From contig CBDDFZ010000001.1 of the NCBI GenBank assembly GCA_965227515.1, positions 3,712,001 to 3,776,000 on the forward strand: a stretch of DNA of 64,000 nt, given 5' to 3'. Shown here piece after piece: positions 1 through 64,000 of this stretch. The number at the start of each line of letters is the position of its first letter. Positions within the stretch are counted from its first letter, which is position 1. This DNA is from Alphaproteobacteria bacterium (lineage in GTDB: Bacteria; Pseudomonadota; Alphaproteobacteria; CALKHQ01). The position numbers and the translations under genes were made by a program. The notes beneath the pieces were generated by a model. It did not search any database and was not told the DNA's origin. It worked only from the letters and a program-made list of their open reading frames with translations.

Positions 1-312
1 CGCATCGCCGGCCATTCGTGGTTCGCCACATTCCGCAAGGTCGCGCTGCCGCTGGCGATGCCCGGCATTGCGGCGGCCGGCCTGCTGGCCTTCATCTTCG
101 CCTGGAACAATTTCGTCTTCGCCCTGGTCCTGGCGTCGGCCGACAAGCAGCCGGTGACCGTCGGCGCCCTGGCCTTCGTTACCGCCTCTGGCATCCAGTA
201 TGGCCAGGTCGCGGCCGGCGTCGTGCTCTCGATCCTGCCGACGCTCGCGCTCGCGATATATGCCCAGAAATATCTGGTCGAGGGCTTGTCCCTCGGTGCG
301 GTCAAGGGGTAG
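1..312 (+). CDS. Carbohydrate ABC transporter permease (MalG-type), 5' end truncated by the window edge
   Basis: Frame 1 is open from base 1 (RIAGHSWFATFRKVALPLAMPGIAAAGLLAFIFAWNNF...QKYLVEGLSLGAVKG), a typical CUT1 permease C-terminus. Confidence 0.9.
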   Translation, partial: RIAGHSWFATFRKVALPLAMPGIAAAGLLAFIFAWNNFVFALVLASADKQPVTVGALAFVTASGIQYGQVAAGVVLSILPTLALAIYAQKYLVEGLSLGAVKG

Positions 313-317
313 CCACC

Positions 318-1424
318 ATGTCTATCCAGTTGATCGATATCGTGAAATCGTTCAAGGACGACCTTGTGCTCGACCGCGTGTCGTTCGAGGTCGCGGCCGG
401 CGAGACGCTGGTGCTGTTCGGCCCGTCGGGTGCGGGCAAGACCGTGCTGTTGCGCCTGATCGCCGGTGTGATCGATCCGGACCAGGGCACCATCGTCATC
501 AACGGCCGCGACATGACCGGTGTCGAGCCCGAGGACCGCGGCATCGGCATGGCGTTTCAGAACTTCGCGCTTTTTCCGCACATGGACGCGCGCACCAACA
601 TCGCCAGCCCGCTGGAGGCGCGGCGCGCGACCCGCGCGGAGATCGATCGCCGGGTCGACGAGGTCGCGCGGCTGCTCAAGATCGACCACGTGCTGGGCCA
701 CAAGCCGAAGGCGCTGTCCAATGGACAGAAGCAGCGCACCTCGCTCGGTCGGGCGCTGGCCGGCGAGCCGTCGATCCTGCTGCTCGACGATCCGTTGCGC
801 AACGTGGATGCCAAGCTGCGGTTCGAGATGCGCCTGGAGCTTCCGCGGCTGCTGAAGGACCAGCAGGCGACGGTGATCTACGTGACCCAGGACTACAAGG
901 AGGCGATGGCGCTCGGCGATCGGATCGCGGTGCTGGGGCAGCATGGCGTCACGCAGATCGGAACGCCGGAGGACATCTACCTCCGGCCCAATTCGACCGA
1001 GATCGCGCGGCTGTTCGGCGATCCCGTGATCAACCTGCTCGATGTCGTGCCGGCGGCCGGCCAACAAGGCCCGGAAGTCAGCCTGTCCGGCGCGGACATT
1101 CCCATCCACCCCAGCCTGTCCGGCGCGGTCGGTCGGGAGTGCGTGCTGGGGGTTCGTCCGGAAGCGATCCGGTTCGTCGACCCCGACGCGCCGGGCGCGT
1201 TCAAGGTCGCCATCGAAGCGGAGACACCGCTGAACGAAAAGACCGTCACGCTTGCTGCCACGGCGCGCCATCGCGAGATTCTGATCTCCCGACCCGCCGG
1301 GGAGCCCGGGCCGGACCACGGTGACGCCTGGGTCAGCGTTGGCGCCGAGGCCATGATGCTGTTCGATCGGGCGACCGGCGCGCGCATCGACAACGCCCCC
1401 TCGCTGCAGGGAGCGGCAACATGA
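318..1424 (+). CDS. Polyol/sugar ABC transporter ATP-binding protein (MalK-like)
   Basis: Start trimmed to ATG 318 (MSIQLIDIVK); Walker A GPSGAGKT, signature LSNGQKQR, Walker B LLLDDP. Confidence 0.92.
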   Translation: MSIQLIDIVKSFKDDLVLDRVSFEVAAGETLVLFGPSGAGKTVLLRLIAGVIDPDQGTIVINGRDMTGVEPEDRGIGMAFQNFALFPHMDARTNIASPLEARRATRAEIDRRVDEVARLLKIDHVLGHKPKALSNGQKQRTSLGRALAGEPSILLLDDPLRNVDAKLRFEMRLELPRLLKDQQATVIYVTQDYKEAMALGDRIAVLGQHGVTQIGTPEDIYLRPNSTEIARLFGDPVINLLDVVPAAGQQGPEVSLSGADIPIHPSLSGAVGRECVLGVRPEAIRFVDPDAPGAFKVAIEAETPLNEKTVTLAATARHREILISRPAGEPGPDHGDAWVSVGAEAMMLFDRATGARIDNAPSLQGAAT

Positions 1425-2545
1425 CGGACACGGTGCTCAGCCTAGTGGAGGTCGACAAATTCTACGGGCCCATCAATGGCGGCGTCCATGCGGTCAAGGC
1501 CGTCAACATGGATGTGACCAAGGGCGAAATCATCGCGCTGCTGGGCTCGTCGGGCTGCGGCAAGACGTCGACGCTGCGCATGATCGCCGGCTTCGAGGAG
1601 ACCAGCCGCGGCAGGATCCATCTCGCCGGACGCGACGTGCAGACCCTGGCGCCGATGAAGCGCAACGTGGCCATGGCCTTCGAGGGCTATTCCCTCTACC
1701 CGACGGTGAACGTCCGCGACAACATTGCGTTCGCGCTCAAGGCCAAACGCCTTCCCGCGTCGGAGGTGGATGCCAGGGTCGCCGAGGTGAGCGAGATGCT
1801 GGAGATAGCCGACATCCTCGACCGCCGCCCGAACTCGATCTCCGGTGGGCAGCAGCAGCGCGCGTCCCTGGCCCGTGCCCTGATCCGGGATGCCGACCTC
1901 TATCTCCTCGACGAGCCGATGGGGCAACTGGAACCGCAGTTGCGGACACTGCTGCGCGGCAGGATCAAGCACTTCATCAAGGAGCGCGGCATGACCGCGA
2001 TCCTGGTAACCCACGACCAAACCGAGGCCAACGCGCTCGCCGATCGGATCGCGGTGATGGAGGACGGCGAGCTACAGCAATATGCGTCGCCGAGCGAGAT
2101 CAAGTTGCGGCCGGCAAACCTCTTCACCGGCACGTTCATCGGCGAGCCGCCCATGAACGTCTTCCCGGCGGAGGTCACGACCCGGTCCGGCGAGCTCCAC
2201 TTTGACCTCCAGGGCGGGCTTGCCCTCCCCTATCCCGAGAGCGCCTTCGCGCCCGAGGTGCGTGACGCGATGCTTGCGCGCAAGCGCATCGTCATCGGCG
2301 TCCGGCCCTACGCGGTCTATCGCTCGGCGGAGGGCGCGCCGGCCAAGGTGCTGGTCAACCAGTGGCTGGGCGACCAGAGCCATATCGCGACCAGCTTCGC
2401 CGATGGGACGCTGGTTCTCGTGGAGCATGACAGGGCCGATGTCGCGGCCGGCGATGAAATCGCGATCCAGCTCAATCCCGCCGACCTGCACGTCTTCGAT
2501 CCGGACACCGGCACGGCGATCAGCCACGGCCAGGACCTCGCCTGA
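1421..2545 (+). CDS. Second polyol/sugar ABC transporter ATP-binding protein
   Basis: GSSGCGKTS, ISGGQQQR, LLDEP; ATGA overlap with the upstream gene. Confidence 0.93.
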   Translation: MTDTVLSLVEVDKFYGPINGGVHAVKAVNMDVTKGEIIALLGSSGCGKTSTLRMIAGFEETSRGRIHLAGRDVQTLAPMKRNVAMAFEGYSLYPTVNVRDNIAFALKAKRLPASEVDARVAEVSEMLEIADILDRRPNSISGGQQQRASLARALIRDADLYLLDEPMGQLEPQLRTLLRGRIKHFIKERGMTAILVTHDQTEANALADRIAVMEDGELQQYASPSEIKLRPANLFTGTFIGEPPMNVFPAEVTTRSGELHFDLQGGLALPYPESAFAPEVRDAMLARKRIVIGVRPYAVYRSAEGAPAKVLVNQWLGDQSHIATSFADGTLVLVEHDRADVAAGDEIAIQLNPADLHVFDPDTGTAISHGQDLA

Positions 2546-2688
2546 TGGCCGCGCCCGGCGCAAGCATCATCATCGGCATCGACGCCGGCACGTCGTCGGA
2601 CTGTGCAAGGGCCCGGCGCGACCTGCGCGTGGCTCTGCTGCCGGTCCGGGCCAAGCGCGCCGAAATTGGGGAGGCCGCACGTGCCTAG
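2545..2688 (+). pseudogene. eryA: Internally deleted relic of an FGGY erythritol kinase (eryA)
   Basis: Hand translation MAAPGASIIIGIDAGTSSDCARARRDLRVALLPVRAKRAEIGEAARA*; FGGY N-terminal motif IIIGIDAGTS; coupled to both neighbours; occupies the eryA position of ery/rbt loci. Confidence 0.72.
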
Positions 2689-3721
2689 CAAAGTCGCCAT
2701 CATCGGCGATCATTTCATGCTGCCGGAGGTGTTCGAGGAGGAAATCCTGGCGGCCTGCGGCGATGCGGTGGAGACGCGCACGCGCAAGGACAACTGGCCC
2801 GACGAGCCCATGGAACACGGTTACGCCGTCGCCGGCATGGAGGGCCTGAAGGAGTATTTCGGCACCGCCGACGACGTTGTCGACTTCATCGGCGACGCCG
2901 AGGTGCTGGTCACCCAGTTGGCGCCGATGTCGCGCGCGATGCTGGAGCGCCTGCCGCAGCTCAAGTTGATAGCCGTTTCGCGCGGCGGGCCGGTGAACAT
3001 CGACATGGCGGCCGCGCGCGACCACCGCGTGCTGGTCGTCAATACGCCAGGCCGGAATGCCAGCGCGGTGGCGGAGTTCACCATCGGCGCGATCCTCGCC
3101 GAGACGCGCAAGATCCGGGAAGGTCACGAGGCGTTGCGGCGCGGCGAATGGCGCGGCGACCTCTACCGCGCCGACATCACCGGCCGCGAACTGAACGAGA
3201 TGACGGTCGGCGTGATCGGCTACGGCAATGTCGGCACCCGCGTTGTGAAGCTGCTGCGCGCCTTCGGCTGCCGGATCCTCGTCAACGACCCCTATATCCA
3301 GCTCGACCCGGACGACCTCAAGGCCGGGGTGGAGCTGGTCTCGTTCGATCGCGTGCTCGCCGAGAGCGATATCGTGACCCTGCATCCGCGCGTCACCGAC
3401 GAAACGCGCGGGATGATCGATGCGGATGCCCTCGCCCGCATGAAGCAAGGCGCGCTCCTGGTCAACACGGCCCGCGGCCCGATTTGCGATTACGATGCCT
3501 TGTATGCGGCCCTCACCGAGGGCGTGCTCAGCGGCGCGATGCTGGAGACCTTCGCCATCGAGCCGGCGCCTGCGGACTGGCCGCTACTGCAGCTCCCCAA
3601 CGTCACGCTCACCCCCCACATCGCCGGCGCTTCCGTTCGCACCATCAGGCATGCCGCCGAACAGGCTGCCGAGGAAGTGCGCCGTTATCTGGCCGGGGAG
3701 CCGCCCCGCAATCCCTGCTGA
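2681..3721 (+). CDS. D-isomer-specific 2-hydroxyacid dehydrogenase family protein (RbtA-like polyol-phosphate dehydrogenase)
   Basis: GTG start 2681 (VPSKVAIIGD); GYGNVG Rossmann motif, VNTARG, TPHIAGAS; ery-locus context. Confidence 0.85.
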   Translation: MPSKVAIIGDHFMLPEVFEEEILAACGDAVETRTRKDNWPDEPMEHGYAVAGMEGLKEYFGTADDVVDFIGDAEVLVTQLAPMSRAMLERLPQLKLIAVSRGGPVNIDMAAARDHRVLVVNTPGRNASAVAEFTIGAILAETRKIREGHEALRRGEWRGDLYRADITGRELNEMTVGVIGYGNVGTRVVKLLRAFGCRILVNDPYIQLDPDDLKAGVELVSFDRVLAESDIVTLHPRVTDETRGMIDADALARMKQGALLVNTARGPICDYDALYAALTEGVLSGAMLETFAIEPAPADWPLLQLPNVTLTPHIAGASVRTIRHAAEQAAEEVRRYLAGEPPRNPC

Positions 3722-3728
3722 GACCGCG

Positions 3729-5234
3729 ATGACCGAGACCGTCGATCTCTTCATCGTTGGCGGCGGCATCAACGGGGCCGGGATCGCCCGCGATGCGGCG
3801 GGACGCGGGCTTTCGGTCATCCTCTGCGAGAAGGACGATCTGGCGCAGGGCACCTCGTCGCGATCGGGCAAGCTGGTGCACGGTGGCTTGCGCTATCTGG
3901 AATACTACGAGTTCCGGCTGGTCCGCGAGGCGCTGATCGAGCGCGAGGTTCTTCTGAATGCGGCCAGTCACATCATCTGGCCGATGCGCTTCGTGCTGCC
4001 CCACTCGCCGAACGACCGGCCCGCCTGGCTGGTGCGGGTTGGCCTGTTTCTCTACGACCACCTGGGCGGACGGCGAAAGCTGCCGGGCACGCGTACGCTC
4101 GATCTGCGGCGCGATCCCGAGGGCGCGCCGATCGAGGATACCTACACCCGCGGCTTCGAGTATTCCGACTGCTGGGTGGACGATTCACGGCTTGTCGTGC
4201 TGAACGCGGTCGATGCGGCTGAACGCGGCGCCGAAGTGCTGACCCGGACCGCGTGCACATCCGTCCGCCGCGAGGACGGCCACTGGACCGTGGACATGCG
4301 TGAGGTGGAAACGGGCCAGACCCGTCGCGTGCATGCCCGCGTGGTGGTGAATGCCGGCGGCCCGTGGGTCAACGACATCATTGGCCGGGTTGCCGGCACC
4401 AACTCGCACCGCAGCGTCCGGCTGGTCAAGGGCAGCCACCTGATCACGCCGAAGTTCTGGGACGGGCCGCAGGCCTATCTGGTGCAGAACAACGACAAGC
4501 GAGTGATCTTCATCAACCCCTACGAGGGCGACAAGGCGCTGATCGGCACCACCGACATCCCTTACGAAGGCGCCCCGGAGGATGTCGAGATCGCCGAGGA
4601 TGAGATCGACTACCTGATCGGCGTGGTGAACCGCTACTTCAAGCAGAAGCTGCGGCGAACCGATGTGCTCGCCACCTTCTCCGGCGTGCGACCGCTCTAT
4701 GACGACGGCAAGGGCAACCCGTCGGCGGTGACCCGCGACTACGTGCTCGACCTGGAGCATCCGGACGACGCGCCGCTGTTGAATGTGTTTGGCGGCAAGA
4801 TCACCACCTTCCGCAAGCTCGCGGAACACGCACTGCGCAAGCTGGCGCCGGTGTTCCCCGGGATGGGGCCCGACTGGACGGCGGCCGCGCCCCTGCCCGG
4901 CGGCGACATCCCCGGTGCGGACTTCGACGCTTTTCTCGGCCGGTTGCAGGCGGATTTCCCCTGGCTGCCGCGCGACCTCGCGATGCACTACGCCCGGCAA
5001 TACGGGACGCGGACCCGTCGGATCATTGCGGACGCTGGATCGGTCGCCGACCTCGGCCGGCACTTCGGTGGCATGCTCTACGAGGCCGAAGCCCGGTACC
5101 TGCACAGCAGTGAGTGGGCGCGTTCGGCCGAGGACGTGCTGATGCGGCGCACCAAGCAGTATCTGCACATGAGTGGCCCCGAGCAGGCAGCCTTCGCCGA
5201 CTGGTTTGAAACAACGCTGGCAAATTCGACATGA
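3729..5234 (+). CDS. eryB: FAD-dependent erythritol-phosphate dehydrogenase (GlpD family)
   Basis: Start at ATG 3729 (MTETVDLFIVGGGINGAGIARDAAGRG); GTSSRSGKLVHGGLRYLE, FGGKITTFR; eryC and eryI downstream. Confidence 0.85.
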   Translation: MTETVDLFIVGGGINGAGIARDAAGRGLSVILCEKDDLAQGTSSRSGKLVHGGLRYLEYYEFRLVREALIEREVLLNAASHIIWPMRFVLPHSPNDRPAWLVRVGLFLYDHLGGRRKLPGTRTLDLRRDPEGAPIEDTYTRGFEYSDCWVDDSRLVVLNAVDAAERGAEVLTRTACTSVRREDGHWTVDMREVETGQTRRVHARVVVNAGGPWVNDIIGRVAGTNSHRSVRLVKGSHLITPKFWDGPQAYLVQNNDKRVIFINPYEGDKALIGTTDIPYEGAPEDVEIAEDEIDYLIGVVNRYFKQKLRRTDVLATFSGVRPLYDDGKGNPSAVTRDYVLDLEHPDDAPLLNVFGGKITTFRKLAEHALRKLAPVFPGMGPDWTAAAPLPGGDIPGADFDAFLGRLQADFPWLPRDLAMHYARQYGTRTRRIIADAGSVADLGRHFGGMLYEAEARYLHSSEWARSAEDVLMRRTKQYLHMSGPEQAAFADWFETTLANST

Positions 5235-6256
5235 CTGGTCCGGTCACTGACAACCCGACGCCGCCCACCGACCTGCCCGACCTCGCGCGCTATTCGGCGC
5301 GCATCGGCGCCGACCCGCTGCTGATCCAGGGTGCCGGCGGAAACACGTCGATCAAGGATGGCGACGTTATGTGGATCAAGGCGTCCGGCACCGTGCTGGC
5401 CGATGCGCTGTCCCGCGAGATCTTCGTGCCGGTCGATCTGCCGGCGATAAGGGCATCGCTCGACGATCCGGCCATCGATGCAGACGCGCCGGCCCAGTTC
5501 GCGCTCGAAACCCACGGTCTGCGCCCCTCGATCGAGACGTGCCTGCACGCGGTGTTTCCCCAGCGCGTCGTCGTGCACGCACACTGCGTCCAAACACTGG
5601 CCGTGGCGGTGCGCACCGACGCTGAGGACATCCTGGGTCGGAAACTGGCCGGCTTCGACTATTGCGCGGTGCCTTATGCGCGCCCTGGCGCGCATCTGGC
5701 GGCGATGGTGCGCGATCGGCTGGGGCCGGCAACCAATGTGGCGGTCCTGCTGAACCATGGTCTGATCGTCGCGGCCGACACCGTCGCCCAGGCGGACGCC
5801 CTGCTTGAAAAGGTCACCCAGGCGCTGACGGTCGAACCGCAAGCGTTCGCGCAGCCGGATATCGGCGGCCTGCGTGATCTGGCGGGCCCCGGATGGGTCG
5901 TGCCCGAGGCATCCGCGCCGGTACACCAGGTTGCGCTGTCCGCGGACCGGGTTCGACGGGCCACCGGCGGCAGCCTCTACCCCGACCACGTCATCTTCTG
6001 CGGGGTCGGCGCCACCGCGGTGGATGCCGGCAGCATCCCTGCCGCTGCCGCCTCGCCGCCGATGGTGATCGTTCCCGGGATGGGGGCATTGGTGCGTGCC
6101 GACGCCAGCAGCGGTGCCGTGGCGCTGGCGCAATGTCTCGGCGATGTGCTCATGCGCGTGCCGCCCGACGCCGAACTGATCTACCTGACGCCGGGGCAGA
6201 ACGCCGAGCTTCTGGGCTGGGATGCCGAGAAGTATCGGCAGTCCCTCAATGCCTGA
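5231..6256 (+). CDS. Class II aldolase/adducin family protein (LalA-like)
   Basis: QGAGGNTSIK, RPSIETCLH, HAH and NHG metal-binding motifs, LYPDHVIF. Confidence 0.85.
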   Translation: MTGPVTDNPTPPTDLPDLARYSARIGADPLLIQGAGGNTSIKDGDVMWIKASGTVLADALSREIFVPVDLPAIRASLDDPAIDADAPAQFALETHGLRPSIETCLHAVFPQRVVVHAHCVQTLAVAVRTDAEDILGRKLAGFDYCAVPYARPGAHLAAMVRDRLGPATNVAVLLNHGLIVAADTVAQADALLEKVTQALTVEPQAFAQPDIGGLRDLAGPGWVVPEASAPVHQVALSADRVRRATGGSLYPDHVIFCGVGATAVDAGSIPAAAASPPMVIVPGMGALVRADASSGAVALAQCLGDVLMRVPPDAELIYLTPGQNAELLGWDAEKYRQSLNA

Positions 6257-7508
6257 GGCCGACCTCCACATAGGTCTCGACGTCGGCACGTCCGGCGCGC
6301 GCGCCATCGCCATCGACGCGTCCGGTGCGGTGCGGGCCGAAGCCAAGGCCGACATGGCCGCCTTCGGTGCCAACCGGCGGTCGCCCCGGACCTGGTGGGA
6401 CACGGCACGAACGGCGATCGCCGGGGTGCTGGCAGACGTGGCCCCGCATCGCGTGCGCTCCATCGCCGTGGACGGCACCTCTGGCACAATGCTGCCCATC
6501 CGCGCGGACGGAACGCCGCTGACGGACGGGCTGATGTACAACGATGCCTGCGAGGACGCCGGAATCCTCGCCCGGATCGACGATACCGCTCCTGCCGACA
6601 GTGCGGCGCGCGGCATCTCATCCGGATTGGCCCGCGCCCTCACTTTGTCCCGCTGTCGGCCTGATCTGATCATCCACCAGGCGGACTGGATCGCCGGCCG
6701 GTTGTCGGGACGCTGGGTCAGCGACGAGAACAACGCGCTGAAGACAGGCTACGATCTCGGCATTTCCGCGTGGCCGGACTGGATCGCCGAGACCGGGCTC
6801 GATATGGGCCTGTTGCCGGACGTGGTGCCACCCGGAACCCTGGTCGGGCAGATCGCAGCCGCAGCCGCGTCGGAATTCGGACTCCGCCAGGACACGTGCG
6901 TCGTCGCCGGCACCACGGACGGCTGCGCCAGCTTCATAGCCACAGGCGCCGACGGGCCGGGCGACGGGGTCACCGCACTGGGCACGACGCTGACGATCAA
7001 GATGCTGTCCGACAAGCCAATCTCGGCGCCGGCGTTCGGCATCTACAGCCATCGGATCGCCGGCAATTGGCTGGCCGGCGGTGCATCGAACTCCGGCGGC
7101 AACGTGCTGCTCAAGTTTTTCGACGCAGACCGACTTGCGGCATTGTCGGCCCTGATCGATACCGACCAGGATTACGACCTCGGATACTATCCGCTCGCGG
7201 CACCCGGCGAGCGCTTTCCCATCGCGGACCCCACGCTTGCGCCACGGACCGAGCCACGGCCCACGGACGACGTCGCCTTTCTCGGCGGCCTGCTGGATGG
7301 CATCGCCGGCATCGAGGCCCTGGGCTACCGGCGCCTCCAGGAACAGGGCGCGCCGCGCCTCGTTTCGATCCGCACGGTCGGCGGCGGCGCGAAGAACGCG
7401 GCCTGGACCGGGCTGCGTCAACGTCGGCTGGATGTACCGATGCGGCCGCCGACGAGTATCGAGGCAGCCTATGGAACGGCACTGCTGGCAAGACAGGGCG
7501 TCGCATGA
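6249..7508 (+). CDS. FGGY-family carbohydrate kinase (RbtB/ribulokinase-like)
   Basis: Start at ATG 6249; GLDVGTSG, VDGTSGT, GTTDGCA, GERFP, VGGGAKN. Confidence 0.88.
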   Translation: MPEADLHIGLDVGTSGARAIAIDASGAVRAEAKADMAAFGANRRSPRTWWDTARTAIAGVLADVAPHRVRSIAVDGTSGTMLPIRADGTPLTDGLMYNDACEDAGILARIDDTAPADSAARGISSGLARALTLSRCRPDLIIHQADWIAGRLSGRWVSDENNALKTGYDLGISAWPDWIAETGLDMGLLPDVVPPGTLVGQIAAAAASEFGLRQDTCVVAGTTDGCASFIATGADGPGDGVTALGTTLTIKMLSDKPISAPAFGIYSHRIAGNWLAGGASNSGGNVLLKFFDADRLAALSALIDTDQDYDLGYYPLAAPGERFPIADPTLAPRTEPRPTDDVAFLGGLLDGIAGIEALGYRRLQEQGAPRLVSIRTVGGGAKNAAWTGLRQRRLDVPMRPPTSIEAAYGTALLARQGVA

Positions 7509-7518
7509 TGGCGACAAC

Positions 7519-7550
7519 CCTGAATACGAACTAGCCTGAATACGATCTAG
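7519..7550 (+). repeat. 16-bp tandem direct repeat CCTGAATACGA(A/T)CTAG x2
   Basis: 7519-7534 cctgaatacgaactag and 7535-7550 cctgaatacgatctag, one mismatch. Confidence 0.85.
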
Positions 7551-7560
7551 GAGACGCTGC

Positions 7561-8493
7561 GTGGCCTTTACCCTGTCGCTCAACGCCAATCCGCTGGTGA
7601 ACCGCTTCGCCGACCCGGACGACCTGATCGAGACGGTGGCGCGCGACCTGCGGATACGCGACCTGCAACTGACGCACGAGTTCATCAACCCAAGCTGGCC
7701 AGCGCCGGTGACCCGGCGATTGACCCGCCAGATGTCCGCCGCGTTAGGGCGCACCGGCGTGCGGATCACCTCCGGCATGACCGGGCCGTATGGGCGGCTC
7801 AACCACTTCGGGCATCCCGACGAGGGCGTGCGGCGCTACTATGTGGACTGGTTCAATGGCCTGGCCGACATCATCGCCGATCTCGGCGGCGAGGCGATCG
7901 GCACCCAGTTCGCCATCTTCACCTACCGCGACTATGACGATCTCGCTCGGCGGGACGAGTTGATCGACATCGCCATAGAGTGCTGGGCGACGGTCGCCGA
8001 GCATGCGAAAGCTGCCGGCCTCCGCTATGTCTTCTGGGAGCCCATGAGCATCGGGCGCGAGTTCGGCGAGACCATCGAGGCCTGCCTGGCGCTGCAGGCG
8101 CGCATCGGGGCGGCGAACATGGCGGTGCCGATGTGGATGATGGCCGATATCGACCACGGCGACGTCACCAGCGCCAATCCCGACGACTACGACCCCTACG
8201 CGTGGGCCCGTGCCGTGCCGAAGCTCTCCCCGATCATCCACATCAAGCAGTCGCTGATGGACAAGAGTGGCCACCGCCCGTTCACGGCGGCATTCAACGC
8301 CAAGGGCAGTATTCAGCCCGAGCCCCTGATCGCCGCATTCCGCGAGGGCGGCGGGGCCGACAACGAGATCTGCCTGGAACTCGGGTTCAAGGAGCGCGAG
8401 CCGAACGACCGCGAGGTCATCCCGCAGATCGCGGAGTCCGTGGCCTTCTGGGCGCCCTATATCGAGACCGGCGTGAACGACCTCAACATCTGA
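7561..8493 (+). CDS. eryC: D-erythrulose-1-phosphate 3-epimerase (TIM barrel)
   Basis: MAFTLSLNANPLVNRFADPDDL..., WEPMSIGREF, DIDHGD, IIHIKQS resemble EryC; AGGAG RBS before the GTG. Confidence 0.85.
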   Translation: MAFTLSLNANPLVNRFADPDDLIETVARDLRIRDLQLTHEFINPSWPAPVTRRLTRQMSAALGRTGVRITSGMTGPYGRLNHFGHPDEGVRRYYVDWFNGLADIIADLGGEAIGTQFAIFTYRDYDDLARRDELIDIAIECWATVAEHAKAAGLRYVFWEPMSIGREFGETIEACLALQARIGAANMAVPMWMMADIDHGDVTSANPDDYDPYAWARAVPKLSPIIHIKQSLMDKSGHRPFTAAFNAKGSIQPEPLIAAFREGGGADNEICLELGFKEREPNDREVIPQIAESVAFWAPYIETGVNDLNI

Positions 8494-8531
8494 TCCGGCG
8501 CCGTGCCGCCGTCATTCAAGGGAGCTGAACG

Positions 8532-8987
8532 ATGAAGATTGCTGTAGCGGGCGACAGTGCGGGCGAAGGGTTGGCGCATACGCTGGCCGAGTACTTGAAG
8601 GAACGCTACGACGTGGCCGAGGTGTCGCATGGTGCGAACGGCCCCGATCCGTTCTATGCCTACCTGTCCGACCGCGTGGCGTCCGGCGTGATGGACGGGA
8701 CCTACGACCGGGCGATTCTGATCTGCGGCACCGGAATCGGTGTTTGCATCTCCGCCAACAAAGTGCCCGGAATTCGTGCCGCGCTGACGCACGATACCTA
8801 CTCGGCGGAGCGCGCCGCACTCTCCAACAATGCGCAGATCATCACCATGGGCGCGCGCGTCGTCGGCCCGGAGGTCGCGAAGTCGATCGCGGATGCCTTC
8901 CTGCGGGAGACCTTCGACGAGAACGGCCGCTCCGCGGGCAATGTCCGGGCGATCAACGAAGTCGACGCCAAGTACAACGCACGCTAG
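8532..8987 (+). CDS. eryI: D-erythrulose-4-phosphate isomerase (RpiB family)
   Basis: [49 protein letters not shown]; ery context. Confidence 0.85.
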
Positions 8988-9003
8988 CGCATGATCATTT
9001 CAG

Positions 9004-9085
9004 TCGGCACCGGCCCTCACCCCCACCCGGCCACCCCGCAGGATACTTTCGTGGGTGGCCAAGTGGGGGTGAGAGCCGGTGCCGA
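9004..9085. repeat. Long imperfect inverted repeat (REP-like stem-loop) between convergent genes
   Basis: tcggcaccggccctcacccccacccggccaccc pairs with gggtggccaagtgggggtgagagccggtgccga. Confidence 0.8.
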
Positions 9086-9120
9086 TTCAGCGAAAGCGAA
9101 GAACGATCTGGAACGCCGCG

Positions 9121-9918
9121 TCAGAACGCGCAGGTTTCGGTTGGCAGTTCAGACTCGATGACCGGGCCGGCGTCCGCATCGTCCCGGCTGTAGACATCTG
9201 GATAGCGTCGCAAGTGGCCATCATCGTCCGGAAATACCGTGAAGTAGTCGAGCGTGACCGGGGTTGGAGGCGTCTCGTGATCAAAGGTCCGACTGCCGTC
9301 GGCCCAGTCATGTACCGTTGCCAGGTCCACGTCGATTAGCCAGGCGATCAGCTCATCCCATCGCTGTACCCGAACGCACCCGTGCGACAGCGCGCGCGCG
9401 TCCTCGTCGAACAGCTCGCGCCGGTTCGTGTCATGCAGGTAGACCAACAATCCTGGCTCAAGCCGTATGGCAGCGAGACCGAGCGGGTTGTTGCGTCCCG
9501 GCCCGACGACCCGGTCCTGGTACTCACCGCTGGCGACCATAGAGGGCGTAGGCCGCCAGGTCGGGCGGAAACGAACGGCAGTGGTGTAAGTCTCGAGAAT
9601 TGGAGTTTGGGTCCACGGCGTGCCGACGATCACCCGGCTGCGCAGCACCGGTTCGCCATCAAAAAAAGCGACGAGCTCAAACGCCGGAATGTTGACCAGG
9701 ATGGCCTTGCCGGCGGTCGGCACCTTGAAATCGATACCGGCTTGGTCAAGCCAGTGCTGAAACGGCGGCTCGGGCTCAGCGGCGTCGGCGGCAGAAACCG
9801 CGGCCAGGTCGATTCTTGGCGGCAGGGCCTGGGTCGCGCAGGCAGTCGCCAACAACATGCCCAGGCAGAACAGTAACCGTGGTCTGAACCCGGACTTCCG
9901 AAAAAATCTCATGATCAT
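9121..9918 (-). CDS. L,D-transpeptidase (YkuD family), probable lipoprotein
   Basis: LVNIPAFEL, VIVG..TQTP, YLHDT...SHGCVR catalytic His/Cys motif; lipobox-like LATAC; start trimmed to MIMRFFRK. Confidence 0.88.
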   Translation of the reverse strand: MIMRFFRKSGFRPRLLFCLGMLLATACATQALPPRIDLAAVSAADAAEPEPPFQHWLDQAGIDFKVPTAGKAILVNIPAFELVAFFDGEPVLRSRVIVGTPWTQTPILETYTTAVRFRPTWRPTPSMVASGEYQDRVVGPGRNNPLGLAAIRLEPGLLVYLHDTNRRELFDEDARALSHGCVRVQRWDELIAWLIDVDLATVHDWADGSRTFDHETPPTPVTLDYFTVFPDDDGHLRRYPDVYSRDDADAGPVIESELPTETCAF

Positions 9919-10266
9919 GCATCGATGGCCAGCATGAGTGCGGTCGATAACGCGAGGTCCCACCCTACCGGCGCCCGCAAATCTAGTCGAGTGGGCTAGG
10001 GGAAATGCTGTGCACCCGGGCGCACCGTCTCGGGGCAAGGGTTCTCGCAATTTGGCTTGACGCAATGACCGGTCGCATGGCCCACAGGCATTCACGCCCG
10101 CTCTCACGCGACGGAGGTAAGTCAGGTAGATGGGTTGCAGTGCCCTATCTGGGCCAAAGCGAATTCAACTGCGGGCAGATCGCACTGTCGGTCAGGCCAC
10201 ATTCTGGCGACCAATGGTGCTAATCTGTCGGAGTGTTTTTCATCCGAATTGAGTGAGTGGAAGAGT

Positions 10267-11709
10267 TTGACTCTCATCGCCGTTCAAGATGCTCCAAGCG
10301 CCAGGCAGCAGGTTGCCGCGCGTGTCGTCGAGGCTCTGCCGCGTCTGTCGGCGCTGTTGAGCGGCCAGGATGCGGTCACGACCGCCAACGCGGTGCGCGA
10401 GCACCACAGCCGGGGCGAAGGCATACCGGACCAGGCGTTGCCCGACGCGGTCGTGTTTCCGGAGAGCAATGACGAGGTCGCGACGGTCGCCCGGCTCTGC
10501 AACGACCACCGCATACCGATCATCCCGTTCGGTGTCGGCACGTCGCTGGAGGGCCACATCGCAGCGATCCATGGCGGCGTGACGCTCGACCTGTCGCGCA
10601 TGAACAAGGTGCTCGAGGTGTCCCAGGCCGGTCTCGACTGCCGGGTGCAGGCCGGCGTCACCCGCGAGCAATTGAATGCCGACCTCAGGGACTCGGGCCT
10701 GTATTTCCCGGTCGATCCCGGCGCGGACGCGACGCTGGGCGGCATGGCGGCGACCCGTGCATCGGGCACCGCGGCGGTGCGCTATGGCACGATGCGCGAG
10801 AACGTGCTGGGGCTGACCGTCGTCACGCCGGACGGGCGCTGCATCCGCACCGGCAGCCGCGCCCGCAAGAGCGCGACGGGCTATGACCTGACCAGGCTGT
10901 TCGTGGGCAGCGAGGGCACGCTCGGCATCATCACCGAGGTACAATTGAAGCTCTACGGCCGGCCGGAGGTGGAGCGCGCCGCGGTCTGCCAGTTCCCGAC
11001 GGTGCGCGATGCCCTTGCCGTCACCGTCGCCATCCTGCAGATGGGCATTCCCATCGCGCGGATCGAACTCCTGAACGCCATGCAGGCGCGCATGGCGATC
11101 CAGTACAACAAGAGCACCGATTTCCATCCGGTCCCGACCCTGTTCCTCGAGTTCCAGGGGCCGCCCGCCGCGGTCGCCGAGCAGGTCGAGCTGGTCGACA
11201 TGCTCTGCGAGGAGAGTGGCGGCGGCGGATTTCGCTGGGCCGAAAGCCAGGAGGACCGCAACCGGCTGTGGAAGCTGCGCCACACCGGCTACTACGCCAA
11301 CCTCCACTACCTGCCGAACAAGGCGGTGATGAGCACGGATGCGTGCGTGCCGATTTCCGAGCTGGCCGACTGCATCCTGGAGACGGAAGCGGACATCGAG
11401 GAAACCGGCATGATAGCCGCGCTGACCGGCCATGTCGGCGACGGCAATTTCCACCTCGGCATACTGTTCGACCCGGACTCCGCTGAGGAACGGGCTGCCG
11501 CCGACGGCCTCGCCTACCGCACCGGCGAGCGCGCGCTACGCTTCGGCGGCACCGTGTCGGGCGAGCACGGCATCGGCATGCACAAGCTCGACCTCGCGGC
11601 CCAGGAGCACGGCGAGGCCCTCGACCTGATGTGGACGATCAAGAACGCGCTCGATCCCAACGGGATCATGAACCCCGGCAAGCTGCTGAAAGGCCCGGTA
11701 GGGCCCTGA
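10267..11709 (+). CDS. FAD-linked oxidase, D-lactate dehydrogenase/GlcD family
   Basis: PFGVGTSLEGH, DPGADATLGGM, GSEGTLG, GHVGDGNFH, GEHGIG, NPGK; start (TTG 10267) uncertain. Confidence 0.88.
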   Translation: MTLIAVQDAPSARQQVAARVVEALPRLSALLSGQDAVTTANAVREHHSRGEGIPDQALPDAVVFPESNDEVATVARLCNDHRIPIIPFGVGTSLEGHIAAIHGGVTLDLSRMNKVLEVSQAGLDCRVQAGVTREQLNADLRDSGLYFPVDPGADATLGGMAATRASGTAAVRYGTMRENVLGLTVVTPDGRCIRTGSRARKSATGYDLTRLFVGSEGTLGIITEVQLKLYGRPEVERAAVCQFPTVRDALAVTVAILQMGIPIARIELLNAMQARMAIQYNKSTDFHPVPTLFLEFQGPPAAVAEQVELVDMLCEESGGGGFRWAESQEDRNRLWKLRHTGYYANLHYLPNKAVMSTDACVPISELADCILETEADIEETGMIAALTGHVGDGNFHLGILFDPDSAEERAAADGLAYRTGERALRFGGTVSGEHGIGMHKLDLAAQEHGEALDLMWTIKNALDPNGIMNPGKLLKGPVGP

Positions 11710-11713
11710 TCGC

Positions 11714-12643
11714 TCAAGCAGCCGCGGAGAAGTCGTAGGCGTCGGCCCGGCGCAGCGCCTCGCCGATCCGCGCGAGCTGTTCCTCCGGCACCCGGTTGAA
11801 CGGCGCGCGGCACGGCCCGACCTGGCGGCCCTGCATGTTGATGCACGCCTTCACCCCGGCCGGCCAGTTGTAGCGGCTGATCTGGCTGCACACGTCGGTG
11901 ATGACGAAATGCAGGTCCTGGGCGCGCTTGAAGTCGCTGCCGTGGATGGCGTCCCACAACGCGATGCAGTGGCGGGGCAGCAGGGCGGCCGCACCGGAGA
12001 TCGACCCGGTCGCGCCCAGCGCCAGGCCCGGATAGAGCAGCCAGTCGTGCGCCCAGGTGACCGAGATCTTGTCGCCCACCGTGTCCAGCAACTCGGTCAG
12101 CGTCTCCAGGCTGCCGCCGATGCTTTCCTTGATGCCGATCAGCCCGGTCTCGTGCCGGTTTTCCGCCATCCGCCGGATCAGGTGCGGCTGCACCGGCGCG
12201 TTGGTCAGCACATTGTAGATCACGATCGGCAACCCGGTTTCGCGATGGATCGCGGCATAGAAGTCGTACATGCCGTCGTCGGAGCAGATCTGATAGACCG
12301 GCGGCGTCACCATCACCGCCTGCGCACCGGCATCCTTCGCCGCCTGCGCGCGGCGCAACGCCTTGCGCGTCGAGGTGGTGATGATGCCCGCGATCACCGG
12401 GATCTTGCCGTTCACGACCGACTGGGCCGTGGACACGAGCTGGCCGAGCTCGTCGGCTTCCAGCGCGTGTCCCTCGCCGGTGCTGCCACCGACGCACACA
12501 CCGGTGACGCCCAGCGAAAGGTTCAGGTCGACCTCCCGGCGCAGCGCGTCCAGGTCCAGGTCCTCGTTGTCGGTGAACGGCGTCGCCAGCGGCGGAAACA
12601 CGCCGACGACATCTTCCTTGGTCAGCAGTCTTGGCATCGTCAT
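11714..12643 (-). CDS. DapA/N-acetylneuraminate lyase family aldolase or dehydratase
   Basis: GGSTGE, VIYNV, Schiff-base Lys in GIKES; start trimmed to MTMPRLLT. Confidence 0.88.
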   Translation of the reverse strand: MTMPRLLTKEDVVGVFPPLATPFTDNEDLDLDALRREVDLNLSLGVTGVCVGGSTGEGHALEADELGQLVSTAQSVVNGKIPVIAGIITTSTRKALRRAQAAKDAGAQAVMVTPPVYQICSDDGMYDFYAAIHRETGLPIVIYNVLTNAPVQPHLIRRMAENRHETGLIGIKESIGGSLETLTELLDTVGDKISVTWAHDWLLYPGLALGATGSISGAAALLPRHCIALWDAIHGSDFKRAQDLHFVITDVCSQISRYNWPAGVKACINMQGRQVGPCRAPFNRVPEEQLARIGEALRRADAYDFSAAA

Positions 12644-12651
12644 TTCCCTTC

Positions 12652-13566
12652 CTAAGACGACATAACCGGTGTCGGTGAGACGGTCTCGAACGCGCCGCCG
12701 TTGCGCGCGCTGCGCTCGGCCGCGTCCAGCACCGCCATGATGTGCAGCACCAGCGAAAGTTGGCCAGGGTCCGGCTGGCGGACACGCGCCAGCAGCAGGT
12801 CGACGGCGCCGGCGAAGGCGACCGGTCTTTCGTAGCGCACCGGGTCGATCGTCAGTGGCGTCGCGCCACCGTTGAACGCATACGACTCGTGAAGCTCGGT
12901 GGCCGGGTCGACCAGATCGACCAGATGGGACGATTGCGCGCCCGACGCGTGCTCGTACGCCAGCTTGACGATACCCCGCTTCGGCGACGTTGCGCGCACG
13001 CGCACAATCAGGCCGAGCCCGTCGTGCAGCACGGTGATGCCGTGCGGCGCGGCATCCCACAACGCACCAAGCTCGTCATGGCGCCAGGTCGAGTTCTCGT
13101 AGGGGCTGCCGGGCAACAATGCGCCCGACCGCAGCACCGCCTGGCCATCGGTCGCCCCGGTGATGCGCGCCTCGGCCGCCAAATACGTCAGTGCGGCAAT
13201 GAACTGCCGGGTCAGGAAGCAGGATGCGGCAACGCCCGCGTCCGCGACGTTATTCGCAAGCCGAACCGCATCCGGAAAATTCGCGGCCAACGGCTTTTCC
13301 AGCAGCAGATGCTTGTCGGCGCGCGCCGCCCGCGCGGCCAGGTCCGCCTGCACCGCCGGCGGCACGACAAAGCTCACCGCATCGACATCATCCAGCATCG
13401 CGTCGACCTCGGCATAGGCCGCGATACCAAATTTCTGCGCCAGCGCTTCCCGGCGCTCCGGTGTACGGCCGTAAACGCCGGCAAGCTCGACGCCGACATG
13501 GGCGGCCAGTCCGGGCAAGTGCACGATCTCCGACCAGTGGGCGGTACCGCAGACCGCGATCCTCAT
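12652..13566 (-). CDS. Gfo/Idh/MocA family oxidoreductase
   Basis: MRIAVCGTAHW, KHLLLEKP, GALWDAAPH. Confidence 0.85.
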   Translation of the reverse strand: MRIAVCGTAHWSEIVHLPGLAAHVGVELAGVYGRTPERREALAQKFGIAAYAEVDAMLDDVDAVSFVVPPAVQADLAARAARADKHLLLEKPLAANFPDAVRLANNVADAGVAASCFLTRQFIAALTYLAAEARITGATDGQAVLRSGALLPGSPYENSTWRHDELGALWDAAPHGITVLHDGLGLIVRVRATSPKRGIVKLAYEHASGAQSSHLVDLVDPATELHESYAFNGGATPLTIDPVRYERPVAFAGAVDLLLARVRQPDPGQLSLVLHIMAVLDAAERSARNGGAFETVSPTPVMSS

Positions 13567-13597
13567 GCTCTGGTCCCGCCGATGTCCGCCGGAAGCA

Positions 13598-14335
13598 TCA
13601 CGCCGCCGGACAGCCGAGCTGGTCGGCCAGGTCGTCGAACCCGTCGCACACGATATTGGCTGCCGGATCGGCCTCGGCATCGGGCGAGACCTCGTCGCCC
13701 CACTCGTCCGGACGGTTCACGAACGCGGTCGGCAGGCCATAGCTGTGGGCGGCGCGCAGGTCGTTGTTGTGACAGGTGACGAGCAGCACCTGCTGGTTGC
13801 GGCAGTCCATCCAATGCGCCGCGGTCTCGTAGGCACGGCGGTCGGTCTTGTAGATGCCGATCATCTCGCACGAGATGACCAGGTCCCAAGAGACCCCGAC
13901 ATGGCGGGAGGCCTCGACCACCAATGGCGTGCGCAGGATGGTGAACGGCGCGACCAGGAAACGGGTGCGCAGACGGGCGACACCGCCGACCACATCCGGC
14001 CACGCGTCAAGCCGCCGCCACGAGCGCACCAGCGTTTCGCGATCCTCAGCCGGCAGGTCCGACAGCCCGTGGTCTGCCAGCACGGGCTCCAGGGTCTGGC
14101 GCAGAACGTCGTCGAAGTCGATGCTGACGCGCCCGTCCTTCTGCGGCAGGCCGTCGTTGACCATGCCCGTCGAGAGCCGCCGCCAGTGCTTGGTCAGCTC
14201 GGTCCATGGCGCGTCCCGCCCCCGGCGTTGCCCCACCTCCTGGAACGCGCGCGTCACGCCCGGCAGCCAGTCCAGCACCGTGCCGCCGGTGTCGACCGCC
14301 AGCGCCTTGATCCCGCGCAGTGCCCCCTCGGTCAT
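13598..14335 (-). CDS. HAD-superfamily hydrolase, haloacid dehalogenase type II-like
   Basis: DTGGTVLDW motif I, WRRLDAWPD, YKTD, HNNDLRAA, TAFVNRPDEWG. Confidence 0.8.
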   Translation of the reverse strand: MTEGALRGIKALAVDTGGTVLDWLPGVTRAFQEVGQRRGRDAPWTELTKHWRRLSTGMVNDGLPQKDGRVSIDFDDVLRQTLEPVLADHGLSDLPAEDRETLVRSWRRLDAWPDVVGGVARLRTRFLVAPFTILRTPLVVEASRHVGVSWDLVISCEMIGIYKTDRRAYETAAHWMDCRNQQVLLVTCHNNDLRAAHSYGLPTAFVNRPDEWGDEVSPDAEADPAANIVCDGFDDLADQLGCPAA

Positions 14336-14341
14336 GGCTGA

Positions 14342-15634
14342 CTACTCCTTGGAGAACACCAGGTCCGGCAGGAACACGACGATATCCGGGACCAGGGCGA
14401 TGATGACGTTGACAATGATCAGCGCGATGACGAACGGCAGGATTCCCCGGGCGGCGGCGCCGATGGATATCTTGGCGATGCCGGCGGCGATGAACATCAG
14501 GGTGCCGACCGGCGGGGTGACGCCGCCGATCAGGCAGGCAATGACGATGGCCACGCCGGAATGCACCGGGTCGTAGCCGATCGCCTCGCACACCTTGGCC
14601 AGCGGGGCCGCGAACATGATCAGGACGGCGGTGGCGTCGATGAACAGGCCGAGGAAAATCAGCGCCACCAGGATCAGCAGCATCTGAATCTCGGGCACGC
14701 CGGAGACCGTGGTCAGGATGTCGAGCAGCGTCGACTGGAACCGTGCCCGCGTCAGCAGGTTGGCGAACACCTGGGACGCGCCCAGGATCATGAACACCAT
14801 CGCCGTGGTGTAGCCCGCGCTCAGCACGGCCTTGCGCAGCTCGCCCTTGGTAAATCCGGAATAGACGAACTGGCCGAGCAGCAGCACCACCACAACCGCC
14901 ACCACGCCAGCCTCGGTCGGGGTGAAAAATCCGCCGATGATGCCGCCCAGGATGATGACCGGGATCAACATGGCGGGTCCGGACGTGCGGCCGACCTTGA
15001 GGAAGCCCTGCAGCGTGCGCTTCTCCGCCGCGCCGTCGGGTTCGATGCCCAGCCGCACGGCCTGGATGTGCGCGGTGATCATCAGCGCCAGGCCGACCAT
15101 CACACCCGGGATGGCGCCGCCCAGAAAGAGCTGGCCGGTGGAAACGCCGGTCAGGTAGCCGTAGATGATCATCAGTGTGGATGGCGGGATGATCGACCCG
15201 ATGACGGCGGCGGTCGCGGTGACCGCGGCAGCGTACGGCCGTGGATAGTTCTTCGACGCCATGCCGGGGATCAGGATCGAGCCCAACGCCGCGCTCTCTG
15301 CCACCGCCGACCCGGTGATGCCGCCGAACAGCATCGCCGCCACGATGTTGCAGTGCGCCAGGCCTGCGCGCATGCGCCCGACCAGGTAGCTGGCGAGGTC
15401 GACGATCTTCTCGGTCAGGTGGCAGGCCCCGGCCAGCGTGCCGGACAGCACGAAGAACGGGATCGCCATCAGCGGGAAGGAATCGATCCCGCCGAACATG
15501 CGGCTGACCACCAGCGTCAGCGGGATGTTGCCCTGCAGGATGGTGGGGATCAGCGATCCAAGGCCGATGGAGAACGCAATCGGCACCCCGAAGACGAGCA
15601 GGATCAGGAACGCGCCGAACAGAACGCCTACCAT
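14342..15634 (-). CDS. dctM: TRAP transporter large permease
   Basis: SFPLMAIPFF, GGITGSAVAE, IIPPS, FTPTEAG, TPPVG. Confidence 0.93.
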   Translation of the reverse strand: MVGVLFGAFLILLVFGVPIAFSIGLGSLIPTILQGNIPLTLVVSRMFGGIDSFPLMAIPFFVLSGTLAGACHLTEKIVDLASYLVGRMRAGLAHCNIVAAMLFGGITGSAVAESAALGSILIPGMASKNYPRPYAAAVTATAAVIGSIIPPSTLMIIYGYLTGVSTGQLFLGGAIPGVMVGLALMITAHIQAVRLGIEPDGAAEKRTLQGFLKVGRTSGPAMLIPVIILGGIIGGFFTPTEAGVVAVVVVLLLGQFVYSGFTKGELRKAVLSAGYTTAMVFMILGASQVFANLLTRARFQSTLLDILTTVSGVPEIQMLLILVALIFLGLFIDATAVLIMFAAPLAKVCEAIGYDPVHSGVAIVIACLIGGVTPPVGTLMFIAAGIAKISIGAAARGILPFVIALIIVNVIIALVPDIVVFLPDLVFSKE

Positions 15635-15694
15635 GCCGTCCGCCTCCCTGGTCCGGCTGCCGGGCCACTCCAGGCCCGACCGTTCAAGGCCAAT

Positions 15695-16204
15695 CTAGTC
15701 AAGGAACGTGCTCCTCTTGGCCTTGCCCTGGATCTCCAGGACGATCTGCCTGATCGTTTCGAAAAGCATGATCGCCGCACCCACCGGCACCGCGGCATTG
15801 GCGTAGGTCATCGGCATCTGCAGGGAGGCAGACTGCTGGGCGTAGTTGGAGATCGCCAGCTCCGCGCCGTAGTAGAGCAGCACCAGCTCAAACACGATCA
15901 TCAGCAGGTAGATGATGATGTGCGCCACGCGCCTGAGCGGCGGAATCAAGCGTTCGATGAAGATTTCCAGGCTCAGGTGGATGCCGAAGCGGATGCCGAG
16001 CCCGGCGCCCAGGAAAACGACCCAAATACTGACGTAGCGGGTCACTTCCTCGGCCCAGAAGATGCCGCCATAACCCGCGAACCGGTACACGGTGGACGCG
16101 AACGTCAGCGCCACCATGACGGTCAGGCCGAAGATAATCAGCGCCTCGACGATCGCGATGTAGACACGGGTCAGCAACGGGCACGGGTTCCGATCAGATG
16201 GCAA
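15695..16204 (-). CDS. dctQ: TRAP transporter small permease
   Basis: WAEEVTRYVSIWVVFLGA, four hydrophobic segments; lies between dctP and dctM; start uncertain. Confidence 0.88.
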   Translation of the reverse strand: MPSDRNPCPLLTRVYIAIVEALIIFGLTVMVALTFASTVYRFAGYGGIFWAEEVTRYVSIWVVFLGAGLGIRFGIHLSLEIFIERLIPPLRRVAHIIIYLLMIVFELVLLYYGAELAISNYAQQSASLQMPMTYANAAVPVGAAIMLFETIRQIVLEIQGKAKRSTFLD

Positions 16205-16337
16205 CGCCGCGAGCCGGCGCCCAATGTTCGTGCGAGTGGCGAAGGAATGGGTGCCGCGGCGCCGGATGCCACACTAGCGCGCGATGCCCCCGGAAGGACA
16301 CCGCCGGCACGACGGCAGACCAAAGCCGGCATCGGTC

Positions 16338-16373
16338 GGAGGCAGCCGCCTGGAGAGGATGGCGGCCGCCTCC
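16338..16373 (-). terminator. Stem-loop downstream of dctP (mRNA stabiliser or partial terminator)
   Basis: ggaggcagccgcc-N10-ggcggccgcctcc; no clear U-tract. Confidence 0.45.
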
Positions 16374-16382
16374 ATGCGGGGC

Positions 16383-17381
16383 TCAGTCGTCGTCCGAGCC
16401 GGCCACTTCCAGCATCTTCTGGTAGACGGCGTAGACCTCCGGACCCTTCTCCTGGATGTAGCCGTCCATTGCGCCGAGCACGCTGTCGCGGAACTGCTCG
16501 AAGTCCTCGGGCTCGATGACCTCGACGCCGATCTCGACCATCGCCGCGCGAGCGGCCTCGTCGGCGGCCTGGTGCAGCGAGAGCTGGTACTGGCCTGCCG
16601 CCGTCGCGGCCTCATTGATGATCTGCTGGTGCTCGGGCGACAGCGTATTCCACCAGTCCAGGTTCACCACCATCGGCTGCGGATAGAAGTTGTGCCGTGT
16701 CAGGGTGAGATACTTGGCCTGCTCGGCGAAGCCCATCGTGACGATGGATTCCGACGTCCCTTCCACCGCATCGACCACGCCGTTCTCAAGCGCGGTATAG
16801 GCCTCGCTAAAGGCGATCGCGGTCGGCGTGGCGCCCCAGGACTGCGCCAGGGCGACGAACAGCGGGGTCTGCGGAATGCGCAGGCGCAGGCCCTCCATAT
16901 CGGCGAATGTGTTCACCGGGCGGGAGGCCAGCAGATTGCGCGGACCCTGGTACATGGCGCCGACGAGGTGGAACCCCTGGGGCTCCATGAAGGCGTTCAG
17001 GTCGGGCGCGATCTCGGCGACCACACGGGCCAGATCCTCGACATCGTCGTAGGTGTAGAAGGCTTCCATCACCTCGATCTCGGGCACGAAGGCGCCGGTG
17101 CCGGGCAGTCCGCTCAGCACCATCTCCAGGCCACCGGCCCGGGTCATCTCGGCCATCTCGCGCTCCGTTCCGAGTTCCTCGGCATAGAACACCTCGACGT
17201 CGATTTCGCCGCCGGACGCTTCCTCGACCAGCCGCTCGAACTCCGCGCTGCCCTTCGAGATCGTGTGATCGACCTGATAGACCGTACCGACACGCAGGGT
17301 GACTTCCTGCGCGACCGCGCCCGCGGCCGATGCGGCGATGATCGCTGTCGAAGCGACCAGAATCCTGGTCAGTGCAGTCAT
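16383..17381 (-). CDS. dctP: TRAP transporter substrate-binding protein
   Basis: Signal peptide MTALTRILVAST..AVAQE, GLRLRIP with the conserved Arg, YTALENGVVDAVE; AAGGAGG RBS. Confidence 0.92.
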   Translation of the reverse strand: MTALTRILVASTAIIAASAAGAVAQEVTLRVGTVYQVDHTISKGSAEFERLVEEASGGEIDVEVFYAEELGTEREMAEMTRAGGLEMVLSGLPGTGAFVPEIEVMEAFYTYDDVEDLARVVAEIAPDLNAFMEPQGFHLVGAMYQGPRNLLASRPVNTFADMEGLRLRIPQTPLFVALAQSWGATPTAIAFSEAYTALENGVVDAVEGTSESIVTMGFAEQAKYLTLTRHNFYPQPMVVNLDWWNTLSPEHQQIINEAATAAGQYQLSLHQAADEAARAAMVEIGVEVIEPEDFEQFRDSVLGAMDGYIQEKGPEVYAVYQKMLEVAGSDDD

Positions 17382-17659
17382 AGTGCTTTCCTCCTTCGGG
17401 CCGGATTGCACCGGCTTTTTGGCAACGGCTGACGCGCGGCTTCGACCGTCGTCACAGTTGGGCTCGAATGCGGTTGTTCCCCCCGGGCCACACCTTGCCA
17501 TCTCGGTTGTCTAGCCAAGGCCCGGCCGGATGACGGCCGCACTCTTGAAACCGCTTACTTTTTAGAAAGCCGAAGACCGGCTGTCAACGCCTACGCGCCA
17601 GTTTTCCGCCAGTCTGGCCCGCAATGCCATGCACTTCGCCGCTGATTGCTTCAACATCG

Positions 17660-17673
17660 TGGAAGCGATTACA
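17660..17673. promoter_or_regulatory. Candidate LacI-family operator TGGAAGCGATTACA upstream of dctP
   Basis: Imperfect palindrome with central CG; resembles the 21445 site; weaker copy tgaaaccgcttact at 17546-17559. Confidence 0.45.
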
Positions 17674-17701
17674 GAACCGCAAACCAAGACCAGCGCGCCG
17701 G

Positions 17702-19810
17702 TCACAGGGAGCCGGCAACATGCGCTGCGTTCCGGAACGCGAGCGCCATGATGGTAAGCACCGGGTTGAACCCGCCATTGGTCGGGTGCAGAGAGGCATC
17801 GCAAACAAACAGGTTGTCGTGGCCCCAAACCCGGCCGTAGCGGTCGGTTACCCCATGCGCCGGATCGGTTCCCATGCGGCAGGTACCGGCCTGGTGCTGG
17901 TAGGCGGACAGACGCCGTGACGGCGTCATCGTCCACGCCCGCCGAGCGCCCGACGCCTCCACCCAGGCCCGCGCCTTGCCGGCGATGAAGTCCACGCTCC
18001 TCATGGTTTCGTCGTGCACCACCCCCGACAGATGCGCCACCGGCAGGCCGTGTCGGTCGCGCACATCGCGGGCGAGCGCCACGCGGCACGTCGGGTCCGG
18101 GATCTCGTGCACCGGCCCCCTGACCTGGAGCACGTGGCGATAGGCCTCGCGCATGAACGTCTTCGCTGGCGCACCCCAGCGCGGCAGATCCGGCGGCAGC
18201 GCGTTGGTCCAGAAACCGATGGGCGTCATGACGAAGTCGTTGGCCAGCATCGCACCGCCGATGACGCCCGGATTGCCGTGATTGTAGGCGCAGGTCGCCA
18301 CGGATGGCCCTGGGCCGACGCAGTCCTCGACCTCCTCGTCGAACAGCCCGAACGCGGTCGGGTAGAGGTGGCCTTGCAGATTGCGCCCGACCAGATCGCG
18401 GTTGTTGCCGAGCCCTTCGGGATCGGTGGCAGTGGCCGAGTTCAGCAGCAGCCGGGCGCTCTCTATGGCGCCGCAGGAAACGACGACGGCGCGGGCCGTT
18501 GCGTAGCGCGCCACTGTCTGGCCCGTCTCGTCGGTTGTGAAGTAGTCCAGGCCGGTGGCCCTGCCCCGCGGGTCTGTCACAATCCGCGCCGCCATCGCGC
18601 CGGTCACCAGGGTACAGCGTCCCGTTGCCAGCGCGCGTGGGATCGCCGTGTTCTGCGTGCCGTTCTTGGCGTCGACCGGGCACGGGAAGCCGACGCAGCT
18701 TGCGCAGCCGACACATGCGGGCCGGCCGGCACGTGGCACGGTGTTGATCGCCAGCGGTGGCGCGAACGCGTCGATGCCGAGTTGCGATGCCCCACGCCGC
18801 AGCACTTCGGTCGCGTTACCGCCTTGCACCGGTGGCATCGGATAGGCGCGATCGCGACGGCCCGGCATTCCACGCGCCGCACCGTCGCCGGCGACCCCGA
18901 TCTCCCATTCCGCGCGCTCGTACCAGCGCGCCAGGTCGTCATAGCCGATCGGCCAGTCGGTCAGCGACGACCCCTCGGGCACCCCGTAGCGTGAGGCCAT
19001 GCGGAAGTCGCCCGGGTGGAACCGCCACGCCAGTGCGCCATAGACCAGTGTGCCGCCGCCGACGCACGAGGCGTTGTTGTGGTAGTCGAACGCGTGCGGT
19101 TGCACGATGCGCTCGCAGCCGTCCGGGGCACGGAACGCGCGCGGATGGCCTTCCAGCGGCGGCCCGGTGTTGTGGCCATATCGGGTCAGGCGGTGGTTGC
19201 GCAGATGGTCGCGGTGGCCGTCAGCACCATGGCCGCGTTCCAGCAGCAGCACCGTCTTTCCGGCCTCCGCTAGCACGCAGGCGACGATGCCACCGGCGGC
19301 CCCTGCCCCGACCACAACGACGTCGTAATCATCGCCGTGTGGGGCGCCAGTTGCACCGAGCGACACGTCGTCAGGCGCGCGAGCGTTTGCGGCGTCGATT
19401 GGCAGCCTTTGGTCATAGCCGATCATCCGCCATGCCAGTGCGCCCGCATTGCCGCCATTGCCCGGATCGGCAAAGGCGCCCTCCGCCACCAGCGCGGTCA
19501 CCGCCTCGAACCACCCGTCGCCCGCGACAGCGCCGAGCAACCGATCCTGCTCGTCCGGACCGAGATCTGTGAACGGCGCACCGTGGGCCCGCCGCGCGGC
19601 AGCGTCGAGCGCGCTCAGGCCGGCCGCAATCAGCGGCACCTGGAACGCCGACTCTCGCCAGAGTTGTCGCGTGACATAGTCATCGGCCCCGACATCGAGC
19701 GCGCCTGGCCCATCGTCCCCGGGCAGAATCCGGCCCGTGACGGCCCTGAGACATGGCCAGTCGGACGCGATACCGGGCGGCGGCGTTGGCTTGGCCGCCG
19801 TGCCGGTCAT
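17702..19810 (-). CDS. GMC flavoprotein with an N-terminal fused gluconate-2-dehydrogenase subunit-3-like domain and an Fe-S Cys motif
   Basis: N-terminal RILPGDDGPGA..FTDLGPDEQDRLL..EGAFADPGNGGN..WRMIGY; then VVVGAGAAG, VGGGTLVYGA, CVGCASCVGFPC, HQAGTCRMG, NPVLTIMALA. Confidence 0.85.
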   Translation of the reverse strand: MTGTAAKPTPPPGIASDWPCLRAVTGRILPGDDGPGALDVGADDYVTRQLWRESAFQVPLIAAGLSALDAAARRAHGAPFTDLGPDEQDRLLGAVAGDGWFEAVTALVAEGAFADPGNGGNAGALAWRMIGYDQRLPIDAANARAPDDVSLGATGAPHGDDYDVVVVGAGAAGGIVACVLAEAGKTVLLLERGHGADGHRDHLRNHRLTRYGHNTGPPLEGHPRAFRAPDGCERIVQPHAFDYHNNASCVGGGTLVYGALAWRFHPGDFRMASRYGVPEGSSLTDWPIGYDDLARWYERAEWEIGVAGDGAARGMPGRRDRAYPMPPVQGGNATEVLRRGASQLGIDAFAPPLAINTVPRAGRPACVGCASCVGFPCPVDAKNGTQNTAIPRALATGRCTLVTGAMAARIVTDPRGRATGLDYFTTDETGQTVARYATARAVVVSCGAIESARLLLNSATATDPEGLGNNRDLVGRNLQGHLYPTAFGLFDEEVEDCVGPGPSVATCAYNHGNPGVIGGAMLANDFVMTPIGFWTNALPPDLPRWGAPAKTFMREAYRHVLQVRGPVHEIPDPTCRVALARDVRDRHGLPVAHLSGVVHDETMRSVDFIAGKARAWVEASGARRAWTMTPSRRLSAYQHQAGTCRMGTDPAHGVTDRYGRVWGHDNLFVCDASLHPTNGGFNPVLTIMALAFRNAAHVAGSL

Positions 19811-19814
19811 CGTC

Positions 19815-21395
19815 TTATGTACGCACCGCGCGGACCGGTTCGGCACCCGTTGCGGTGTCGGGCGAGGCCGCGCCGGCCAGCAATGTCGCGGGATAGGTCG
19901 CGCACTGCGGCGCGACGGAGACCGGGAACGCGATCCGGTCCAGCACATCGGCCTGCAGGTCGATGCCGGGTGCGATGTCGGTCAGCACCAATCCCTCCGC
20001 CGTCAGCGCAAACGTCGCCCGGTCGGTGACCATGGTGACGCGCTTGCCGGCGGCGAGCGCATCGGGACCGCTGAACGTGATCTGCCCCACCCGGTCGACG
20101 AAGCGCTGGATGCGCCCTTCCTGCTCGATGACGATGCCCTGTGCGCCGACGGTCTCGGCGAGCCCGCCGGTGGTCAGCGTGCCGCAGAAGATCAGGTCGT
20201 CGATGCCGTGGGTGATGTTGATGAACCCGCCGCAGCCGGGCAGCATGTCGCCCAGGCGGCTGACGTTGACACATCCCACCCGGTCGACCTCGCCGAACGA
20301 GAGAACCGCCACGTCCGGCCCACCACCCTCGTAGAACTGGAACACTTCGTTCTGGTCCAGGATCAGCTCCGGATGGCGCGCGACGCCGCCGACCTGGGGC
20401 CAACCGCCCATCGGCCCCTGCTCGACGGTGAAGTAGATGTCGTCGCGGCCCATCGCCCGCGCCATTTCCGGCACGTCATACATCGGCAACCCGGCGCCAA
20501 GGTTGACCATCGCGCCGTCGGGCAGGCGCGAGACGACCAGACGGGCGATCAGGTCGCGCGGCAGGTTGCGGTCGGCTGGCGGCGCCAGTGGCGGCCGGCC
20601 GGCACCGGTCAGCACGGCCGCCTGCTCATCCTCCCAAACGTCCGCATTGACGACAACCGTGTCGACGATGGCGCCCGGAATGCGGCCCATACGCGGGTGG
20701 ATGGCGCCGACCGGCACGAACCGGTTGACCTCGGCAATGACCCGGCCGCCGCAGTTGTGCGCCGCCATCGCCAGTTCGATGGTCCCGTGGTCGAACGCCT
20801 CGCGGTCGAAGTAGAGGTTGCCGCGCTCGTCGGCCGCGCTGGCCTTGACCAACGCCACGTCCACCGGCAGGCGCGGATAGTAAATCTGCTCCTCGCCCTC
20901 GATGTCGATGATGCGGCAGATTTCGGTGTCGGCGCGCGGGTTCACCCGCCCGCCCTCGATGCGCGGGTCGACGAAGGTGCCGATGCCGACCGGCGTGGCG
21001 AAACCCCGCCGGCCCGCAGCCGTCGCCCGCAGCCACTGGATCAGCGTGCCCATCGGCACGTTGTAGGCGGCGACCGTGTTGTCGGCGATGGCACGGTTGA
21101 GCTCGTTGGCGGCGGAACGCGAGAAGCTGGAGGTGATGACCCGCGCCATCATCCCCTCGATGGCCAGCCGGTTGAGGCCGGACGCCAGGCCGCCCTTGCC
21201 GGCCCGCGCGCGCTCGATCATCGCCACCGCGACAATCGTCAGGTCGCGCGGACTCCCGTGCTCCAGATATGATGTGGCCAGCGCGTCGATCAGCGCGTTC
21301 GGGACCACGCGGTAGCCGCCACCGGAGACCGCGACGCAGGCGCCGTTGCTGATCTGGCCGACGGCGTCGGCGGGCTCGGAGACGGTGATGCCCAT
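19815..21395 (-). CDS. Family I acyl-CoA:carboxylate CoA-transferase (YdiF/Pct-like, fused alpha-beta)
   Basis: VGIGTFVDPR, ADERGNL, catalytic Glu in TVEQG, GCGGFINI, VTDRATF. Confidence 0.88.
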   Translation of the reverse strand: MGITVSEPADAVGQISNGACVAVSGGGYRVVPNALIDALATSYLEHGSPRDLTIVAVAMIERARAGKGGLASGLNRLAIEGMMARVITSSFSRSAANELNRAIADNTVAAYNVPMGTLIQWLRATAAGRRGFATPVGIGTFVDPRIEGGRVNPRADTEICRIIDIEGEEQIYYPRLPVDVALVKASAADERGNLYFDREAFDHGTIELAMAAHNCGGRVIAEVNRFVPVGAIHPRMGRIPGAIVDTVVVNADVWEDEQAAVLTGAGRPPLAPPADRNLPRDLIARLVVSRLPDGAMVNLGAGLPMYDVPEMARAMGRDDIYFTVEQGPMGGWPQVGGVARHPELILDQNEVFQFYEGGGPDVAVLSFGEVDRVGCVNVSRLGDMLPGCGGFINITHGIDDLIFCGTLTTGGLAETVGAQGIVIEQEGRIQRFVDRVGQITFSGPDALAAGKRVTMVTDRATFALTAEGLVLTDIAPGIDLQADVLDRIAFPVSVAPQCATYPATLLAGAASPDTATGAEPVRAVRT

Positions 21396-21444
21396 GCGTT
21401 AGGTTGCCCTGGACTGCTCTTGAGGTTGGCCGGGATTGTATATA

Positions 21445-21458
21445 TGAAAGCGCTTCCA
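21445..21458. promoter_or_regulatory. Candidate LacI-family operator TGAAAGCGCTTCCA in a divergent promoter region
   Basis: Near-perfect palindrome with AGCGCT core between the divergent genes starting at 21395(-) and 21636(+). Confidence 0.6.
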
Positions 21459-21635
21459 TTCACAACCGCGCGACCCGTCGCCAGGCTGAATTCCGACCAT
21501 TCGATGAACCACGTGCTGAAACCGACCGGCTTCGCTCTCGCATCGGCGGATCAGTATGTGTACCGCTTACATCACGATGCGCCGGGCCTGCCTGCAGACC
21601 CTCACCGCCCGACCTGACCACTGAGGCCGCTTTCA

Positions 21636-22574
21636 ATGCCGCATCCCTTTCAGACCGGTGTCATTCCCGCAATCGTGACGCCATTCGACACCGACGCGTC
21701 CGTCGATTGGAACACCTATGACCGCTACGTCGCCGATGTCGCGGCCGCCGGTCCGACCGCGATCGCGGTCAACATGGCGGCCGGCGAGGCAACGGCGCTG
21801 GAACGCGACGAGCAGATAGAAGCGGTGCGGCGGGCGAAGGCGGCAGTCGCCGGCGCCTGCCCGATCATCACCGGCGTGATCGCGACCCACACTGCCGGAG
21901 CCGTAGCCCACGGCAAGCGGCTGCGCGACGCCGGTGCGCAAGGAGTAGTGCCGTTTCCAATCCTGCCCCAGTTCATGAACAAGCCGCTGCCGGCCGCCAT
22001 GGTGGCCGACTATCACGCCGCCATCGCCGAGGCGACGGCGCTGCCGATGATCGCGTTCCAGACTGCTGTCGCCGCCTACCCCGCCGGTACCGTCGCGCGA
22101 CTGGCCGAGATCGACGGGCTGGTCGCGATCAAGGACGCCGCGTTCGACTTCGACCGCGCATGGGAGCTGCTGGAGGAGGTGCGCCAGACCGGCGGCCGGA
22201 TGACGGTGCTGACCGGCAACGACACTTTCATCCTGGAGGCGCTGCTGATGGGGGCCAGCGGTGCGCTGATCGGCTATGCCGCGACCTTCACCAAGGCGTT
22301 GATGGAGATGCAGGCGCTGGCCGCCGCCGGCCAGGCGACCGAGGCCTACGCCATATGGAACGACCTCGCACCGCTGGCTCGGGTGTGCTGGAGCAGCCCG
22401 CTGCGCGACTACCGCGCGCGAATGAAGTACATCCTGGCCAGGCAGGGCGTGTTTCCGAACTTCATCACCCGGGCGCCGCAGACCCCGGCCAGCGACGAGG
22501 ACCGCGCGGCCATCGACCGGTTGTTCGAGGTCCATGGCCTCGCCGACGCCCGGTTCCTGCCGGCCGGGCACTGA
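21636..22574 (+). CDS. DapA/NAL family protein with atypical catalytic residues
   Basis: GVIPAIVTPF, MAAGE, AIKDA (Lys retained), LTGND; Phe at the usual catalytic Tyr position. Confidence 0.85.
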   Translation: MPHPFQTGVIPAIVTPFDTDASVDWNTYDRYVADVAAAGPTAIAVNMAAGEATALERDEQIEAVRRAKAAVAGACPIITGVIATHTAGAVAHGKRLRDAGAQGVVPFPILPQFMNKPLPAAMVADYHAAIAEATALPMIAFQTAVAAYPAGTVARLAEIDGLVAIKDAAFDFDRAWELLEEVRQTGGRMTVLTGNDTFILEALLMGASGALIGYAATFTKALMEMQALAAAGQATEAYAIWNDLAPLARVCWSSPLRDYRARMKYILARQGVFPNFITRAPQTPASDEDRAAIDRLFEVHGLADARFLPAGH

Positions 22575-22579
22575 CGACG

Positions 22580-23410
22580 ATGGGAACGACGATGCCGGAT
22601 ACCCCCACGAACCAGGATGTGACAACGATCGACCTTGCCGATCGTGTAGTGCTGGAGCGGCCCAGCCGGCACGTGGCGCTGGTGCGGTTCGCCCGCACCG
22701 AGAAGAAGAACGCGCTGCACAGCTCGATGGTGATCGAGCTTGGCCGCATCGTCGCCGCGCTGGAAGATGACGACGATGTCCGCTGCCTCGTCATCACCGG
22801 CGGGGACGAGATGTTTGCGGCCGGCGCCGACATCAAGGAAATGGTCGCGCGCGGGCCGGCCGGCACATCGAACAATCCGAACCGGGTGGAAGCGTGGCGC
22901 CGCATCGAGCGCTTCGCCAAGCCGATGATCGCGGCCGTCAACGGCATCGCCTTCGGCGCCGGCAACGAACTGGCCATGGTGTGCGATTTCATCGTTGCCG
23001 GCAGCAACGCCCAGTTCGGCCAACCCGAGGTCAAGATCGGCGGCATGGCCGGCGACGGCGGCACCCAACGCCTGCCGCGCAAGGTCGGCCCGCAGATGGC
23101 CGCCTACATGCTGTTCACCGGCGACCCCATCGACGCCGACACCGCGCTCCGCCTCGGCATGGTGGTGGAGGTCTGCGCGCCCGACCGCACCATTGCCCGC
23201 GCGGTCGAGATCGCCGAGACCATCGCGACCAGGGCGCCCGTCGCGGTGCGCAACACCAAGGCGTGCATTCGTACCGCCGTGGGAGCCACCCTGGAGAACG
23301 GCATCGCCTTCGAGCGCGATGCGATCTGGCGCAACTCGATGGCTGAGGACCGGCGCGAGGGCATGACCGCGTTCGTCGAGAAGCGCCCGCCGAACTTCAA
23401 GGGGCGGTAG
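22580..23410 (+). CDS. Enoyl-CoA hydratase/isomerase (crotonase)
   Basis: FAAGADIKEM, AVNGIAFGAGNELA, FGQPEVKIG, AFVEKRPPNFKGR; alternative start 22592. Confidence 0.9.
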   Translation: MGTTMPDTPTNQDVTTIDLADRVVLERPSRHVALVRFARTEKKNALHSSMVIELGRIVAALEDDDDVRCLVITGGDEMFAAGADIKEMVARGPAGTSNNPNRVEAWRRIERFAKPMIAAVNGIAFGAGNELAMVCDFIVAGSNAQFGQPEVKIGGMAGDGGTQRLPRKVGPQMAAYMLFTGDPIDADTALRLGMVVEVCAPDRTIARAVEIAETIATRAPVAVRNTKACIRTAVGATLENGIAFERDAIWRNSMAEDRREGMTAFVEKRPPNFKGR

Positions 23411-23554
23411 CCCTCACCCTCCCATCCGGCTGCGCCGGACGGGTCCCTCCCTCTCCCACTCTGCGGGAGAGGGGTTTCAAGCCGCGCGCCATCCCCTCTC
23501 CCCTCGTGGGAGAGGGAGGGGCCCGGCGCCGAAGGCGTCGGGAGGGTGAGGGGC
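23410..23554. repeat. Composite palindromic REP/RPE-like element between convergent genes
   Basis: Outer arms ccctcaccctccc / gggagggtgaggg enclose two CCCTCTCCC..GGGAGAGGG hairpins. Confidence 0.8.
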
Positions 23555-23569
23555 AATAACCGGCGCAAC

Positions 23570-25060
23570 TTATCCTGCCGGATTGAGCTGCATGAACAGC
23601 GACTTGAGCTGGGTGAACTCGTCCACCGAGACCCGGCCGCGTTCGTGGCCCAGCCCGCTGTCGCCGCGCCCGGCAATCGGCATCTCCGGCGTCGCCGCCA
23701 GGAACGCGTTTATCTCCACGGTGCCGACGTTCAGGCGCCGGCCCATCTGCAGCGCACGGTCCAGATCGCGGGTCCACAGCCCGGCCAGCAGGCCATAGCT
23801 GGAATCGTTGGCGATCCGGACGGCTTCGTCGGCGGTCTCGAAGGCAGACACCGTCAGCACCGGCCCGAACACCTCCTCGCGGAAGATGCTCATATCGGAG
23901 CCGACATTGGTGAACACCGTTGGGTTCACGAAGTGGCCGGCGGGCAGATCCGGCCGCAGGCCCATCCGCCAGCGCGTTTCCGCACCGGCCGCCGCACCGT
24001 CGGCGATGTAGCCTTCGACCCGTGCCTTCTGGGCATCGCTGACGACCGGGCCCATGGTGGTCCGCGGGTCGAGCGGGTCGCCGATGTTGAGCTTCGCGAT
24101 CTCGGCGGTGACCGCCTCGACAAACCTGTCGGCAACGGACCTCTCGACCACGAGGCGCGAACCGCTGACGCACGCCTGGCCGGCATTGCGGGTGATGCCG
24201 AGCGCGACCTTCTCGGCGGCGAGCGCTAAGTCGGCATCGGCGAATACGATGTGCGCGCCCTTGCCGCCCAGTTCCAGCGACACCTTCTTCAGCTTCTCGC
24301 CTGATTTGCGCGCGATCAACCGCCCGACCCGCGTCGAGCCGGTAAACGACACCATGTCGACCTCGGGCGACGTGGTCAGGCCCTCGCCGAGATCGGCGCC
24401 GGTGCCGGCAACGATGTTGACCACCCCCGGCGGTAGCCCGGCTTCCGTGATCAACTCGCCCAGCCTGAGCGTCGAGCCGGAGGTGAGTTCGCTCGGCTTG
24501 ACCACGGCGGTGCAGCCGACGGCGAGCGCGAACGGCAGTTTCTGCGAGATGATCAGCAGCGGATAGTTCCATGGCGTGATCATCGAGACGACACCCACCG
24601 GTTCGCGCAGAATCAGGCCCAGCGCGCCGTTGCCGACATTGTCGTAGGTATCGCCGGCCACCTGCCTGGCGAGCGCCGCGGCATACTCCCAGTGCGCGAT
24701 CGCACCGTTGATCTCGCGCTCGACCAGGCCGATCGGCTTGCCGACCTCCAGGCACTCGATGGCACAGAACTCGGCACGGTTGGCGTCGATCAGGCCGGCG
24801 ACCCGTAATAGGGCCTTGGCGCGGTCCGCCGCCGACAACCCGGCCCAGACGCGGTTGTCGGCCGCGCGGCGCGCAGCGGCAATCCCAGCCGACAGGTCTT
24901 CGGCGGTCGCGGTGGGGTAGACGCTGACCGGTTTCAGATGGGCCGGGTTCTCGCGCACGATGGGCGCGCGGTCGCCGGCCGGAATGAACGCGCCATCGAT
25001 CAGCGCCGCGAACGCACGCGGTTCGGTTGGCAGGGCCAGCGGTTGGGCTTCGATTGTCAT
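23570..25060 (-). CDS. NAD(P)-dependent aldehyde dehydrogenase
   Basis: Start MTIEAQPLAL; ITPWNYP, FTGST, LELGGK, catalytic Cys in NAGQACVSGSR, EEVFGP. Confidence 0.92.
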   Translation of the reverse strand: MTIEAQPLALPTEPRAFAALIDGAFIPAGDRAPIVRENPAHLKPVSVYPTATAEDLSAGIAAARRAADNRVWAGLSAADRAKALLRVAGLIDANRAEFCAIECLEVGKPIGLVEREINGAIAHWEYAAALARQVAGDTYDNVGNGALGLILREPVGVVSMITPWNYPLLIISQKLPFALAVGCTAVVKPSELTSGSTLRLGELITEAGLPPGVVNIVAGTGADLGEGLTTSPEVDMVSFTGSTRVGRLIARKSGEKLKKVSLELGGKGAHIVFADADLALAAEKVALGITRNAGQACVSGSRLVVERSVADRFVEAVTAEIAKLNIGDPLDPRTTMGPVVSDAQKARVEGYIADGAAAGAETRWRMGLRPDLPAGHFVNPTVFTNVGSDMSIFREEVFGPVLTVSAFETADEAVRIANDSSYGLLAGLWTRDLDRALQMGRRLNVGTVEINAFLAATPEMPIAGRGDSGLGHERGRVSVDEFTQLKSLFMQLNPAG

Positions 25061-26856
25061 GCTGTCTCCTTGCAAATGCCTGCCTTGACCTTCGCCGCCA
25101 CCGGTGCCGCGTCGGCCTGCTTGAGATCGTGCGCGATCAGGTCCGACATGCGCTCGGCCAGCATGATCGTGGGCAGGTTGATGTTGGCACACGGGATCGA
25201 CGGAAAGGCGGACGCATCGGCGACCCGCAGGCCGGCAACGCCCCTCACCCGGCCCCGCGCATCGAGCACGGCGTCGGGATCGTCGTCGGCGCCCATGCGG
25301 CACGAACACGAGGCGTGCCAAACCCCGACCGCGGCATGCCGAATGAAGTCTTCCAGCGCGGCGTCGTCGGCCAGCAGCCTGTCCATCGGCGCGCCCTCGA
25401 CGATCAGCCGGTCGATCAGCCGGCGGCGCAGCGGTGCTGGCCCATCCAGCAGGCGGGCGAGCACCGATGTCAGCAGCTTGTTGCGCGGCGTGATGGCAGC
25501 GACCTGGCGCACCTTGTCGGAGTAGCTGGCGGGAAACACGTCGGTGACGACGCCCTCCATTGGCGCGGAACGCACGACGCCAGCCAGCATGCGGAACGCC
25601 GACTTCAGGCGTTCCATGTCGCGGCTGTCGCTCAGCAAGTTGAAGTCGACCTTCGGCATGTCGCCCGCGCGCGGCGAGGCGAGCGCCACCGTGCCGTCCT
25701 CGGAGTAGGTCTTGTTGACCCAGATGTTGACGGTCGCAAGTTGGTCGCCGACCGCATGCCACGCCGACTTTGTGGCGATGGAAGCGGCCATGTCGCCCGG
25801 CGGCGCACCGTCGAGCCCCGACGAGAACCTGAGCCCGAGCATCAGGTGCCGGCGGGTGCGCCCGTTGATGCGCGCGTGCGGCAGCACGAAGCCGGCAACG
25901 GCGACGGACGGGTGGTCGGTCAGTCGCCGTCCCACGCCGGGCAGGTCGGCAACGACCGGGATACCCATCGCGCCGGTCTGGTCGGCGGGGCCGATGCCGG
26001 CGCGCAGCAGCATGGCGGGGGTGAAGATCGCGCCGGCGCTCAACACCGTTGTCCGCGCGCGCACGACGCGCTCCGCCCCATCCAGGCGCAGGCGCACGCC
26101 GGTGCAAGTGGTGCCCTCAATGACCAGCCCATCGACCGCGGTCTCGGTCAGCAGGGTCAGGTTTGGGCGGGCACGAACGGTCGAGCCCAGATAGCCGATG
26201 GCGGCGGTGACCCGGCGGTCGAACACATTGGTGATCGCGACCGGGTAGTAGCCGTCGAGAAAGTCGCCATTCTGGTCGGCGATATAGTCGTAGCCGGCCG
26301 CGTCCAGGGCGCGCGCCATGGCATGGGCGTGCTCGGGCCACAGGGGCTGGAACAGGCGCGACACCGCAATCGGCCCCTCCTTGCCGTGCAGCGGGCCGCC
26401 GAAGTCCATGTCGCGTTCCAGCTTGCGAAAATAGGGCAGCACCGCATCCCAATTCCAGCCGTCCGCGCCGCGCGCTTGCCATTCGTCGTAGTCGCCCGGC
26501 GACCCTCGGCCGGCGAGCTGGCCATTGATCGACGAGCCGCCGCCCAGCACACGCGCCTGCTCATATTTGCGTTTCGGTGCGGTCCGGCCTTGCGACACTG
26601 GCTCGGTGGTGGCGCGCAGGTCGTTCCAGATGTAGCCCGGGTTGAGGTAGGCGAAGCCCGCGAAGCTGTCGAGAATGGCTTCGGGCACCTGGCCGGGCGG
26701 CGTGTCCTGGCCGGCCTCGCACAGCAGCACGCGGCAATCAGGGTCCTCGCTCAGGCGGCTCGCCAGCACGCAGCCGGCGGAGCCGCCGCCGACGACAATG
26801 ACATCGAAGGGATCGGCGAGATCCCCCGGTGCGGCTGTATGGCGTTGGTCACCCAT
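25057..26856 (-). CDS. GMC oxidoreductase, 5-hydroxymethylfurfural oxidase (HmfH/HMFO)-like alcohol oxidase
   Basis: VGGGSAG, YEQARVLGGGSSING, DYDEWQARGADGW, GVWHASCSCRMG, ANINLPTIMLAE. Confidence 0.85.
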   Translation of the reverse strand: MGDQRHTAAPGDLADPFDVIVVGGGSAGCVLASRLSEDPDCRVLLCEAGQDTPPGQVPEAILDSFAGFAYLNPGYIWNDLRATTEPVSQGRTAPKRKYEQARVLGGGSSINGQLAGRGSPGDYDEWQARGADGWNWDAVLPYFRKLERDMDFGGPLHGKEGPIAVSRLFQPLWPEHAHAMARALDAAGYDYIADQNGDFLDGYYPVAITNVFDRRVTAAIGYLGSTVRARPNLTLLTETAVDGLVIEGTTCTGVRLRLDGAERVVRARTTVLSAGAIFTPAMLLRAGIGPADQTGAMGIPVVADLPGVGRRLTDHPSVAVAGFVLPHARINGRTRRHLMLGLRFSSGLDGAPPGDMAASIATKSAWHAVGDQLATVNIWVNKTYSEDGTVALASPRAGDMPKVDFNLLSDSRDMERLKSAFRMLAGVVRSAPMEGVVTDVFPASYSDKVRQVAAITPRNKLLTSVLARLLDGPAPLRRRLIDRLIVEGAPMDRLLADDAALEDFIRHAAVGVWHASCSCRMGADDDPDAVLDARGRVRGVAGLRVADASAFPSIPCANINLPTIMLAERMSDLIAHDLKQADAAPVAAKVKAGICKETA

Positions 26857-27934
26857 TACCCGGCACCCAGCCAGAGTAGAGCGGATGTGCCGCACCGATC
26901 GGCAACGTCGCCGGCTCGCCGGTGCTGGCGGAATGGAAGATGGCCGTCACCAGTTCCAGCGACCGCCGCGCGTCCTCCAGCGTCACCGCGAATGGCTCGC
27001 CGTCGGCGAGGCGCGCGTGAACATCGGCGAACTGGCCGGCGAACCCCACGGGCGCGCGCGCAACGCCGGCCATGATCGCATTGGCTTCCGCCTCGATCTC
27101 CGGCGTGGCCGTCGTCACCTGCCACGGCTCAGCACCGGGCCTTGGCGCCAGCTCGTCGAAGCATTGCCGCTCGACGGTCAGGTTCTCGAAGCACAGCCGG
27201 ATGCGCGTTGCGGGCCGCACCGACCCGAGCGTCGCGGTCAGCGAGGCCAACGACCCGTCGGCCATGGTGAGTGCCGCGACCGCGCAATCCTCAACCTCCA
27301 CCGGGTTCACCCGCGTGGTCTTGAACGCTTTCACCTCGGCGGCGGGGCCCATCAGGTCGAACAGCAGGTCATGGATGTGGATCGATTGGGTCAGCAGCAC
27401 GCCGCCAAGTTCTGTCGCGAACTTGCCCCGCCATGGCGTCGCGTAGTAGTCGGCGCCGCGCCGCCACGCGGTCTCGATGGAGGACACATAGGCACGCCCC
27501 GGCAGGCCCGAACGAATCAGCGCGCGCACCTTGGCGATGCCGTCGCCAAACCGGTACTGGAACACCGGCGCGACCCGCTTCGGCGAACCGGCCTCCAGCG
27601 CGATGATCTCGTCCGCCTGCGCCAGCGAGGCCACGAACGGCTTCTCGCAGATGACGTGGCGGCCGGCCTTCAGCACCGCCCTCACCTGCTCGAAGTGCGC
27701 GACGGGCGGGGTGCAGATGCTGACCACGTCGACATCGTCGGCGGCGATGGTCTCGTCGACGCAGCCGGACGCAACCGGGATCGCGTGCCGTGCCGCAAAC
27801 GACACCGCCTTGTCGGCGTCGAGGTCGCAGCACCGCGTCACCTGATAGGCGTCGGGCAACATCGCAAAGCCGGTGCGCATCTGGGTGTCGGCGGTCCAGC
27901 CGCACCCGACGATGGCGACACGAAGACGTCTCAT
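26849..27934 (-). CDS. Gfo/Idh/MocA family oxidoreductase
   Basis: MRRLRVAIVGCG, HVICEKP, WRGKFATELGGVLLTQSIH, VEVED. Confidence 0.9.
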   Translation of the reverse strand: MRRLRVAIVGCGWTADTQMRTGFAMLPDAYQVTRCCDLDADKAVSFAARHAIPVASGCVDETIAADDVDVVSICTPPVAHFEQVRAVLKAGRHVICEKPFVASLAQADEIIALEAGSPKRVAPVFQYRFGDGIAKVRALIRSGLPGRAYVSSIETAWRRGADYYATPWRGKFATELGGVLLTQSIHIHDLLFDLMGPAAEVKAFKTTRVNPVEVEDCAVAALTMADGSLASLTATLGSVRPATRIRLCFENLTVERQCFDELAPRPGAEPWQVTTATPEIEAEANAIMAGVARAPVGFAGQFADVHARLADGEPFAVTLEDARRSLELVTAIFHSASTGEPATLPIGAAHPLYSGWVPGNG

Positions 27935-27941
27935 GGGCGCA

Positions 27942-29276
27942 TCACGACGCCGCGCGCAGCGTCTCGTCGGCCGCGTAGGCGCGCGACAGCAGCCGCCCAT
28001 TGTCGGCGAAATCCAACGCGAACGGTTCGGAGCAATCGCCGAAGACCGCGCTGTCGCGCAGTTCCGCGACCAGCGGCTCGGACACCAGCACCTCGTCCAG
28101 GTTGAGCGTGGAGCGGATGACGCACATCCGCGTTTGCGGATTGCCGGGCGACCAGCACGTCGACACCGCGGCGCGCATGGCATCGCGGTCGTTGGCCAGC
28201 ACGATCGGGAACCGCGATTTCTCGACCAGGGTCGATGTCAGCGAGTTCATGTAGATCTGCTGCAGGTCGATCTTGCGGGTGACGTCGACGGTGGTGAAGT
28301 CGGCCAGCCCGACGCCGAGCCCGTTGCCGCCGGTCGCGGCGCTGAGCCCCAGCACCACGATGCGCGACACGAACGGGGCCGGGTTGGGGATCGAGCGCAG
28401 GTCGGCCCGCCCGGTGACGGCATGATCCATGCCGGCGCCGGAGATGTCCTTGCCGATCTGCTCGACCACCAGCACGTCCAACGGGTCGAACGGCAGCCGG
28501 GCGATGAAGGCCTTGGCCCGCTTGAGCAGCCGCTCGTCGGCCGCATGGAAATCCGCCGGCGCCACGCCTTCGACCGCGATCAGCGACTTGTCCGGGTTCT
28601 CGACCAGCGCGATGCCGAGCGCGATGGGCGCCTTTTCCAGCAACACGCGGGCGACGGCGGGCACGACGTCGGTCAGGGCCGGCGGCCCGGTGCGATGGGC
28701 GGCGCGCGCGCCCTCCGCCTTGCCCAGGCCGACGGTCACCATCTTCACCAGCCCGCTCTCGATTGCCCGGTCGAAGGTGGTGTGCGACTTCACCCGGTTG
28801 ATCACCACCACGGCGTCGGCACCGGCCGCGTTGCGGTCGAACTTGCAGCGCGTGCCGGCATCGGTGGTGCCGTAGTCGACTGTTTCCATCGTCGCGCGGA
28901 TCGGGGCGCCCAACGTCGTTTCGGTGAGTCCGAGGCGGTCGAGCACGGCGATCTGGCCCTCCGCCGTCCCGCCACCGTGGCTGCCCATCGCCGGCACCAC
29001 GAACGGCGCCAGGCCCATGTCGCGCAGGGCGGCGATGGCGGTGCCGGCCACTTCCGCGATACGCGCGATGCCCCGGCTGCCGAGGGCAACCGCGACGCTG
29101 GCACCCGGGGGCAGTCGACGTAGGCGTTCGCTGCCTTCCACGGCGGCACGCACCGCCGCCGGCACGTCAGCAACCGCGTCGCCGACGGGGTGGTTCAGGC
29201 GCGCGCGGACCACGCGCGGCAGTTCCACATCGGCCAGATGCGGGAATTCAAGCGTGGGAAACGAGACTGCCGGCAT
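27942..29276 (-). CDS. Lactate racemase (LarA) superfamily / DUF362-like protein, putative nickel-pincer-dependent isomerase
   Basis: GSRGIA, PAMGSHGGGTAEGQ, NRVKSHT, ESGLVKM..GLGK, GKDISGAGMD. Confidence 0.72.
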   Translation of the reverse strand: MPAVSFPTLEFPHLADVELPRVVRARLNHPVGDAVADVPAAVRAAVEGSERLRRLPPGASVAVALGSRGIARIAEVAGTAIAALRDMGLAPFVVPAMGSHGGGTAEGQIAVLDRLGLTETTLGAPIRATMETVDYGTTDAGTRCKFDRNAAGADAVVVINRVKSHTTFDRAIESGLVKMVTVGLGKAEGARAAHRTGPPALTDVVPAVARVLLEKAPIALGIALVENPDKSLIAVEGVAPADFHAADERLLKRAKAFIARLPFDPLDVLVVEQIGKDISGAGMDHAVTGRADLRSIPNPAPFVSRIVVLGLSAATGGNGLGVGLADFTTVDVTRKIDLQQIYMNSLTSTLVEKSRFPIVLANDRDAMRAAVSTCWSPGNPQTRMCVIRSTLNLDEVLVSEPLVAELRDSAVFGDCSEPFALDFADNGRLLSRAYAADETLRAAS

Positions 29277-29650
29277 GGTGCGCTCCCGTTCAGATGCCCG
29301 CCGCGTTGCGCGGGCGCTTGCGGAGGATATCGAAATTGCGATGTTCCATCGGACTCACCGCACTCATCGCCTTGATGAGCGCCTTGCGAGAATACGGCGC
29401 GAAGGCCTGGCATCCATCGCTCGCCAAGCTGTTGCGCAAGCCTTCCGGTCGCGATGCGGACATTGATTGCCAGTGCAATCGGCGACTAGGCATGTGGCCG
29501 CCAAGCGCGCTTCAGGCCGGTCAGCTTATATGTTGGGCTGTTCGGCAAGTCCATTGAGCCCCGGTTGGCCACGCCCGTCGATTGGTCGGCAGCGGTCTGC
29601 GCGCATTGAAATTTGCGTCCATCGGTCGGCTGATATATCCCACGGTCTCC

Positions 29651-30748
29651 ATGCCGAAGGAGACCTCCATAGCGCCCGACGACGTTGGGCTTGTCGCCAA
29701 GCCGAAGCGCAGCCGCGAGCGGCGCGGCATGGCAGGCTCGGTGAAGCTGGCGGATGTCGCCCGGCTGGCAAACGTCTCCACGGCGACCGCCTCGCGCGTC
29801 ATCAACACCCCCGGCGCCGTCAAGGAACAGACCCGCGTCCGGGTGGAAAAGGCGATCCTGGAACTGGGCTGGATTCCGCACGGCCCCGCGCAAGCGCTGG
29901 CGAGCCTGCGCTCGCGGACGGTCGGGGCGCTGATCCCGACCCTCGGCCATCAGGCCATTGCGACGATGCTGGAAAGTTTGCAGCGCACGCTGGGCGAGGC
30001 CGGCTACACGCTGGTGCTGGGGCGGCCGGACGAGTCCGACGAGCGCACGGTACAGCAGGCGCAAAAGATGATTCAGAACGGGGTCGAGTGCCTGATCCTG
30101 ATGGGCGAGGACCAGCCGCCTGAGCTCTACAGCGTGTTGAAGCGGCGAAAGATCTTCAACGTCATCATCTACACGACAGGCGCCTTCGGCCACGCCAACT
30201 GCATCGGCTTCGACAACTACGGCGAGATGGTCCGGATCACCGAGCACCTGCTCGACATGGGCCACACCCGCTTCGGCGTTATCTCGCGCCACTTCGACCG
30301 CAACGACCGCATCCGCTTGCGGGTCAACGCGGTGCGCGACACGCTCGCACTGCATGGGCTGGCGGTGCGCCCCAAGCATCTGCAGACGGTCGACACGTGG
30401 CAGATCACGTCGGGCCGGGAGGGGATGCGCGCCATCCTTGCCGACGGGGCACCGCCAACCGCCGTCATCTGCACCAACGACTATCTGGCGACGGGCGCGC
30501 TGATCGAGGCGCGCGCCTCCGGCCTGCGCGTCCCTGACGACATCAGCATCACCGGTTTCGACGATGTCGAGCTTGCCGCGCACATGGACCCGCCATTGAC
30601 CACCATGCGCGTGCCGTCCAGGGCGATGGGCGAGACCGTGGCGCATTATGTCGTGGACTCTATCGAACATGGCGGCGCGGACCTGCCCGCCCCCCTTCCT
30701 GCGGAATTGATGGTACGGGGCTCGACCGCTCCCCCCAAGGCCGGTTGA
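29651..30748 (+). CDS. LacI-family transcriptional regulator
   Basis: HTH KLADVARLANVSTATASRVIN; SITGFDD, PPLTT; alternative start 29729. Confidence 0.93.
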   Translation: MPKETSIAPDDVGLVAKPKRSRERRGMAGSVKLADVARLANVSTATASRVINTPGAVKEQTRVRVEKAILELGWIPHGPAQALASLRSRTVGALIPTLGHQAIATMLESLQRTLGEAGYTLVLGRPDESDERTVQQAQKMIQNGVECLILMGEDQPPELYSVLKRRKIFNVIIYTTGAFGHANCIGFDNYGEMVRITEHLLDMGHTRFGVISRHFDRNDRIRLRVNAVRDTLALHGLAVRPKHLQTVDTWQITSGREGMRAILADGAPPTAVICTNDYLATGALIEARASGLRVPDDISITGFDDVELAAHMDPPLTTMRVPSRAMGETVAHYVVDSIEHGGADLPAPLPAELMVRGSTAPPKAG

Positions 30749-30759
30749 AAGAGCACGTC

Positions 30760-31875
30760 TCAGCCGCCGACGCGCGTGCCGCTGTCGCGCACGAAATCCA
30801 TGTCCAGCTCCAGGCCGAGCCCGGGTAGTTCGGGCACCTCCATGAAGCCGTCCTCCGGCGCGGTCGCGTTCTTGAACAGGTGCATCGTGACCGGCTCGAA
30901 TATCCGCAGCCGCTCCAGCGAGATGACGTTCTCCACCGCCGCCGCGAAGCTGCGGTGGACGTACTCCATCGCGTGCGGCGCCAGCGTCTTGTTCCAGGCC
31001 TGCGCCAGCGCGGCGCATTTCAACATCTCGGTGTAGCCGCCGGCGCGCGCACCGTCGAGCTGGACGATGTCGACCGCCTCGTGCAGCAGCAGGTCGCGCA
31101 GACCATAGCGCGTGTACTCGTGCTCGCCCGTTCCCAGCGGGATGTCCGTCCCGCGCTTGAAGCGCGCCAGCCCCGGAATGTCGTCGGCGAAAACCGGCTC
31201 CTCGAACAGAAAGATGTCGAACTCCCGCACCCGGTTGGCCACCTGCACCGCAGTCGCCGCGTCCCAGCAATTGTTGGCATCGAGCAGCAGCTTGATGTCG
31301 GGGCCGATCGCCTCGCGGACCTTGCGGACGCGGATGACGTCGCGCGACGGATTGGTGCCGGCATCGACCCCGACCTTGCATTTCACCGCCGTGTAGCCCT
31401 GGCCGACCATGTCCAGCATCTCGGCCACCAGTTCGTCGTCGTCGTAGGAGGTCCACCCGCCGCTGGCATAGACCGGCACCCGGCTGCGGTTGCCGCCGAG
31501 CAACCGGTGAACCGGCAAGTCCAGAATCTTGCCCTTCAGGTCCCACAAGGCGAAATCGACCGCGCTGAGGGCGCAGAACGAAAGCCCCTTGCGGCCGACG
31601 CCCCGCAGATAGTGGAACATCTCGTGCCAGATGACCTCGGTCTCCAGCGGATCGCGGCCGATCAGCTTCGGACCGATCGCGCGGTCGACCAGGTTCCCGG
31701 TCGCCTCGCCGCCGACCTCGTTATAGGTGACGCCGATGCCCTCCCGGCCCTCGCAATCCGCGATCCGCACGACGACGAAACCGACATCCTCCACCGAGCG
31801 CGTCGCGTCGGTCAGATTGCCGGCAACCGGCATGGACACCAGGTGCGTCTGCACCCACGCAATCTGTCGCTTCAT
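30760..31875 (-). CDS. Enolase superfamily, mandelate racemase subgroup (probable acid-sugar dehydratase)
   Basis: ALWDLKGK, KCK, metal ligands in DAN / EEP / GEH, His-Asp dyad (QLD..APH), PGLG. Confidence 0.9.
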   Translation of the reverse strand: MKRQIAWVQTHLVSMPVAGNLTDATRSVEDVGFVVVRIADCEGREGIGVTYNEVGGEATGNLVDRAIGPKLIGRDPLETEVIWHEMFHYLRGVGRKGLSFCALSAVDFALWDLKGKILDLPVHRLLGGNRSRVPVYASGGWTSYDDDELVAEMLDMVGQGYTAVKCKVGVDAGTNPSRDVIRVRKVREAIGPDIKLLLDANNCWDAATAVQVANRVREFDIFLFEEPVFADDIPGLARFKRGTDIPLGTGEHEYTRYGLRDLLLHEAVDIVQLDGARAGGYTEMLKCAALAQAWNKTLAPHAMEYVHRSFAAAVENVISLERLRIFEPVTMHLFKNATAPEDGFMEVPELPGLGLELDMDFVRDSGTRVGG

Positions 31876-31906
31876 CGCTGCAACGTCCCCACATCGGAAG
31901 TGTCGA

Positions 31907-32767
31907 TCATGACAATGGCGGCCTCAAGTTGTTCACTGCAACCGGCGCATCTGCGCCAAGCAGATGGCCGACGATCACCGGCAACTGGGCAGCCACCATT
32001 TCCGGCCCGGTCTGGGTGCGGTGACCGCGACGACGCGCCTCAAGGATCCAGGGCGTATCCGCCGGGGTCGGCACGATATCGGCAACGAAGCAATCGGCCG
32101 GCAAGCCATCCAGCACGCAGGGCATGCCGGGGTCGCCATTCATGCCGACCGGCGTCGCGTTGCACACCAACGCACAGACGAAATCCTCGGGCGACGTCGT
32201 GGCAACGTGGCGGCCCGGGCGGGCCTGGGTCAACCGCCCCGCCAGATCGGCCGCCCGTATGCCGTCGATACTCTCGATGACCAGCCTGCCCACGCCCGCA
32301 TCCAGCAGCGCCAGCGCGATGGCGGACCCGGCGCCGCCCGCACCGATCAGGCGTACATCGGCGCCTTCCGGGTCGAACCCGTTCTGCCGAAGCGCGCCCA
32401 CGAAACCGAGGCCGTCGGTGATGTCGCCCTGCAAATCGCCATCGGCGCCACGGCGGATGACGTTGCAGGCCCCGACCACGCCCACGGCCTCGGACCGGCT
32501 GTCCAGCGCGTCGACGGCCGCCTGTTTGTGGGGATAGGTGACCACGGCGCCCAGGCAATTCCCCCAGCCGCGAAGGGCGCGCAAGGTATCGGCGAGCGCA
32601 CCGGCGGGCACATCCACGGGGATCATCACCGCGTCGGTTCCCGTCTCCGCCGCCCACGCATTGAAGGCGCCTGGCGTCCTCACTTGCCGGATCGGTTGCC
32701 CCAGCATCACGGCGAACAGGGTCTCGCCTCCGATCGCCGCCAAAGTCCTGTGATCCGACGCGGTCAT
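31907..32767 (-). CDS. Shikimate/quinate dehydrogenase family protein (AroE/YdiB-like)
   Basis: Start MTASDHR; VTYPHK, GACNVI, ITDGLGF, GAGGAG, NATPVGM. Confidence 0.88.
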   Translation of the reverse strand: MTASDHRTLAAIGGETLFAVMLGQPIRQVRTPGAFNAWAAETGTDAVMIPVDVPAGALADTLRALRGWGNCLGAVVTYPHKQAAVDALDSRSEAVGVVGACNVIRRGADGDLQGDITDGLGFVGALRQNGFDPEGADVRLIGAGGAGSAIALALLDAGVGRLVIESIDGIRAADLAGRLTQARPGRHVATTSPEDFVCALVCNATPVGMNGDPGMPCVLDGLPADCFVADIVPTPADTPWILEARRRGHRTQTGPEMVAAQLPVIVGHLLGADAPVAVNNLRPPLS

Positions 32768-34287
32768 GCCCGCCGCCGCCATCGGCCCGTGGCGCGCGCC
32801 GCCAGTCGGCCTGCGCCACGGCGCAGCGGACCGATCTGGACCAGGATCATCCCGACTACGATGGCACAAAGCACGGCGGAGATCGGCCGGGTGAAGAACT
32901 GCGAGTAGTCGCCGTCCGCCAGCGTGAACGAGCGGCGCAAATTGCTGTCCAGGATTGTGCCCAGGACGATTCCCAGCACCAGCGGCGCCATCGGGTAGTT
33001 CATCATCCTGAGCACGAAGCCGACCACGCCGAAGACCACCACGACCCCGATATCGAAGAACCGGGACTGGATGGCGTAGGGGCCGACCAGACAGAGCACC
33101 GCGATCACCGGCATCAGCCAGGTGTCCTTGACCCGCAGCACCAGGATCATGACCTTGGTCAGGCTGAGCCCCAGGATCAGGATGCCGAGCGTCGCCAGCA
33201 CCAGCATGGCAATGATGTCGTAGACGAGCTGCGGGTTGATATCCATCAGCAGCGGCCCCGGCTGCGCGCCGTGGATGATCAGCGCCGCCATCAGGATCGC
33301 GGCCACGCCCGACCCCGGAATCCCCAGCGTCAGCACCGGGATGATCGCGCCGGGAACGGAGGCGTTGTTGCCGGTTTCCGCCGCCGTCAGCCCCTCGACC
33401 GAGCCGTTGCCGTACTCCTCCGGCTTGCGGCTGGTCCGCTTCGCCAGCGCATAGGAGGTCCAGGCACCGATATCCTCGCCGACGCCTGGCAGCAGGCCGG
33501 TGAAGGTGCCCAGGATACCGGATCGCCCGATGACCCAGCGCATGGCGAACACATCGCGCAGGCGTGGCAGGATGCGGTCCGACGCATTGCTGATCGACGC
33601 ATTCAGCTTGCGCCGCATCACGCACAGCACCTCCGCGAACCCGAACGCACCGACCATGGCGGGCAGCAACGAGATGCCGGCAGACATCTCCGTGAAGCCG
33701 AAAGTGAATCGCAGGTGGCCATAGGCCGGTTCGCGCCCGATCGTCGCCACCAGCAACCCCAGGACACCCGCCACCCACCCCTTGATGGGATCGTTGCCGC
33801 TGAGCCCGCCCGACAGCATGACGCCAACGACCGCCAGCCAGAAGAACTCGTAGGCGCCGAACGAGAGTGCGAACTCGCCCAGTGGCGGCGTGATCACGGC
33901 CAGCAGCAGGATGCCGAGCAGGGTGCCGATTGCCGAGCCCACGGTCGCCATCGCCATCGCCTCGCCGGCCCTGCCCTTGCGGGCCAGCGCGTAGCCGTCC
34001 AGCGCGGTCGCCGCGGACGATGGCGTGCCGGGAATGTTCAGCAGAATGGCGCTACGGCTGCCGCCATAGATCGCCAGCACATAGGTGCAGACCAGCACCA
34101 GGATCGCATCCGACGAATTCATGTGGATGGTCATGGTGGTCAGCAGGGCAAGGCCCATGGTGGCGGTCAGCCCAGGCAAGGCCCCGATGATCAAGCCACC
34201 GAGGCAAGCCGCCGCGGCCAGCCCCAGCGACTGCAGGTCGAACAGCTCCGCGAAGGCATTGCCGAGATATTGCAGGAAGTCGAACAT
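32764..34287 (-). CDS. tctA: Tripartite tricarboxylate transporter large subunit
   Basis: GALPGLTATMG, YGGSRSAILLNIPGTP, ETGNNA, TLGIPGS. Confidence 0.93.
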   Translation of the reverse strand: MFDFLQYLGNAFAELFDLQSLGLAAAACLGGLIIGALPGLTATMGLALLTTMTIHMNSSDAILVLVCTYVLAIYGGSRSAILLNIPGTPSSAATALDGYALARKGRAGEAMAMATVGSAIGTLLGILLLAVITPPLGEFALSFGAYEFFWLAVVGVMLSGGLSGNDPIKGWVAGVLGLLVATIGREPAYGHLRFTFGFTEMSAGISLLPAMVGAFGFAEVLCVMRRKLNASISNASDRILPRLRDVFAMRWVIGRSGILGTFTGLLPGVGEDIGAWTSYALAKRTSRKPEEYGNGSVEGLTAAETGNNASVPGAIIPVLTLGIPGSGVAAILMAALIIHGAQPGPLLMDINPQLVYDIIAMLVLATLGILILGLSLTKVMILVLRVKDTWLMPVIAVLCLVGPYAIQSRFFDIGVVVVFGVVGFVLRMMNYPMAPLVLGIVLGTILDSNLRRSFTLADGDYSQFFTRPISAVLCAIVVGMILVQIGPLRRGAGRLAARATGRWRRRA

Positions 34288-34293
34288 CGCGTG

Positions 34294-34794
34294 TCAGGGA
34301 AGCCGGACCAGGAACACTACTTCGAAGACGAACTCGACGATGAAGGCCGTGGCGACGCCGACCGCCAGGGCGCCGGCGACAACCTTCGCAATGCCCAATC
34401 GGCTGCGGCCCTGCCAATTGAACGCAACGATGAACAGCGTGATGAAGACGATGGTGGCCGGAATGAACGGCTGGCGGGTGCCCAGGCACGCGCCATAGGC
34501 GATCATCAGCACCATGGCGCCGAGCGCGCGCGGCATTGACACGGATGCCGGATCGACGGCGCCCTCGCCACCCACGATCACCTTGCCGGCAAGCGAGCGG
34601 ATCGACAGCACCGCCCCGAGGACGATCAGCGCACCGCCGAGCACGCCCGGCAGCAGCCCCGGCCCCGTCAGCACCGTCGCGCCCAGGTGGGTCGGGATCG
34701 GCATCCCGACCGCCTCCACGATGATCAGGCTGCCCAGGGCGATCCAGAACAGCCCACCCCAGAAATCCGTGCTGCGAGGTTGTGGGCGAACCAC
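34294..34794 (-). CDS. tctB: Tripartite tricarboxylate transporter small subunit
   Basis: Hydrophobic, GPGLLP, C-terminal FEVVFLVRLP; lies between tctC and tctA. Confidence 0.85.
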   Translation of the reverse strand: MVRPQPRSTDFWGGLFWIALGSLIIVEAVGMPIPTHLGATVLTGPGLLPGVLGGALIVLGAVLSIRSLAGKVIVGGEGAVDPASVSMPRALGAMVLMIAYGACLGTRQPFIPATIVFITLFIVAFNWQGRSRLGIAKVVAGALAVGVATAFIVEFVFEVVFLVRLP

Positions 34795-34877
34795 TGCGGC
34801 GCTCCCCGTCTAATAGTTGTCCCGACCGGGTTTCGCCCGGCCGGGACGACGCACTCAATACATTACTGCGGTTCGGC

Positions 34878-35897
34878 CTATGGGCGCGGGATGCCGAGTT
34901 CCTCCGGCGACACCTCGGTGGTGCCGTCGTCGTACATCCGCCACGCGGTCTCCGAAACCGCCGCACGGGCCAGCGCCATCGCCTCCTCACCCCAAATCGG
35001 CGAGAAGATCGAGCCGTTTTCGGCCGCGTAGGTCTGCAAGGCCTCGGAGTTGGCGATCTCGTTGTCCCAGAGCTCACCCATACGGTCGACCACCTCCTGC
35101 GGTACGTCCGCCGGCACGAAGATGGCCACCTGGATGGTGATGCCGGGCGCGGAGAAATCCGGGTAGAAGTCGGTGATCGGCGGGATCGGATCGACACCCT
35201 GGATCGACAGCGGGGCGTCGGTCAGCACCGCGAGCGGACGGACCCTGCCACCGCCGATCATGGCGGATTGGCCCGGCCCCGACTGGGTCGATGCCATGAC
35301 CTCACCGGCCACCAAGGCGACCATGGTCGGCGCGTCGCCGTCGTAGGCCACGGCGCGGAACTCGCCACCGACGTGGGACTGGAACGCCTGCATCGCCGAA
35401 TAAGCCGTCGAGGGTATGCCCGACGTGCCCACCGTCAGTTCGCCCGGGCTCTCATTCATGAAGGCGGCCACGTCCTGCGGCGACTGGAACGGGGTGTCCA
35501 AGTTGACGCTCAGCACGGGCGCGTTTCGCACGATCATGAAGACGTGCCAGTCGTCGATGGACGTGTCGAGCAGGCCCTGGACGCCATAGGTGCCGAGATC
35601 CTGGACGCCGCCCGAAGCCCAGGTATTGCCATCGTGCGGCGCGTCGATCACCGCGACAGTGCCGACCGTGCCGCGCGCGCCGGTCTGGTTGACGACACTG
35701 ACCGGAATGTCCAGCGCGTCGGAGACTTCGGCCCCCAGTATGCGCATGACCGAGTCCGTCGCGCCGCCGGCCGACCACGGCACGACGATCTGGATCGGCT
35801 CGGTAGGCCATGCATCCTGCGCTGTAACCGCTTGCGTCGCCACGATCGGCGCGGCGAGCGCCATGGCAAAGACGCCAAGAATTCTTCGTCCGGACAT
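34878..35897 (-). CDS. tctC: Tripartite tricarboxylate transporter substrate-binding protein (Bug/TctC)
   Basis: Signal peptide; WPTEPIQIVVPWSAGGATD, VVNQTGARG, YDGDAP. Confidence 0.9.
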   Translation of the reverse strand: MSGRRILGVFAMALAAPIVATQAVTAQDAWPTEPIQIVVPWSAGGATDSVMRILGAEVSDALDIPVSVVNQTGARGTVGTVAVIDAPHDGNTWASGGVQDLGTYGVQGLLDTSIDDWHVFMIVRNAPVLSVNLDTPFQSPQDVAAFMNESPGELTVGTSGIPSTAYSAMQAFQSHVGGEFRAVAYDGDAPTMVALVAGEVMASTQSGPGQSAMIGGGRVRPLAVLTDAPLSIQGVDPIPPITDFYPDFSAPGITIQVAIFVPADVPQEVVDRMGELWDNEIANSEALQTYAAENGSIFSPIWGEEAMALARAAVSETAWRMYDDGTTEVSPEELGIPRP

Positions 35898-35933
35898 GAC
35901 TGATGCCTCCCTATGCCTCGGCTCGTTCTTGTC

Positions 35934-35947
35934 TGTAACCGGTTACA
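35934..35947. promoter_or_regulatory. LacI-type operator, perfect palindrome TGTAACCGGTTACA
   Basis: Exact 14-bp palindrome just upstream of tctC; identical copy at 38460. Confidence 0.8.
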
Positions 35948-36033
35948 TTGATGATCAAGCAAGCCGGCCGAGTCAAGGCCGGTGATGCGATCGGACAAGC
36001 TGCTATGCGAACCCGGCGCGGAATTGGCGGCGG

Positions 36034-37077
36034 TCAGTCGGCGGGCGCCGGCCCCGATGTTGCGCGCACGACGACCTCGCTGGGGATCTTGCGGCTGGCG
36101 ACGGGAACGCCCTCCTCCACCATGTCCGCCACCATCTCGGCCGCCACCCGGCCAACTTCGTCGGAGGCGACCCGTACGGTGGTGATGGGTTGCGGCAGTT
36201 CGGACATCAGCTCGATATCGTCGTAGCCCACGATCGACATCTGCTCCGGCACACGAATGCCCATGGCCGCCGCTTCCAGAACCGCGCCTACCGCCAGCAA
36301 GGAGTTGCCGCAGATCAGCGCGGTCGGACGTCCGCCGTCGACCAGTTGGCGGAACAGCTTGCGGCCCTCGCCAATGCTCCAGCGGCCCTCGACCGAGGCG
36401 CTGGGCGGTATCGCGATGCCGTAGCGTGTCAGGGCGGCACGCACGCCATCCCGCCGCGCCGCGGCGCGGTCGTTGTTCAGCACCGTTTGCGCCATCAGGC
36501 CGAACCGCCTGTGGCCCAGCGAGACGAGGTAGTCGACCATATCGGCCATCGCCACCGCGTTGTCCGGCCCCACGCACGGGGCGGTCGCATCCTCCAGATA
36601 GACGAAGGAATTCACGATCGGAATCTCGACCCTGGCCAGGAACCGTTCGTACTCCGGCGCGCGCGTGCTGCCGACCAGCACCAGCCCTTCGACCCCGCGC
36701 TCGACCATCTTGCGCGCCAGGCTGAATTCCAACTCGGCGTTGTACTGCGAGCGCGCCAGCAGGAGCAGGTAGTTGCGCGCGGCCAGCGCGTCCTGCATGG
36801 CGTCCATGGCGCGGGCGAAGTCACCCAACGCCAATGCGGGGAAGATCGCGCCGATGGCGCCGTTGCGGTTGGACGCCAACGCGCGGGCGGCGGCATGCGG
36901 CACCCAGCCGAGCTGCTCGATGACCATGCTGACCCGCGTGCGCAAGGTCTCCGACACCAGTTCGGGATTGTTGAGCACGCGCGAGACGGTGGCCGTCGAG
37001 ACCCCGGCAATGGCCGCGACCTGGCGCAGGCCAACCCGCGATTTCCCCCCATTCTCGGCGCTCGGCTTGACCGGCAT
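36034..37077 (-). CDS. LacI-family transcriptional regulator
   Basis: GLRQVAAIAGVSTATVSRVLN HTH; SIVGYDD, PITTV. Confidence 0.93.
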   Translation of the reverse strand: MPVKPSAENGGKSRVGLRQVAAIAGVSTATVSRVLNNPELVSETLRTRVSMVIEQLGWVPHAAARALASNRNGAIGAIFPALALGDFARAMDAMQDALAARNYLLLLARSQYNAELEFSLARKMVERGVEGLVLVGSTRAPEYERFLARVEIPIVNSFVYLEDATAPCVGPDNAVAMADMVDYLVSLGHRRFGLMAQTVLNNDRAAARRDGVRAALTRYGIAIPPSASVEGRWSIGEGRKLFRQLVDGGRPTALICGNSLLAVGAVLEAAAMGIRVPEQMSIVGYDDIELMSELPQPITTVRVASDEVGRVAAEMVADMVEEGVPVASRKIPSEVVVRATSGPAPAD

Positions 37078-37161
37078 GCTCGCTCCGACCTGCTTCGGCG
37101 ATATTGCTGCTCACGAACAACGGGGACGTCGCGATGGGCCCCCGCCGGAGCGTCGAGAGGA

Positions 37162-37192
37162 TAAGAAAACCGCCCGCGAAAGGCGAGCGGGC
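37162..37192 (-). terminator. Probable intrinsic terminator after the 37193-37870 gene
   Basis: Minus strand gcccgc-loop-gcgggc followed by ggttttcttat. Confidence 0.5.
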
Positions 37193-37870
37193 TCAGCCCG
37201 ACATGCCGTCGATCGGCCTGTCCAGCAGGTAGTCAAGCTGATAGAGGCCGCGATTGGCAGGCGATGATGCGCCTGCCGCCGCGAGCGCCGCGTCGGACGC
37301 GATCTCGCCGACAACTTCGCGCAGCGCCTTCGGCACCGCACCTTCCACCAACAGGATCGTCCGCGACGTCTCGTCCGGGCGGTCGCGCATGGCCGATTCG
37401 GCGGACGCACCAGCCGCCGTCTCGTGCCGTGCGAGCAGATGCACCGCCGACACGTCGGTTGCGGCGGCAAGCCGGTCTGCCAGCGGGCGCATGTCCTCGG
37501 CGGGCGCGTCGATGCGCAAGGTGGCGACCGTGCCGGCGGCACCCCGGCCTCGGCTTTCGACGACGCGGCACAGGGTGCGCGCGGTATCCGTGAAATAGGG
37601 CACCACGGCGCGCGTCCATGCCGACGGTGCATTGAGGCGCGCGAGATAGGCCTCGGAGCTGAGTACCTCCGGCGCCGTCACCTCGTAGAAATTGAAGTAG
37701 GCGGGGTGGCCCTGAAGGGCGACGTATCTGCGCGCGCGCAGGAACCCCGGCACCGAAATCCGCTCAGGGATGTGTTCGCTCACATGCCAGCGCAGGAACT
37801 CCCGGTCGAAGCCGTCCGCGATGCCGTTCCAGATCGCCAGCACGCCGGCGCCGCGCAGCCCCCCGGTCAT
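37193..37870 (-). CDS. Conserved hypothetical protein, DUF4286/EthD-like dimeric alpha-beta barrel
   Basis: LAIWNGI..EFLRWHVSEHIPERISVPGFLRARRY..YLARLNAPSAWT. Confidence 0.65.
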   Translation of the reverse strand: MTGGLRGAGVLAIWNGIADGFDREFLRWHVSEHIPERISVPGFLRARRYVALQGHPAYFNFYEVTAPEVLSSEAYLARLNAPSAWTRAVVPYFTDTARTLCRVVESRGRGAAGTVATLRIDAPAEDMRPLADRLAAATDVSAVHLLARHETAAGASAESAMRDRPDETSRTILLVEGAVPKALREVVGEIASDAALAAAGASSPANRGLYQLDYLLDRPIDGMSG

Positions 37871-38367
37871 GCGGATGCCGATGCAGATGCCGCCCCTGTC
37901 GCGGCCTGCGACCCGGACAACTTCTTCGCCCAGCGCATCACGTGGACCCCCACGGCCAGCAACTCGCCCTTCTGGTTCACCGCCTCCATCTTGGCCAGGC
38001 TCTTGCCCGCCTCGCGATCGACCTCGGTGATCTCGTAACTGACGGTCACGGTATCGCCGAGGAACGTGGGCCGCAGGAACCTGATCTTGTCGTAGCCGGC
38101 GGAGACCGGGAAGTCGGTCAGATCCGGCTTGTGGATGATGTGCGCGATGCTGATGGTCGACACCGTGGACATGTACCCGACGATCAGCGCGCCGTGCGCG
38201 ATCCGCGTCCCCAGCGACGACCGCTCCTGCATGTATTGCTCGTTGATATGGGTGTCGCTGAAGTCGCCCGTCAGGCCCGCGAACAAGGTGACATCCACCT
38301 CGCCCACGGTCTTGGCGAACCTGAACACCTCGCCGACTTTCACGTAATCCAGGCCGGAATGCGCCAT
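37867..38367 (-). CDS. MaoC-family (R)-specific enoyl-CoA hydratase/dehydratase
   Basis: Start MAHSGLDY; FAGLTGDFSDTH hydratase motif, RIAHG, FLRPTFLGDT, NQKGE. Confidence 0.88.
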   Translation of the reverse strand: MAHSGLDYVKVGEVFRFAKTVGEVDVTLFAGLTGDFSDTHINEQYMQERSSLGTRIAHGALIVGYMSTVSTISIAHIIHKPDLTDFPVSAGYDKIRFLRPTFLGDTVTVSYEITEVDREAGKSLAKMEAVNQKGELLAVGVHVMRWAKKLSGSQAATGAASASASA

Positions 38368-38459
38368 GCCGCCTTGTCCTCCCTGCTTGCAGGCTGTCGA
38401 GGCCCTTCTGGACCGGACCTTAGCCACTTGATCTGCCGAATGCGCTCTGATAACAGCAA

Positions 38460-38473
38460 TGTAACCGGTTACA
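38460..38473. promoter_or_regulatory. LacI-type operator, perfect palindrome TGTAACCGGTTACA
   Basis: Lies in the divergent gap between maoC and the CoA transferase; identical to the 35934 site. Confidence 0.8.
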
Positions 38474-38519
38474 CGGCAGCCGGCCGGCAGTCAACCGCGC
38501 GCTATCCAGGGGACCGAAC

Positions 38520-40058
38520 GTGAAGATCATTACAGCGGCTGACGCGGCGAAACTGGTTGCGGACGGACATGGCGTGATCGCCAGCGGGTCCGGCGGCGGC
38601 CACGCCGTGCCGGAGGCGCTGCTGGCGGCCCTTGGCGCGCGCTTTGCCGACAGCGGCAGCCCGTCCGGCCTGACGTTCGTGCATGTGGTCGGCATCGGCG
38701 ACCGCCAGACACGCGGCGCCGCCCATCTGGCACAGCCCGGCATGGTGCGCCGCGTCATCACCAGCGCCCTCATCGACTCGCCGGTGTTCATTCCGCTAGC
38801 CCGGGAAAACAAGATCGAGGCCTACACCCTGCCGCAGGGCGTGCTCTCCCAGCTCATGCGCGAGATGGCCGCCGGCCGGCCCGGGCTGATCACTCGCACC
38901 GGCCTGCACACGTTCGTCGACCCGCGCCAGCTTGGCGGCCTGCAAGGCGGCACGATGACCGAGCCGCGAGTCGAGCTGATGCAGATCGACGGCGAGGAGT
39001 GGCTGCGGTTCCGCCCCTTTCAGCTCGACATCGCGTTCCTGCGCGGCACCACCGCCGACGAGGACGGCAATGTCTCGATGGAAGAAGAGGCGATACCGGG
39101 CGAAATGCTGTCCACCGCCCAGGCGGTGCGGCGCATGGGCGGCAAGGTCATCGTCCAGGTCAAGCGGGTTGCCAAGGCCGGTGCCCTGCCCGCCCGCAGC
39201 GTGAAAATCCCCGGCATCTTGGTCGATCACATCGTCGTCGACCCCGACCAGCGCCAGACCTACGCCACCGATTTCGATCCCAGTTACGCCGGCGACATCA
39301 AGGTGCCGCTGCAATCCATCCGCCCGCTGCCGTTCGGGCCGCGCAAAGTGGTTGCGCGCCGCGCGGCGATGGAGCTTCGGCCCGGCGCCATCTGCAACGT
39401 CGGCGCGGGCATTTCCACCGGTATCTCCGCGGTCGCGGCCGAGGAAGAGCTGCTCGACCGCATCGTGCTGACCAACGAGCAGGGCTTCATCGGCGGCGCG
39501 CCGTTGACCGGCGTCGACTCCGGTGCGGCGCAGAACTGGGCAGCCATGGTCGACCAGCCCTACCAGTTCGACTTCTACGACGGCGGCGGCATCGACCGCG
39601 CGTTCCTGTCGTTCGTCGAGGTCAACGCGGCGGGCGACGTCAACATCAGCCGGTTCAACGACACCATCGTCGGCATCGGCGGCTTCGTGAACATCAGCCA
39701 GAACGCGAAGGAAACGGTGTTCAGCGGCACCTTCACCGCCGGCGGGTTGGAGGTCGCCTGCGACGACGGCCAACTGCGGATCGTCCAGGAAGGCAGGCAT
39801 CGCAAGTTCCGCGACCGGATCGAGCAGGTCTCCTACAGCGGCACGTTCGCGGCGCAGGAAGGCCGCAAGGCCGTGTTCGTCACCGAGCGCGCCGTCTTCC
39901 ATCTGGTCGACGGGCGCCTGCGCCTGTCGGAGATCGCGCCGGGCGTGGACTTGGAACGCGACGTGCTGGGGCAGATGGATTTCGCACCCGACATGCCGGA
40001 ACCGCCCCGCCTGATGGACGAGCGCCTGTTTCGTCCGGAGCCGATGGGGCTCGCCTAG
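38520..40058 (+). CDS. Family I acyl-CoA:carboxylate CoA-transferase (YdiF/Pct-like)
   Basis: LPQGV, TGLHTFVDPR, GTTADEDGN, catalytic Glu in TNEQG, FDFYDGGG, TERAVF. Confidence 0.92.
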   Translation: MKIITAADAAKLVADGHGVIASGSGGGHAVPEALLAALGARFADSGSPSGLTFVHVVGIGDRQTRGAAHLAQPGMVRRVITSALIDSPVFIPLARENKIEAYTLPQGVLSQLMREMAAGRPGLITRTGLHTFVDPRQLGGLQGGTMTEPRVELMQIDGEEWLRFRPFQLDIAFLRGTTADEDGNVSMEEEAIPGEMLSTAQAVRRMGGKVIVQVKRVAKAGALPARSVKIPGILVDHIVVDPDQRQTYATDFDPSYAGDIKVPLQSIRPLPFGPRKVVARRAAMELRPGAICNVGAGISTGISAVAAEEELLDRIVLTNEQGFIGGAPLTGVDSGAAQNWAAMVDQPYQFDFYDGGGIDRAFLSFVEVNAAGDVNISRFNDTIVGIGGFVNISQNAKETVFSGTFTAGGLEVACDDGQLRIVQEGRHRKFRDRIEQVSYSGTFAAQEGRKAVFVTERAVFHLVDGRLRLSEIAPGVDLERDVLGQMDFAPDMPEPPRLMDERLFRPEPMGLA

Positions 40059-40239
40059 TTCGGTCTGTTCGCTGCACTCGCATCAAGATAGGGAGCGGCC
40101 CGATACGCGGGAGATCGTCCGCGCACGCATCGGCGATGTGGCACCCAAACCGGCGGACGGCGGCGAGATGGACGCGTTGCCGTGATCCACTTCGAGTCTT
40201 GACCGACGGTTTGCGCTCAGTTGCGGCTGGCCTGCCTGG

Positions 40240-40974
40240 TCATTGCATGAACACGCCACCGTTTACGTCGAGCACCGTGCCGCAGATGTAGCTCGCCGCG
40301 TCGGAACAGAGGAAGGCAATCGGCCACGCGACCTCTTCCGGCCGCGCCATCCGGCCGAGCGGGACCCGCGACAGGTCAACCGGCTGGCCGTCCATCATCG
40401 GCGTTTCCACCGAAGCCGGGGCCACACCGTTGACCAGCACGTTCCCGGGAGCGGCCTGTTTCGCGAGCCACTTCACCAGCGCATGGACCCCGCCCTTCGA
40501 CGCCACATAGTGGGGCGATGCAATCAGCCCGCCCACCTTCCCGGCCACCGAGCCGACCAGGACGATGCGCCCAGACCCGCGCGCCAGCATGCCGGGCAGG
40601 AACGCGCGCGCGGCAATGATCGGCCCGCCCAGATTGACCGCGATCACGCGGTCGAATGCGGCATCCCAGTCCGGCTCGGTCCAGTCATCGAACGGGCAGA
40701 CCGCGGCATTGACGACCAGGGCGTCGATGTCGCCCACATCGGCCGCAACGCCCTCGATCGCGGCACGGTCGGCGGCGTCGGCGACATGGGTCTCTGCCGT
40801 GCCGCCCGATTCCTGAATCTCCTTGGCAAGTCCATCGGATCGTTCGCGGTCGACAAGAACCACGGCAGCACCAAGGCGGGCACACACCCGCGCGGTCGCC
40901 GCGCCGATGCCTGCGGCCGCCCCGGTGATCAGGACCCGGCGTCCGCCAAGCGAGAATGCATCGGGTGTGGTCAT
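40240..40974 (-). CDS. Short-chain dehydrogenase/reductase (FabG-like)
   Basis: Start MTTPDAF; TGAAAGIG, YVASKGG, DVNGG. Confidence 0.9.
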   Translation of the reverse strand: MTTPDAFSLGGRRVLITGAAAGIGAATARVCARLGAAVVLVDRERSDGLAKEIQESGGTAETHVADAADRAAIEGVAADVGDIDALVVNAAVCPFDDWTEPDWDAAFDRVIAVNLGGPIIAARAFLPGMLARGSGRIVLVGSVAGKVGGLIASPHYVASKGGVHALVKWLAKQAAPGNVLVNGVAPASVETPMMDGQPVDLSRVPLGRMARPEEVAWPIAFLCSDAASYICGTVLDVNGGVFMQ

Positions 40975-41989
40975 TGCCCGCCGGCGGCACGGCGCTGCTC
41001 GCGCCGGCGCTGGGTGTAGACCGCGAGCCCGACCGCCAGGATCAGCATGCCGCCGTTGAACAGGTTCTCCACGAAGAACGGCGCGCCGAGCTGGGTGAGT
41101 CCCGACACCGCAACCGCCAGCACCGCGACGGCGAATACGGTGCCCCAGACATTGGGCCGGCCCGGCCTGATGCAGGTCGCGCCCAACAGCGCGCCGGTGA
41201 ACGCCGGCAATAACAGTTCCTGCCCCACCGTGCTCTGGCCGACCCGCAACTGCGCTTGCAGGATGATGCCGGCGAACGAGGCCAGCGTGCCGGAGGCCAT
41301 GAACGCCAGTGTCACGAAGAACGGACGCGAGATGCCGGTGAGTTCCGCCGCGCGCACGTTGTCGCCGATCACATAGAGGTAGCGGCCGAGCGGCAGGTAG
41401 TCGAAGACAACCCACAACACCAGCGCGAACCCGATCACGTAGACCACTGGCATCGGGATGCCAAAGATCTGACCGGAGAGCGCGGCGAACTCGGGCGGCA
41501 GTTCGCCCACCACCTGCATGCCGCCGGTGTACCACTGGTTCAGCCCCAGGATCAGCGTGCCCGACCCCAGTGTCGCGATGAACGAGTGAATGCGCAGGCG
41601 GGTCACCAGAATGCCGTTCGCGAAGCCGACCGCGGCGCCGATCAGCAGACAGATCAGGCAGGCGAGCTCCCAAGACAGGCCCTGCTGGGTCTGCAAGCCG
41701 TTCGCCAGCACCTGCGAAATGCCGAGGGTGGAGGCCACCGACAGGTCGAAATTGTCCGATGCCAGCGGGATCATCACCGCTAGCGCCGCCAGCACATAGA
41801 TCGAGCGGCTGTTCAGCATCGACTGGAAGGTGAAGGCGGTCAGGAAGGTGTCCGGCTTCAGGATCGAGAACACCACGATCAGCAGCACCAGGATGATCGC
41901 CAGGTTCCAGATCGAGAAGAAATGGACGACACCGCCCCAGCCACCGCCCTTGCGGTGTGCGGCTCTTGGATTGCCGTGCGGTGCCCCGC

Positions 41990-41993
<4 letters not shown>
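40971..41993 (-). CDS. Monosaccharide ABC transporter permease (RbsC-like)
   Basis: FDLSV, IHSFIATLG, GRYLYVIGDNVRAAELTGI. Confidence 0.92.
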
Positions 41994-43525
<1,532 letters not shown>

Positions 43526-43547
43526 GTCTAGCGCTCAGTCTGCGGGC

Positions 43548-43590
43548 AAAAAAAGACCTGCGCGCGAAACCTTGCGGCATCGCGCGCAGG
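43548..43590 (-). terminator. Intrinsic terminator between the binding-protein gene and the ATPase gene
   Basis: Minus strand cctgcgcgcga-loop-tcgcgcgcagg followed by tc and T7. Confidence 0.75.
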
Positions 43591-43608
43591 CCGGACGCGG
43601 ATCGGGGA

Positions 43609-44715
43609 TCAGCCTTTGACGCCCCACAGCTCCATGTACGTCTGCTCGTAATTGTTGGACGGGATGAAGGTGTTCTGGTCACCGCCCTCCGCATCCACGT
43701 TGTCGGTGGTCACCAGATACGGATCCTGAACGAAGCCGCTGGGGTCCTGGCCGTTGAACGCACGGTTCAGCTCGTCGACCGCCTGAAATGCCTGCATCTG
43801 ATAGGGCTCCGACACCGTGACCTGCTGGTACTGGTCGCCCGCACGGATGCGCTCGTAGGCCGACTGGTTGCCGTCGGCGGAGACCAGGATCACGTCCTCC
43901 GACGACAGGCCGCCGGAACGCAGTGCCGGCACCTGGTAGTCGGCGGTGTAGTCCGCGACGGAGGTGATGTAGAGCGGCGTGCCGTACTGCTGCACCCATG
44001 AGGTCACGGCCGCCGGCTGGCGCTGCGCCACCTCGGCAATCGGCGAGTTGAAGAACTCCAGCACCTCGCAGCCCTCGCACTCCATGATCCGTTCCTCGGT
44101 GGCGTGCGCCTTGGTGCAGGCAATGGCGTACTCGCAGTGGCTGGTCACCACCACGCGCGCCGTGCCGCCGGAATGCTCGATGATCCAGTCGGCCTGCGCC
44201 TTGCCGATGTCGCGCGGGTCCTGCTGGATGTTGACGAACAGGCCCAGGTCGGGCTGCGGGCCGGGGAACGCGGAGGCGTGGATGCCAACCACCACGATAT
44301 CGTTCTCAAGCGCGGTCTCGATCTGCGGCTGAAGGCTGGCGGCGTCGGCATCCATCACGATGCCGTCGACTTGCAGTGCAATCGCCTGGTTGACCGCCTG
44401 CTGCCAGCCGACCGGGCTGCCCTGGCCGTCGATCACCGTCACTTCCCAGCCGATCGTCTCACCGATGTTTTCGATGTGGGTGCCCCACTCGCGCGACGCA
44501 TCGTTCTGCTGGTTGCTGGAGACGTAGGCGATGTGCTTGCCCTCGGCGATGGGCGGCGATTCCGTCGGCCCACGCCAGTCCGACTGCGGGCCCGCGTAAC
44601 GCACCACGTTCGCCGAAACCTCTTCCATGAAGGCGGCGTCCTGGGCGGTCGCTACGGCCGACAGACCGGCCAGCGCCGCCGCGCCGACCACCGGAATCAT
44701 AAGTACATGCTTCAT
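43609..44715 (-). CDS. Monosaccharide ABC transporter substrate-binding protein (RbsB-like)
   Basis: Signal peptide MKHVLMIPVVGAAALAGLSAVATA; GWEVTVIDGQG; GGGAGG RBS. Confidence 0.88.
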   Translation of the reverse strand: MKHVLMIPVVGAAALAGLSAVATAQDAAFMEEVSANVVRYAGPQSDWRGPTESPPIAEGKHIAYVSSNQQNDASREWGTHIENIGETIGWEVTVIDGQGSPVGWQQAVNQAIALQVDGIVMDADAASLQPQIETALENDIVVVGIHASAFPGPQPDLGLFVNIQQDPRDIGKAQADWIIEHSGGTARVVVTSHCEYAIACTKAHATEERIMECEGCEVLEFFNSPIAEVAQRQPAAVTSWVQQYGTPLYITSVADYTADYQVPALRSGGLSSEDVILVSADGNQSAYERIRAGDQYQQVTVSEPYQMQAFQAVDELNRAFNGQDPSGFVQDPYLVTTDNVDAEGGDQNTFIPSNNYEQTYMELWGVKG

Positions 44716-44806
44716 TCTCGTCCTCCCCACGCGCCCTTGCATCGTCTGCTCGCGAGCGATCGCGACGCGTTGTCTTGTTGACCTGAAGCGGTGTACGGCT
44801 ATCCTA

Positions 44807-44817
44807 CTGTCAGACAG
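44807..44817. promoter_or_regulatory. Candidate GntR/FadR operator CTGTCAGACAG
   Basis: Palindrome with a GT-N3-AC core in the divergent gap upstream of the FadR-type regulator. Confidence 0.45.
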
Positions 44818-44938
44818 CCTGATAGATCAATTGACATGTTGCCCGTAGATGCCAGTCGGCTGTACCGATGCCCCGACCGAAGCCCGAATCTCTTGAGGCA
44901 ACGTCACGCGACGCAACAACATTGGGAGCCATTGGGCG

Positions 44939-45685
44939 GTGCAGCATGATGCGATCCTGAAGCCGATCCGCCGGCGCAAGGTCTACCAGGAAGTGGCGCA
45001 TCGCCTGGAAGGCATGATCGCCGACGGGCAATTCGCACCGGGTGACCCGTTCCTGTCCGAGCGCGAGATCATGGATGCCTTCGACGTCGGGCGGTCCGCC
45101 GTCCGCGAGGCGATGCTGTCGCTGGAGCGGTCCGGCCTGATCAGGGTGCGCAGCGGGGAGCGCGCGCAGGTCACCCGCCCCACCGCCAAGATGATGGTCC
45201 GCGAGCTGTCGACCGCCGCGCGCCTGCTGCTGTCGGAAGACGGCGGCATCGTGCATTTCCAGGAAGCGCGCACGCTGCTGGAAACCGGGCTGGCGCGGCG
45301 GGCGGCGATGATGGCAACCGACGAGGATATCGAACGGCTGCGCCGGGCATTGGAAGCCAACCGCGACAGCATCGGCGACTACGAAGGCTTCAAGCGCACC
45401 GATGTCGCCTTCCACTACGCGCTGGCCGCAATCGCCAAGAACCCGATCTTCCTGTCGTTCAATGACGCGATGGCCGAGTGGCTGACCGAGCAGCGCGCCA
45501 TCTCGGGCCAGGTCAAGGACGCCTTCGAGATTGCGTACAACGCGCATGCCCGCATTTTCCAGGCAATCGCCGCGCGCGACCCGGAATCCGCACAGACTGC
45601 CATGGAAGAGCACATGAGCACGGTGGTGCAGAACTACTGGAAGGCCCGCAGCGAAACCGCCGACAAGGCGACGGGCGACTCCTGA
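44939..45685 (+). CDS. GntR/FadR-family transcriptional regulator (FCD domain)
   Basis: SEREIMDAFDVGRSAVREA wHTH; DVAFH..NPIF..H..I..AI..RD. Confidence 0.93.
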   Translation: MQHDAILKPIRRRKVYQEVAHRLEGMIADGQFAPGDPFLSEREIMDAFDVGRSAVREAMLSLERSGLIRVRSGERAQVTRPTAKMMVRELSTAARLLLSEDGGIVHFQEARTLLETGLARRAAMMATDEDIERLRRALEANRDSIGDYEGFKRTDVAFHYALAAIAKNPIFLSFNDAMAEWLTEQRAISGQVKDAFEIAYNAHARIFQAIAARDPESAQTAMEEHMSTVVQNYWKARSETADKATGDS

Positions 45686-46776
45686 TGGCACGCTACCCCG
45701 GCTCGGAGCGCGAGCGGCGACTGGATGCCGGTGTCTTGCGCGATGGCGTCACTGCCGTGTTCGGCGCCTGCGGCATGGCGTACGACAATGCCTGGACGCT
45801 GGCCGACAGTCTTGTCGGCGCCGACCTGCAAGGCATTCACTCCCACGGTGTGTTGCGGGTGCCGGACTATGTCGGCAAGCTGACCCGTGAGGGGGTCGAT
45901 CCCAAGGGGCGGCCCAGAATCGTCACCGACAATGGCGGCGCGCTGGTGGTCGACGGCGGCAATGCCATGGGCCAGATCGCCGGTGTGTACGCTATGGACG
46001 CCGCCATCGAACGGGCGCGCACGGTCAACGTCGCGCTCGCTGCAGTCGGCGGCAGCAACCATGCCGGCACGATGGAGTACTACACGCGCCGGGCAGCCGC
46101 GGCCGGCATGATCGGGCTCGCCGGCACCAACGCGCTGCCGACCATGGCGCCATGGGGCGGGCTCGACAAGATCGTCGGGCTGAACCCGCTGTCGGTCGCG
46201 ATGCCTACCGCGGCCGGCGCGCTCTTCGTGCTGGATGTGGCGCTGGGCGCGACCGCGCACGGCAAGATCCGGGTCTATGCCCAGAAGGGCGAGCCCATCC
46301 CGGAGGGTTGGGCGTTCGACGCGGACGGCCAGCCGACCACCGACGCAGCCGCCGCGCTCACCGGTCTGATACAGCCGATCGGCGCGTTCAAGGGGCTGGG
46401 CCTCGCCATGATGGTGGGCATCCTGTCCACACTGCTTTCGGGCGCAGGCTACGGCACGGAATCGGGCAACATGGTCGACGGCCCGGTGCCGGGAAAAGAC
46501 GGCCAGTTCTATGTCGCCATCAACATCTCGGCCTTCGTCGATCCGGCGGAATTCGGCCAGCGGATGGACAAGCTGTTGGCGGAGATCCGCGCCAGCCGCA
46601 AGGCCGATGGCGTGGACCGCATCTATGCGCCCGGCGACCTGGAGGACGAGATCGGAACACGGTACCGGGCCGATGGCATCCCCTTGAACGACGAGACGAT
46701 TGCCGGGCTGGCGCGATCCTGCAGCGAGCTTTCGGTCAACGCGGACTGGCTAGAGCTGCCAAACCGGCACGACTAA
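45685..46776 (+). CDS. Ldh_2 family (AllD/ComC/YiaK-like) NAD(P)-dependent oxidoreductase
   Basis: Start at ATG 45685, coupled to the regulator stop; GIHSHGV, SNHAG, GLNPLS, KGLGLA, PGDLE. Confidence 0.9.
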   Translation: MARYPGSERERRLDAGVLRDGVTAVFGACGMAYDNAWTLADSLVGADLQGIHSHGVLRVPDYVGKLTREGVDPKGRPRIVTDNGGALVVDGGNAMGQIAGVYAMDAAIERARTVNVALAAVGGSNHAGTMEYYTRRAAAAGMIGLAGTNALPTMAPWGGLDKIVGLNPLSVAMPTAAGALFVLDVALGATAHGKIRVYAQKGEPIPEGWAFDADGQPTTDAAAALTGLIQPIGAFKGLGLAMMVGILSTLLSGAGYGTESGNMVDGPVPGKDGQFYVAINISAFVDPAEFGQRMDKLLAEIRASRKADGVDRIYAPGDLEDEIGTRYRADGIPLNDETIAGLARSCSELSVNADWLELPNRHD

Positions 46777-46897
46777 CAAATGCACCGCCAGCCCTGCGGC
46801 ACGGCTTCGACAAACCAGTCGTCGATCATCCGGTCGGGGCTGGTGGCCGCGCGTTTGCCCGAAACACCGAGTCGCGGTGACGCGCCATCTCGAGCAC

Positions 46898-48523
46898 CTA
46901 ACGAAGATGGAACTGTATGGGCACGACGAGGGCCAAGGTTGACCGGCCTAACGCGGTGGGGATGGGCGGAAACGGCGCCGCGCGGCGCACCATGTCGAGC
47001 GTGGCATCGTCCAGCAGGCTGTGGCCCGACGAGGCCTGGATCGATGCCTGCACCAGATTGCCGTTGCCGTCGATGGTGAACGCGAGCATGGCGACGCCCT
47101 CCTGCCCGCGATCGCGCGCGCGTTCGGGATAACTCTGAGAGCGGGCAAGTTGTGCTTGCAGCGCAGCAATGTAGGACGCCTGCACGGCGGCCGCGGATGG
47201 ACCTCCGGGGCCCAGGCTTCCGCCACCGGCCGCGCCGTCCGGCCCCGGTCCTTCGCTGTCGCCAGCGGCCTGGTCCGTCGCTTGACCGTTGCCCGCGCTC
47301 GCGATGTCCTCAGAAGAGGCGCCATCCGGCGCGGCAGGGGCCGCCGGTTCAGGCGTCGCGGCCGGAGGGGCCGTGGCCTGTTGCGGGGGCGGTGGCGGGG
47401 CAGGCTGCGGATCCGCCGAGCGGCTGGGCATCATTGGGGGCGGAGCCGGCATGTCGTTGGCCACAACCTCGGCATCTGCATCCGGCGGTGCCCCGGCATC
47501 GACCGCTTCCGTTGGGTCAGTGATGGTGGCGTTGGCCAACAGCACCTCGGCAACCTCAAGCGACGGCTGCGCCTCGGCGGCACGCGGCACATCTGGCGTG
47601 ACCGCAAGATCTGGGGACGCATCGGCGGTGAGTTGGGGCGGGACCGCTGGGACCTCGTCGGCCGGTTCAAGGCGTTGATCATCGGCCACGTTCCGTGTCG
47701 GCTGCAAAGCCGGCAGCGGCTGTTGCGGCGGATTGCCGGCTGCGGGGACCGGAACCACCGCTGGTGTTGCTTCGGCGGTCTCCGCTTGTTGCGGCGCCGA
47801 CTGCGCGGCCTGCATCGGCTCGGCTTGCTGGATGACCTCGGCAGGTGCGGGAGGCTGAGGACCTGTTGGGATCCGGTCCACGGCGGAAACCGCCACATCG
47901 GCCGGCGGCTCCGCCGCTTCCACCATCTGTGGTTCCACTGTCGGCGGCTCCGCCGGTACCGCAACGACTGCCGACTCAGACGCGTCCGCTTCCGCCGGGG
48001 TCTCCGTGGCGACGGCATCGGTCCTGGCGACTACATGCGGCGCGACAGCAACAGCAGGCACCGCGACCACCGGATCGGGGTGTAATCCCGCCGCCGGCCG
48101 CGCGGCAAAATCGGGAGCCGCACTCAGCGATGGTGCCTCAGAAGCGGATTGAGGCTCGTCCTGTCGGGCCGACTGTGGCTGTTGTGACAATGCTTCGGGT
48201 GCACTCTCAACCAGCTCAGCGGACGGTGGTTCCTCAGGTGCCGACGCCTCCGGAACGGGCGCCTGGCTGGCAACGTCCTCGGCTTCCACGGTTGCTACCT
48301 CGTTTGGGCGGGGCGGGGCGACGACCGCCGCGGACCCGGCAACAACCGGTTGCGCAGGCTGTCCGCTCCCGCCGCCGCCGATCTCGATGCTGACCGAGAC
48401 GCCCTGCCCGCCGCCGCGACCCCCTGACATCGGTGACGACGGCACGACGGCCAGGGCAGCGGCGAGATGCAGCGCCGTGGAGACCACGAGCACACAGGTC
48501 CAACGTTTGAGGGCGCGCCGCAT
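46898..48523 (-). CDS. tonB: Energy transducer TonB with an unusually long Pro/Ala/acidic linker
   Basis: N-terminal TM with SxxxH (STALH); C-terminal YPERARDRGQEG..SSGHSLLDDA..PFPPIP; start MRRALKRW. Confidence 0.85.
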   Translation of the reverse strand: MRRALKRWTCVLVVSTALHLAAALAVVPSSPMSGGRGGGQGVSVSIEIGGGGSGQPAQPVVAGSAAVVAPPRPNEVATVEAEDVASQAPVPEASAPEEPPSAELVESAPEALSQQPQSARQDEPQSASEAPSLSAAPDFAARPAAGLHPDPVVAVPAVAVAPHVVARTDAVATETPAEADASESAVVAVPAEPPTVEPQMVEAAEPPADVAVSAVDRIPTGPQPPAPAEVIQQAEPMQAAQSAPQQAETAEATPAVVPVPAAGNPPQQPLPALQPTRNVADDQRLEPADEVPAVPPQLTADASPDLAVTPDVPRAAEAQPSLEVAEVLLANATITDPTEAVDAGAPPDADAEVVANDMPAPPPMMPSRSADPQPAPPPPPQQATAPPAATPEPAAPAAPDGASSEDIASAGNGQATDQAAGDSEGPGPDGAAGGGSLGPGGPSAAAVQASYIAALQAQLARSQSYPERARDRGQEGVAMLAFTIDGNGNLVQASIQASSGHSLLDDATLDMVRRAAPFPPIPTALGRSTLALVVPIQFHLR

Positions 48524-48936
48524 CAGGGTGTCGCCAATATCGTCAGCAAGCGCACCTCCTGCACGCCGGCCGCGCGCGCCGCGTCGATCACATCCAGCAG
48601 GCCGCCGGCGGAAGCATTGGCGTCCGCCTTCACCCATACCGTCGATGAGCGATCCGCGGGCATGAGACGGTCCAGTTCGGCAGGCAGGTCGGCCAACGTC
48701 ACGACCGTGTCGCCGACGGCAACGCGACCGTCGCGGCCGATCAGGATCTCCACCTCGCGCTCGCCCGCCTCCGTCTCGCTGACCGATTGGGTGGGCTCCA
48801 GCGGAAACGGGCCTTGCGTCACGAACTGACCGGCCAGCATGAAGAACACAAGCAGCAGGAAGACCACGTTGATCAGCGGCAGGATGCCGTCTTCGCTGTC
48901 GACTCTAAGTCCGCGGCCGTGTCGGGTCCCGCGCAT
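48523..48936 (-). CDS. exbD: Biopolymer transport protein ExbD
   Basis: ILPLINVVFLLLVFFML, KADANA. Confidence 0.87.
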   Translation of the reverse strand: MRGTRHGRGLRVDSEDGILPLINVVFLLLVFFMLAGQFVTQGPFPLEPTQSVSETEAGEREVEILIGRDGRVAVGDTVVTLADLPAELDRLMPADRSSTVWVKADANASAGGLLDVIDAARAAGVQEVRLLTILATP

Positions 48937-48937
48937 A

Positions 48938-49366
48938 TTAGGCCCCGCGCTGCAAACTGACCGCGCCACCCACTTGGCGGCTCAGCACGTCGAGAAGATC
49001 GATCACCACCTGAACCGGCACGTCATCGGCCGGGCGCACGACCACGTTTAGCGCCGGATTGTCCGCAAGAAGCGTATCGAGCCGGTCCAGCAAGGTCGCA
49101 CGCTCGAGCGCCTGGCCGGACAGGCGAAGTGTGCCGTCGGCGCCCAGGTCCACGACCACCGCGCCGATCATGCCTTCGCCATCCATTGGCGACATCGGTG
49201 CCGCTGGCCCGTTGGCGAGCGAGATCGTCCGCCAATCCAGGAACGAGGACGCCAGCATGAAGAACACCAGCAGGATGAACACGACGTCGATCAGCGGCGT
49301 CAGGCTGATCATCCTGCGGCGGCGGTTAATCGACGGCCGAGAGCGACGCGCGCGGTTTGAAGCCAT
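48938..49366 (-). CDS. exbD: Biopolymer transport protein ExbD
   Basis: ISLTPLIDVVFILLVFFML; start uncertain. Confidence 0.87.
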   Translation of the reverse strand: MASNRARRSRPSINRRRRMISLTPLIDVVFILLVFFMLASSFLDWRTISLANGPAAPMSPMDGEGMIGAVVVDLGADGTLRLSGQALERATLLDRLDTLLADNPALNVVVRPADDVPVQVVIDLLDVLSRQVGGAVSLQRGA

Positions 49367-50084
49367 GCTTTCCATCGGGTTCCCAGACAGGCTGGCTGCG
49401 TTGCGGTACCGCCGGAATGGCGATGCGGCCGACCATGACCTCCAGGTCGTTGGCAAGACTTTCGATCGCCCTGTCGAACAAATTGACCAGCACCACGGCG
49501 GGCATCGCCACCGCCAGCCCCACGGCCGTGGTCAGCAGCGCCTGCCAGATACCGCCCGACAGGATGGCGGGATCGGCACGCGCGCCTGACCCCTCCAGGT
49601 TCTGAAACGCCTCGATCATGCCAAGGACCGTGCCGAACAGGCCCAGCAGCGGGGCGAGGCCGGCGATCAGCTCCATGATACGCATATGCCGACGCAGCTT
49701 TTCCGCTGCCTCGTCGATCAGGCGATAGGCCTCGGCACGGCCTGGCTCCTCTCCATAGGTGCGACGCGCCGCAATCGCGGCATCGACGATGCGGCTGGCG
49801 ATGCTCGGCCGCGCACCCGCGGGCGCCTGGCGGTCGCCCTGCCGGTAACACTCAACGAGTTGCCGTGCCCGCGCACGATGCCACACGCCCAACCGCAGGA
49901 ACTGGCCGCCCTTCATGAGCGCGACCGCGAGCAGCAGGATCGACAGTCCGACCAGGATCAAGACCACCGGCCCACCTGCGTCGGCAAAATCCATCAGCCG
50001 CGCGAGCACGTCGGGCGGTTGGGCATCGTCCAACTGGGAAACCGGCCCTGTGGCAGTTTCCGAAAACCGACCTTCCCCATCCAC
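49326..50084 (-). CDS. exbB: MotA/TolQ/ExbB proton channel protein
   Basis: APLLGLFGTVLGMI, GGIWQALLTTAVGL. Confidence 0.92.
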   Translation of the reverse strand: MDGEGRFSETATGPVSQLDDAQPPDVLARLMDFADAGGPVVLILVGLSILLLAVALMKGGQFLRLGVWHRARARQLVECYRQGDRQAPAGARPSIASRIVDAAIAARRTYGEEPGRAEAYRLIDEAAEKLRRHMRIMELIAGLAPLLGLFGTVLGMIEAFQNLEGSGARADPAILSGGIWQALLTTAVGLAVAMPAVVLVNLFDRAIESLANDLEVMVGRIAIPAVPQRSQPVWEPDGKHGFKPRASLSAVD

Positions 50085-50108
50085 GGTGCTGTCTCCAGGC
50101 GCCCGGCG

Positions 50109-50576
50109 CTACTTGAAGAAATCGGTCGCCAGGCGCGACGAGACCTCAACTACCGACAGGCAATCACCGGCGACCGGCGGCTCTGCTTCGCAAGCGATGA
50201 CCGTGTTCAGCAGGACACTGCCAATGCCGTCGCACGGCAGCGACGGGATCTCGAAGACGATCAGGCTCGTCTTGTCGGCCGGCAGCGGCGTCGCCGACAC
50301 CGCCAGCCGATCCGCAACAATGCCGTCGGCATCGAACAGCACGAGGTCCAGACGCAGGTCGCTGAAGGTCATGCCGGTGTGGTTGCGGAACAGCAGGTAC
50401 GGCTGACAGCCTTCGCCGGAGTCCGATAGCCGATTGAGTTCGACCTTCAGTTCCTGGCCACCCTCCGCCGCAGCCAGGTTCTCCGGCTCGACCGTCTCCT
50501 GAGCGCTTGCTTGCGCCGATATGGCTGCCAACACCGCCAAACCGCCAATCCAACCTTCCAGTGCTCGCGTCCCCAA
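50109..50576 (-). CDS. Secreted hypothetical protein heading the exbB-exbD-exbD-tonB unit
   Basis: Signal peptide; VELNRL..C..LDLVLFDADG..KTSLIVF..C..LLN..C..C. Confidence 0.7.
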   Translation of the reverse strand: MGTRALEGWIGGLAVLAAISAQASAQETVEPENLAAAEGGQELKVELNRLSDSGEGCQPYLLFRNHTGMTFSDLRLDLVLFDADGIVADRLAVSATPLPADKTSLIVFEIPSLPCDGIGSVLLNTVIACEAEPPVAGDCLSVVEVSSRLATDFFK

Positions 50577-50647
50577 TGCCCTTCGCCCCCTTGGTGCCGG
50601 CCAATCGTCAGCCGATGAGCAAGGCAGTAGAACCTTTCAGTTTGGAA

Positions 50648-50668
50648 TGCAAGTGACTCTCATTCGCA
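50648..50668. promoter_or_regulatory. Fur-like iron box 1 (TGCAAGTGACTCTCATTCGCA)
   Basis: 21-bp imperfect palindrome in the divergent heme receptor/TonB promoter region; matches two other copies. Confidence 0.7.
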
Positions 50669-50690
50669 CTTGACGGGCTGCGAGATGTTG

Positions 50691-50711
50691 TGAGAATGAC
50701 TCTCAATTGCA
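50691..50711. promoter_or_regulatory. Fur-like iron box 2 (TGAGAATGACTCTCAATTGCA)
   Basis: Same motif immediately upstream of the receptor gene. Confidence 0.7.
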
Positions 50712-50746
50712 TGGCTGCGGGAGGTTGCCGTGAGGGGGATTCCGAA

Positions 50747-52843
50747 TTGTATCGCGCAATCATCGGTGGTGCATGCACCACAGCAGGCGTGTTGGTCTTG
50801 AGCATGACAGCGGCGGCACAGGACGCCGAAACCGAAACGAACGGTGCGGGCTTTCTGGAGCCGATTCTTATGACGCCGCTCACCGTGAACGCACCCGGAC
50901 GCGATGAGCGCACGCTCCTTGAAACGCCGGGCACCGTGACCATCCTCACCGACGATGAGATGCAAAGGCTGCTCCCCTCGACGTTCGAGGACGTGTTCGC
51001 CACGACGCCCGGCGTCAACATCGATGGCGGCCCGCGCGGTGTCGCGCAGGAACCGAACATTCGCGGTTTTCGGGACGAGCAAGTGGTGCTTCGTCTCGAC
51101 GGTGCGCGGCAGAACTTCAACCGGGCGCACAGCGGTCGTTTCTTCATCGACCCGTCGGTCCTGAACCGGATCGAGGTTGTGCGCGGCGCGTCCTCCACGC
51201 TCTACGGGTCGGGCGCCATGGGTGGCGTCATCTCGCTGGAAACCAAGGACGCGCACGACCTGCTGGACGAGGAAGACAGCTTCGGCGGCCGTTTCCACAC
51301 CACCTACTCGACCAATGGCGGAGAATGGTTCAACGGCCTGACGCTCTACGGTGACTATGGCGACTTCGACGCGCTGGGGTTCGCCGGGTACCGGCCGATG
51401 AGCGACGACCTGGAGGACGGCGATGGCGCGCCGATCCTCAACAGCGAAGTCGACGTGCGAAACGGGCTGGTGAAATTCGGCTACGAGCCCGGCGCCAGCC
51501 AGCGGCTGGAATTCGGCGCGCTCTACTATCACGACGAAGGCACGTTGCCGCCGAATGCCAATGCCACCGCGACATCGACGACGATCGCAGATCGTAACGC
51601 CGACGTGCGCGGTTATCAGCTGTCCTACGAACTCGACCCGGCGGACAATGACCTGGTCGACCTGTCCGTACTCGCCTACATCAATGACCTGGCCATCAGC
51701 GAGGATCGCCTGGCGGACGGGCGCCTCGACGAGTCCAACTACCGGACCTACGGCTTCGACATCGTCAACCGCTCCGATGTGGAGCTCGGGCTGCCCGTGC
51801 GCCTGACATATGGGTTCGAGGGTTACCTCGACATGCAGACAGGCACCCGAAACGGGGCCGTGCGCCAACAGTTCCCCGACGCGGAGGCCCTGTACCTGGC
51901 CGGCTTCGCCCAGGCTGACCTGGAAGTCTCGGAGTTCTGGACCGTCTCGCCCGGCCTGCGCTTCGACTACTTCTCGCTGGACCCGGACACCGCCACGCAG
52001 CCCGAGCGCAGCGAGAGCCAGGTGTCGCCAAGACTGACCGTCAGTTTCGAGCCCAATGAATCGATGCTCATATGGGCAGGCTGGGCCCGCGCCTTCCGGG
52101 CGCCTTCGCTCACCGAACTCTACAATGACGGCATTCACTTCTCGGTGCCCGGTTTCGGGTTGGGCCCGTTTCTGACCTTCACCGGCAACAACCTGTTCAT
52201 CCCCAACCCTGACCTGAAAGCCGAACGGTCCAACTACTTTGAGCTCGGTTCCAGGCTGTATGACGATGACAGGCTGGTCGAAGACACGCGGATCATGGTT
52301 GCCGGCAGCATCTACTACGCCGAGGTCGATGACTATGTGGACACGTTCGTGACCTTCATCGACGCGGACACGACCACCGGCGCCTTTCCCGCCCAGTTCG
52401 TCAGCGGGTCGACCCGGACCCGCAACATCGATGCCGTGCTGTACGGCCTGGAGCTGGAGGCTTCGGTCGATGCACCGGCGTGGTTCTTTGGCGCCGGATG
52501 GCAGGTCCCGTACGGCGAAGCGGCGGACGGATCCCCGCTTGGCTCGATCCCGCAGACGAAGCTGGCCCTGACCGGGGGCTGGCGCCCCATGCCGGACTGG
52601 GAGGTTGGCGCCCGCGCGACCTTCGCCACCGGCCAAAAGGACGTGCCGCCCGACACCACGCAGGGCAGCGGTTATTCGGTCTTCGACGTGTTTGCGTCAT
52701 GGGAGCCGACCGAGGGACTGCTGGAAGGCATGGCCTTTCACGCCGGCGTCGACAACGTGCTGGACCGACAATTCACCATCTATCCGAACGAACTGCCCCA
52801 GCCGGGGCGGACGTTCAAATTGTCGGCCGCGTTCACGTTCTGA
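50747..52843 (+). CDS. TonB-dependent heme/hemoglobin receptor (HmuR/ShuA-like)
   Basis: Plug IEVVRGASSTLYGSGAMGGVI; FRAP and NPDL motifs with a His between them; C-terminal Phe; TTG start after GAGGGG. Confidence 0.9.
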   Translation: MYRAIIGGACTTAGVLVLSMTAAAQDAETETNGAGFLEPILMTPLTVNAPGRDERTLLETPGTVTILTDDEMQRLLPSTFEDVFATTPGVNIDGGPRGVAQEPNIRGFRDEQVVLRLDGARQNFNRAHSGRFFIDPSVLNRIEVVRGASSTLYGSGAMGGVISLETKDAHDLLDEEDSFGGRFHTTYSTNGGEWFNGLTLYGDYGDFDALGFAGYRPMSDDLEDGDGAPILNSEVDVRNGLVKFGYEPGASQRLEFGALYYHDEGTLPPNANATATSTTIADRNADVRGYQLSYELDPADNDLVDLSVLAYINDLAISEDRLADGRLDESNYRTYGFDIVNRSDVELGLPVRLTYGFEGYLDMQTGTRNGAVRQQFPDAEALYLAGFAQADLEVSEFWTVSPGLRFDYFSLDPDTATQPERSESQVSPRLTVSFEPNESMLIWAGWARAFRAPSLTELYNDGIHFSVPGFGLGPFLTFTGNNLFIPNPDLKAERSNYFELGSRLYDDDRLVEDTRIMVAGSIYYAEVDDYVDTFVTFIDADTTTGAFPAQFVSGSTRTRNIDAVLYGLELEASVDAPAWFFGAGWQVPYGEAADGSPLGSIPQTKLALTGGWRPMPDWEVGARATFATGQKDVPPDTTQGSGYSVFDVFASWEPTEGLLEGMAFHAGVDNVLDRQFTIYPNELPQPGRTFKLSAAFTF

Positions 52844-52891
52844 CCGGAGCGGGGCGGAGCGGACGCAATCCAAGCGGAAGGACAGTCAAGC

Positions 52892-53800
52892 ATGCATAAG
52901 GTACGAAAGTGCGTGTGGCGGGGGTTTGTCGTCGCCTGGGCCGCGGCAACCGCGGCCGCCGCGCCAATAGCTGCCGATCAGCCGGCGTCGCGTGTGGTGG
53001 CTGTCGGCGGCGACCTGACCGAGATCGTCTACGCACTCGGCGTGGGCGACTTGCTGGTCGGCGCCGACACCACCAGCACCTGGCCGGCCGCCGCGAACGA
53101 CCTGGCCAAGGTCGGCTATATGCGCCAGCTCTCGCCGGAAGGGGTGTTGTCCCTGGCGCCGGACCTCATCCTCGCCAGCGCCGACGCCGGTCCCCCGACC
53201 GCGATCGATCGGTTGCGCCAGGCCGGCGTCGACGTGCGCATCGCCCCCGACGAGACGACCGTGGCCGGGGTGGTCGACAAGATTCGGTTTGTCGGCGATG
53301 CCTTGAATGCCACTCAGGCCGCCAATGAGCTTGTCGTGCGTTTCGAAGCGGACATTGCGTCGGTCGAGGCAGCGATTGGGTCGCTTCCGGCCCGGCCCAG
53401 CGTGCTGTTCCTGATATCGACCGCGTCAGGCGCACCGGTCGCCGCCGGGCGCGATACAAGTGCTGAGGCTATCATCGCCATGGCCGGCGGGCGCAATGCG
53501 TTCGACGGTTTCGAAGGCTACAAGCCGGTGGGCGCGGAGGCCGTGATCGCGGCGGCCCCCGACGTGATCCTGTTGCCGACCCACGTAGTGGACGCAGCCG
53601 GCGGCATCAATGCCATCGTGGCGGCACCTGAGCTCGCCGCTACGCCCGCGGTGCGAGACGGCAATATCATCGTGATGGACGGGCTGTTGCTGCTCGGCTT
53701 CGGCCCGCGCACGGCCCAGGCGGCGATCCAACTCGCCCAGGAACTGCACCCGTCGCACGCGACCGACCTGGCGGAGACGTTCGACGACGTCACCGAGTGA
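52892..53800 (+). CDS. hmuT: Heme ABC transporter periplasmic binding protein
   Basis: GGDLTEIVYALG, heme-ligand Tyr in VGYMRQLSPEG, LLGFGPRT. Confidence 0.9.
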   Translation: MHKVRKCVWRGFVVAWAAATAAAAPIAADQPASRVVAVGGDLTEIVYALGVGDLLVGADTTSTWPAAANDLAKVGYMRQLSPEGVLSLAPDLILASADAGPPTAIDRLRQAGVDVRIAPDETTVAGVVDKIRFVGDALNATQAANELVVRFEADIASVEAAIGSLPARPSVLFLISTASGAPVAAGRDTSAEAIIAMAGGRNAFDGFEGYKPVGAEAVIAAAPDVILLPTHVVDAAGGINAIVAAPELAATPAVRDGNIIVMDGLLLLGFGPRTAQAAIQLAQELHPSHATDLAETFDDVTE

Positions 53801-53822
53801 GCCGCTGCGCATCCGTTCCGGC

Positions 53823-54866
53823 ATGAGCCGCCCGCAGGCGCTGGTCTGGCTGATGGCGGCAACGACGATCGGCCTGGCGGTCGCGGAGCTGGCGTTGGGA
53901 CCGGTGAATCTGGGCCTTGCCGAGATCGGCCGCGCGTTCGCCACGCTGTTCTCCCAGGGCACAGGGACCGACCCGGTGGCCGAGACCATCGTCATTCACG
54001 TGCGCCTGCCGCGGGTTCTGCTCGGCATCGCGGTCGGTGGCGCGCTGGGCCTTTCCGGCTGCGCGCTGCAAGGCATCCTGCGCAACCCGCTGGCCGAACC
54101 GGGCCTGATCGGGATCTCGGCCGGCGCAGCCGCCGGAGCGGTCGCGATGATCGTGCTCGGCGACCTCCTTGTCGAGACTATCCCACAGGCAGCCCGAACC
54201 TATGCCGTGCCCCTCGCCGCCCTGGCCGGTGCCGGCGCGGTCACCGCGTTTGTATTCAACGTCTCCAGCCGCTCCGGGCAGACGTCTGTCGCAATGCTGA
54301 TCCTGGCCGGCGTGGCGGTCAACGCCATCGCGGCGGCCGCCATCGGTGCGCTCATGTTCGTGAGCACCGATCAGCAGTTGCGCGACCTGACGTTCTGGAC
54401 GCTGGGCGGCCTCGGTGCGGGCGATTGGATTTCCGTGGGGATCGCGGCCGCCGCAATCACCGTGGCATCGGCCGTGCTGTGGCGTTTGCGACTGGCCCTC
54501 GACCTGCTGCAACTGGGCGAGCGTGCCGCGTTTCATGCCGGGCTGCAGGTGGAACGCAGCAAGCGGCAGATCGCGCTCGCCACCACCCTGGCGGTGGGGT
54601 GCGCCACAGCCGTTGCCGGGCCGATCGGCTTTGTCGGGCTGGTCGCCCCGCATCTCGCCAGGCTGATGCTGGGTCCTGCGCACCGCAGATTGATGCCGGC
54701 CTCCGCCATCGTCGGTGCCAGCCTGGTCCTGGCGGCCGACCTGGTCGTCAGGACCGTGGTGCCGCCGGCCGAGCCGCCGATCGGGCTGGCAACCAGTCTG
54801 CTGGGTGGACCGTTCTTCCTGTGGCTGCTGCTGACGCGTCTGCGCAGGTCAGCACCGTATGCTTGA
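53823..54866 (+). CDS. hmuU: Heme ABC transporter permease (FecCD family)
   Basis: RLPRVLL, RNPLAEPGLIG, GPIGFVGLVAPH. Confidence 0.9.
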   Translation: MSRPQALVWLMAATTIGLAVAELALGPVNLGLAEIGRAFATLFSQGTGTDPVAETIVIHVRLPRVLLGIAVGGALGLSGCALQGILRNPLAEPGLIGISAGAAAGAVAMIVLGDLLVETIPQAARTYAVPLAALAGAGAVTAFVFNVSSRSGQTSVAMLILAGVAVNAIAAAAIGALMFVSTDQQLRDLTFWTLGGLGAGDWISVGIAAAAITVASAVLWRLRLALDLLQLGERAAFHAGLQVERSKRQIALATTLAVGCATAVAGPIGFVGLVAPHLARLMLGPAHRRLMPASAIVGASLVLAADLVVRTVVPPAEPPIGLATSLLGGPFFLWLLLTRLRRSAPYA

Positions 54867-55704
54867 GGTCCGGTCTCTATCCCTGCGGCTTGGCGAGACA
54901 ATTGTCCTCGACAATGTGACGCTGTCGCTTCCCGAAGGCGAGATGACAGCGGTCTGCGGCCCGAACGGGGCCGGAAAGTCGTCGTTGCTGTCCGTACTTG
55001 CCGGCGACCGCCAGCCCAGCCAGGGCACCGCGCTGTGCGACGGCCTGCCCATGGCACAATACCCCGCGAATGCGCTCGCCGCACGGCGTGCGGTGCTCGA
55101 GCAGTCACCGAAGTTGGATGCGCCGTTCAGCGTACGGGATCTGACGGAATTTGGCCTTGCCAGCATGCCGGCACTCGCGCCGTCCGAGGTAACCGCCATC
55201 GTAGACCGGGCGCTTTCCATGGCAGGCGTGGCACACCTCTCGCAGCGCACGGTGAACACGTTGTCAGGCGGCGAGCGCCACAGGGCCCACCTGGCCAGGG
55301 TCTTGGCCCAGACTGCCGGCGGGCGGGCGCTTGGTCATGGCCGCCATCTCCTGCTCGACGAGCCAACCGCCAGCCTGGACCTCCGCCACCAGATCGGCAT
55401 CCTGAGGGCGGTGCAGGCATTGACCGATATTGGGACCGGGGTCCTGATCGTTCTGCACGATCTCAACCTTGCAGCCGCGTTCTGCGACAGGGTGATCCTG
55501 CTCGGCCAGGGCCGGGTGGTTGCCGATGGAGCGCCGGAAGACGTGCTGACGTCAGAGGGCCTAAGCACGCTGTTCGAGGCCCCGATCGCGGTGTCCCATG
55601 CGCCGGGACGGGCCTTGCGCGTTACGCCGGACCTGTCCAGCCGCGCTGTTTGCCGGCGGACCCCGAACGCCGCCGCGCGGGGCCGTTCCGCAACGGCTAC
55701 CTGA
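54859..55704 (+). CDS. hmuV: Heme ABC transporter ATP-binding protein
   Basis: GPNGAGKS, LSGGERHRAHLARVLAQ, LLDEPT, HDLNLA. Confidence 0.9.
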   Translation: MLEVRSLSLRLGETIVLDNVTLSLPEGEMTAVCGPNGAGKSSLLSVLAGDRQPSQGTALCDGLPMAQYPANALAARRAVLEQSPKLDAPFSVRDLTEFGLASMPALAPSEVTAIVDRALSMAGVAHLSQRTVNTLSGGERHRAHLARVLAQTAGGRALGHGRHLLLDEPTASLDLRHQIGILRAVQALTDIGTGVLIVLHDLNLAAAFCDRVILLGQGRVVADGAPEDVLTSEGLSTLFEAPIAVSHAPGRALRVTPDLSSRAVCRRTPNAAARGRSATAT

Positions 55705-56008
55705 GCTCCTGCACCGCCTCGAAACCCTCGAACTGCGGATGACCCAGATAGAGCCCCCGATTCTGGCCGGCATCGGCATGAGCGCGCCGGAACGCTTCCG
55801 ACTTCGTCCAATCCTCGAAGGCGGACTGCGAGGCCCATTCGGTGTGCGAGGCGTAGAGCGTGTGGTCGTCGTTTTCCGGCCCCTTCAGCAGGTGAAAGGA
55901 CTTGAAGCCGGGCACCGAACGCAACTGGCTGTCGCGGGTTTTCCACACCTGCTCGAAATCGGCCTCGCTGCCGCGCCGCACCTGAAACCTGTTCATTGCG
56001 ATAAACAT
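55697..56008 (-). CDS. Antibiotic-biosynthesis-monooxygenase family, IsdG/HmuQ-like heme-degrading enzyme
   Basis: MFIAMNRF, VPGF, WTKSEAFRRAH (Asn/Trp/His pattern); adjacent to heme uptake genes with a Fur-like box upstream. Confidence 0.85.
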   Translation of the reverse strand: MFIAMNRFQVRRGSEADFEQVWKTRDSQLRSVPGFKSFHLLKGPENDDHTLYASHTEWASQSAFEDWTKSEAFRRAHADAGQNRGLYLGHPQFEGFEAVQELR

Positions 56009-56093
56009 CTGGAAGTCGCCTCTACCTGTTTGGTTGGCGGAGCATCGCGCGTCGGCAATCCTCGCCCCTGGTCCTCACGTGCCGCTCAGTTTA

Positions 56094-56114
56094 TGCGAAT
56101 GATACGCACTCGCA
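56094..56114. promoter_or_regulatory. Fur-like iron box 3 (TGCGAATGATACGCACTCGCA)
   Basis: Imperfect palindrome upstream of the IsdG-like gene. Confidence 0.7.
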
Positions 56115-56313
56115 ACAAAAATCCCCTGAGGGGTGTCGAAAACCAGGCAGCGAGGTAGCTGGAATGAAGTTCGATCCGGCAAGCCGTCAGACCGTTGGGT
56201 TTGACGCCGCCTGGTTTCTGATACCGGGGTCTGGCCTGCAACGCTTCGGGCGGCTCCAAGAGCCTTCATTGGCTTTCGCGTTCGGGCACGAACCGTGTTG
56301 ATCGTGGTGCGTC

Positions 56314-56538
56314 CTAGAGCAGCAACAATGCCAACACGGCATAAGTGATAACCGTGCCGATCAGAACGATCCCGACGACCCTGGCACCGGACCGGCGATC
56401 CCGCCGATCATCGCGGCGTCTCGCAATTCGGCGTTGGCGCGCGCCCGCGACTTTTCGACGAGATTTGCCGGGTGGCGGCTCCGCCAGACCGATCATTGGA
56501 CGAGCCGGAGCCACGCTCGCCGGGTCGATGTGTTCCAT
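56314..56538 (-). CDS. Small hypothetical protein with an Arg-rich segment and a C-terminal transmembrane helix
   Basis: Starts 9 nt after the SEL1 gene stop; C-terminal VVGIVLIGTVITYAVLALLL. Confidence 0.55.
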   Translation of the reverse strand: MEHIDPASVAPARPMIGLAEPPPGKSRRKVAGARQRRIARRRDDRRDRRSGARVVGIVLIGTVITYAVLALLLL

Positions 56539-56546
56539 GTTGCCTG

Positions 56547-58955
56547 CTACTGCGATTCACTGCATGCGGCCGGGAGCCGCCCCAACAGGCTATCGAGCAG
56601 GTCCTGCGCTTCGGCGCGTTGAGCATCGGTTAGCGCTGACGACACGTTGTTGAGCCTGTCGCGCGCACCGATGATGCCCGCATCGGCCGCAATCGCGTAG
56701 TAGGCATAGGCGCTTTGAAAATCCGGCCGTGCCGCGGCCAGGCCCGAGAGATAGATGCCGCCAAGCCGTTCGGCCGCCAGATACCAGCCCGCATCAAGGG
56801 CTTCGCGGTAAAGCGTCACGGCGGAATCGCCACCGTCGCGGCTGGCTTCCTCGGCCTGGATCAGCGCGAGGCGCCCGGACTCGCAGACGTTGCTCGTGCC
56901 CGCCAGATTGAGTTCGAGCTGCGGCTGGATGATGGCCGCCAGGCTGGCATCCGCCGCCGCAAGGTCGCGCAGTTCCTCGAACGCGCCGCGAACGCCTTGA
57001 CTGTGGGCTTCCAGCAGGTAAGGCACGGCCTCGGCCGACCGGCGCAACTCGATCAACACCACGCCGTACCAGTACGCCGCCACCGCGTCGCCCCCGCTCA
57101 CCGTTGGCTGCGTCAGACTGAGCGCGGTCTGCAATCTCGCTGGGTCGTCCGAGAACCGCGCAACCGTCCGCAACAGGCGGAAGGCGGACCGGCCATCGCC
57201 GGCACGCACCGCCTGCTCGTAGTAGGTCATTGCCTCGGCTGTCGACGGGCCCGACGCGTTGTCCATGGCCAGGTCACCGAGTATGCGGAACGCCCGCGCC
57301 TCGCCCTGGTTGGACGCCTGAACCAGCAGGTTGCGGGCCCGCGCCATGTTGTCGGCGCCGCCCTGGCCGATCAGCAGCGTGGCCAGTTCCAGCCGGGCTT
57401 CCGAATTCCCGGTCGCAGCCGCCCTGTCCAGAACGCCAATCAGGGTGGCTGTGTCGGCCAGGTTCGGGCGCTCCTCGACCAGTTTCGATAACCGCACTGC
57501 CGCCGACGCATTGCCGGCCTGCGCGGCGCGCAGATAGCTGTTCGCCGCAGCCTCGTAGTCGCCGCCTTCCTCCTGGATCCGGCCAAGGTCATACAGAGCA
57601 CCAGCGTCGCCCGATTGCGCCGCCTGTTGTAGCGCGGCGACAGACTGCGGGCCGGCCCCGCCCCCAACCAGGCGCGCGAGCCGGTCGGCGGCGTCGCCAC
57701 GGCCGCCGTTCGCGGCAAGCTGGTAGTAGCGGATCGCCTGCTGAACGTTGGCGATGTCCCTGCCGCCGGATTCCAGCACCCGGCCGACGCGGTAGTACAC
57801 TTCAGGGTCGCCAAGCAGGTCGGCCCAGGCGATGACGATGGCGAGTGCCGGCGCGCGGTTGCCGTCCGGGTCCGTCACGCCATCCTCGAACAGGTTGAGT
57901 ATTCGGCGCGGTGCGGCGTCACGGCCGGCGGCATACGCCGCTTCCAAGTATGCGTAAGCTTCGCCGCGACGGCCGTCGGGCCCGTCGGCAAGGATCGCCC
58001 CGGCGTCATACGCCAGGTCGGGCTGGCCGGCGTCGATAAGCTGCCGGTAGATGGCCAGCGCCTCGTCGATCCGCCCTGTTGTAGCATAGAGATCGGCCAG
58101 ATCCTCGCGCGCCTCCGACGAGCCGGCGGCGTTGGCCTGCATGAATGCGCTTTCGGCCGCCGCCGGATCGTAACCCGGCGCGCCCGGATCTGACGCTATC
58201 CTGCCGAGCACGACATGGCCGCGCGCGTCGCCCCGGTCGATTGCGTAGCCGGCGTATTCGATCGCCCTGGCGCGATTGGCATATGCCGACCCTGGCTCGC
58301 TGTACAACCGAGCCAGGTTGACTGAGGCGCTGGCGTTGCCGCGAACATGCGCCCGTTCCAGCAATTCCATCCCGCGCACACGGTCGACCCGACCATATTG
58401 CGGGTCGAGGTAGATAACGCCGAGGTCGACGAGCGCCGACGTATTGTTTTGCGATGCCAGCGCTTCAAGCAACTCGATCGCACGCGCAATGTCGCGCGGC
58501 CGCCCGCCACCACCGGTCAGTTCGAGCCGCGCGAGCTCCAACTGGGCGGAATCGGAACCGCGCAATGTCGAAAGCACCAGCAAGTCGCGCGTCCGCTCCG
58601 GCGCCAGGTCGACCTCGCCGCGCGCCGACAAGATCGCGAGCCTTTCGCTGGCCCGCGGCTCGCCACGTCGCTGCGCCTCTTCGTACAGCTCCACTGCCCG
58701 GGCGACATCCAACGGCACACCGTCGCCGGTTTCGTAGGCGCGGCCACGGTCGTAGAAGTCACGGGCCGTTTCCAGTCGGACGCCCTGGTCCTGCTGCGCC
58801 TGGGTGGGCGTGAAGCTCGGCCTGTTGCCGCCGACGCACCCCGCCAGCGCCAGCGCCAGCGCACAGTAACCGAGGCCCCTGCCCAGGGGACGGAGTCCTA
58901 TCGTGGAGAGTGGCCGGCTTCGGCGGGACCGCTCCAGTCTATCGATGTCAACCAT
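56547..58955 (-). CDS. SEL1/TPR-repeat lipoprotein (AlgK-like scaffold)
   Basis: Start trimmed to MVDIDRLE; lipobox LALALAGC; many repeats of the A..LG..Y..G...D...A..Y..AA..G type. Confidence 0.82.
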   Translation of the reverse strand: MVDIDRLERSRRSRPLSTIGLRPLGRGLGYCALALALAGCVGGNRPSFTPTQAQQDQGVRLETARDFYDRGRAYETGDGVPLDVARAVELYEEAQRRGEPRASERLAILSARGEVDLAPERTRDLLVLSTLRGSDSAQLELARLELTGGGGRPRDIARAIELLEALASQNNTSALVDLGVIYLDPQYGRVDRVRGMELLERAHVRGNASASVNLARLYSEPGSAYANRARAIEYAGYAIDRGDARGHVVLGRIASDPGAPGYDPAAAESAFMQANAAGSSEAREDLADLYATTGRIDEALAIYRQLIDAGQPDLAYDAGAILADGPDGRRGEAYAYLEAAYAAGRDAAPRRILNLFEDGVTDPDGNRAPALAIVIAWADLLGDPEVYYRVGRVLESGGRDIANVQQAIRYYQLAANGGRGDAADRLARLVGGGAGPQSVAALQQAAQSGDAGALYDLGRIQEEGGDYEAAANSYLRAAQAGNASAAVRLSKLVEERPNLADTATLIGVLDRAAATGNSEARLELATLLIGQGGADNMARARNLLVQASNQGEARAFRILGDLAMDNASGPSTAEAMTYYEQAVRAGDGRSAFRLLRTVARFSDDPARLQTALSLTQPTVSGGDAVAAYWYGVVLIELRRSAEAVPYLLEAHSQGVRGAFEELRDLAAADASLAAIIQPQLELNLAGTSNVCESGRLALIQAEEASRDGGDSAVTLYREALDAGWYLAAERLGGIYLSGLAAARPDFQSAYAYYAIAADAGIIGARDRLNNVSSALTDAQRAEAQDLLDSLLGRLPAACSESQ

Positions 58956-58957
58956 GG

Positions 58958-61234
58958 TCAGCTCTGGCTTTCCTGAGACTGCAGCATGCGCCCCAGCTCG
59001 CTTCCCGCCTGGAAGAAACCGTTCTCGGAAGCCTGGCGCATCCAGTAGATGGCACGCTCCAAATCGGGCTCGCTGAGGAGCCCGCGCTCCAGCGCCACGG
59101 CAAGCTGGAACTGCGCCTCGCTGTCGCCGCTGTTGGCCGCACGCTCCAGCCACGAGAGCGCCGCGACATTGTCCGCGCCTTCCAGTTCGCCGAACGCGAT
59201 CAGGTTCGACATGTAGATCATCGCCGGCACATGGCCGGCCTCTGCCGCCATGAGAAGCCAGTCGTACGCCCGCTCGAAATCGGTGGGCACGACGCCGCCG
59301 GCGGTATACATCAGTCCCAGTTCGGTCGCCGCCGCGACATTGCCTGCCTCCGCACTGGCGGTGAAGTACTCCATCGCGAGGCGCTGATTGATCTCGGCCC
59401 CAATGCCAGTCGCGAAGGCCCGGCCCAGATAGTACTGCGCCTCGACATTGCCCGCCGCGAGCGCGGCCTTGTAGAGTTCGACGGCCTGGTAGGGATCGAA
59501 CTGGCCGGCGGAGCCGTCCCAGTAGGTTCCGGCCAACTCGACCATGGCGTCGGTGTTGCCGAGGTCCACCGCGCGCTCCAGCCACTCCAAGCCTTCCTCG
59601 GTGGTGCCGGCATCGCCCATCTCACCTCGCACGATTGCACGTCCAAGGTCGAGCATATGGTCGCTGGACCCGTTCTCGGCCACGCGCCGGGCCTCGGTCA
59701 GCCACTCCGCGGCATGCTCATCGGACTTGTCGACGCCGATGCCCTGGGCGTAGTGCCGCGCCACCTCGACGATGCCGCGGAAATAGCCGCGTTCCGCGCT
59801 CTGGCGGTAATAAGCGAACGACTGTTCCGGGTCCGGTTCGGCATAGCCGTCATCGCCATGGGCCACGCCGAGGTAGTAAAGCGCGCGCCCGTCGCCCTGC
59901 GCACCGGCGTCGCGCAACAGGCGCAGGCCGTTCTCGGGATCGTAGAGCGGCGAACCCGGATCGGCCTCCAGCTTGATCATGGCCAGTCCGATCGTCGCCG
60001 ACGTCGTCAATGGACGCCCGTTCTCGAGGGACTCCACCACCGTGACGGCGCGGTCGATCCGCCCGGTCGCGACCAGAACCTCGATCAGGTCGATGCTTGC
60101 GCTGACATCGCCCAGGAACGCCGCACGTTGCAGCAGCCGCTGCTCGGCGACCACGTCACCACTGCTGCCGGCCAGCCGTGCGGCAAGGCGGAAGGCGCGC
60201 GCCTCGTTGACCGCCATCGCGCGGTCGAGCCATTGCTGCGCAACGGTCGAGGGCACGTCCATCGCCGACGCCTCGTCGACCAGCAGGGTGCGGGCCAGGA
60301 TGATCGCCGCATTAGCCGAACCTTCGCTGGCGGCCTGGATCAAGAGGTCGCGGGCACGGGTCGGATCGGGTGCACCGTATGTCGGGTCCAGGTACATCTC
60401 GGCGCGACCGACCATGGCGTTCGCGTCGCCCCTGGCCACCGCATAATCAAGCCAGTTCAGCGCCTGGGCGACATCCTGCTCGATGGCAGGATGGCTGAGA
60501 TATGCCTGGGCCAGGTCCACCGCCTCGCCGGTGTCACCCTGCAGCGCATTCTGGCGCAGCATGGCGATGCCAAGCCTTGCCATGCCCTCCGCCTCGGCAA
60601 GGTCCTCCTCGGAGCCGCGGACGATCAACTGGCGCGACAGCAGCAGGGCTGCACGCCCCTCGCCTGCATTCAGGGCTCGGCGCAGCCACGGTTCGCTGGC
60701 CGCCATGTCGGCGGGCGCGCCAACGACGCCTTCGGCCAACGCCCGGCCGAGCTGCAGCGCCGCCGGGCCGTAGCCCGAGGAGGCGGCCTGCTCCAGCATC
60801 GTGCGCGCGGTCGCCAGGTCTTCCGCCGACTCCCGGGTTTCGATCAGCAGCAACGCCAGCTCGTATCTCGAGCGGTTGAGCAGCCGGCGCGCATCGCGCC
60901 CCGGCTCACCGTCCAGCACCTCCACTGCGCGCCTGAGGACGGCAATCGCCTGCTCGGCGTCGGACTGCCACAGGATGTGAGGGCTGGGATGGTTGCTGAG
61001 GTACCGGCCCAACTCGAACAGAACCGCGCCGTTATCGCTGGCACTCATTTCGGTCACCAGCGTGTCGATCAGTTCCTGATCGTTGGACAGCACTGCCGTG
61101 CGCAGGAGATCCAGCTGGTCGACCGTGCCTTCGGCCTCGACCGCGTCGACCGACTGCGCGTTCACGGGCAGCGGGTTCACGACGGCCAGTCCGGCGCTCA
61201 GAATGGCTGCACTCGCCAGAAGCATTTTTCTCAT
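58958..61234 (-). CDS. Periplasmic SEL1-repeat protein
   Basis: Signal peptide MRKMLLASAAILSAGLA; many SEL1 repeats, e.g. AQYYLGRAFATGIG and AATELGLMYTAGG. Confidence 0.85.
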   Translation of the reverse strand: MRKMLLASAAILSAGLAVVNPLPVNAQSVDAVEAEGTVDQLDLLRTAVLSNDQELIDTLVTEMSASDNGAVLFELGRYLSNHPSPHILWQSDAEQAIAVLRRAVEVLDGEPGRDARRLLNRSRYELALLLIETRESAEDLATARTMLEQAASSGYGPAALQLGRALAEGVVGAPADMAASEPWLRRALNAGEGRAALLLSRQLIVRGSEEDLAEAEGMARLGIAMLRQNALQGDTGEAVDLAQAYLSHPAIEQDVAQALNWLDYAVARGDANAMVGRAEMYLDPTYGAPDPTRARDLLIQAASEGSANAAIILARTLLVDEASAMDVPSTVAQQWLDRAMAVNEARAFRLAARLAGSSGDVVAEQRLLQRAAFLGDVSASIDLIEVLVATGRIDRAVTVVESLENGRPLTTSATIGLAMIKLEADPGSPLYDPENGLRLLRDAGAQGDGRALYYLGVAHGDDGYAEPDPEQSFAYYRQSAERGYFRGIVEVARHYAQGIGVDKSDEHAAEWLTEARRVAENGSSDHMLDLGRAIVRGEMGDAGTTEEGLEWLERAVDLGNTDAMVELAGTYWDGSAGQFDPYQAVELYKAALAAGNVEAQYYLGRAFATGIGAEINQRLAMEYFTASAEAGNVAAATELGLMYTAGGVVPTDFERAYDWLLMAAEAGHVPAMIYMSNLIAFGELEGADNVAALSWLERAANSGDSEAQFQLAVALERGLLSEPDLERAIYWMRQASENGFFQAGSELGRMLQSQESQS

Positions 61235-61269
61235 GATTATCCCCCCTTCTTGAGGTTGTCGGTCATGCG

Positions 61270-62430
61270 CTATTGCAGGTCGGCGCCGTTCGGTTCCCAC
61301 CAGAAGCATGTCGCGTTGCCGCCCGCGTAGTCGTCGATCAGCGGGCGCACAGGCGCCAGTTCCAGGTCGCGAAAGGCTTCGATGGTGGAAATGTCGTAGG
61401 CTGCCAGAACAGGCTGATGGCCCAGCTCGGTCCATGCCATGTAGTGCCGCTGGTGGCCGCGGGTTTCCATGAACCCCACGTCCTGCAGCCGGTAGTCCGC
61501 CGTGGGCCCCGGAATGTAGTTCTGGGCGGCGTAGGGGAAGATCAGCGCCGGCTCGACCAGCACAGTTCCCAGATAGTCCAGAATGGACTGGAAGCCCGCC
61601 TTTCCATCGCCGGACGTCAGGTCGATGCCATTCAGGGCCGCGACCTGAGCCATCAGGGCAAGCTCACCTGTCGACATGTTCGTGTACCACATCGCGCGGG
61701 CGCCACGGCGCGCCTCCAGCGGCAGGCTGCCGTCCGCACGCGCCTGGCCCAGCGCGATGTTGAAGCGCTCCACGCCCTTGTCGATGAGTTCGGCGTCGCC
61801 CACGATCGAACCCCACGTCATAAGGGCGGCGTCGGCGAGGTAGCGATGGTTGTTGTGGTCCACGTCCCCGTCGAAGGTGGCATCCAGCCGGCGCACGATG
61901 CCGTCGATCCACCGCTCTACCAGCTCGCGCTGGTCCGGCGTCATGTCGTCGGCGGCGATGCGGAACGCCACCATGGTGGGCAGCATCACGCGCTTGGTCG
62001 CATAGAACGGGTCGTAGTGTGTCGGCGTTTCGCCCAGCGCATCGGCCTCGGCCCAGGCCACCAGACCGTCGATCAGACTCTCGGAGGCGACCGCGTCGCC
62101 CGCCAGGCTGCGGCCGGCCAGCACCATGATCGACCAGGAAAACGCCTCGGCCCGGTTGTCGGTGCCGTACTCGTCGGTCGGGCCGAGGCCGGCGATGGGG
62201 TCGGCGATCGGCAGGACCTCTTCTGCCTCCGCAGCCATGCACGCCGCGAGCGCAGGCGCGTATTCCGGCTGTTGCAACAGACCCCGCCGCACATCGACGT
62301 CGAACACCGCCGGCCCGTAGGCCCCATCGGCGGCGTGTGCGGAGACCGACGCCAGCATCGCACCGCCGGCCAGCAGGCACCGCAGGCCCAGCCGCGCGGG
62401 CCGGACGGTTGAGACTTTCAACGGGTTCAT
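61270..62430 (-). CDS. Alginate lyase family protein (PL5/AlgL-like)
   Basis: Signal peptide; NNH catalytic motif (HNNHRY); DGSLPLEARRGARAMWYTN. Confidence 0.78.
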   Translation of the reverse strand: MNPLKVSTVRPARLGLRCLLAGGAMLASVSAHAADGAYGPAVFDVDVRRGLLQQPEYAPALAACMAAEAEEVLPIADPIAGLGPTDEYGTDNRAEAFSWSIMVLAGRSLAGDAVASESLIDGLVAWAEADALGETPTHYDPFYATKRVMLPTMVAFRIAADDMTPDQRELVERWIDGIVRRLDATFDGDVDHNNHRYLADAALMTWGSIVGDAELIDKGVERFNIALGQARADGSLPLEARRGARAMWYTNMSTGELALMAQVAALNGIDLTSGDGKAGFQSILDYLGTVLVEPALIFPYAAQNYIPGPTADYRLQDVGFMETRGHQRHYMAWTELGHQPVLAAYDISTIEAFRDLELAPVRPLIDDYAGGNATCFWWEPNGADLQ

Positions 62431-64000
62431 GATCCGGGTTCCCAGGTTACGCCGATGTTCGACACCGAATACGTGCCCTCGCACGTAGGCGCCGGCCCGC
62501 CGAATGCCCAGTCGTCCTGTCCGTCGCCGTGGAAAATTCCGGCTTCACGGAACGGGCACCCGTGGTGGCGTTCGAGAGGTTGCTGGCAAAGGTCGGCCAG
62601 CATGAACGACGAGCTTTCAAACGGGTATTGGCGGACCAGCAGGTTCAGCAGCGGCAGGAAGTCGCCTTCCAGCAGGCTGTTGCCGTTGGCGGCCACCCGG
62701 TTGTCAACGAATGTCGCCGCGTAGACATCTTCCATCCGTACGGCGCCGACATTGCCGCTGATGTGGTTGCCGATCAGCGTCGCGGACGCGTAAGTCCAGA
62801 ACGGGTCCTGTTCGAGGTCGCGCCAAGTGTGATCCAGCAACGGATCGGTATCGATGATGACGCCCTCCTTGTCGTTCTGCGTCATCACGTTGTCGAAGAC
62901 CGCGATATCGATGCTGTTGCGGATACGCAGGCCCGTGAGGCTGTTGTGGGAGAGCTGATTGTTCGCAACGATGGCGCATGCCGTCTCATAGACCGCGATG
63001 CCGTCATTGCCGTTTCCCCAAGCCGTGTTTCCGTAGATGATCGACCGGTTGCTGAGCCGATCGAGCATGATCCCGGCGCCGTGGTTGTCGAAGGATATGT
63101 TGCCGACGAAGAGGCCGGAAACCTCGCGCGAAACGATCAGCCCGTGCTTCTTCAACGTGCCGTACGCTGTATTCAGCGCCATCAGCACCGACTCGCTGTA
63201 GTCGTGCGGGTCAGGGCCGTAGATCACATTGTTCCGGTATTCGTTGCCGACGATATCTATGTCGTGGGTGTTGTAGCTGTAGAAGCCGTAGAACAGCCGG
63301 TCGAACAGGTTCTCGACCAGCACGATCTTCGGGCTCTCCATCACGGTCTCGCCCTCGAAGGTGAAGCCCTGCGGGCCGGACGAGACGCTGACACCCCACG
63401 ACTTGCGGTTGTTGTAGCCGAGCGCGCGGAAGTTGGTGCGGGTCGCGTAGATCTCGCTGCCGCTCCACCCGATGAGGAAGGGGCGGAAATTGAAGTCGTT
63501 CTCGCCGCTGACGAGCTCGCTGGGCGCTGACTCCTCGATACCCCAGGACGTGATGACGGTGTCGGCCACCACCATCCTGCCGCCGACCACCAGGTAGGCG
63601 TATTCATCGGTGGAAAGCCGCAGCTCCTTTGCGTCGGCGCCTGAGATCACCAGGGTCGCGCGCGGCCCGACGACGATTGGGCGATGCAGCGTGAAGACAC
63701 CGCCATCCACGGTCAGATAGTCGGCACGGCCCAGGCCGATCAGCGCCTCGCGCAGCATCGAGATCGTGTAGGTGCCGTGCTCAATATAGATAAGGTGGGG
63801 CAGCATCTCGCCTTGCCGCTGGGCGTAGTCCACCACGCCCACGATCTCGATGTACTTCTCGTTGTACGGGGTGCCGGTGATCGGCAGCCGCACGGTCAGC
63901 CCCTCCTCCGAGCCGGCGACAACGCGCTCGCGCACATCGGCGGGGACCAGGGTCAGCGCATCGGCGACGCGGTGGGAGAGGCCCGACAATTCCGGCCAGT
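62427..64000 (-). CDS. algG: Mannuronan C5-epimerase AlgG-like beta-helix protein, 5' end truncated by the window edge
   Basis: FRPFLIGWSGS, FYGFYSY, YRNNVIYGPDPHD (DPHD motif), KKHGLIVSREV, GIMLDRLS; frame open to the window end. Confidence 0.82.
   Translation of the reverse strand, partial: WPELSGLSHRVADALTLVPADVRERVVAGSEEGLTVRLPITGTPYNEKYIEIVGVVDYAQRQGEMLPHLIYIEHGTYTISMLREALIGLGRADYLTVDGGVFTLHRPIVVGPRATLVISGADAKELRLSTDEYAYLVVGGRMVVADTVITSWGIEESAPSELVSGENDFNFRPFLIGWSGSEIYATRTNFRALGYNNRKSWGVSVSSGPQGFTFEGETVMESPKIVLVENLFDRLFYGFYSYNTHDIDIVGNEYRNNVIYGPDPHDYSESVLMALNTAYGTLKKHGLIVSREVSGLFVGNISFDNHGAGIMLDRLSNRSIIYGNTAWGNGNDGIAVYETACAIVANNQLSHNSLTGLRIRNSIDIAVFDNVMTQNDKEGVIIDTDPLLDHTWRDLEQDPFWTYASATLIGNHISGNVGAVRMEDVYAATFVDNRVAANGNSLLEGDFLPLLNLLVRQYPFESSSFMLADLCQQPLERHHGCPFREAGIFHGDGQDDWAFGGPAPTCEGTYSVSNIGVTWEPGS

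Follow-up and report, generated by a model that had tools for sequence, protein, structure and literature searches.

A putative alginate-type exopolysaccharide operon in an alphaproteobacterium, with an AlgG-like epimerase domain fused to a TPR-like solenoid

The window, a 64,000-nt stretch of alphaproteobacterial DNA, ends inside an operon that, judged from its sequence, is probably a chromosomally native, synthase-dependent system for an alginate-type (polymannuronate/guluronate) exopolysaccharide. The window holds the distal half of its nine genes (eight conserved ones and a doubtful tail ORF), and the operon would belong to a distinct 'fusion-type' lineage. Direct support comes from homologies, conserved catalytic and ligand motifs, gene order, conservation in relatives, and the non-detection of AlgE, AlgX and AlgF.

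Between 56314 and 64000, the minus strand encodes an AlgG-like beta-helix protein, a PL5 lyase, two Sel1 proteins and a small ORF, all co-oriented and tightly packed, which is the run of five features described in the original prediction. The window end cuts the operon, and the remainder lies on the minus strand past base 64000, where a further 7.4 kb carries genes for four of the functions that had to be expected: algD, alg8, alg44 and one for a GDP-mannose pyrophosphorylase. Genes beyond the window are given below in coordinates of locus L003; adding 62000 yields the extrapolated window coordinate.

62427..64000, minus strand: in-window part of the TPR::AlgG fusion, its C-terminal AlgG-type mannuronan C5-epimerase domain (NCBIfam, PDB, Pfam)
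61270..62430, minus strand: PL5 alginate lyase (AlgL-like) with signal peptide (Pfam, PDB)
58958..61234, minus strand: Sel1 protein A (Sel1A), 758 aa, Sec signal peptide; predicted periplasmic Sel1/TPR scaffold (Pfam Sel1)
56547..58955, minus strand: Sel1 protein B (Sel1B), 802 aa, predicted lipoprotein with lipobox LAGC (Pfam Sel1 and TPR families)
56314..56538, minus strand: 74-aa ORF, doubtful gene (no family match in Pfam or NCBIfam)
up to L003 4182, minus strand: N-terminal signal peptide, TPR-like solenoid and linker of the fusion
L003 4179-5414, minus strand: manC (Pfam, NCBIfam)
L003 5434-6552, minus strand: alg44 (Pfam PilZ and HlyD_3)
L003 6556-8085, minus strand: alg8 (Pfam GT2)
L003 8131-9414, minus strand: algD (PDB 1mfz)
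L003 10165-12522, plus strand: PAS/receiver/LuxR regulator
L003 12907-15180, minus strand: PL7-RTX lyase (matches PL7 lyases and AlgE6 R-modules)

The order is algD - alg8 - alg44 - manC - TPR::algG - algL - sel1A - sel1B, possibly with the small ORF last, and all eight conserved genes are intact. The genes are closely joined: one pair overlaps in ATGA, and spacers of 3, 8, 35 and 45 nt separate others. As had been claimed, algG abuts the lyase gene with no algX between them, and the Sel1 genes come after. With a GC content of 0.63-0.70, the operon differs little from the window (0.64-0.70). Scans for promoters and terminators at both operon ends found none. A 182-aa ORF upstream of algD was rejected as a gene; since neither a family match nor a homologue in relatives was obtained for it, the segment was taken as a non-coding promoter region.

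Because algD, alg8, alg44 and the pyrophosphorylase gene lie on the same strand past base 64000, the locus is, by its gene content, biosynthetic and not degradative. A degradative alginate-utilisation locus, composed of lyases and binding proteins, might have been suspected from the two alginate lyases nearby (PL5 and PL7-RTX), and no synthase is visible inside the window alone. However, AlgD, Alg8, Alg44 and ManC are encoded in the same transcription unit just past the window, and genes for sugar transport, for an oligo-alginate lyase and for the KDG pathway are all missing from the operon, so that this explanation retains hardly any probability. The original prediction had itself tied the degradative alternative to a lack of synthase and dehydrogenase genes nearby, which the upstream genes contradict. 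Its central claim, a divergent synthase-dependent polyuronate system outside the pseudomonads that continues past base 64000, is supported by the four genes found there and by the alphaproteobacterial host. The genes it expected in the adjacent DNA were present as far as the GDP-mannose dehydrogenase, the GT2 synthase and the PilZ/HlyD-type Alg44 are concerned, but the AlgE porin was not.

The upstream proteins match their assigned functions to different degrees. AlgD aligns over its full length with the GDP-mannose 6-dehydrogenase of PDB entry 1mfz (E 1.1e-119, 403 bits), a far stronger match than that to the best UDP-glucose dehydrogenase (E 2e-67, 231 bits). Alg8 matches the Pfam GT2 family and gave no match in NCBIfam or in the PDB sequence search; homologues 55-76% identical include proteins named mannuronan synthase / Alg8 by JGI. 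Alg44 combines Pfam PilZ and HlyD_3 domains, and its PilZ domain matches the Alg44 PilZ structure 4rt0 (E 6e-13), an alignment in which both c-di-GMP motifs (RxxxR and DxSxxG) are kept. The pyrophosphorylase gene inside the operon is manC according to Pfam and NCBIfam, and it lacks a PMI domain.

The epimerase gene is cut by the window end. At full length (genome C1:3774427-3778182) it encodes a protein of 1251 aa with a signal peptide, in which the epimerase forms the C-terminal third and the N-terminal ~675 residues form a TPR-like alpha-solenoid, whereas stand-alone AlgG proteins have ~520-540 aa. The predicted AlgG-like epimerase was thus borne out in homology and motifs, although it is not a free AlgG. 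The AlgG-like ORF matches Pfam Beta_helix and NosD, and its AlgG domain scores 264 bits (E 2e-78) on NCBIfam epimerase_AlgG (NF038177), whose equivalog cut-off is 700. It carries YGPDPHD, YGFY and KKHGLIVSRE. Residues 821-1146 align with AlgG of PDB entry 4nk6 (E 8.3e-59), with YG.DPHD and KKHG.I.SRE in register. The domain keeps right-handed beta-helix features together with the Tyr, DPHD and the SRE Arg, whose roles are described in PMC4444821; Y988, D991-D994 and R1019 are invariant in the nine fusion homologues compared. In the phylogeny, a long branch leads to a single clade of fusion AlgG domains (SH-aLRT 100), which excludes the 28 stand-alone AlgGs; identity to Pseudomonas AlgG is 34-40%. 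Recent transfer from Pseudomonas was rejected on this identity, the separate clade and the window-like GC.

A PDB sequence search with the N-terminal domain of the fusion gave no match. The AlphaFold model of this arm (mean pLDDT 79.9) has 41 helices and zero strands, and Foldseek matched it to TPR/PPR superhelices. In the 'Rosetta-stone' sense, the fusion hints at a TPR scaffold and an AlgG that work as one unit. The architecture is rare and was found in a few alphaproteobacterial lineages.

The ATG of the PL5 lyase gene overlaps the upstream TGA in ATGA, and translation of the lyase is coupled to that of the fusion. The lyase matches Pfam Alginate_lyase (PF05426) with E 2.4e-24 and 86.7 bits against a cut-off of 22.2, and scores 64 on the NCBIfam AlgL equivalog, whose cut-off is 366. 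Alignment with the PL5 lyases 7fhz and 1hv6 and with AlgL 4ozv/7sa8 covers NNH.Y and the Tyr of R..(W/H)Y; in the comparison with 7fhz, these correspond to NNHRY and the Tyr of RAMWY. The roles of the PL5 His and Tyr are given in PMC11890756. In the neighbouring lyase, which has 757 aa, a PL7 domain is accompanied by RTX blocks matching AlgE6 R-modules. In joining a PL7 lyase with Ca-binding R-module-type blocks it resembles AlyA3 of Azotobacter vinelandii (architecture from PMC4444821), but its RTX blocks flank the PL7 domain on both sides.

These enzymes bear on the identity of the polymer. The product could be a uronic-acid polymer that is not strictly alginate, either pure mannuronan or a polymer that the beta-helix domain modifies in some other way (as a lyase would, or by a different epimerisation). 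In that case, the size of the TPR/Sel1 set would point to another architecture and another product. All components fall far below the NCBIfam equivalog cut-offs (AlgG 264 vs 700, AlgK 35-45 vs 700, AlgL 64 vs 366), the AlgG domain is as divergent as described, and epimerases and lyases have catalytic residues in common according to PMC4444821. Nevertheless, we regard this explanation as unlikely, since the substrate-supply genes indicate GDP-mannuronate, the Tyr/DPHD/Arg triad is invariant, the lyase coupled to the fusion gene is of the mannuronate type, and an alginate-type PL7 lyase adjoins the operon. An alginate-type product is therefore preferred in what follows.

Sel1A, whose length is counted from the start codon that yields a Sec signal peptide, matches Pfam Sel1 with E 1.5e-43 and AlgK weakly (NF038194, E 4e-12; PDB 7ula_B, E 4.4e-8). 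Its orthologues in two related genomes (G001 and G002) are 38-46% identical. Sel1B starts 3 nt past the stop of Sel1A, has a length of ~800 aa and reaches E 4.7e-9 and 35 bits on NF038194 (cut-off 700). A lipobox is found in all three Sel1B orthologues (LAGC, LGGC, AAGC), and by its sequence Sel1B appears to be functionally the most AlgK-like component.

The 74-aa ORF has an Arg-rich N-terminus and a hydrophobic C-terminal helix, in keeping with the small membrane protein originally predicted, but it is not conserved. Its GC3 is 0.67, against 0.80-0.86 in the neighbouring genes. With tblastn, no match was obtained in the loci of four relatives, of which only L009 and L011 extend beyond Sel1B; in these two, the DNA after Sel1B has no similar ORF. 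A metagenome contig ~93% alike skips 56414-56559, part of the ORF. It is doubtful as a gene and probably lies outside the conserved system.

We also searched the source genome (G000; 99.67% complete, 2 contigs) for the missing functions. The original prediction had placed algE beyond base 64000, and this part failed: the porin was detected neither nearby nor elsewhere in the genome. The PF13372 (Alginate_exp) profile gave 0 matches, while the same pipeline detects the family in two control genomes (G317 and G012). Searches by phmmer with three different barrel sequences (from G354, G012 and G317) against 16,247 six-frame ORFs returned nothing at E<=1, and tblastn with the same barrels against the genome returned none. 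The BCSC_C profile (PF05420) was likewise not found in the genome. A porin hidden in Sel1A or Sel1B was rejected, as their C-termini appear to be Sel1-like helical sequence with no terminal aromatic residue, and a porin hidden in the fusion was rejected on the predicted absence of strands in the N-terminal model. For AlgX and AlgF, PF16822 and PF11182 gave 0 matches in the genome, two profiles that were positive in no control genome; tblastn with ALGX-domain proteins (G001, G317) and AlgF (G001) found no significant match in the genome. AlgI and AlgJ are absent from the locus. Two MBOAT (AlgI-like) genes are located elsewhere in the genome.

According to PMC4444821, Pseudomonas mutants without AlgK, AlgX or AlgG produce only lyase-degraded oligomers. 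Therefore, a system without AlgX and AlgE might not secrete polymer. The operon could, accordingly, be a decaying or non-secreting remnant, with at most periplasmic material that is degraded by AlgL, a reading for which the genome-wide non-detection of porin, AlgX and AlgF also speaks. We consider it improbable, because none of the eight conserved genes is disrupted, their junctions are tight and the catalytic motifs are invariant in the nine fusion homologues. In addition, each of the three further family genomes has the operon, with proteins 35-75% identical, and the porin-less layout is kept in a sister-genus genome (G001), in which PF13372 also gave no match. Retention of the layout at this level of protein divergence argues for purifying selection.

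The product, assembly and export route we infer from sequence as follows. ManC would supply GDP-mannose, which AlgD would oxidise to GDP-mannuronate. Alg8 would polymerise it at the inner membrane under the control of c-di-GMP bound to the PilZ domain of Alg44. The membrane-fusion domain of Alg44, the ~630-residue TPR arm, Sel1A and the lipoprotein Sel1B (as AlgK analogue) may together form a periplasmic conduit for the chain, and the tethered AlgG domain would convert part of the M residues to G while the chain passes. Polymer straying into the periplasm would be cleared by the PL5 lyase. Since AlgX and AlgF are absent from the locus, the polymer is probably not O-acetylated by the operon. 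The outer-membrane step would use a channel outside the AlgE family. More tentatively, this might be a barrel not recognised so far, to which the giant Sel1 lipoprotein docks, or a channel of the TolC type brought in by the membrane-fusion domain of Alg44.

Compared with the operon of Pseudomonas aeruginosa and Azotobacter vinelandii (algD-8-44-K-E-G-X-L-I-J-F-A), the present one has homologues of AlgD, Alg8, Alg44 (PilZ+MFP), the AlgG catalytic domain and the PL5 lyase AlgL. It further has a homologue of the GMP half of AlgA and a predicted Sel1/TPR lipoprotein that may correspond to AlgK, and both are single operons that open with algD. They differ in that AlgE, AlgX and AlgF are undetected in the genome studied here and AlgI/AlgJ are missing from the locus, and in that AlgG is fused behind a ~675-residue TPR-like solenoid. 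Instead of a single AlgK, which has a length of 475 aa in Pseudomonas and Azotobacter, there are two Sel1 proteins of ~800 aa. The Sel1 genes stand at the 3' end, manC lies mid-operon without a PMI domain, and the host is alphaproteobacterial. PelB, BcsC and PgaA likewise have a long periplasmic TPR superhelix covalently tied to another module of the secretion machine. In these proteins the TPR part is fused to an outer-membrane beta-barrel, whereas here it is joined to a modifying enzyme with no barrel, in a genome where BCSC_C is undetected.

'Atypical' predicted alginate operons outside Pseudomonas, rearranged and with algKE and modification genes lost, are reported by Bundalovic-Torma et al. 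2020 (PMC7112194). One entry of its supplementary table file 1 is from the alphaproteobacterium Dinoroseobacter shibae (AlgD-AlgA-Alg8-AlgF-AlgI-AlgJ-AlgX). That entry keeps the acetylation genes and has no Alg44, AlgG, AlgL or AlgK, roughly the opposite subset to the present operon. The claim of a lineage not known to make alginate holds for experiments in the searchable literature, but not for predictions, given the D. shibae entry and the numerous Alg8 homologues in alphaproteobacterial MAGs. Atypical operons beyond Pseudomonas and Azotobacter are already catalogued, one of them alphaproteobacterial, and the fusion-type operon adds a variant. A TPR::AlgG fusion was not mentioned in the available text of PMC7112194 or in the matches from its supplement. 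Among the papers listed by a literature search outside the subscription journals, none dealt with an operon for alginate biosynthesis in Alphaproteobacteria or with a fusion of TPR and AlgG.

We tentatively suggest that TPR::AlgG 'fusion-type' operons might constitute a third, undescribed bacterial alginate architecture, in which the periplasmic scaffold includes the epimerase, export does without any AlgE-family porin and the outer-membrane route is one not yet linked to synthase-dependent secretion. The model of alginate secretion (Alg8/44-AlgK-AlgX-AlgG-AlgE) was built almost wholly on Pseudomonas and Azotobacter. In the variant, the core in the cytoplasm and inner membrane is retained, the epimerase is joined to a scaffold arm and the Sel1 scaffolds are multiplied. 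As it is without porin and AlgX, both essential in Pseudomonas, it offers a comparative test of which contacts are truly required, and if the polymer is secreted, there would be a new outer-membrane export route to identify. A bacterial alginate free of acetyl groups would hold some interest for biotechnology, and the complete two-contig genome suggests a cultured strain that might be open to experiments.

The host (G000; 5.52 Mb in two contigs, 99.67% complete) carries five co-oriented ORFs at one end of the window, which has a GC content of about 0.67:

62427 to beyond 64000, minus strand: AlgG-like ORF, open at the window end; Pfam Beta_helix and NosD; motifs YGPDPHD, YGFY and KKHGLIVSRE
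61270-62430, minus strand: PL5 lyase; Pfam Alginate_lyase, E 2.4e-24; motif NNH
58958-61234, minus strand: Sel1A, Sel1-repeat protein; Pfam Sel1
56547-58955, minus strand: Sel1B, Sel1-repeat protein; Pfam Sel1
56314-56538, minus strand: 74-aa ORF

All junctions in window 56314-64000 are of the operon type. The start codon of the lyase gene and the stop codon before it share bases (ATGA), 35 nt separate the lyase stop from the start of Sel1A, which is preceded by a GGGGGG-rich ribosome-binding site, and the following gaps are 3 nt (Sel1A to Sel1B) and 8 nt (Sel1B to the small ORF). ORFs, Pfam matches and junctions thus confirmed the tightly spaced AlgG-like/lyase/two SEL1/small-ORF run, with its motifs, that had been described from the sequence alone. 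Below window position 56314, an ABM monooxygenase gene and a TonB-dependent iron or haem uptake cluster (46898-56008) abut the 3' end of the operon, to which they appear unrelated:

46898-48637, minus strand: TonB
49326-50084, minus strand: ExbB
50690-52843, plus strand: TonB-dependent receptor
52892-55704, plus strand: periplasmic binding protein, FecCD permease and ABC ATPase
55697-56008, minus strand: ABM monooxygenase

The original prediction placed algD, alg8, alg44 and algE beyond base 64000. The next 20 kb were examined in an overlapping stretch (L003; L003 coordinate + 62000 = window coordinate). The AlgG-like ORF extends to a full length of 1251 aa, and four further genes (manC to algD) lie upstream of it, tightly spaced on the same strand; the list also gives the features beyond algD:

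L003 427-4182, minus strand: complete AlgG-like ORF (the fusion described below)
L003 4179-5414, minus strand: mannose-1-phosphate guanylyltransferase (manC), 411 aa; TIGR01479, 386.8 bits
L003 5434-6552, minus strand: Alg44-like PilZ+HlyD protein, 372 aa; Pfam; Alg44 PilZ structure 4rt0, E 6e-13
L003 6556-8085, minus strand: GT2 synthase (alg8), 509 aa; Pfam
L003 8131-9414, minus strand: nucleotide-sugar dehydrogenase (algD), 427 aa; PDB match
L003 10165-12522, plus strand: PAS/receiver/LuxR regulator
L003 12907-15180, minus strand: PL7 alginate lyase, 757 aa, its PL7 part flanked on either side by RTX repeat blocks; convergent with the regulator gene
L003 16343-19730, minus strand: 23S rRNA, 5S rRNA and tRNA genes, just beyond the PL7-RTX lyase gene

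The best solved relative of the algD product is the P. aeruginosa GDP-mannose 6-dehydrogenase (1mfz), which matches end to end (E 1.1e-119, 403 bits), compared to 231 bits for the best UDP-glucose dehydrogenase. QRQFAR and D.S.GGFA are conserved between the Alg44-like PilZ domain and 4rt0. ManC lacks the PMI domain, since only positions 1-349 of 467 of the TIGR01479 model were matched. A gap of 750 bp separates algD from the divergent regulator gene. The PL7-RTX lyase resembles in architecture the secreted Azotobacter lyase AlyA3, and its C-terminal block matches the R-modules of Azotobacter AlgE6. Because algD, alg8, alg44 and manC lie on the same strand upstream of the fusion gene, the locus is biosynthetic. 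Three of the four predicted genes are therefore present, as indicated by Pfam, NCBIfam and PDB matches.

The C-terminal part of the 1251-aa protein (residues 821-1146) aligns to P. syringae AlgG (4nk6, E 8.3e-59), and both Tyr-Gly-x-Asp-Pro-His-Asp and KKHG.I.SRE are conserved between the two. The NCBIfam AlgG model matched with E 2e-78 and 264 bits (equivalog cut-off 700). According to the review PMC4444821, the His of DPHD in AlgG abstracts the C5 proton, while the Tyr positions the donor water and the Arg shields the carboxylate. The corresponding residues of the fusion (Y988, D991-D994 and R1019) are invariant across nine fusion homologues. The N-terminal 760 residues had no match in Pfam, NCBIfam or PDB sequence searches. 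An AlphaFold model of this part, built from a 15-sequence alignment (mean pLDDT 79.9, pTM 0.66), contains 41 helices and no strands; residues 48-675 or so are well predicted, and the linker 676-741 is of low confidence. Foldseek retrieved TPR/PPR superhelices (among them Ski3, Ctr9, IFT-A and the OGT TPR domain) with E down to 3e-6 and low TM-scores, as expected with long solenoids. Taken together, the N-terminal signal peptide, the solenoid model and the AlgG domain indicate that the fusion is a predicted periplasmic TPR-like arm carrying a predicted AlgG-type epimerase.

Sel1A (758 aa, with a Sec signal) and Sel1B (802 aa) are both strong Sel1 matches. Matches to the AlgK model NF038194 were weak (Sel1A: E 4e-12, 45 bits; Sel1B: E 5e-9, 35 bits; cut-off 700), as was that of Sel1A to the AlgK structure 7ula_B (E 4.4e-8). 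Based on a lipobox found in Sel1B and both its orthologues, this protein is a probable functional counterpart, not a demonstrated orthologue, of the AlgK lipoprotein. The 74-aa ORF is doubtful as a gene. It has a lower GC3 (0.67) and matches no Pfam or NCBIfam family. In two other genomes of the host's family (G001 and G002) no equivalent follows Sel1B, and one biofilm-metagenome contig, about 93% alike, joins window 56413 to 56560, skipping 146 bases that comprise most of the ORF.

The predicted AlgE porin was not found in G000. A PF13372 search gave nothing in this genome, nor in G001 or the class genome G354; in other comparison genomes it did detect targets, an AlgK::AlgE-like fusion in G317 and, in G012, a porin encoded on a different contig. 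Likewise, phmmer queries with three barrels (that of G317, the porin of G012 and the barrel-like C-terminus of a 1014-aa TPR protein in the G354 locus) had no hit at E<=1 among the 16,247 six-frame ORFs of G000 that are 150 aa or longer, and a search of G000 for BCSC_C was negative. Pfam searches of G000 for AlgX and AlgF were negative too, which is weak on its own because no control genome was positive either; tblastn of G000 with the relatives' ALGX-domain and AlgF-like proteins gave nothing significant. Elsewhere in G000 there are two MBOAT genes whose products share 36-40% identity with an AlgI-like protein from G317:

G000:C2:640691-645014 (L025 6692-11015): MBOAT (AlgI/PatA-like) gene, then two GDSL/SGNH genes (one DUF459)
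G000:C1:2868569-2869960 (L026 6570-7961): MBOAT (AlgI/PatA-like) gene

Their putative acyl transfer could serve peptidoglycan or polysaccharide acetylation, possibly with the operon's polymer as target. G317 is a low-GC, 2-Mb alphaproteobacterium with a near-canonical alginate gene set and a stand-alone AlgG, in which AlgK and AlgE are joined in one Sel1+Alginate_exp protein (654 aa, L023 13962-15926, minus strand). In the G354 locus, the 1014-aa protein (L021 3624-6668, minus strand) has N-terminal TPRs, and its last ~270 residues, ending in ...TITRAF, look strand-rich and outer-membrane-barrel-like. It may be a PelB/BcsC-style TPR-porin replacing AlgE; its C-terminal part has no Pfam match, and no homologue was found in G000.

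The host is an alphaproteobacterium of a small, mostly uncultured family and not a pseudomonad, and the fusion is present in all three other genomes of this GTDB family (G001-G003). AlgG-like matches at E<=1e-10 occurred in 7 of 401 genomes sampled evenly across the class, counting G000. These were the four family members, the fusion-type G012 and G354, and G317; the query used found none in the remaining 394. Operon order is conserved within the family:

G001: algD-alg8-alg44-manC-fusion-algL-sel1A-sel1B
G002: as G001, without algL in the locus
G003: contig stops within algL

Both G002 and G003 have a PAS/receiver/LuxR regulator gene upstream of algD. In the G003 MAG, algD was matched in adjacent frames (L012 7327-8157 and 8159-8626, within 7327-8626), a frameshift or assembly error. 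Fusion-type loci that are more distant occur in G354 and in G012, the latter a MAG titled 'Rhizobiaceae bacterium'. They are rearranged and hold additional genes, variously for Sel1/TPR proteins, a GT2/GtrA pair, an ALGX-domain protein or a GGDEF protein. G001, of a sister genus, has a third Sel1 gene and, downstream of the operon:

L013 3450-8216, minus strand: beta-helix (Pect-lyase_RHGA_epim) protein with 38 RTX stretches, 1588 aa; architecture of a secreted AlgE-type epimerase
L013 11544-13385, minus strand: ALGX-domain protein
L009 1990-2889, minus strand: AlgF-like protein

None of these last three was found in G000. Since AlgE, AlgX and AlgF were not found either, G000 has the most stripped-down version among the loci compared here.

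With the full-length protein as query, 5.8 billion protein clusters were searched and the 8000 candidates with the most words in common were scored. This yielded eight other proteins (1203-1243 aa, 42-51% identical), two of them named as from 'Alphaproteobacteria bacterium' MAGs. Exhaustive HMMER with the N-terminal 760 aa against 1.84 billion representatives gave 46 hits at E<=1e-3, three of them at E<=1e-30. An NCBIfam scan of 14 of the 46 found a C-terminal AlgG domain in five (1114-1239 aa); each of the remaining nine was either a generic TPR protein or without assignment. Added to the three close hits, the five bring the representative clusters with a fusion to eight. In a quick IQ-TREE of 46 AlgG domains (17 fusions and 29 labelled stand-alone, 28 of these hand-picked from 120 database matches listed, with 92 left out; midpoint root for drawing only), a branch with SH-aLRT 100 sets the 17 fusions and one 'stand-alone' row (P0174) apart from the rest. 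P0174 is a 621-aa fragment from a 2-kb contig whose 90% cluster includes a 1242-aa member, so the whole side of the branch consists of fusions.

The alginate-type pathway is the best-supported reading of the operon; its homologies, motifs, gene order and conservation were observed directly. ManC and AlgD would supply GDP-mannuronate, which Alg8 with c-di-GMP-gated Alg44 would polymerise and translocate. The TPR arm, Sel1A and the lipoprotein Sel1B would provide periplasmic passage, during which the tethered AlgG domain could convert M to G and AlgL could clear stray polymer. Outside the cell, the PL7-RTX lyase might trim or release polymer, by analogy with AlyA3 as described in PMC4444821. We infer the product, the assembly, the regulation and, most of all, the passage across the outer membrane. 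The same review reports that Pseudomonas without AlgK, AlgX or AlgG makes only lyase-degraded oligomers; therefore, if a system works with neither AlgX nor AlgE, it must be wired differently. Of the divergent synthase-dependent polyuronate system originally proposed, the biosynthetic part is supported by algD, alg8, alg44 and manC, and the AlgE porin is not.

Bundalovic-Torma et al. 2020 (PMC7112194) list 64 predicted alginate operons, including 'atypical' ones without algKE or algGXLIJF, and their table has Dinoroseobacter shibae (Alphaproteobacteria) with AlgD-AlgA-Alg8-AlgF-I-J-X. Thus, judging from that entry, an alphaproteobacterial alginate-like locus is not new in kind. The portions of the literature searched held no description of the TPR::AlgG fusion clade, of the fusion combined with duplicated giant Sel1 proteins, or of AlgE-family porin absence in complete or near-complete genomes with such an operon. 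Interest lies mainly in the architecture of the fusion and in how polymer would be exported across the outer membrane.

Environmental relatives of Alg8 are numerous (2676 at E<=1e-30 among candidates scored), with identities of 55-76% for the best 120. JGI gives some of them the name Alg8 or mannuronan synthase. Their sources include MAGs of Alphaproteobacteria or Rickettsiales and, in one case, a Zavarzinia sp., of an alphaproteobacterial genus. Low-depth contigs 90-100% alike to the stretch under study were present in four runs, which belong to three studies, and covered 24, 24, 28 and 15 of its 30 bins. Two of the runs, both of one study, are labelled biofloc metagenome, one is labelled biofilm metagenome and one bears the label of a coded organism. 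These contigs represent close relatives from samples of floc and biofilm.
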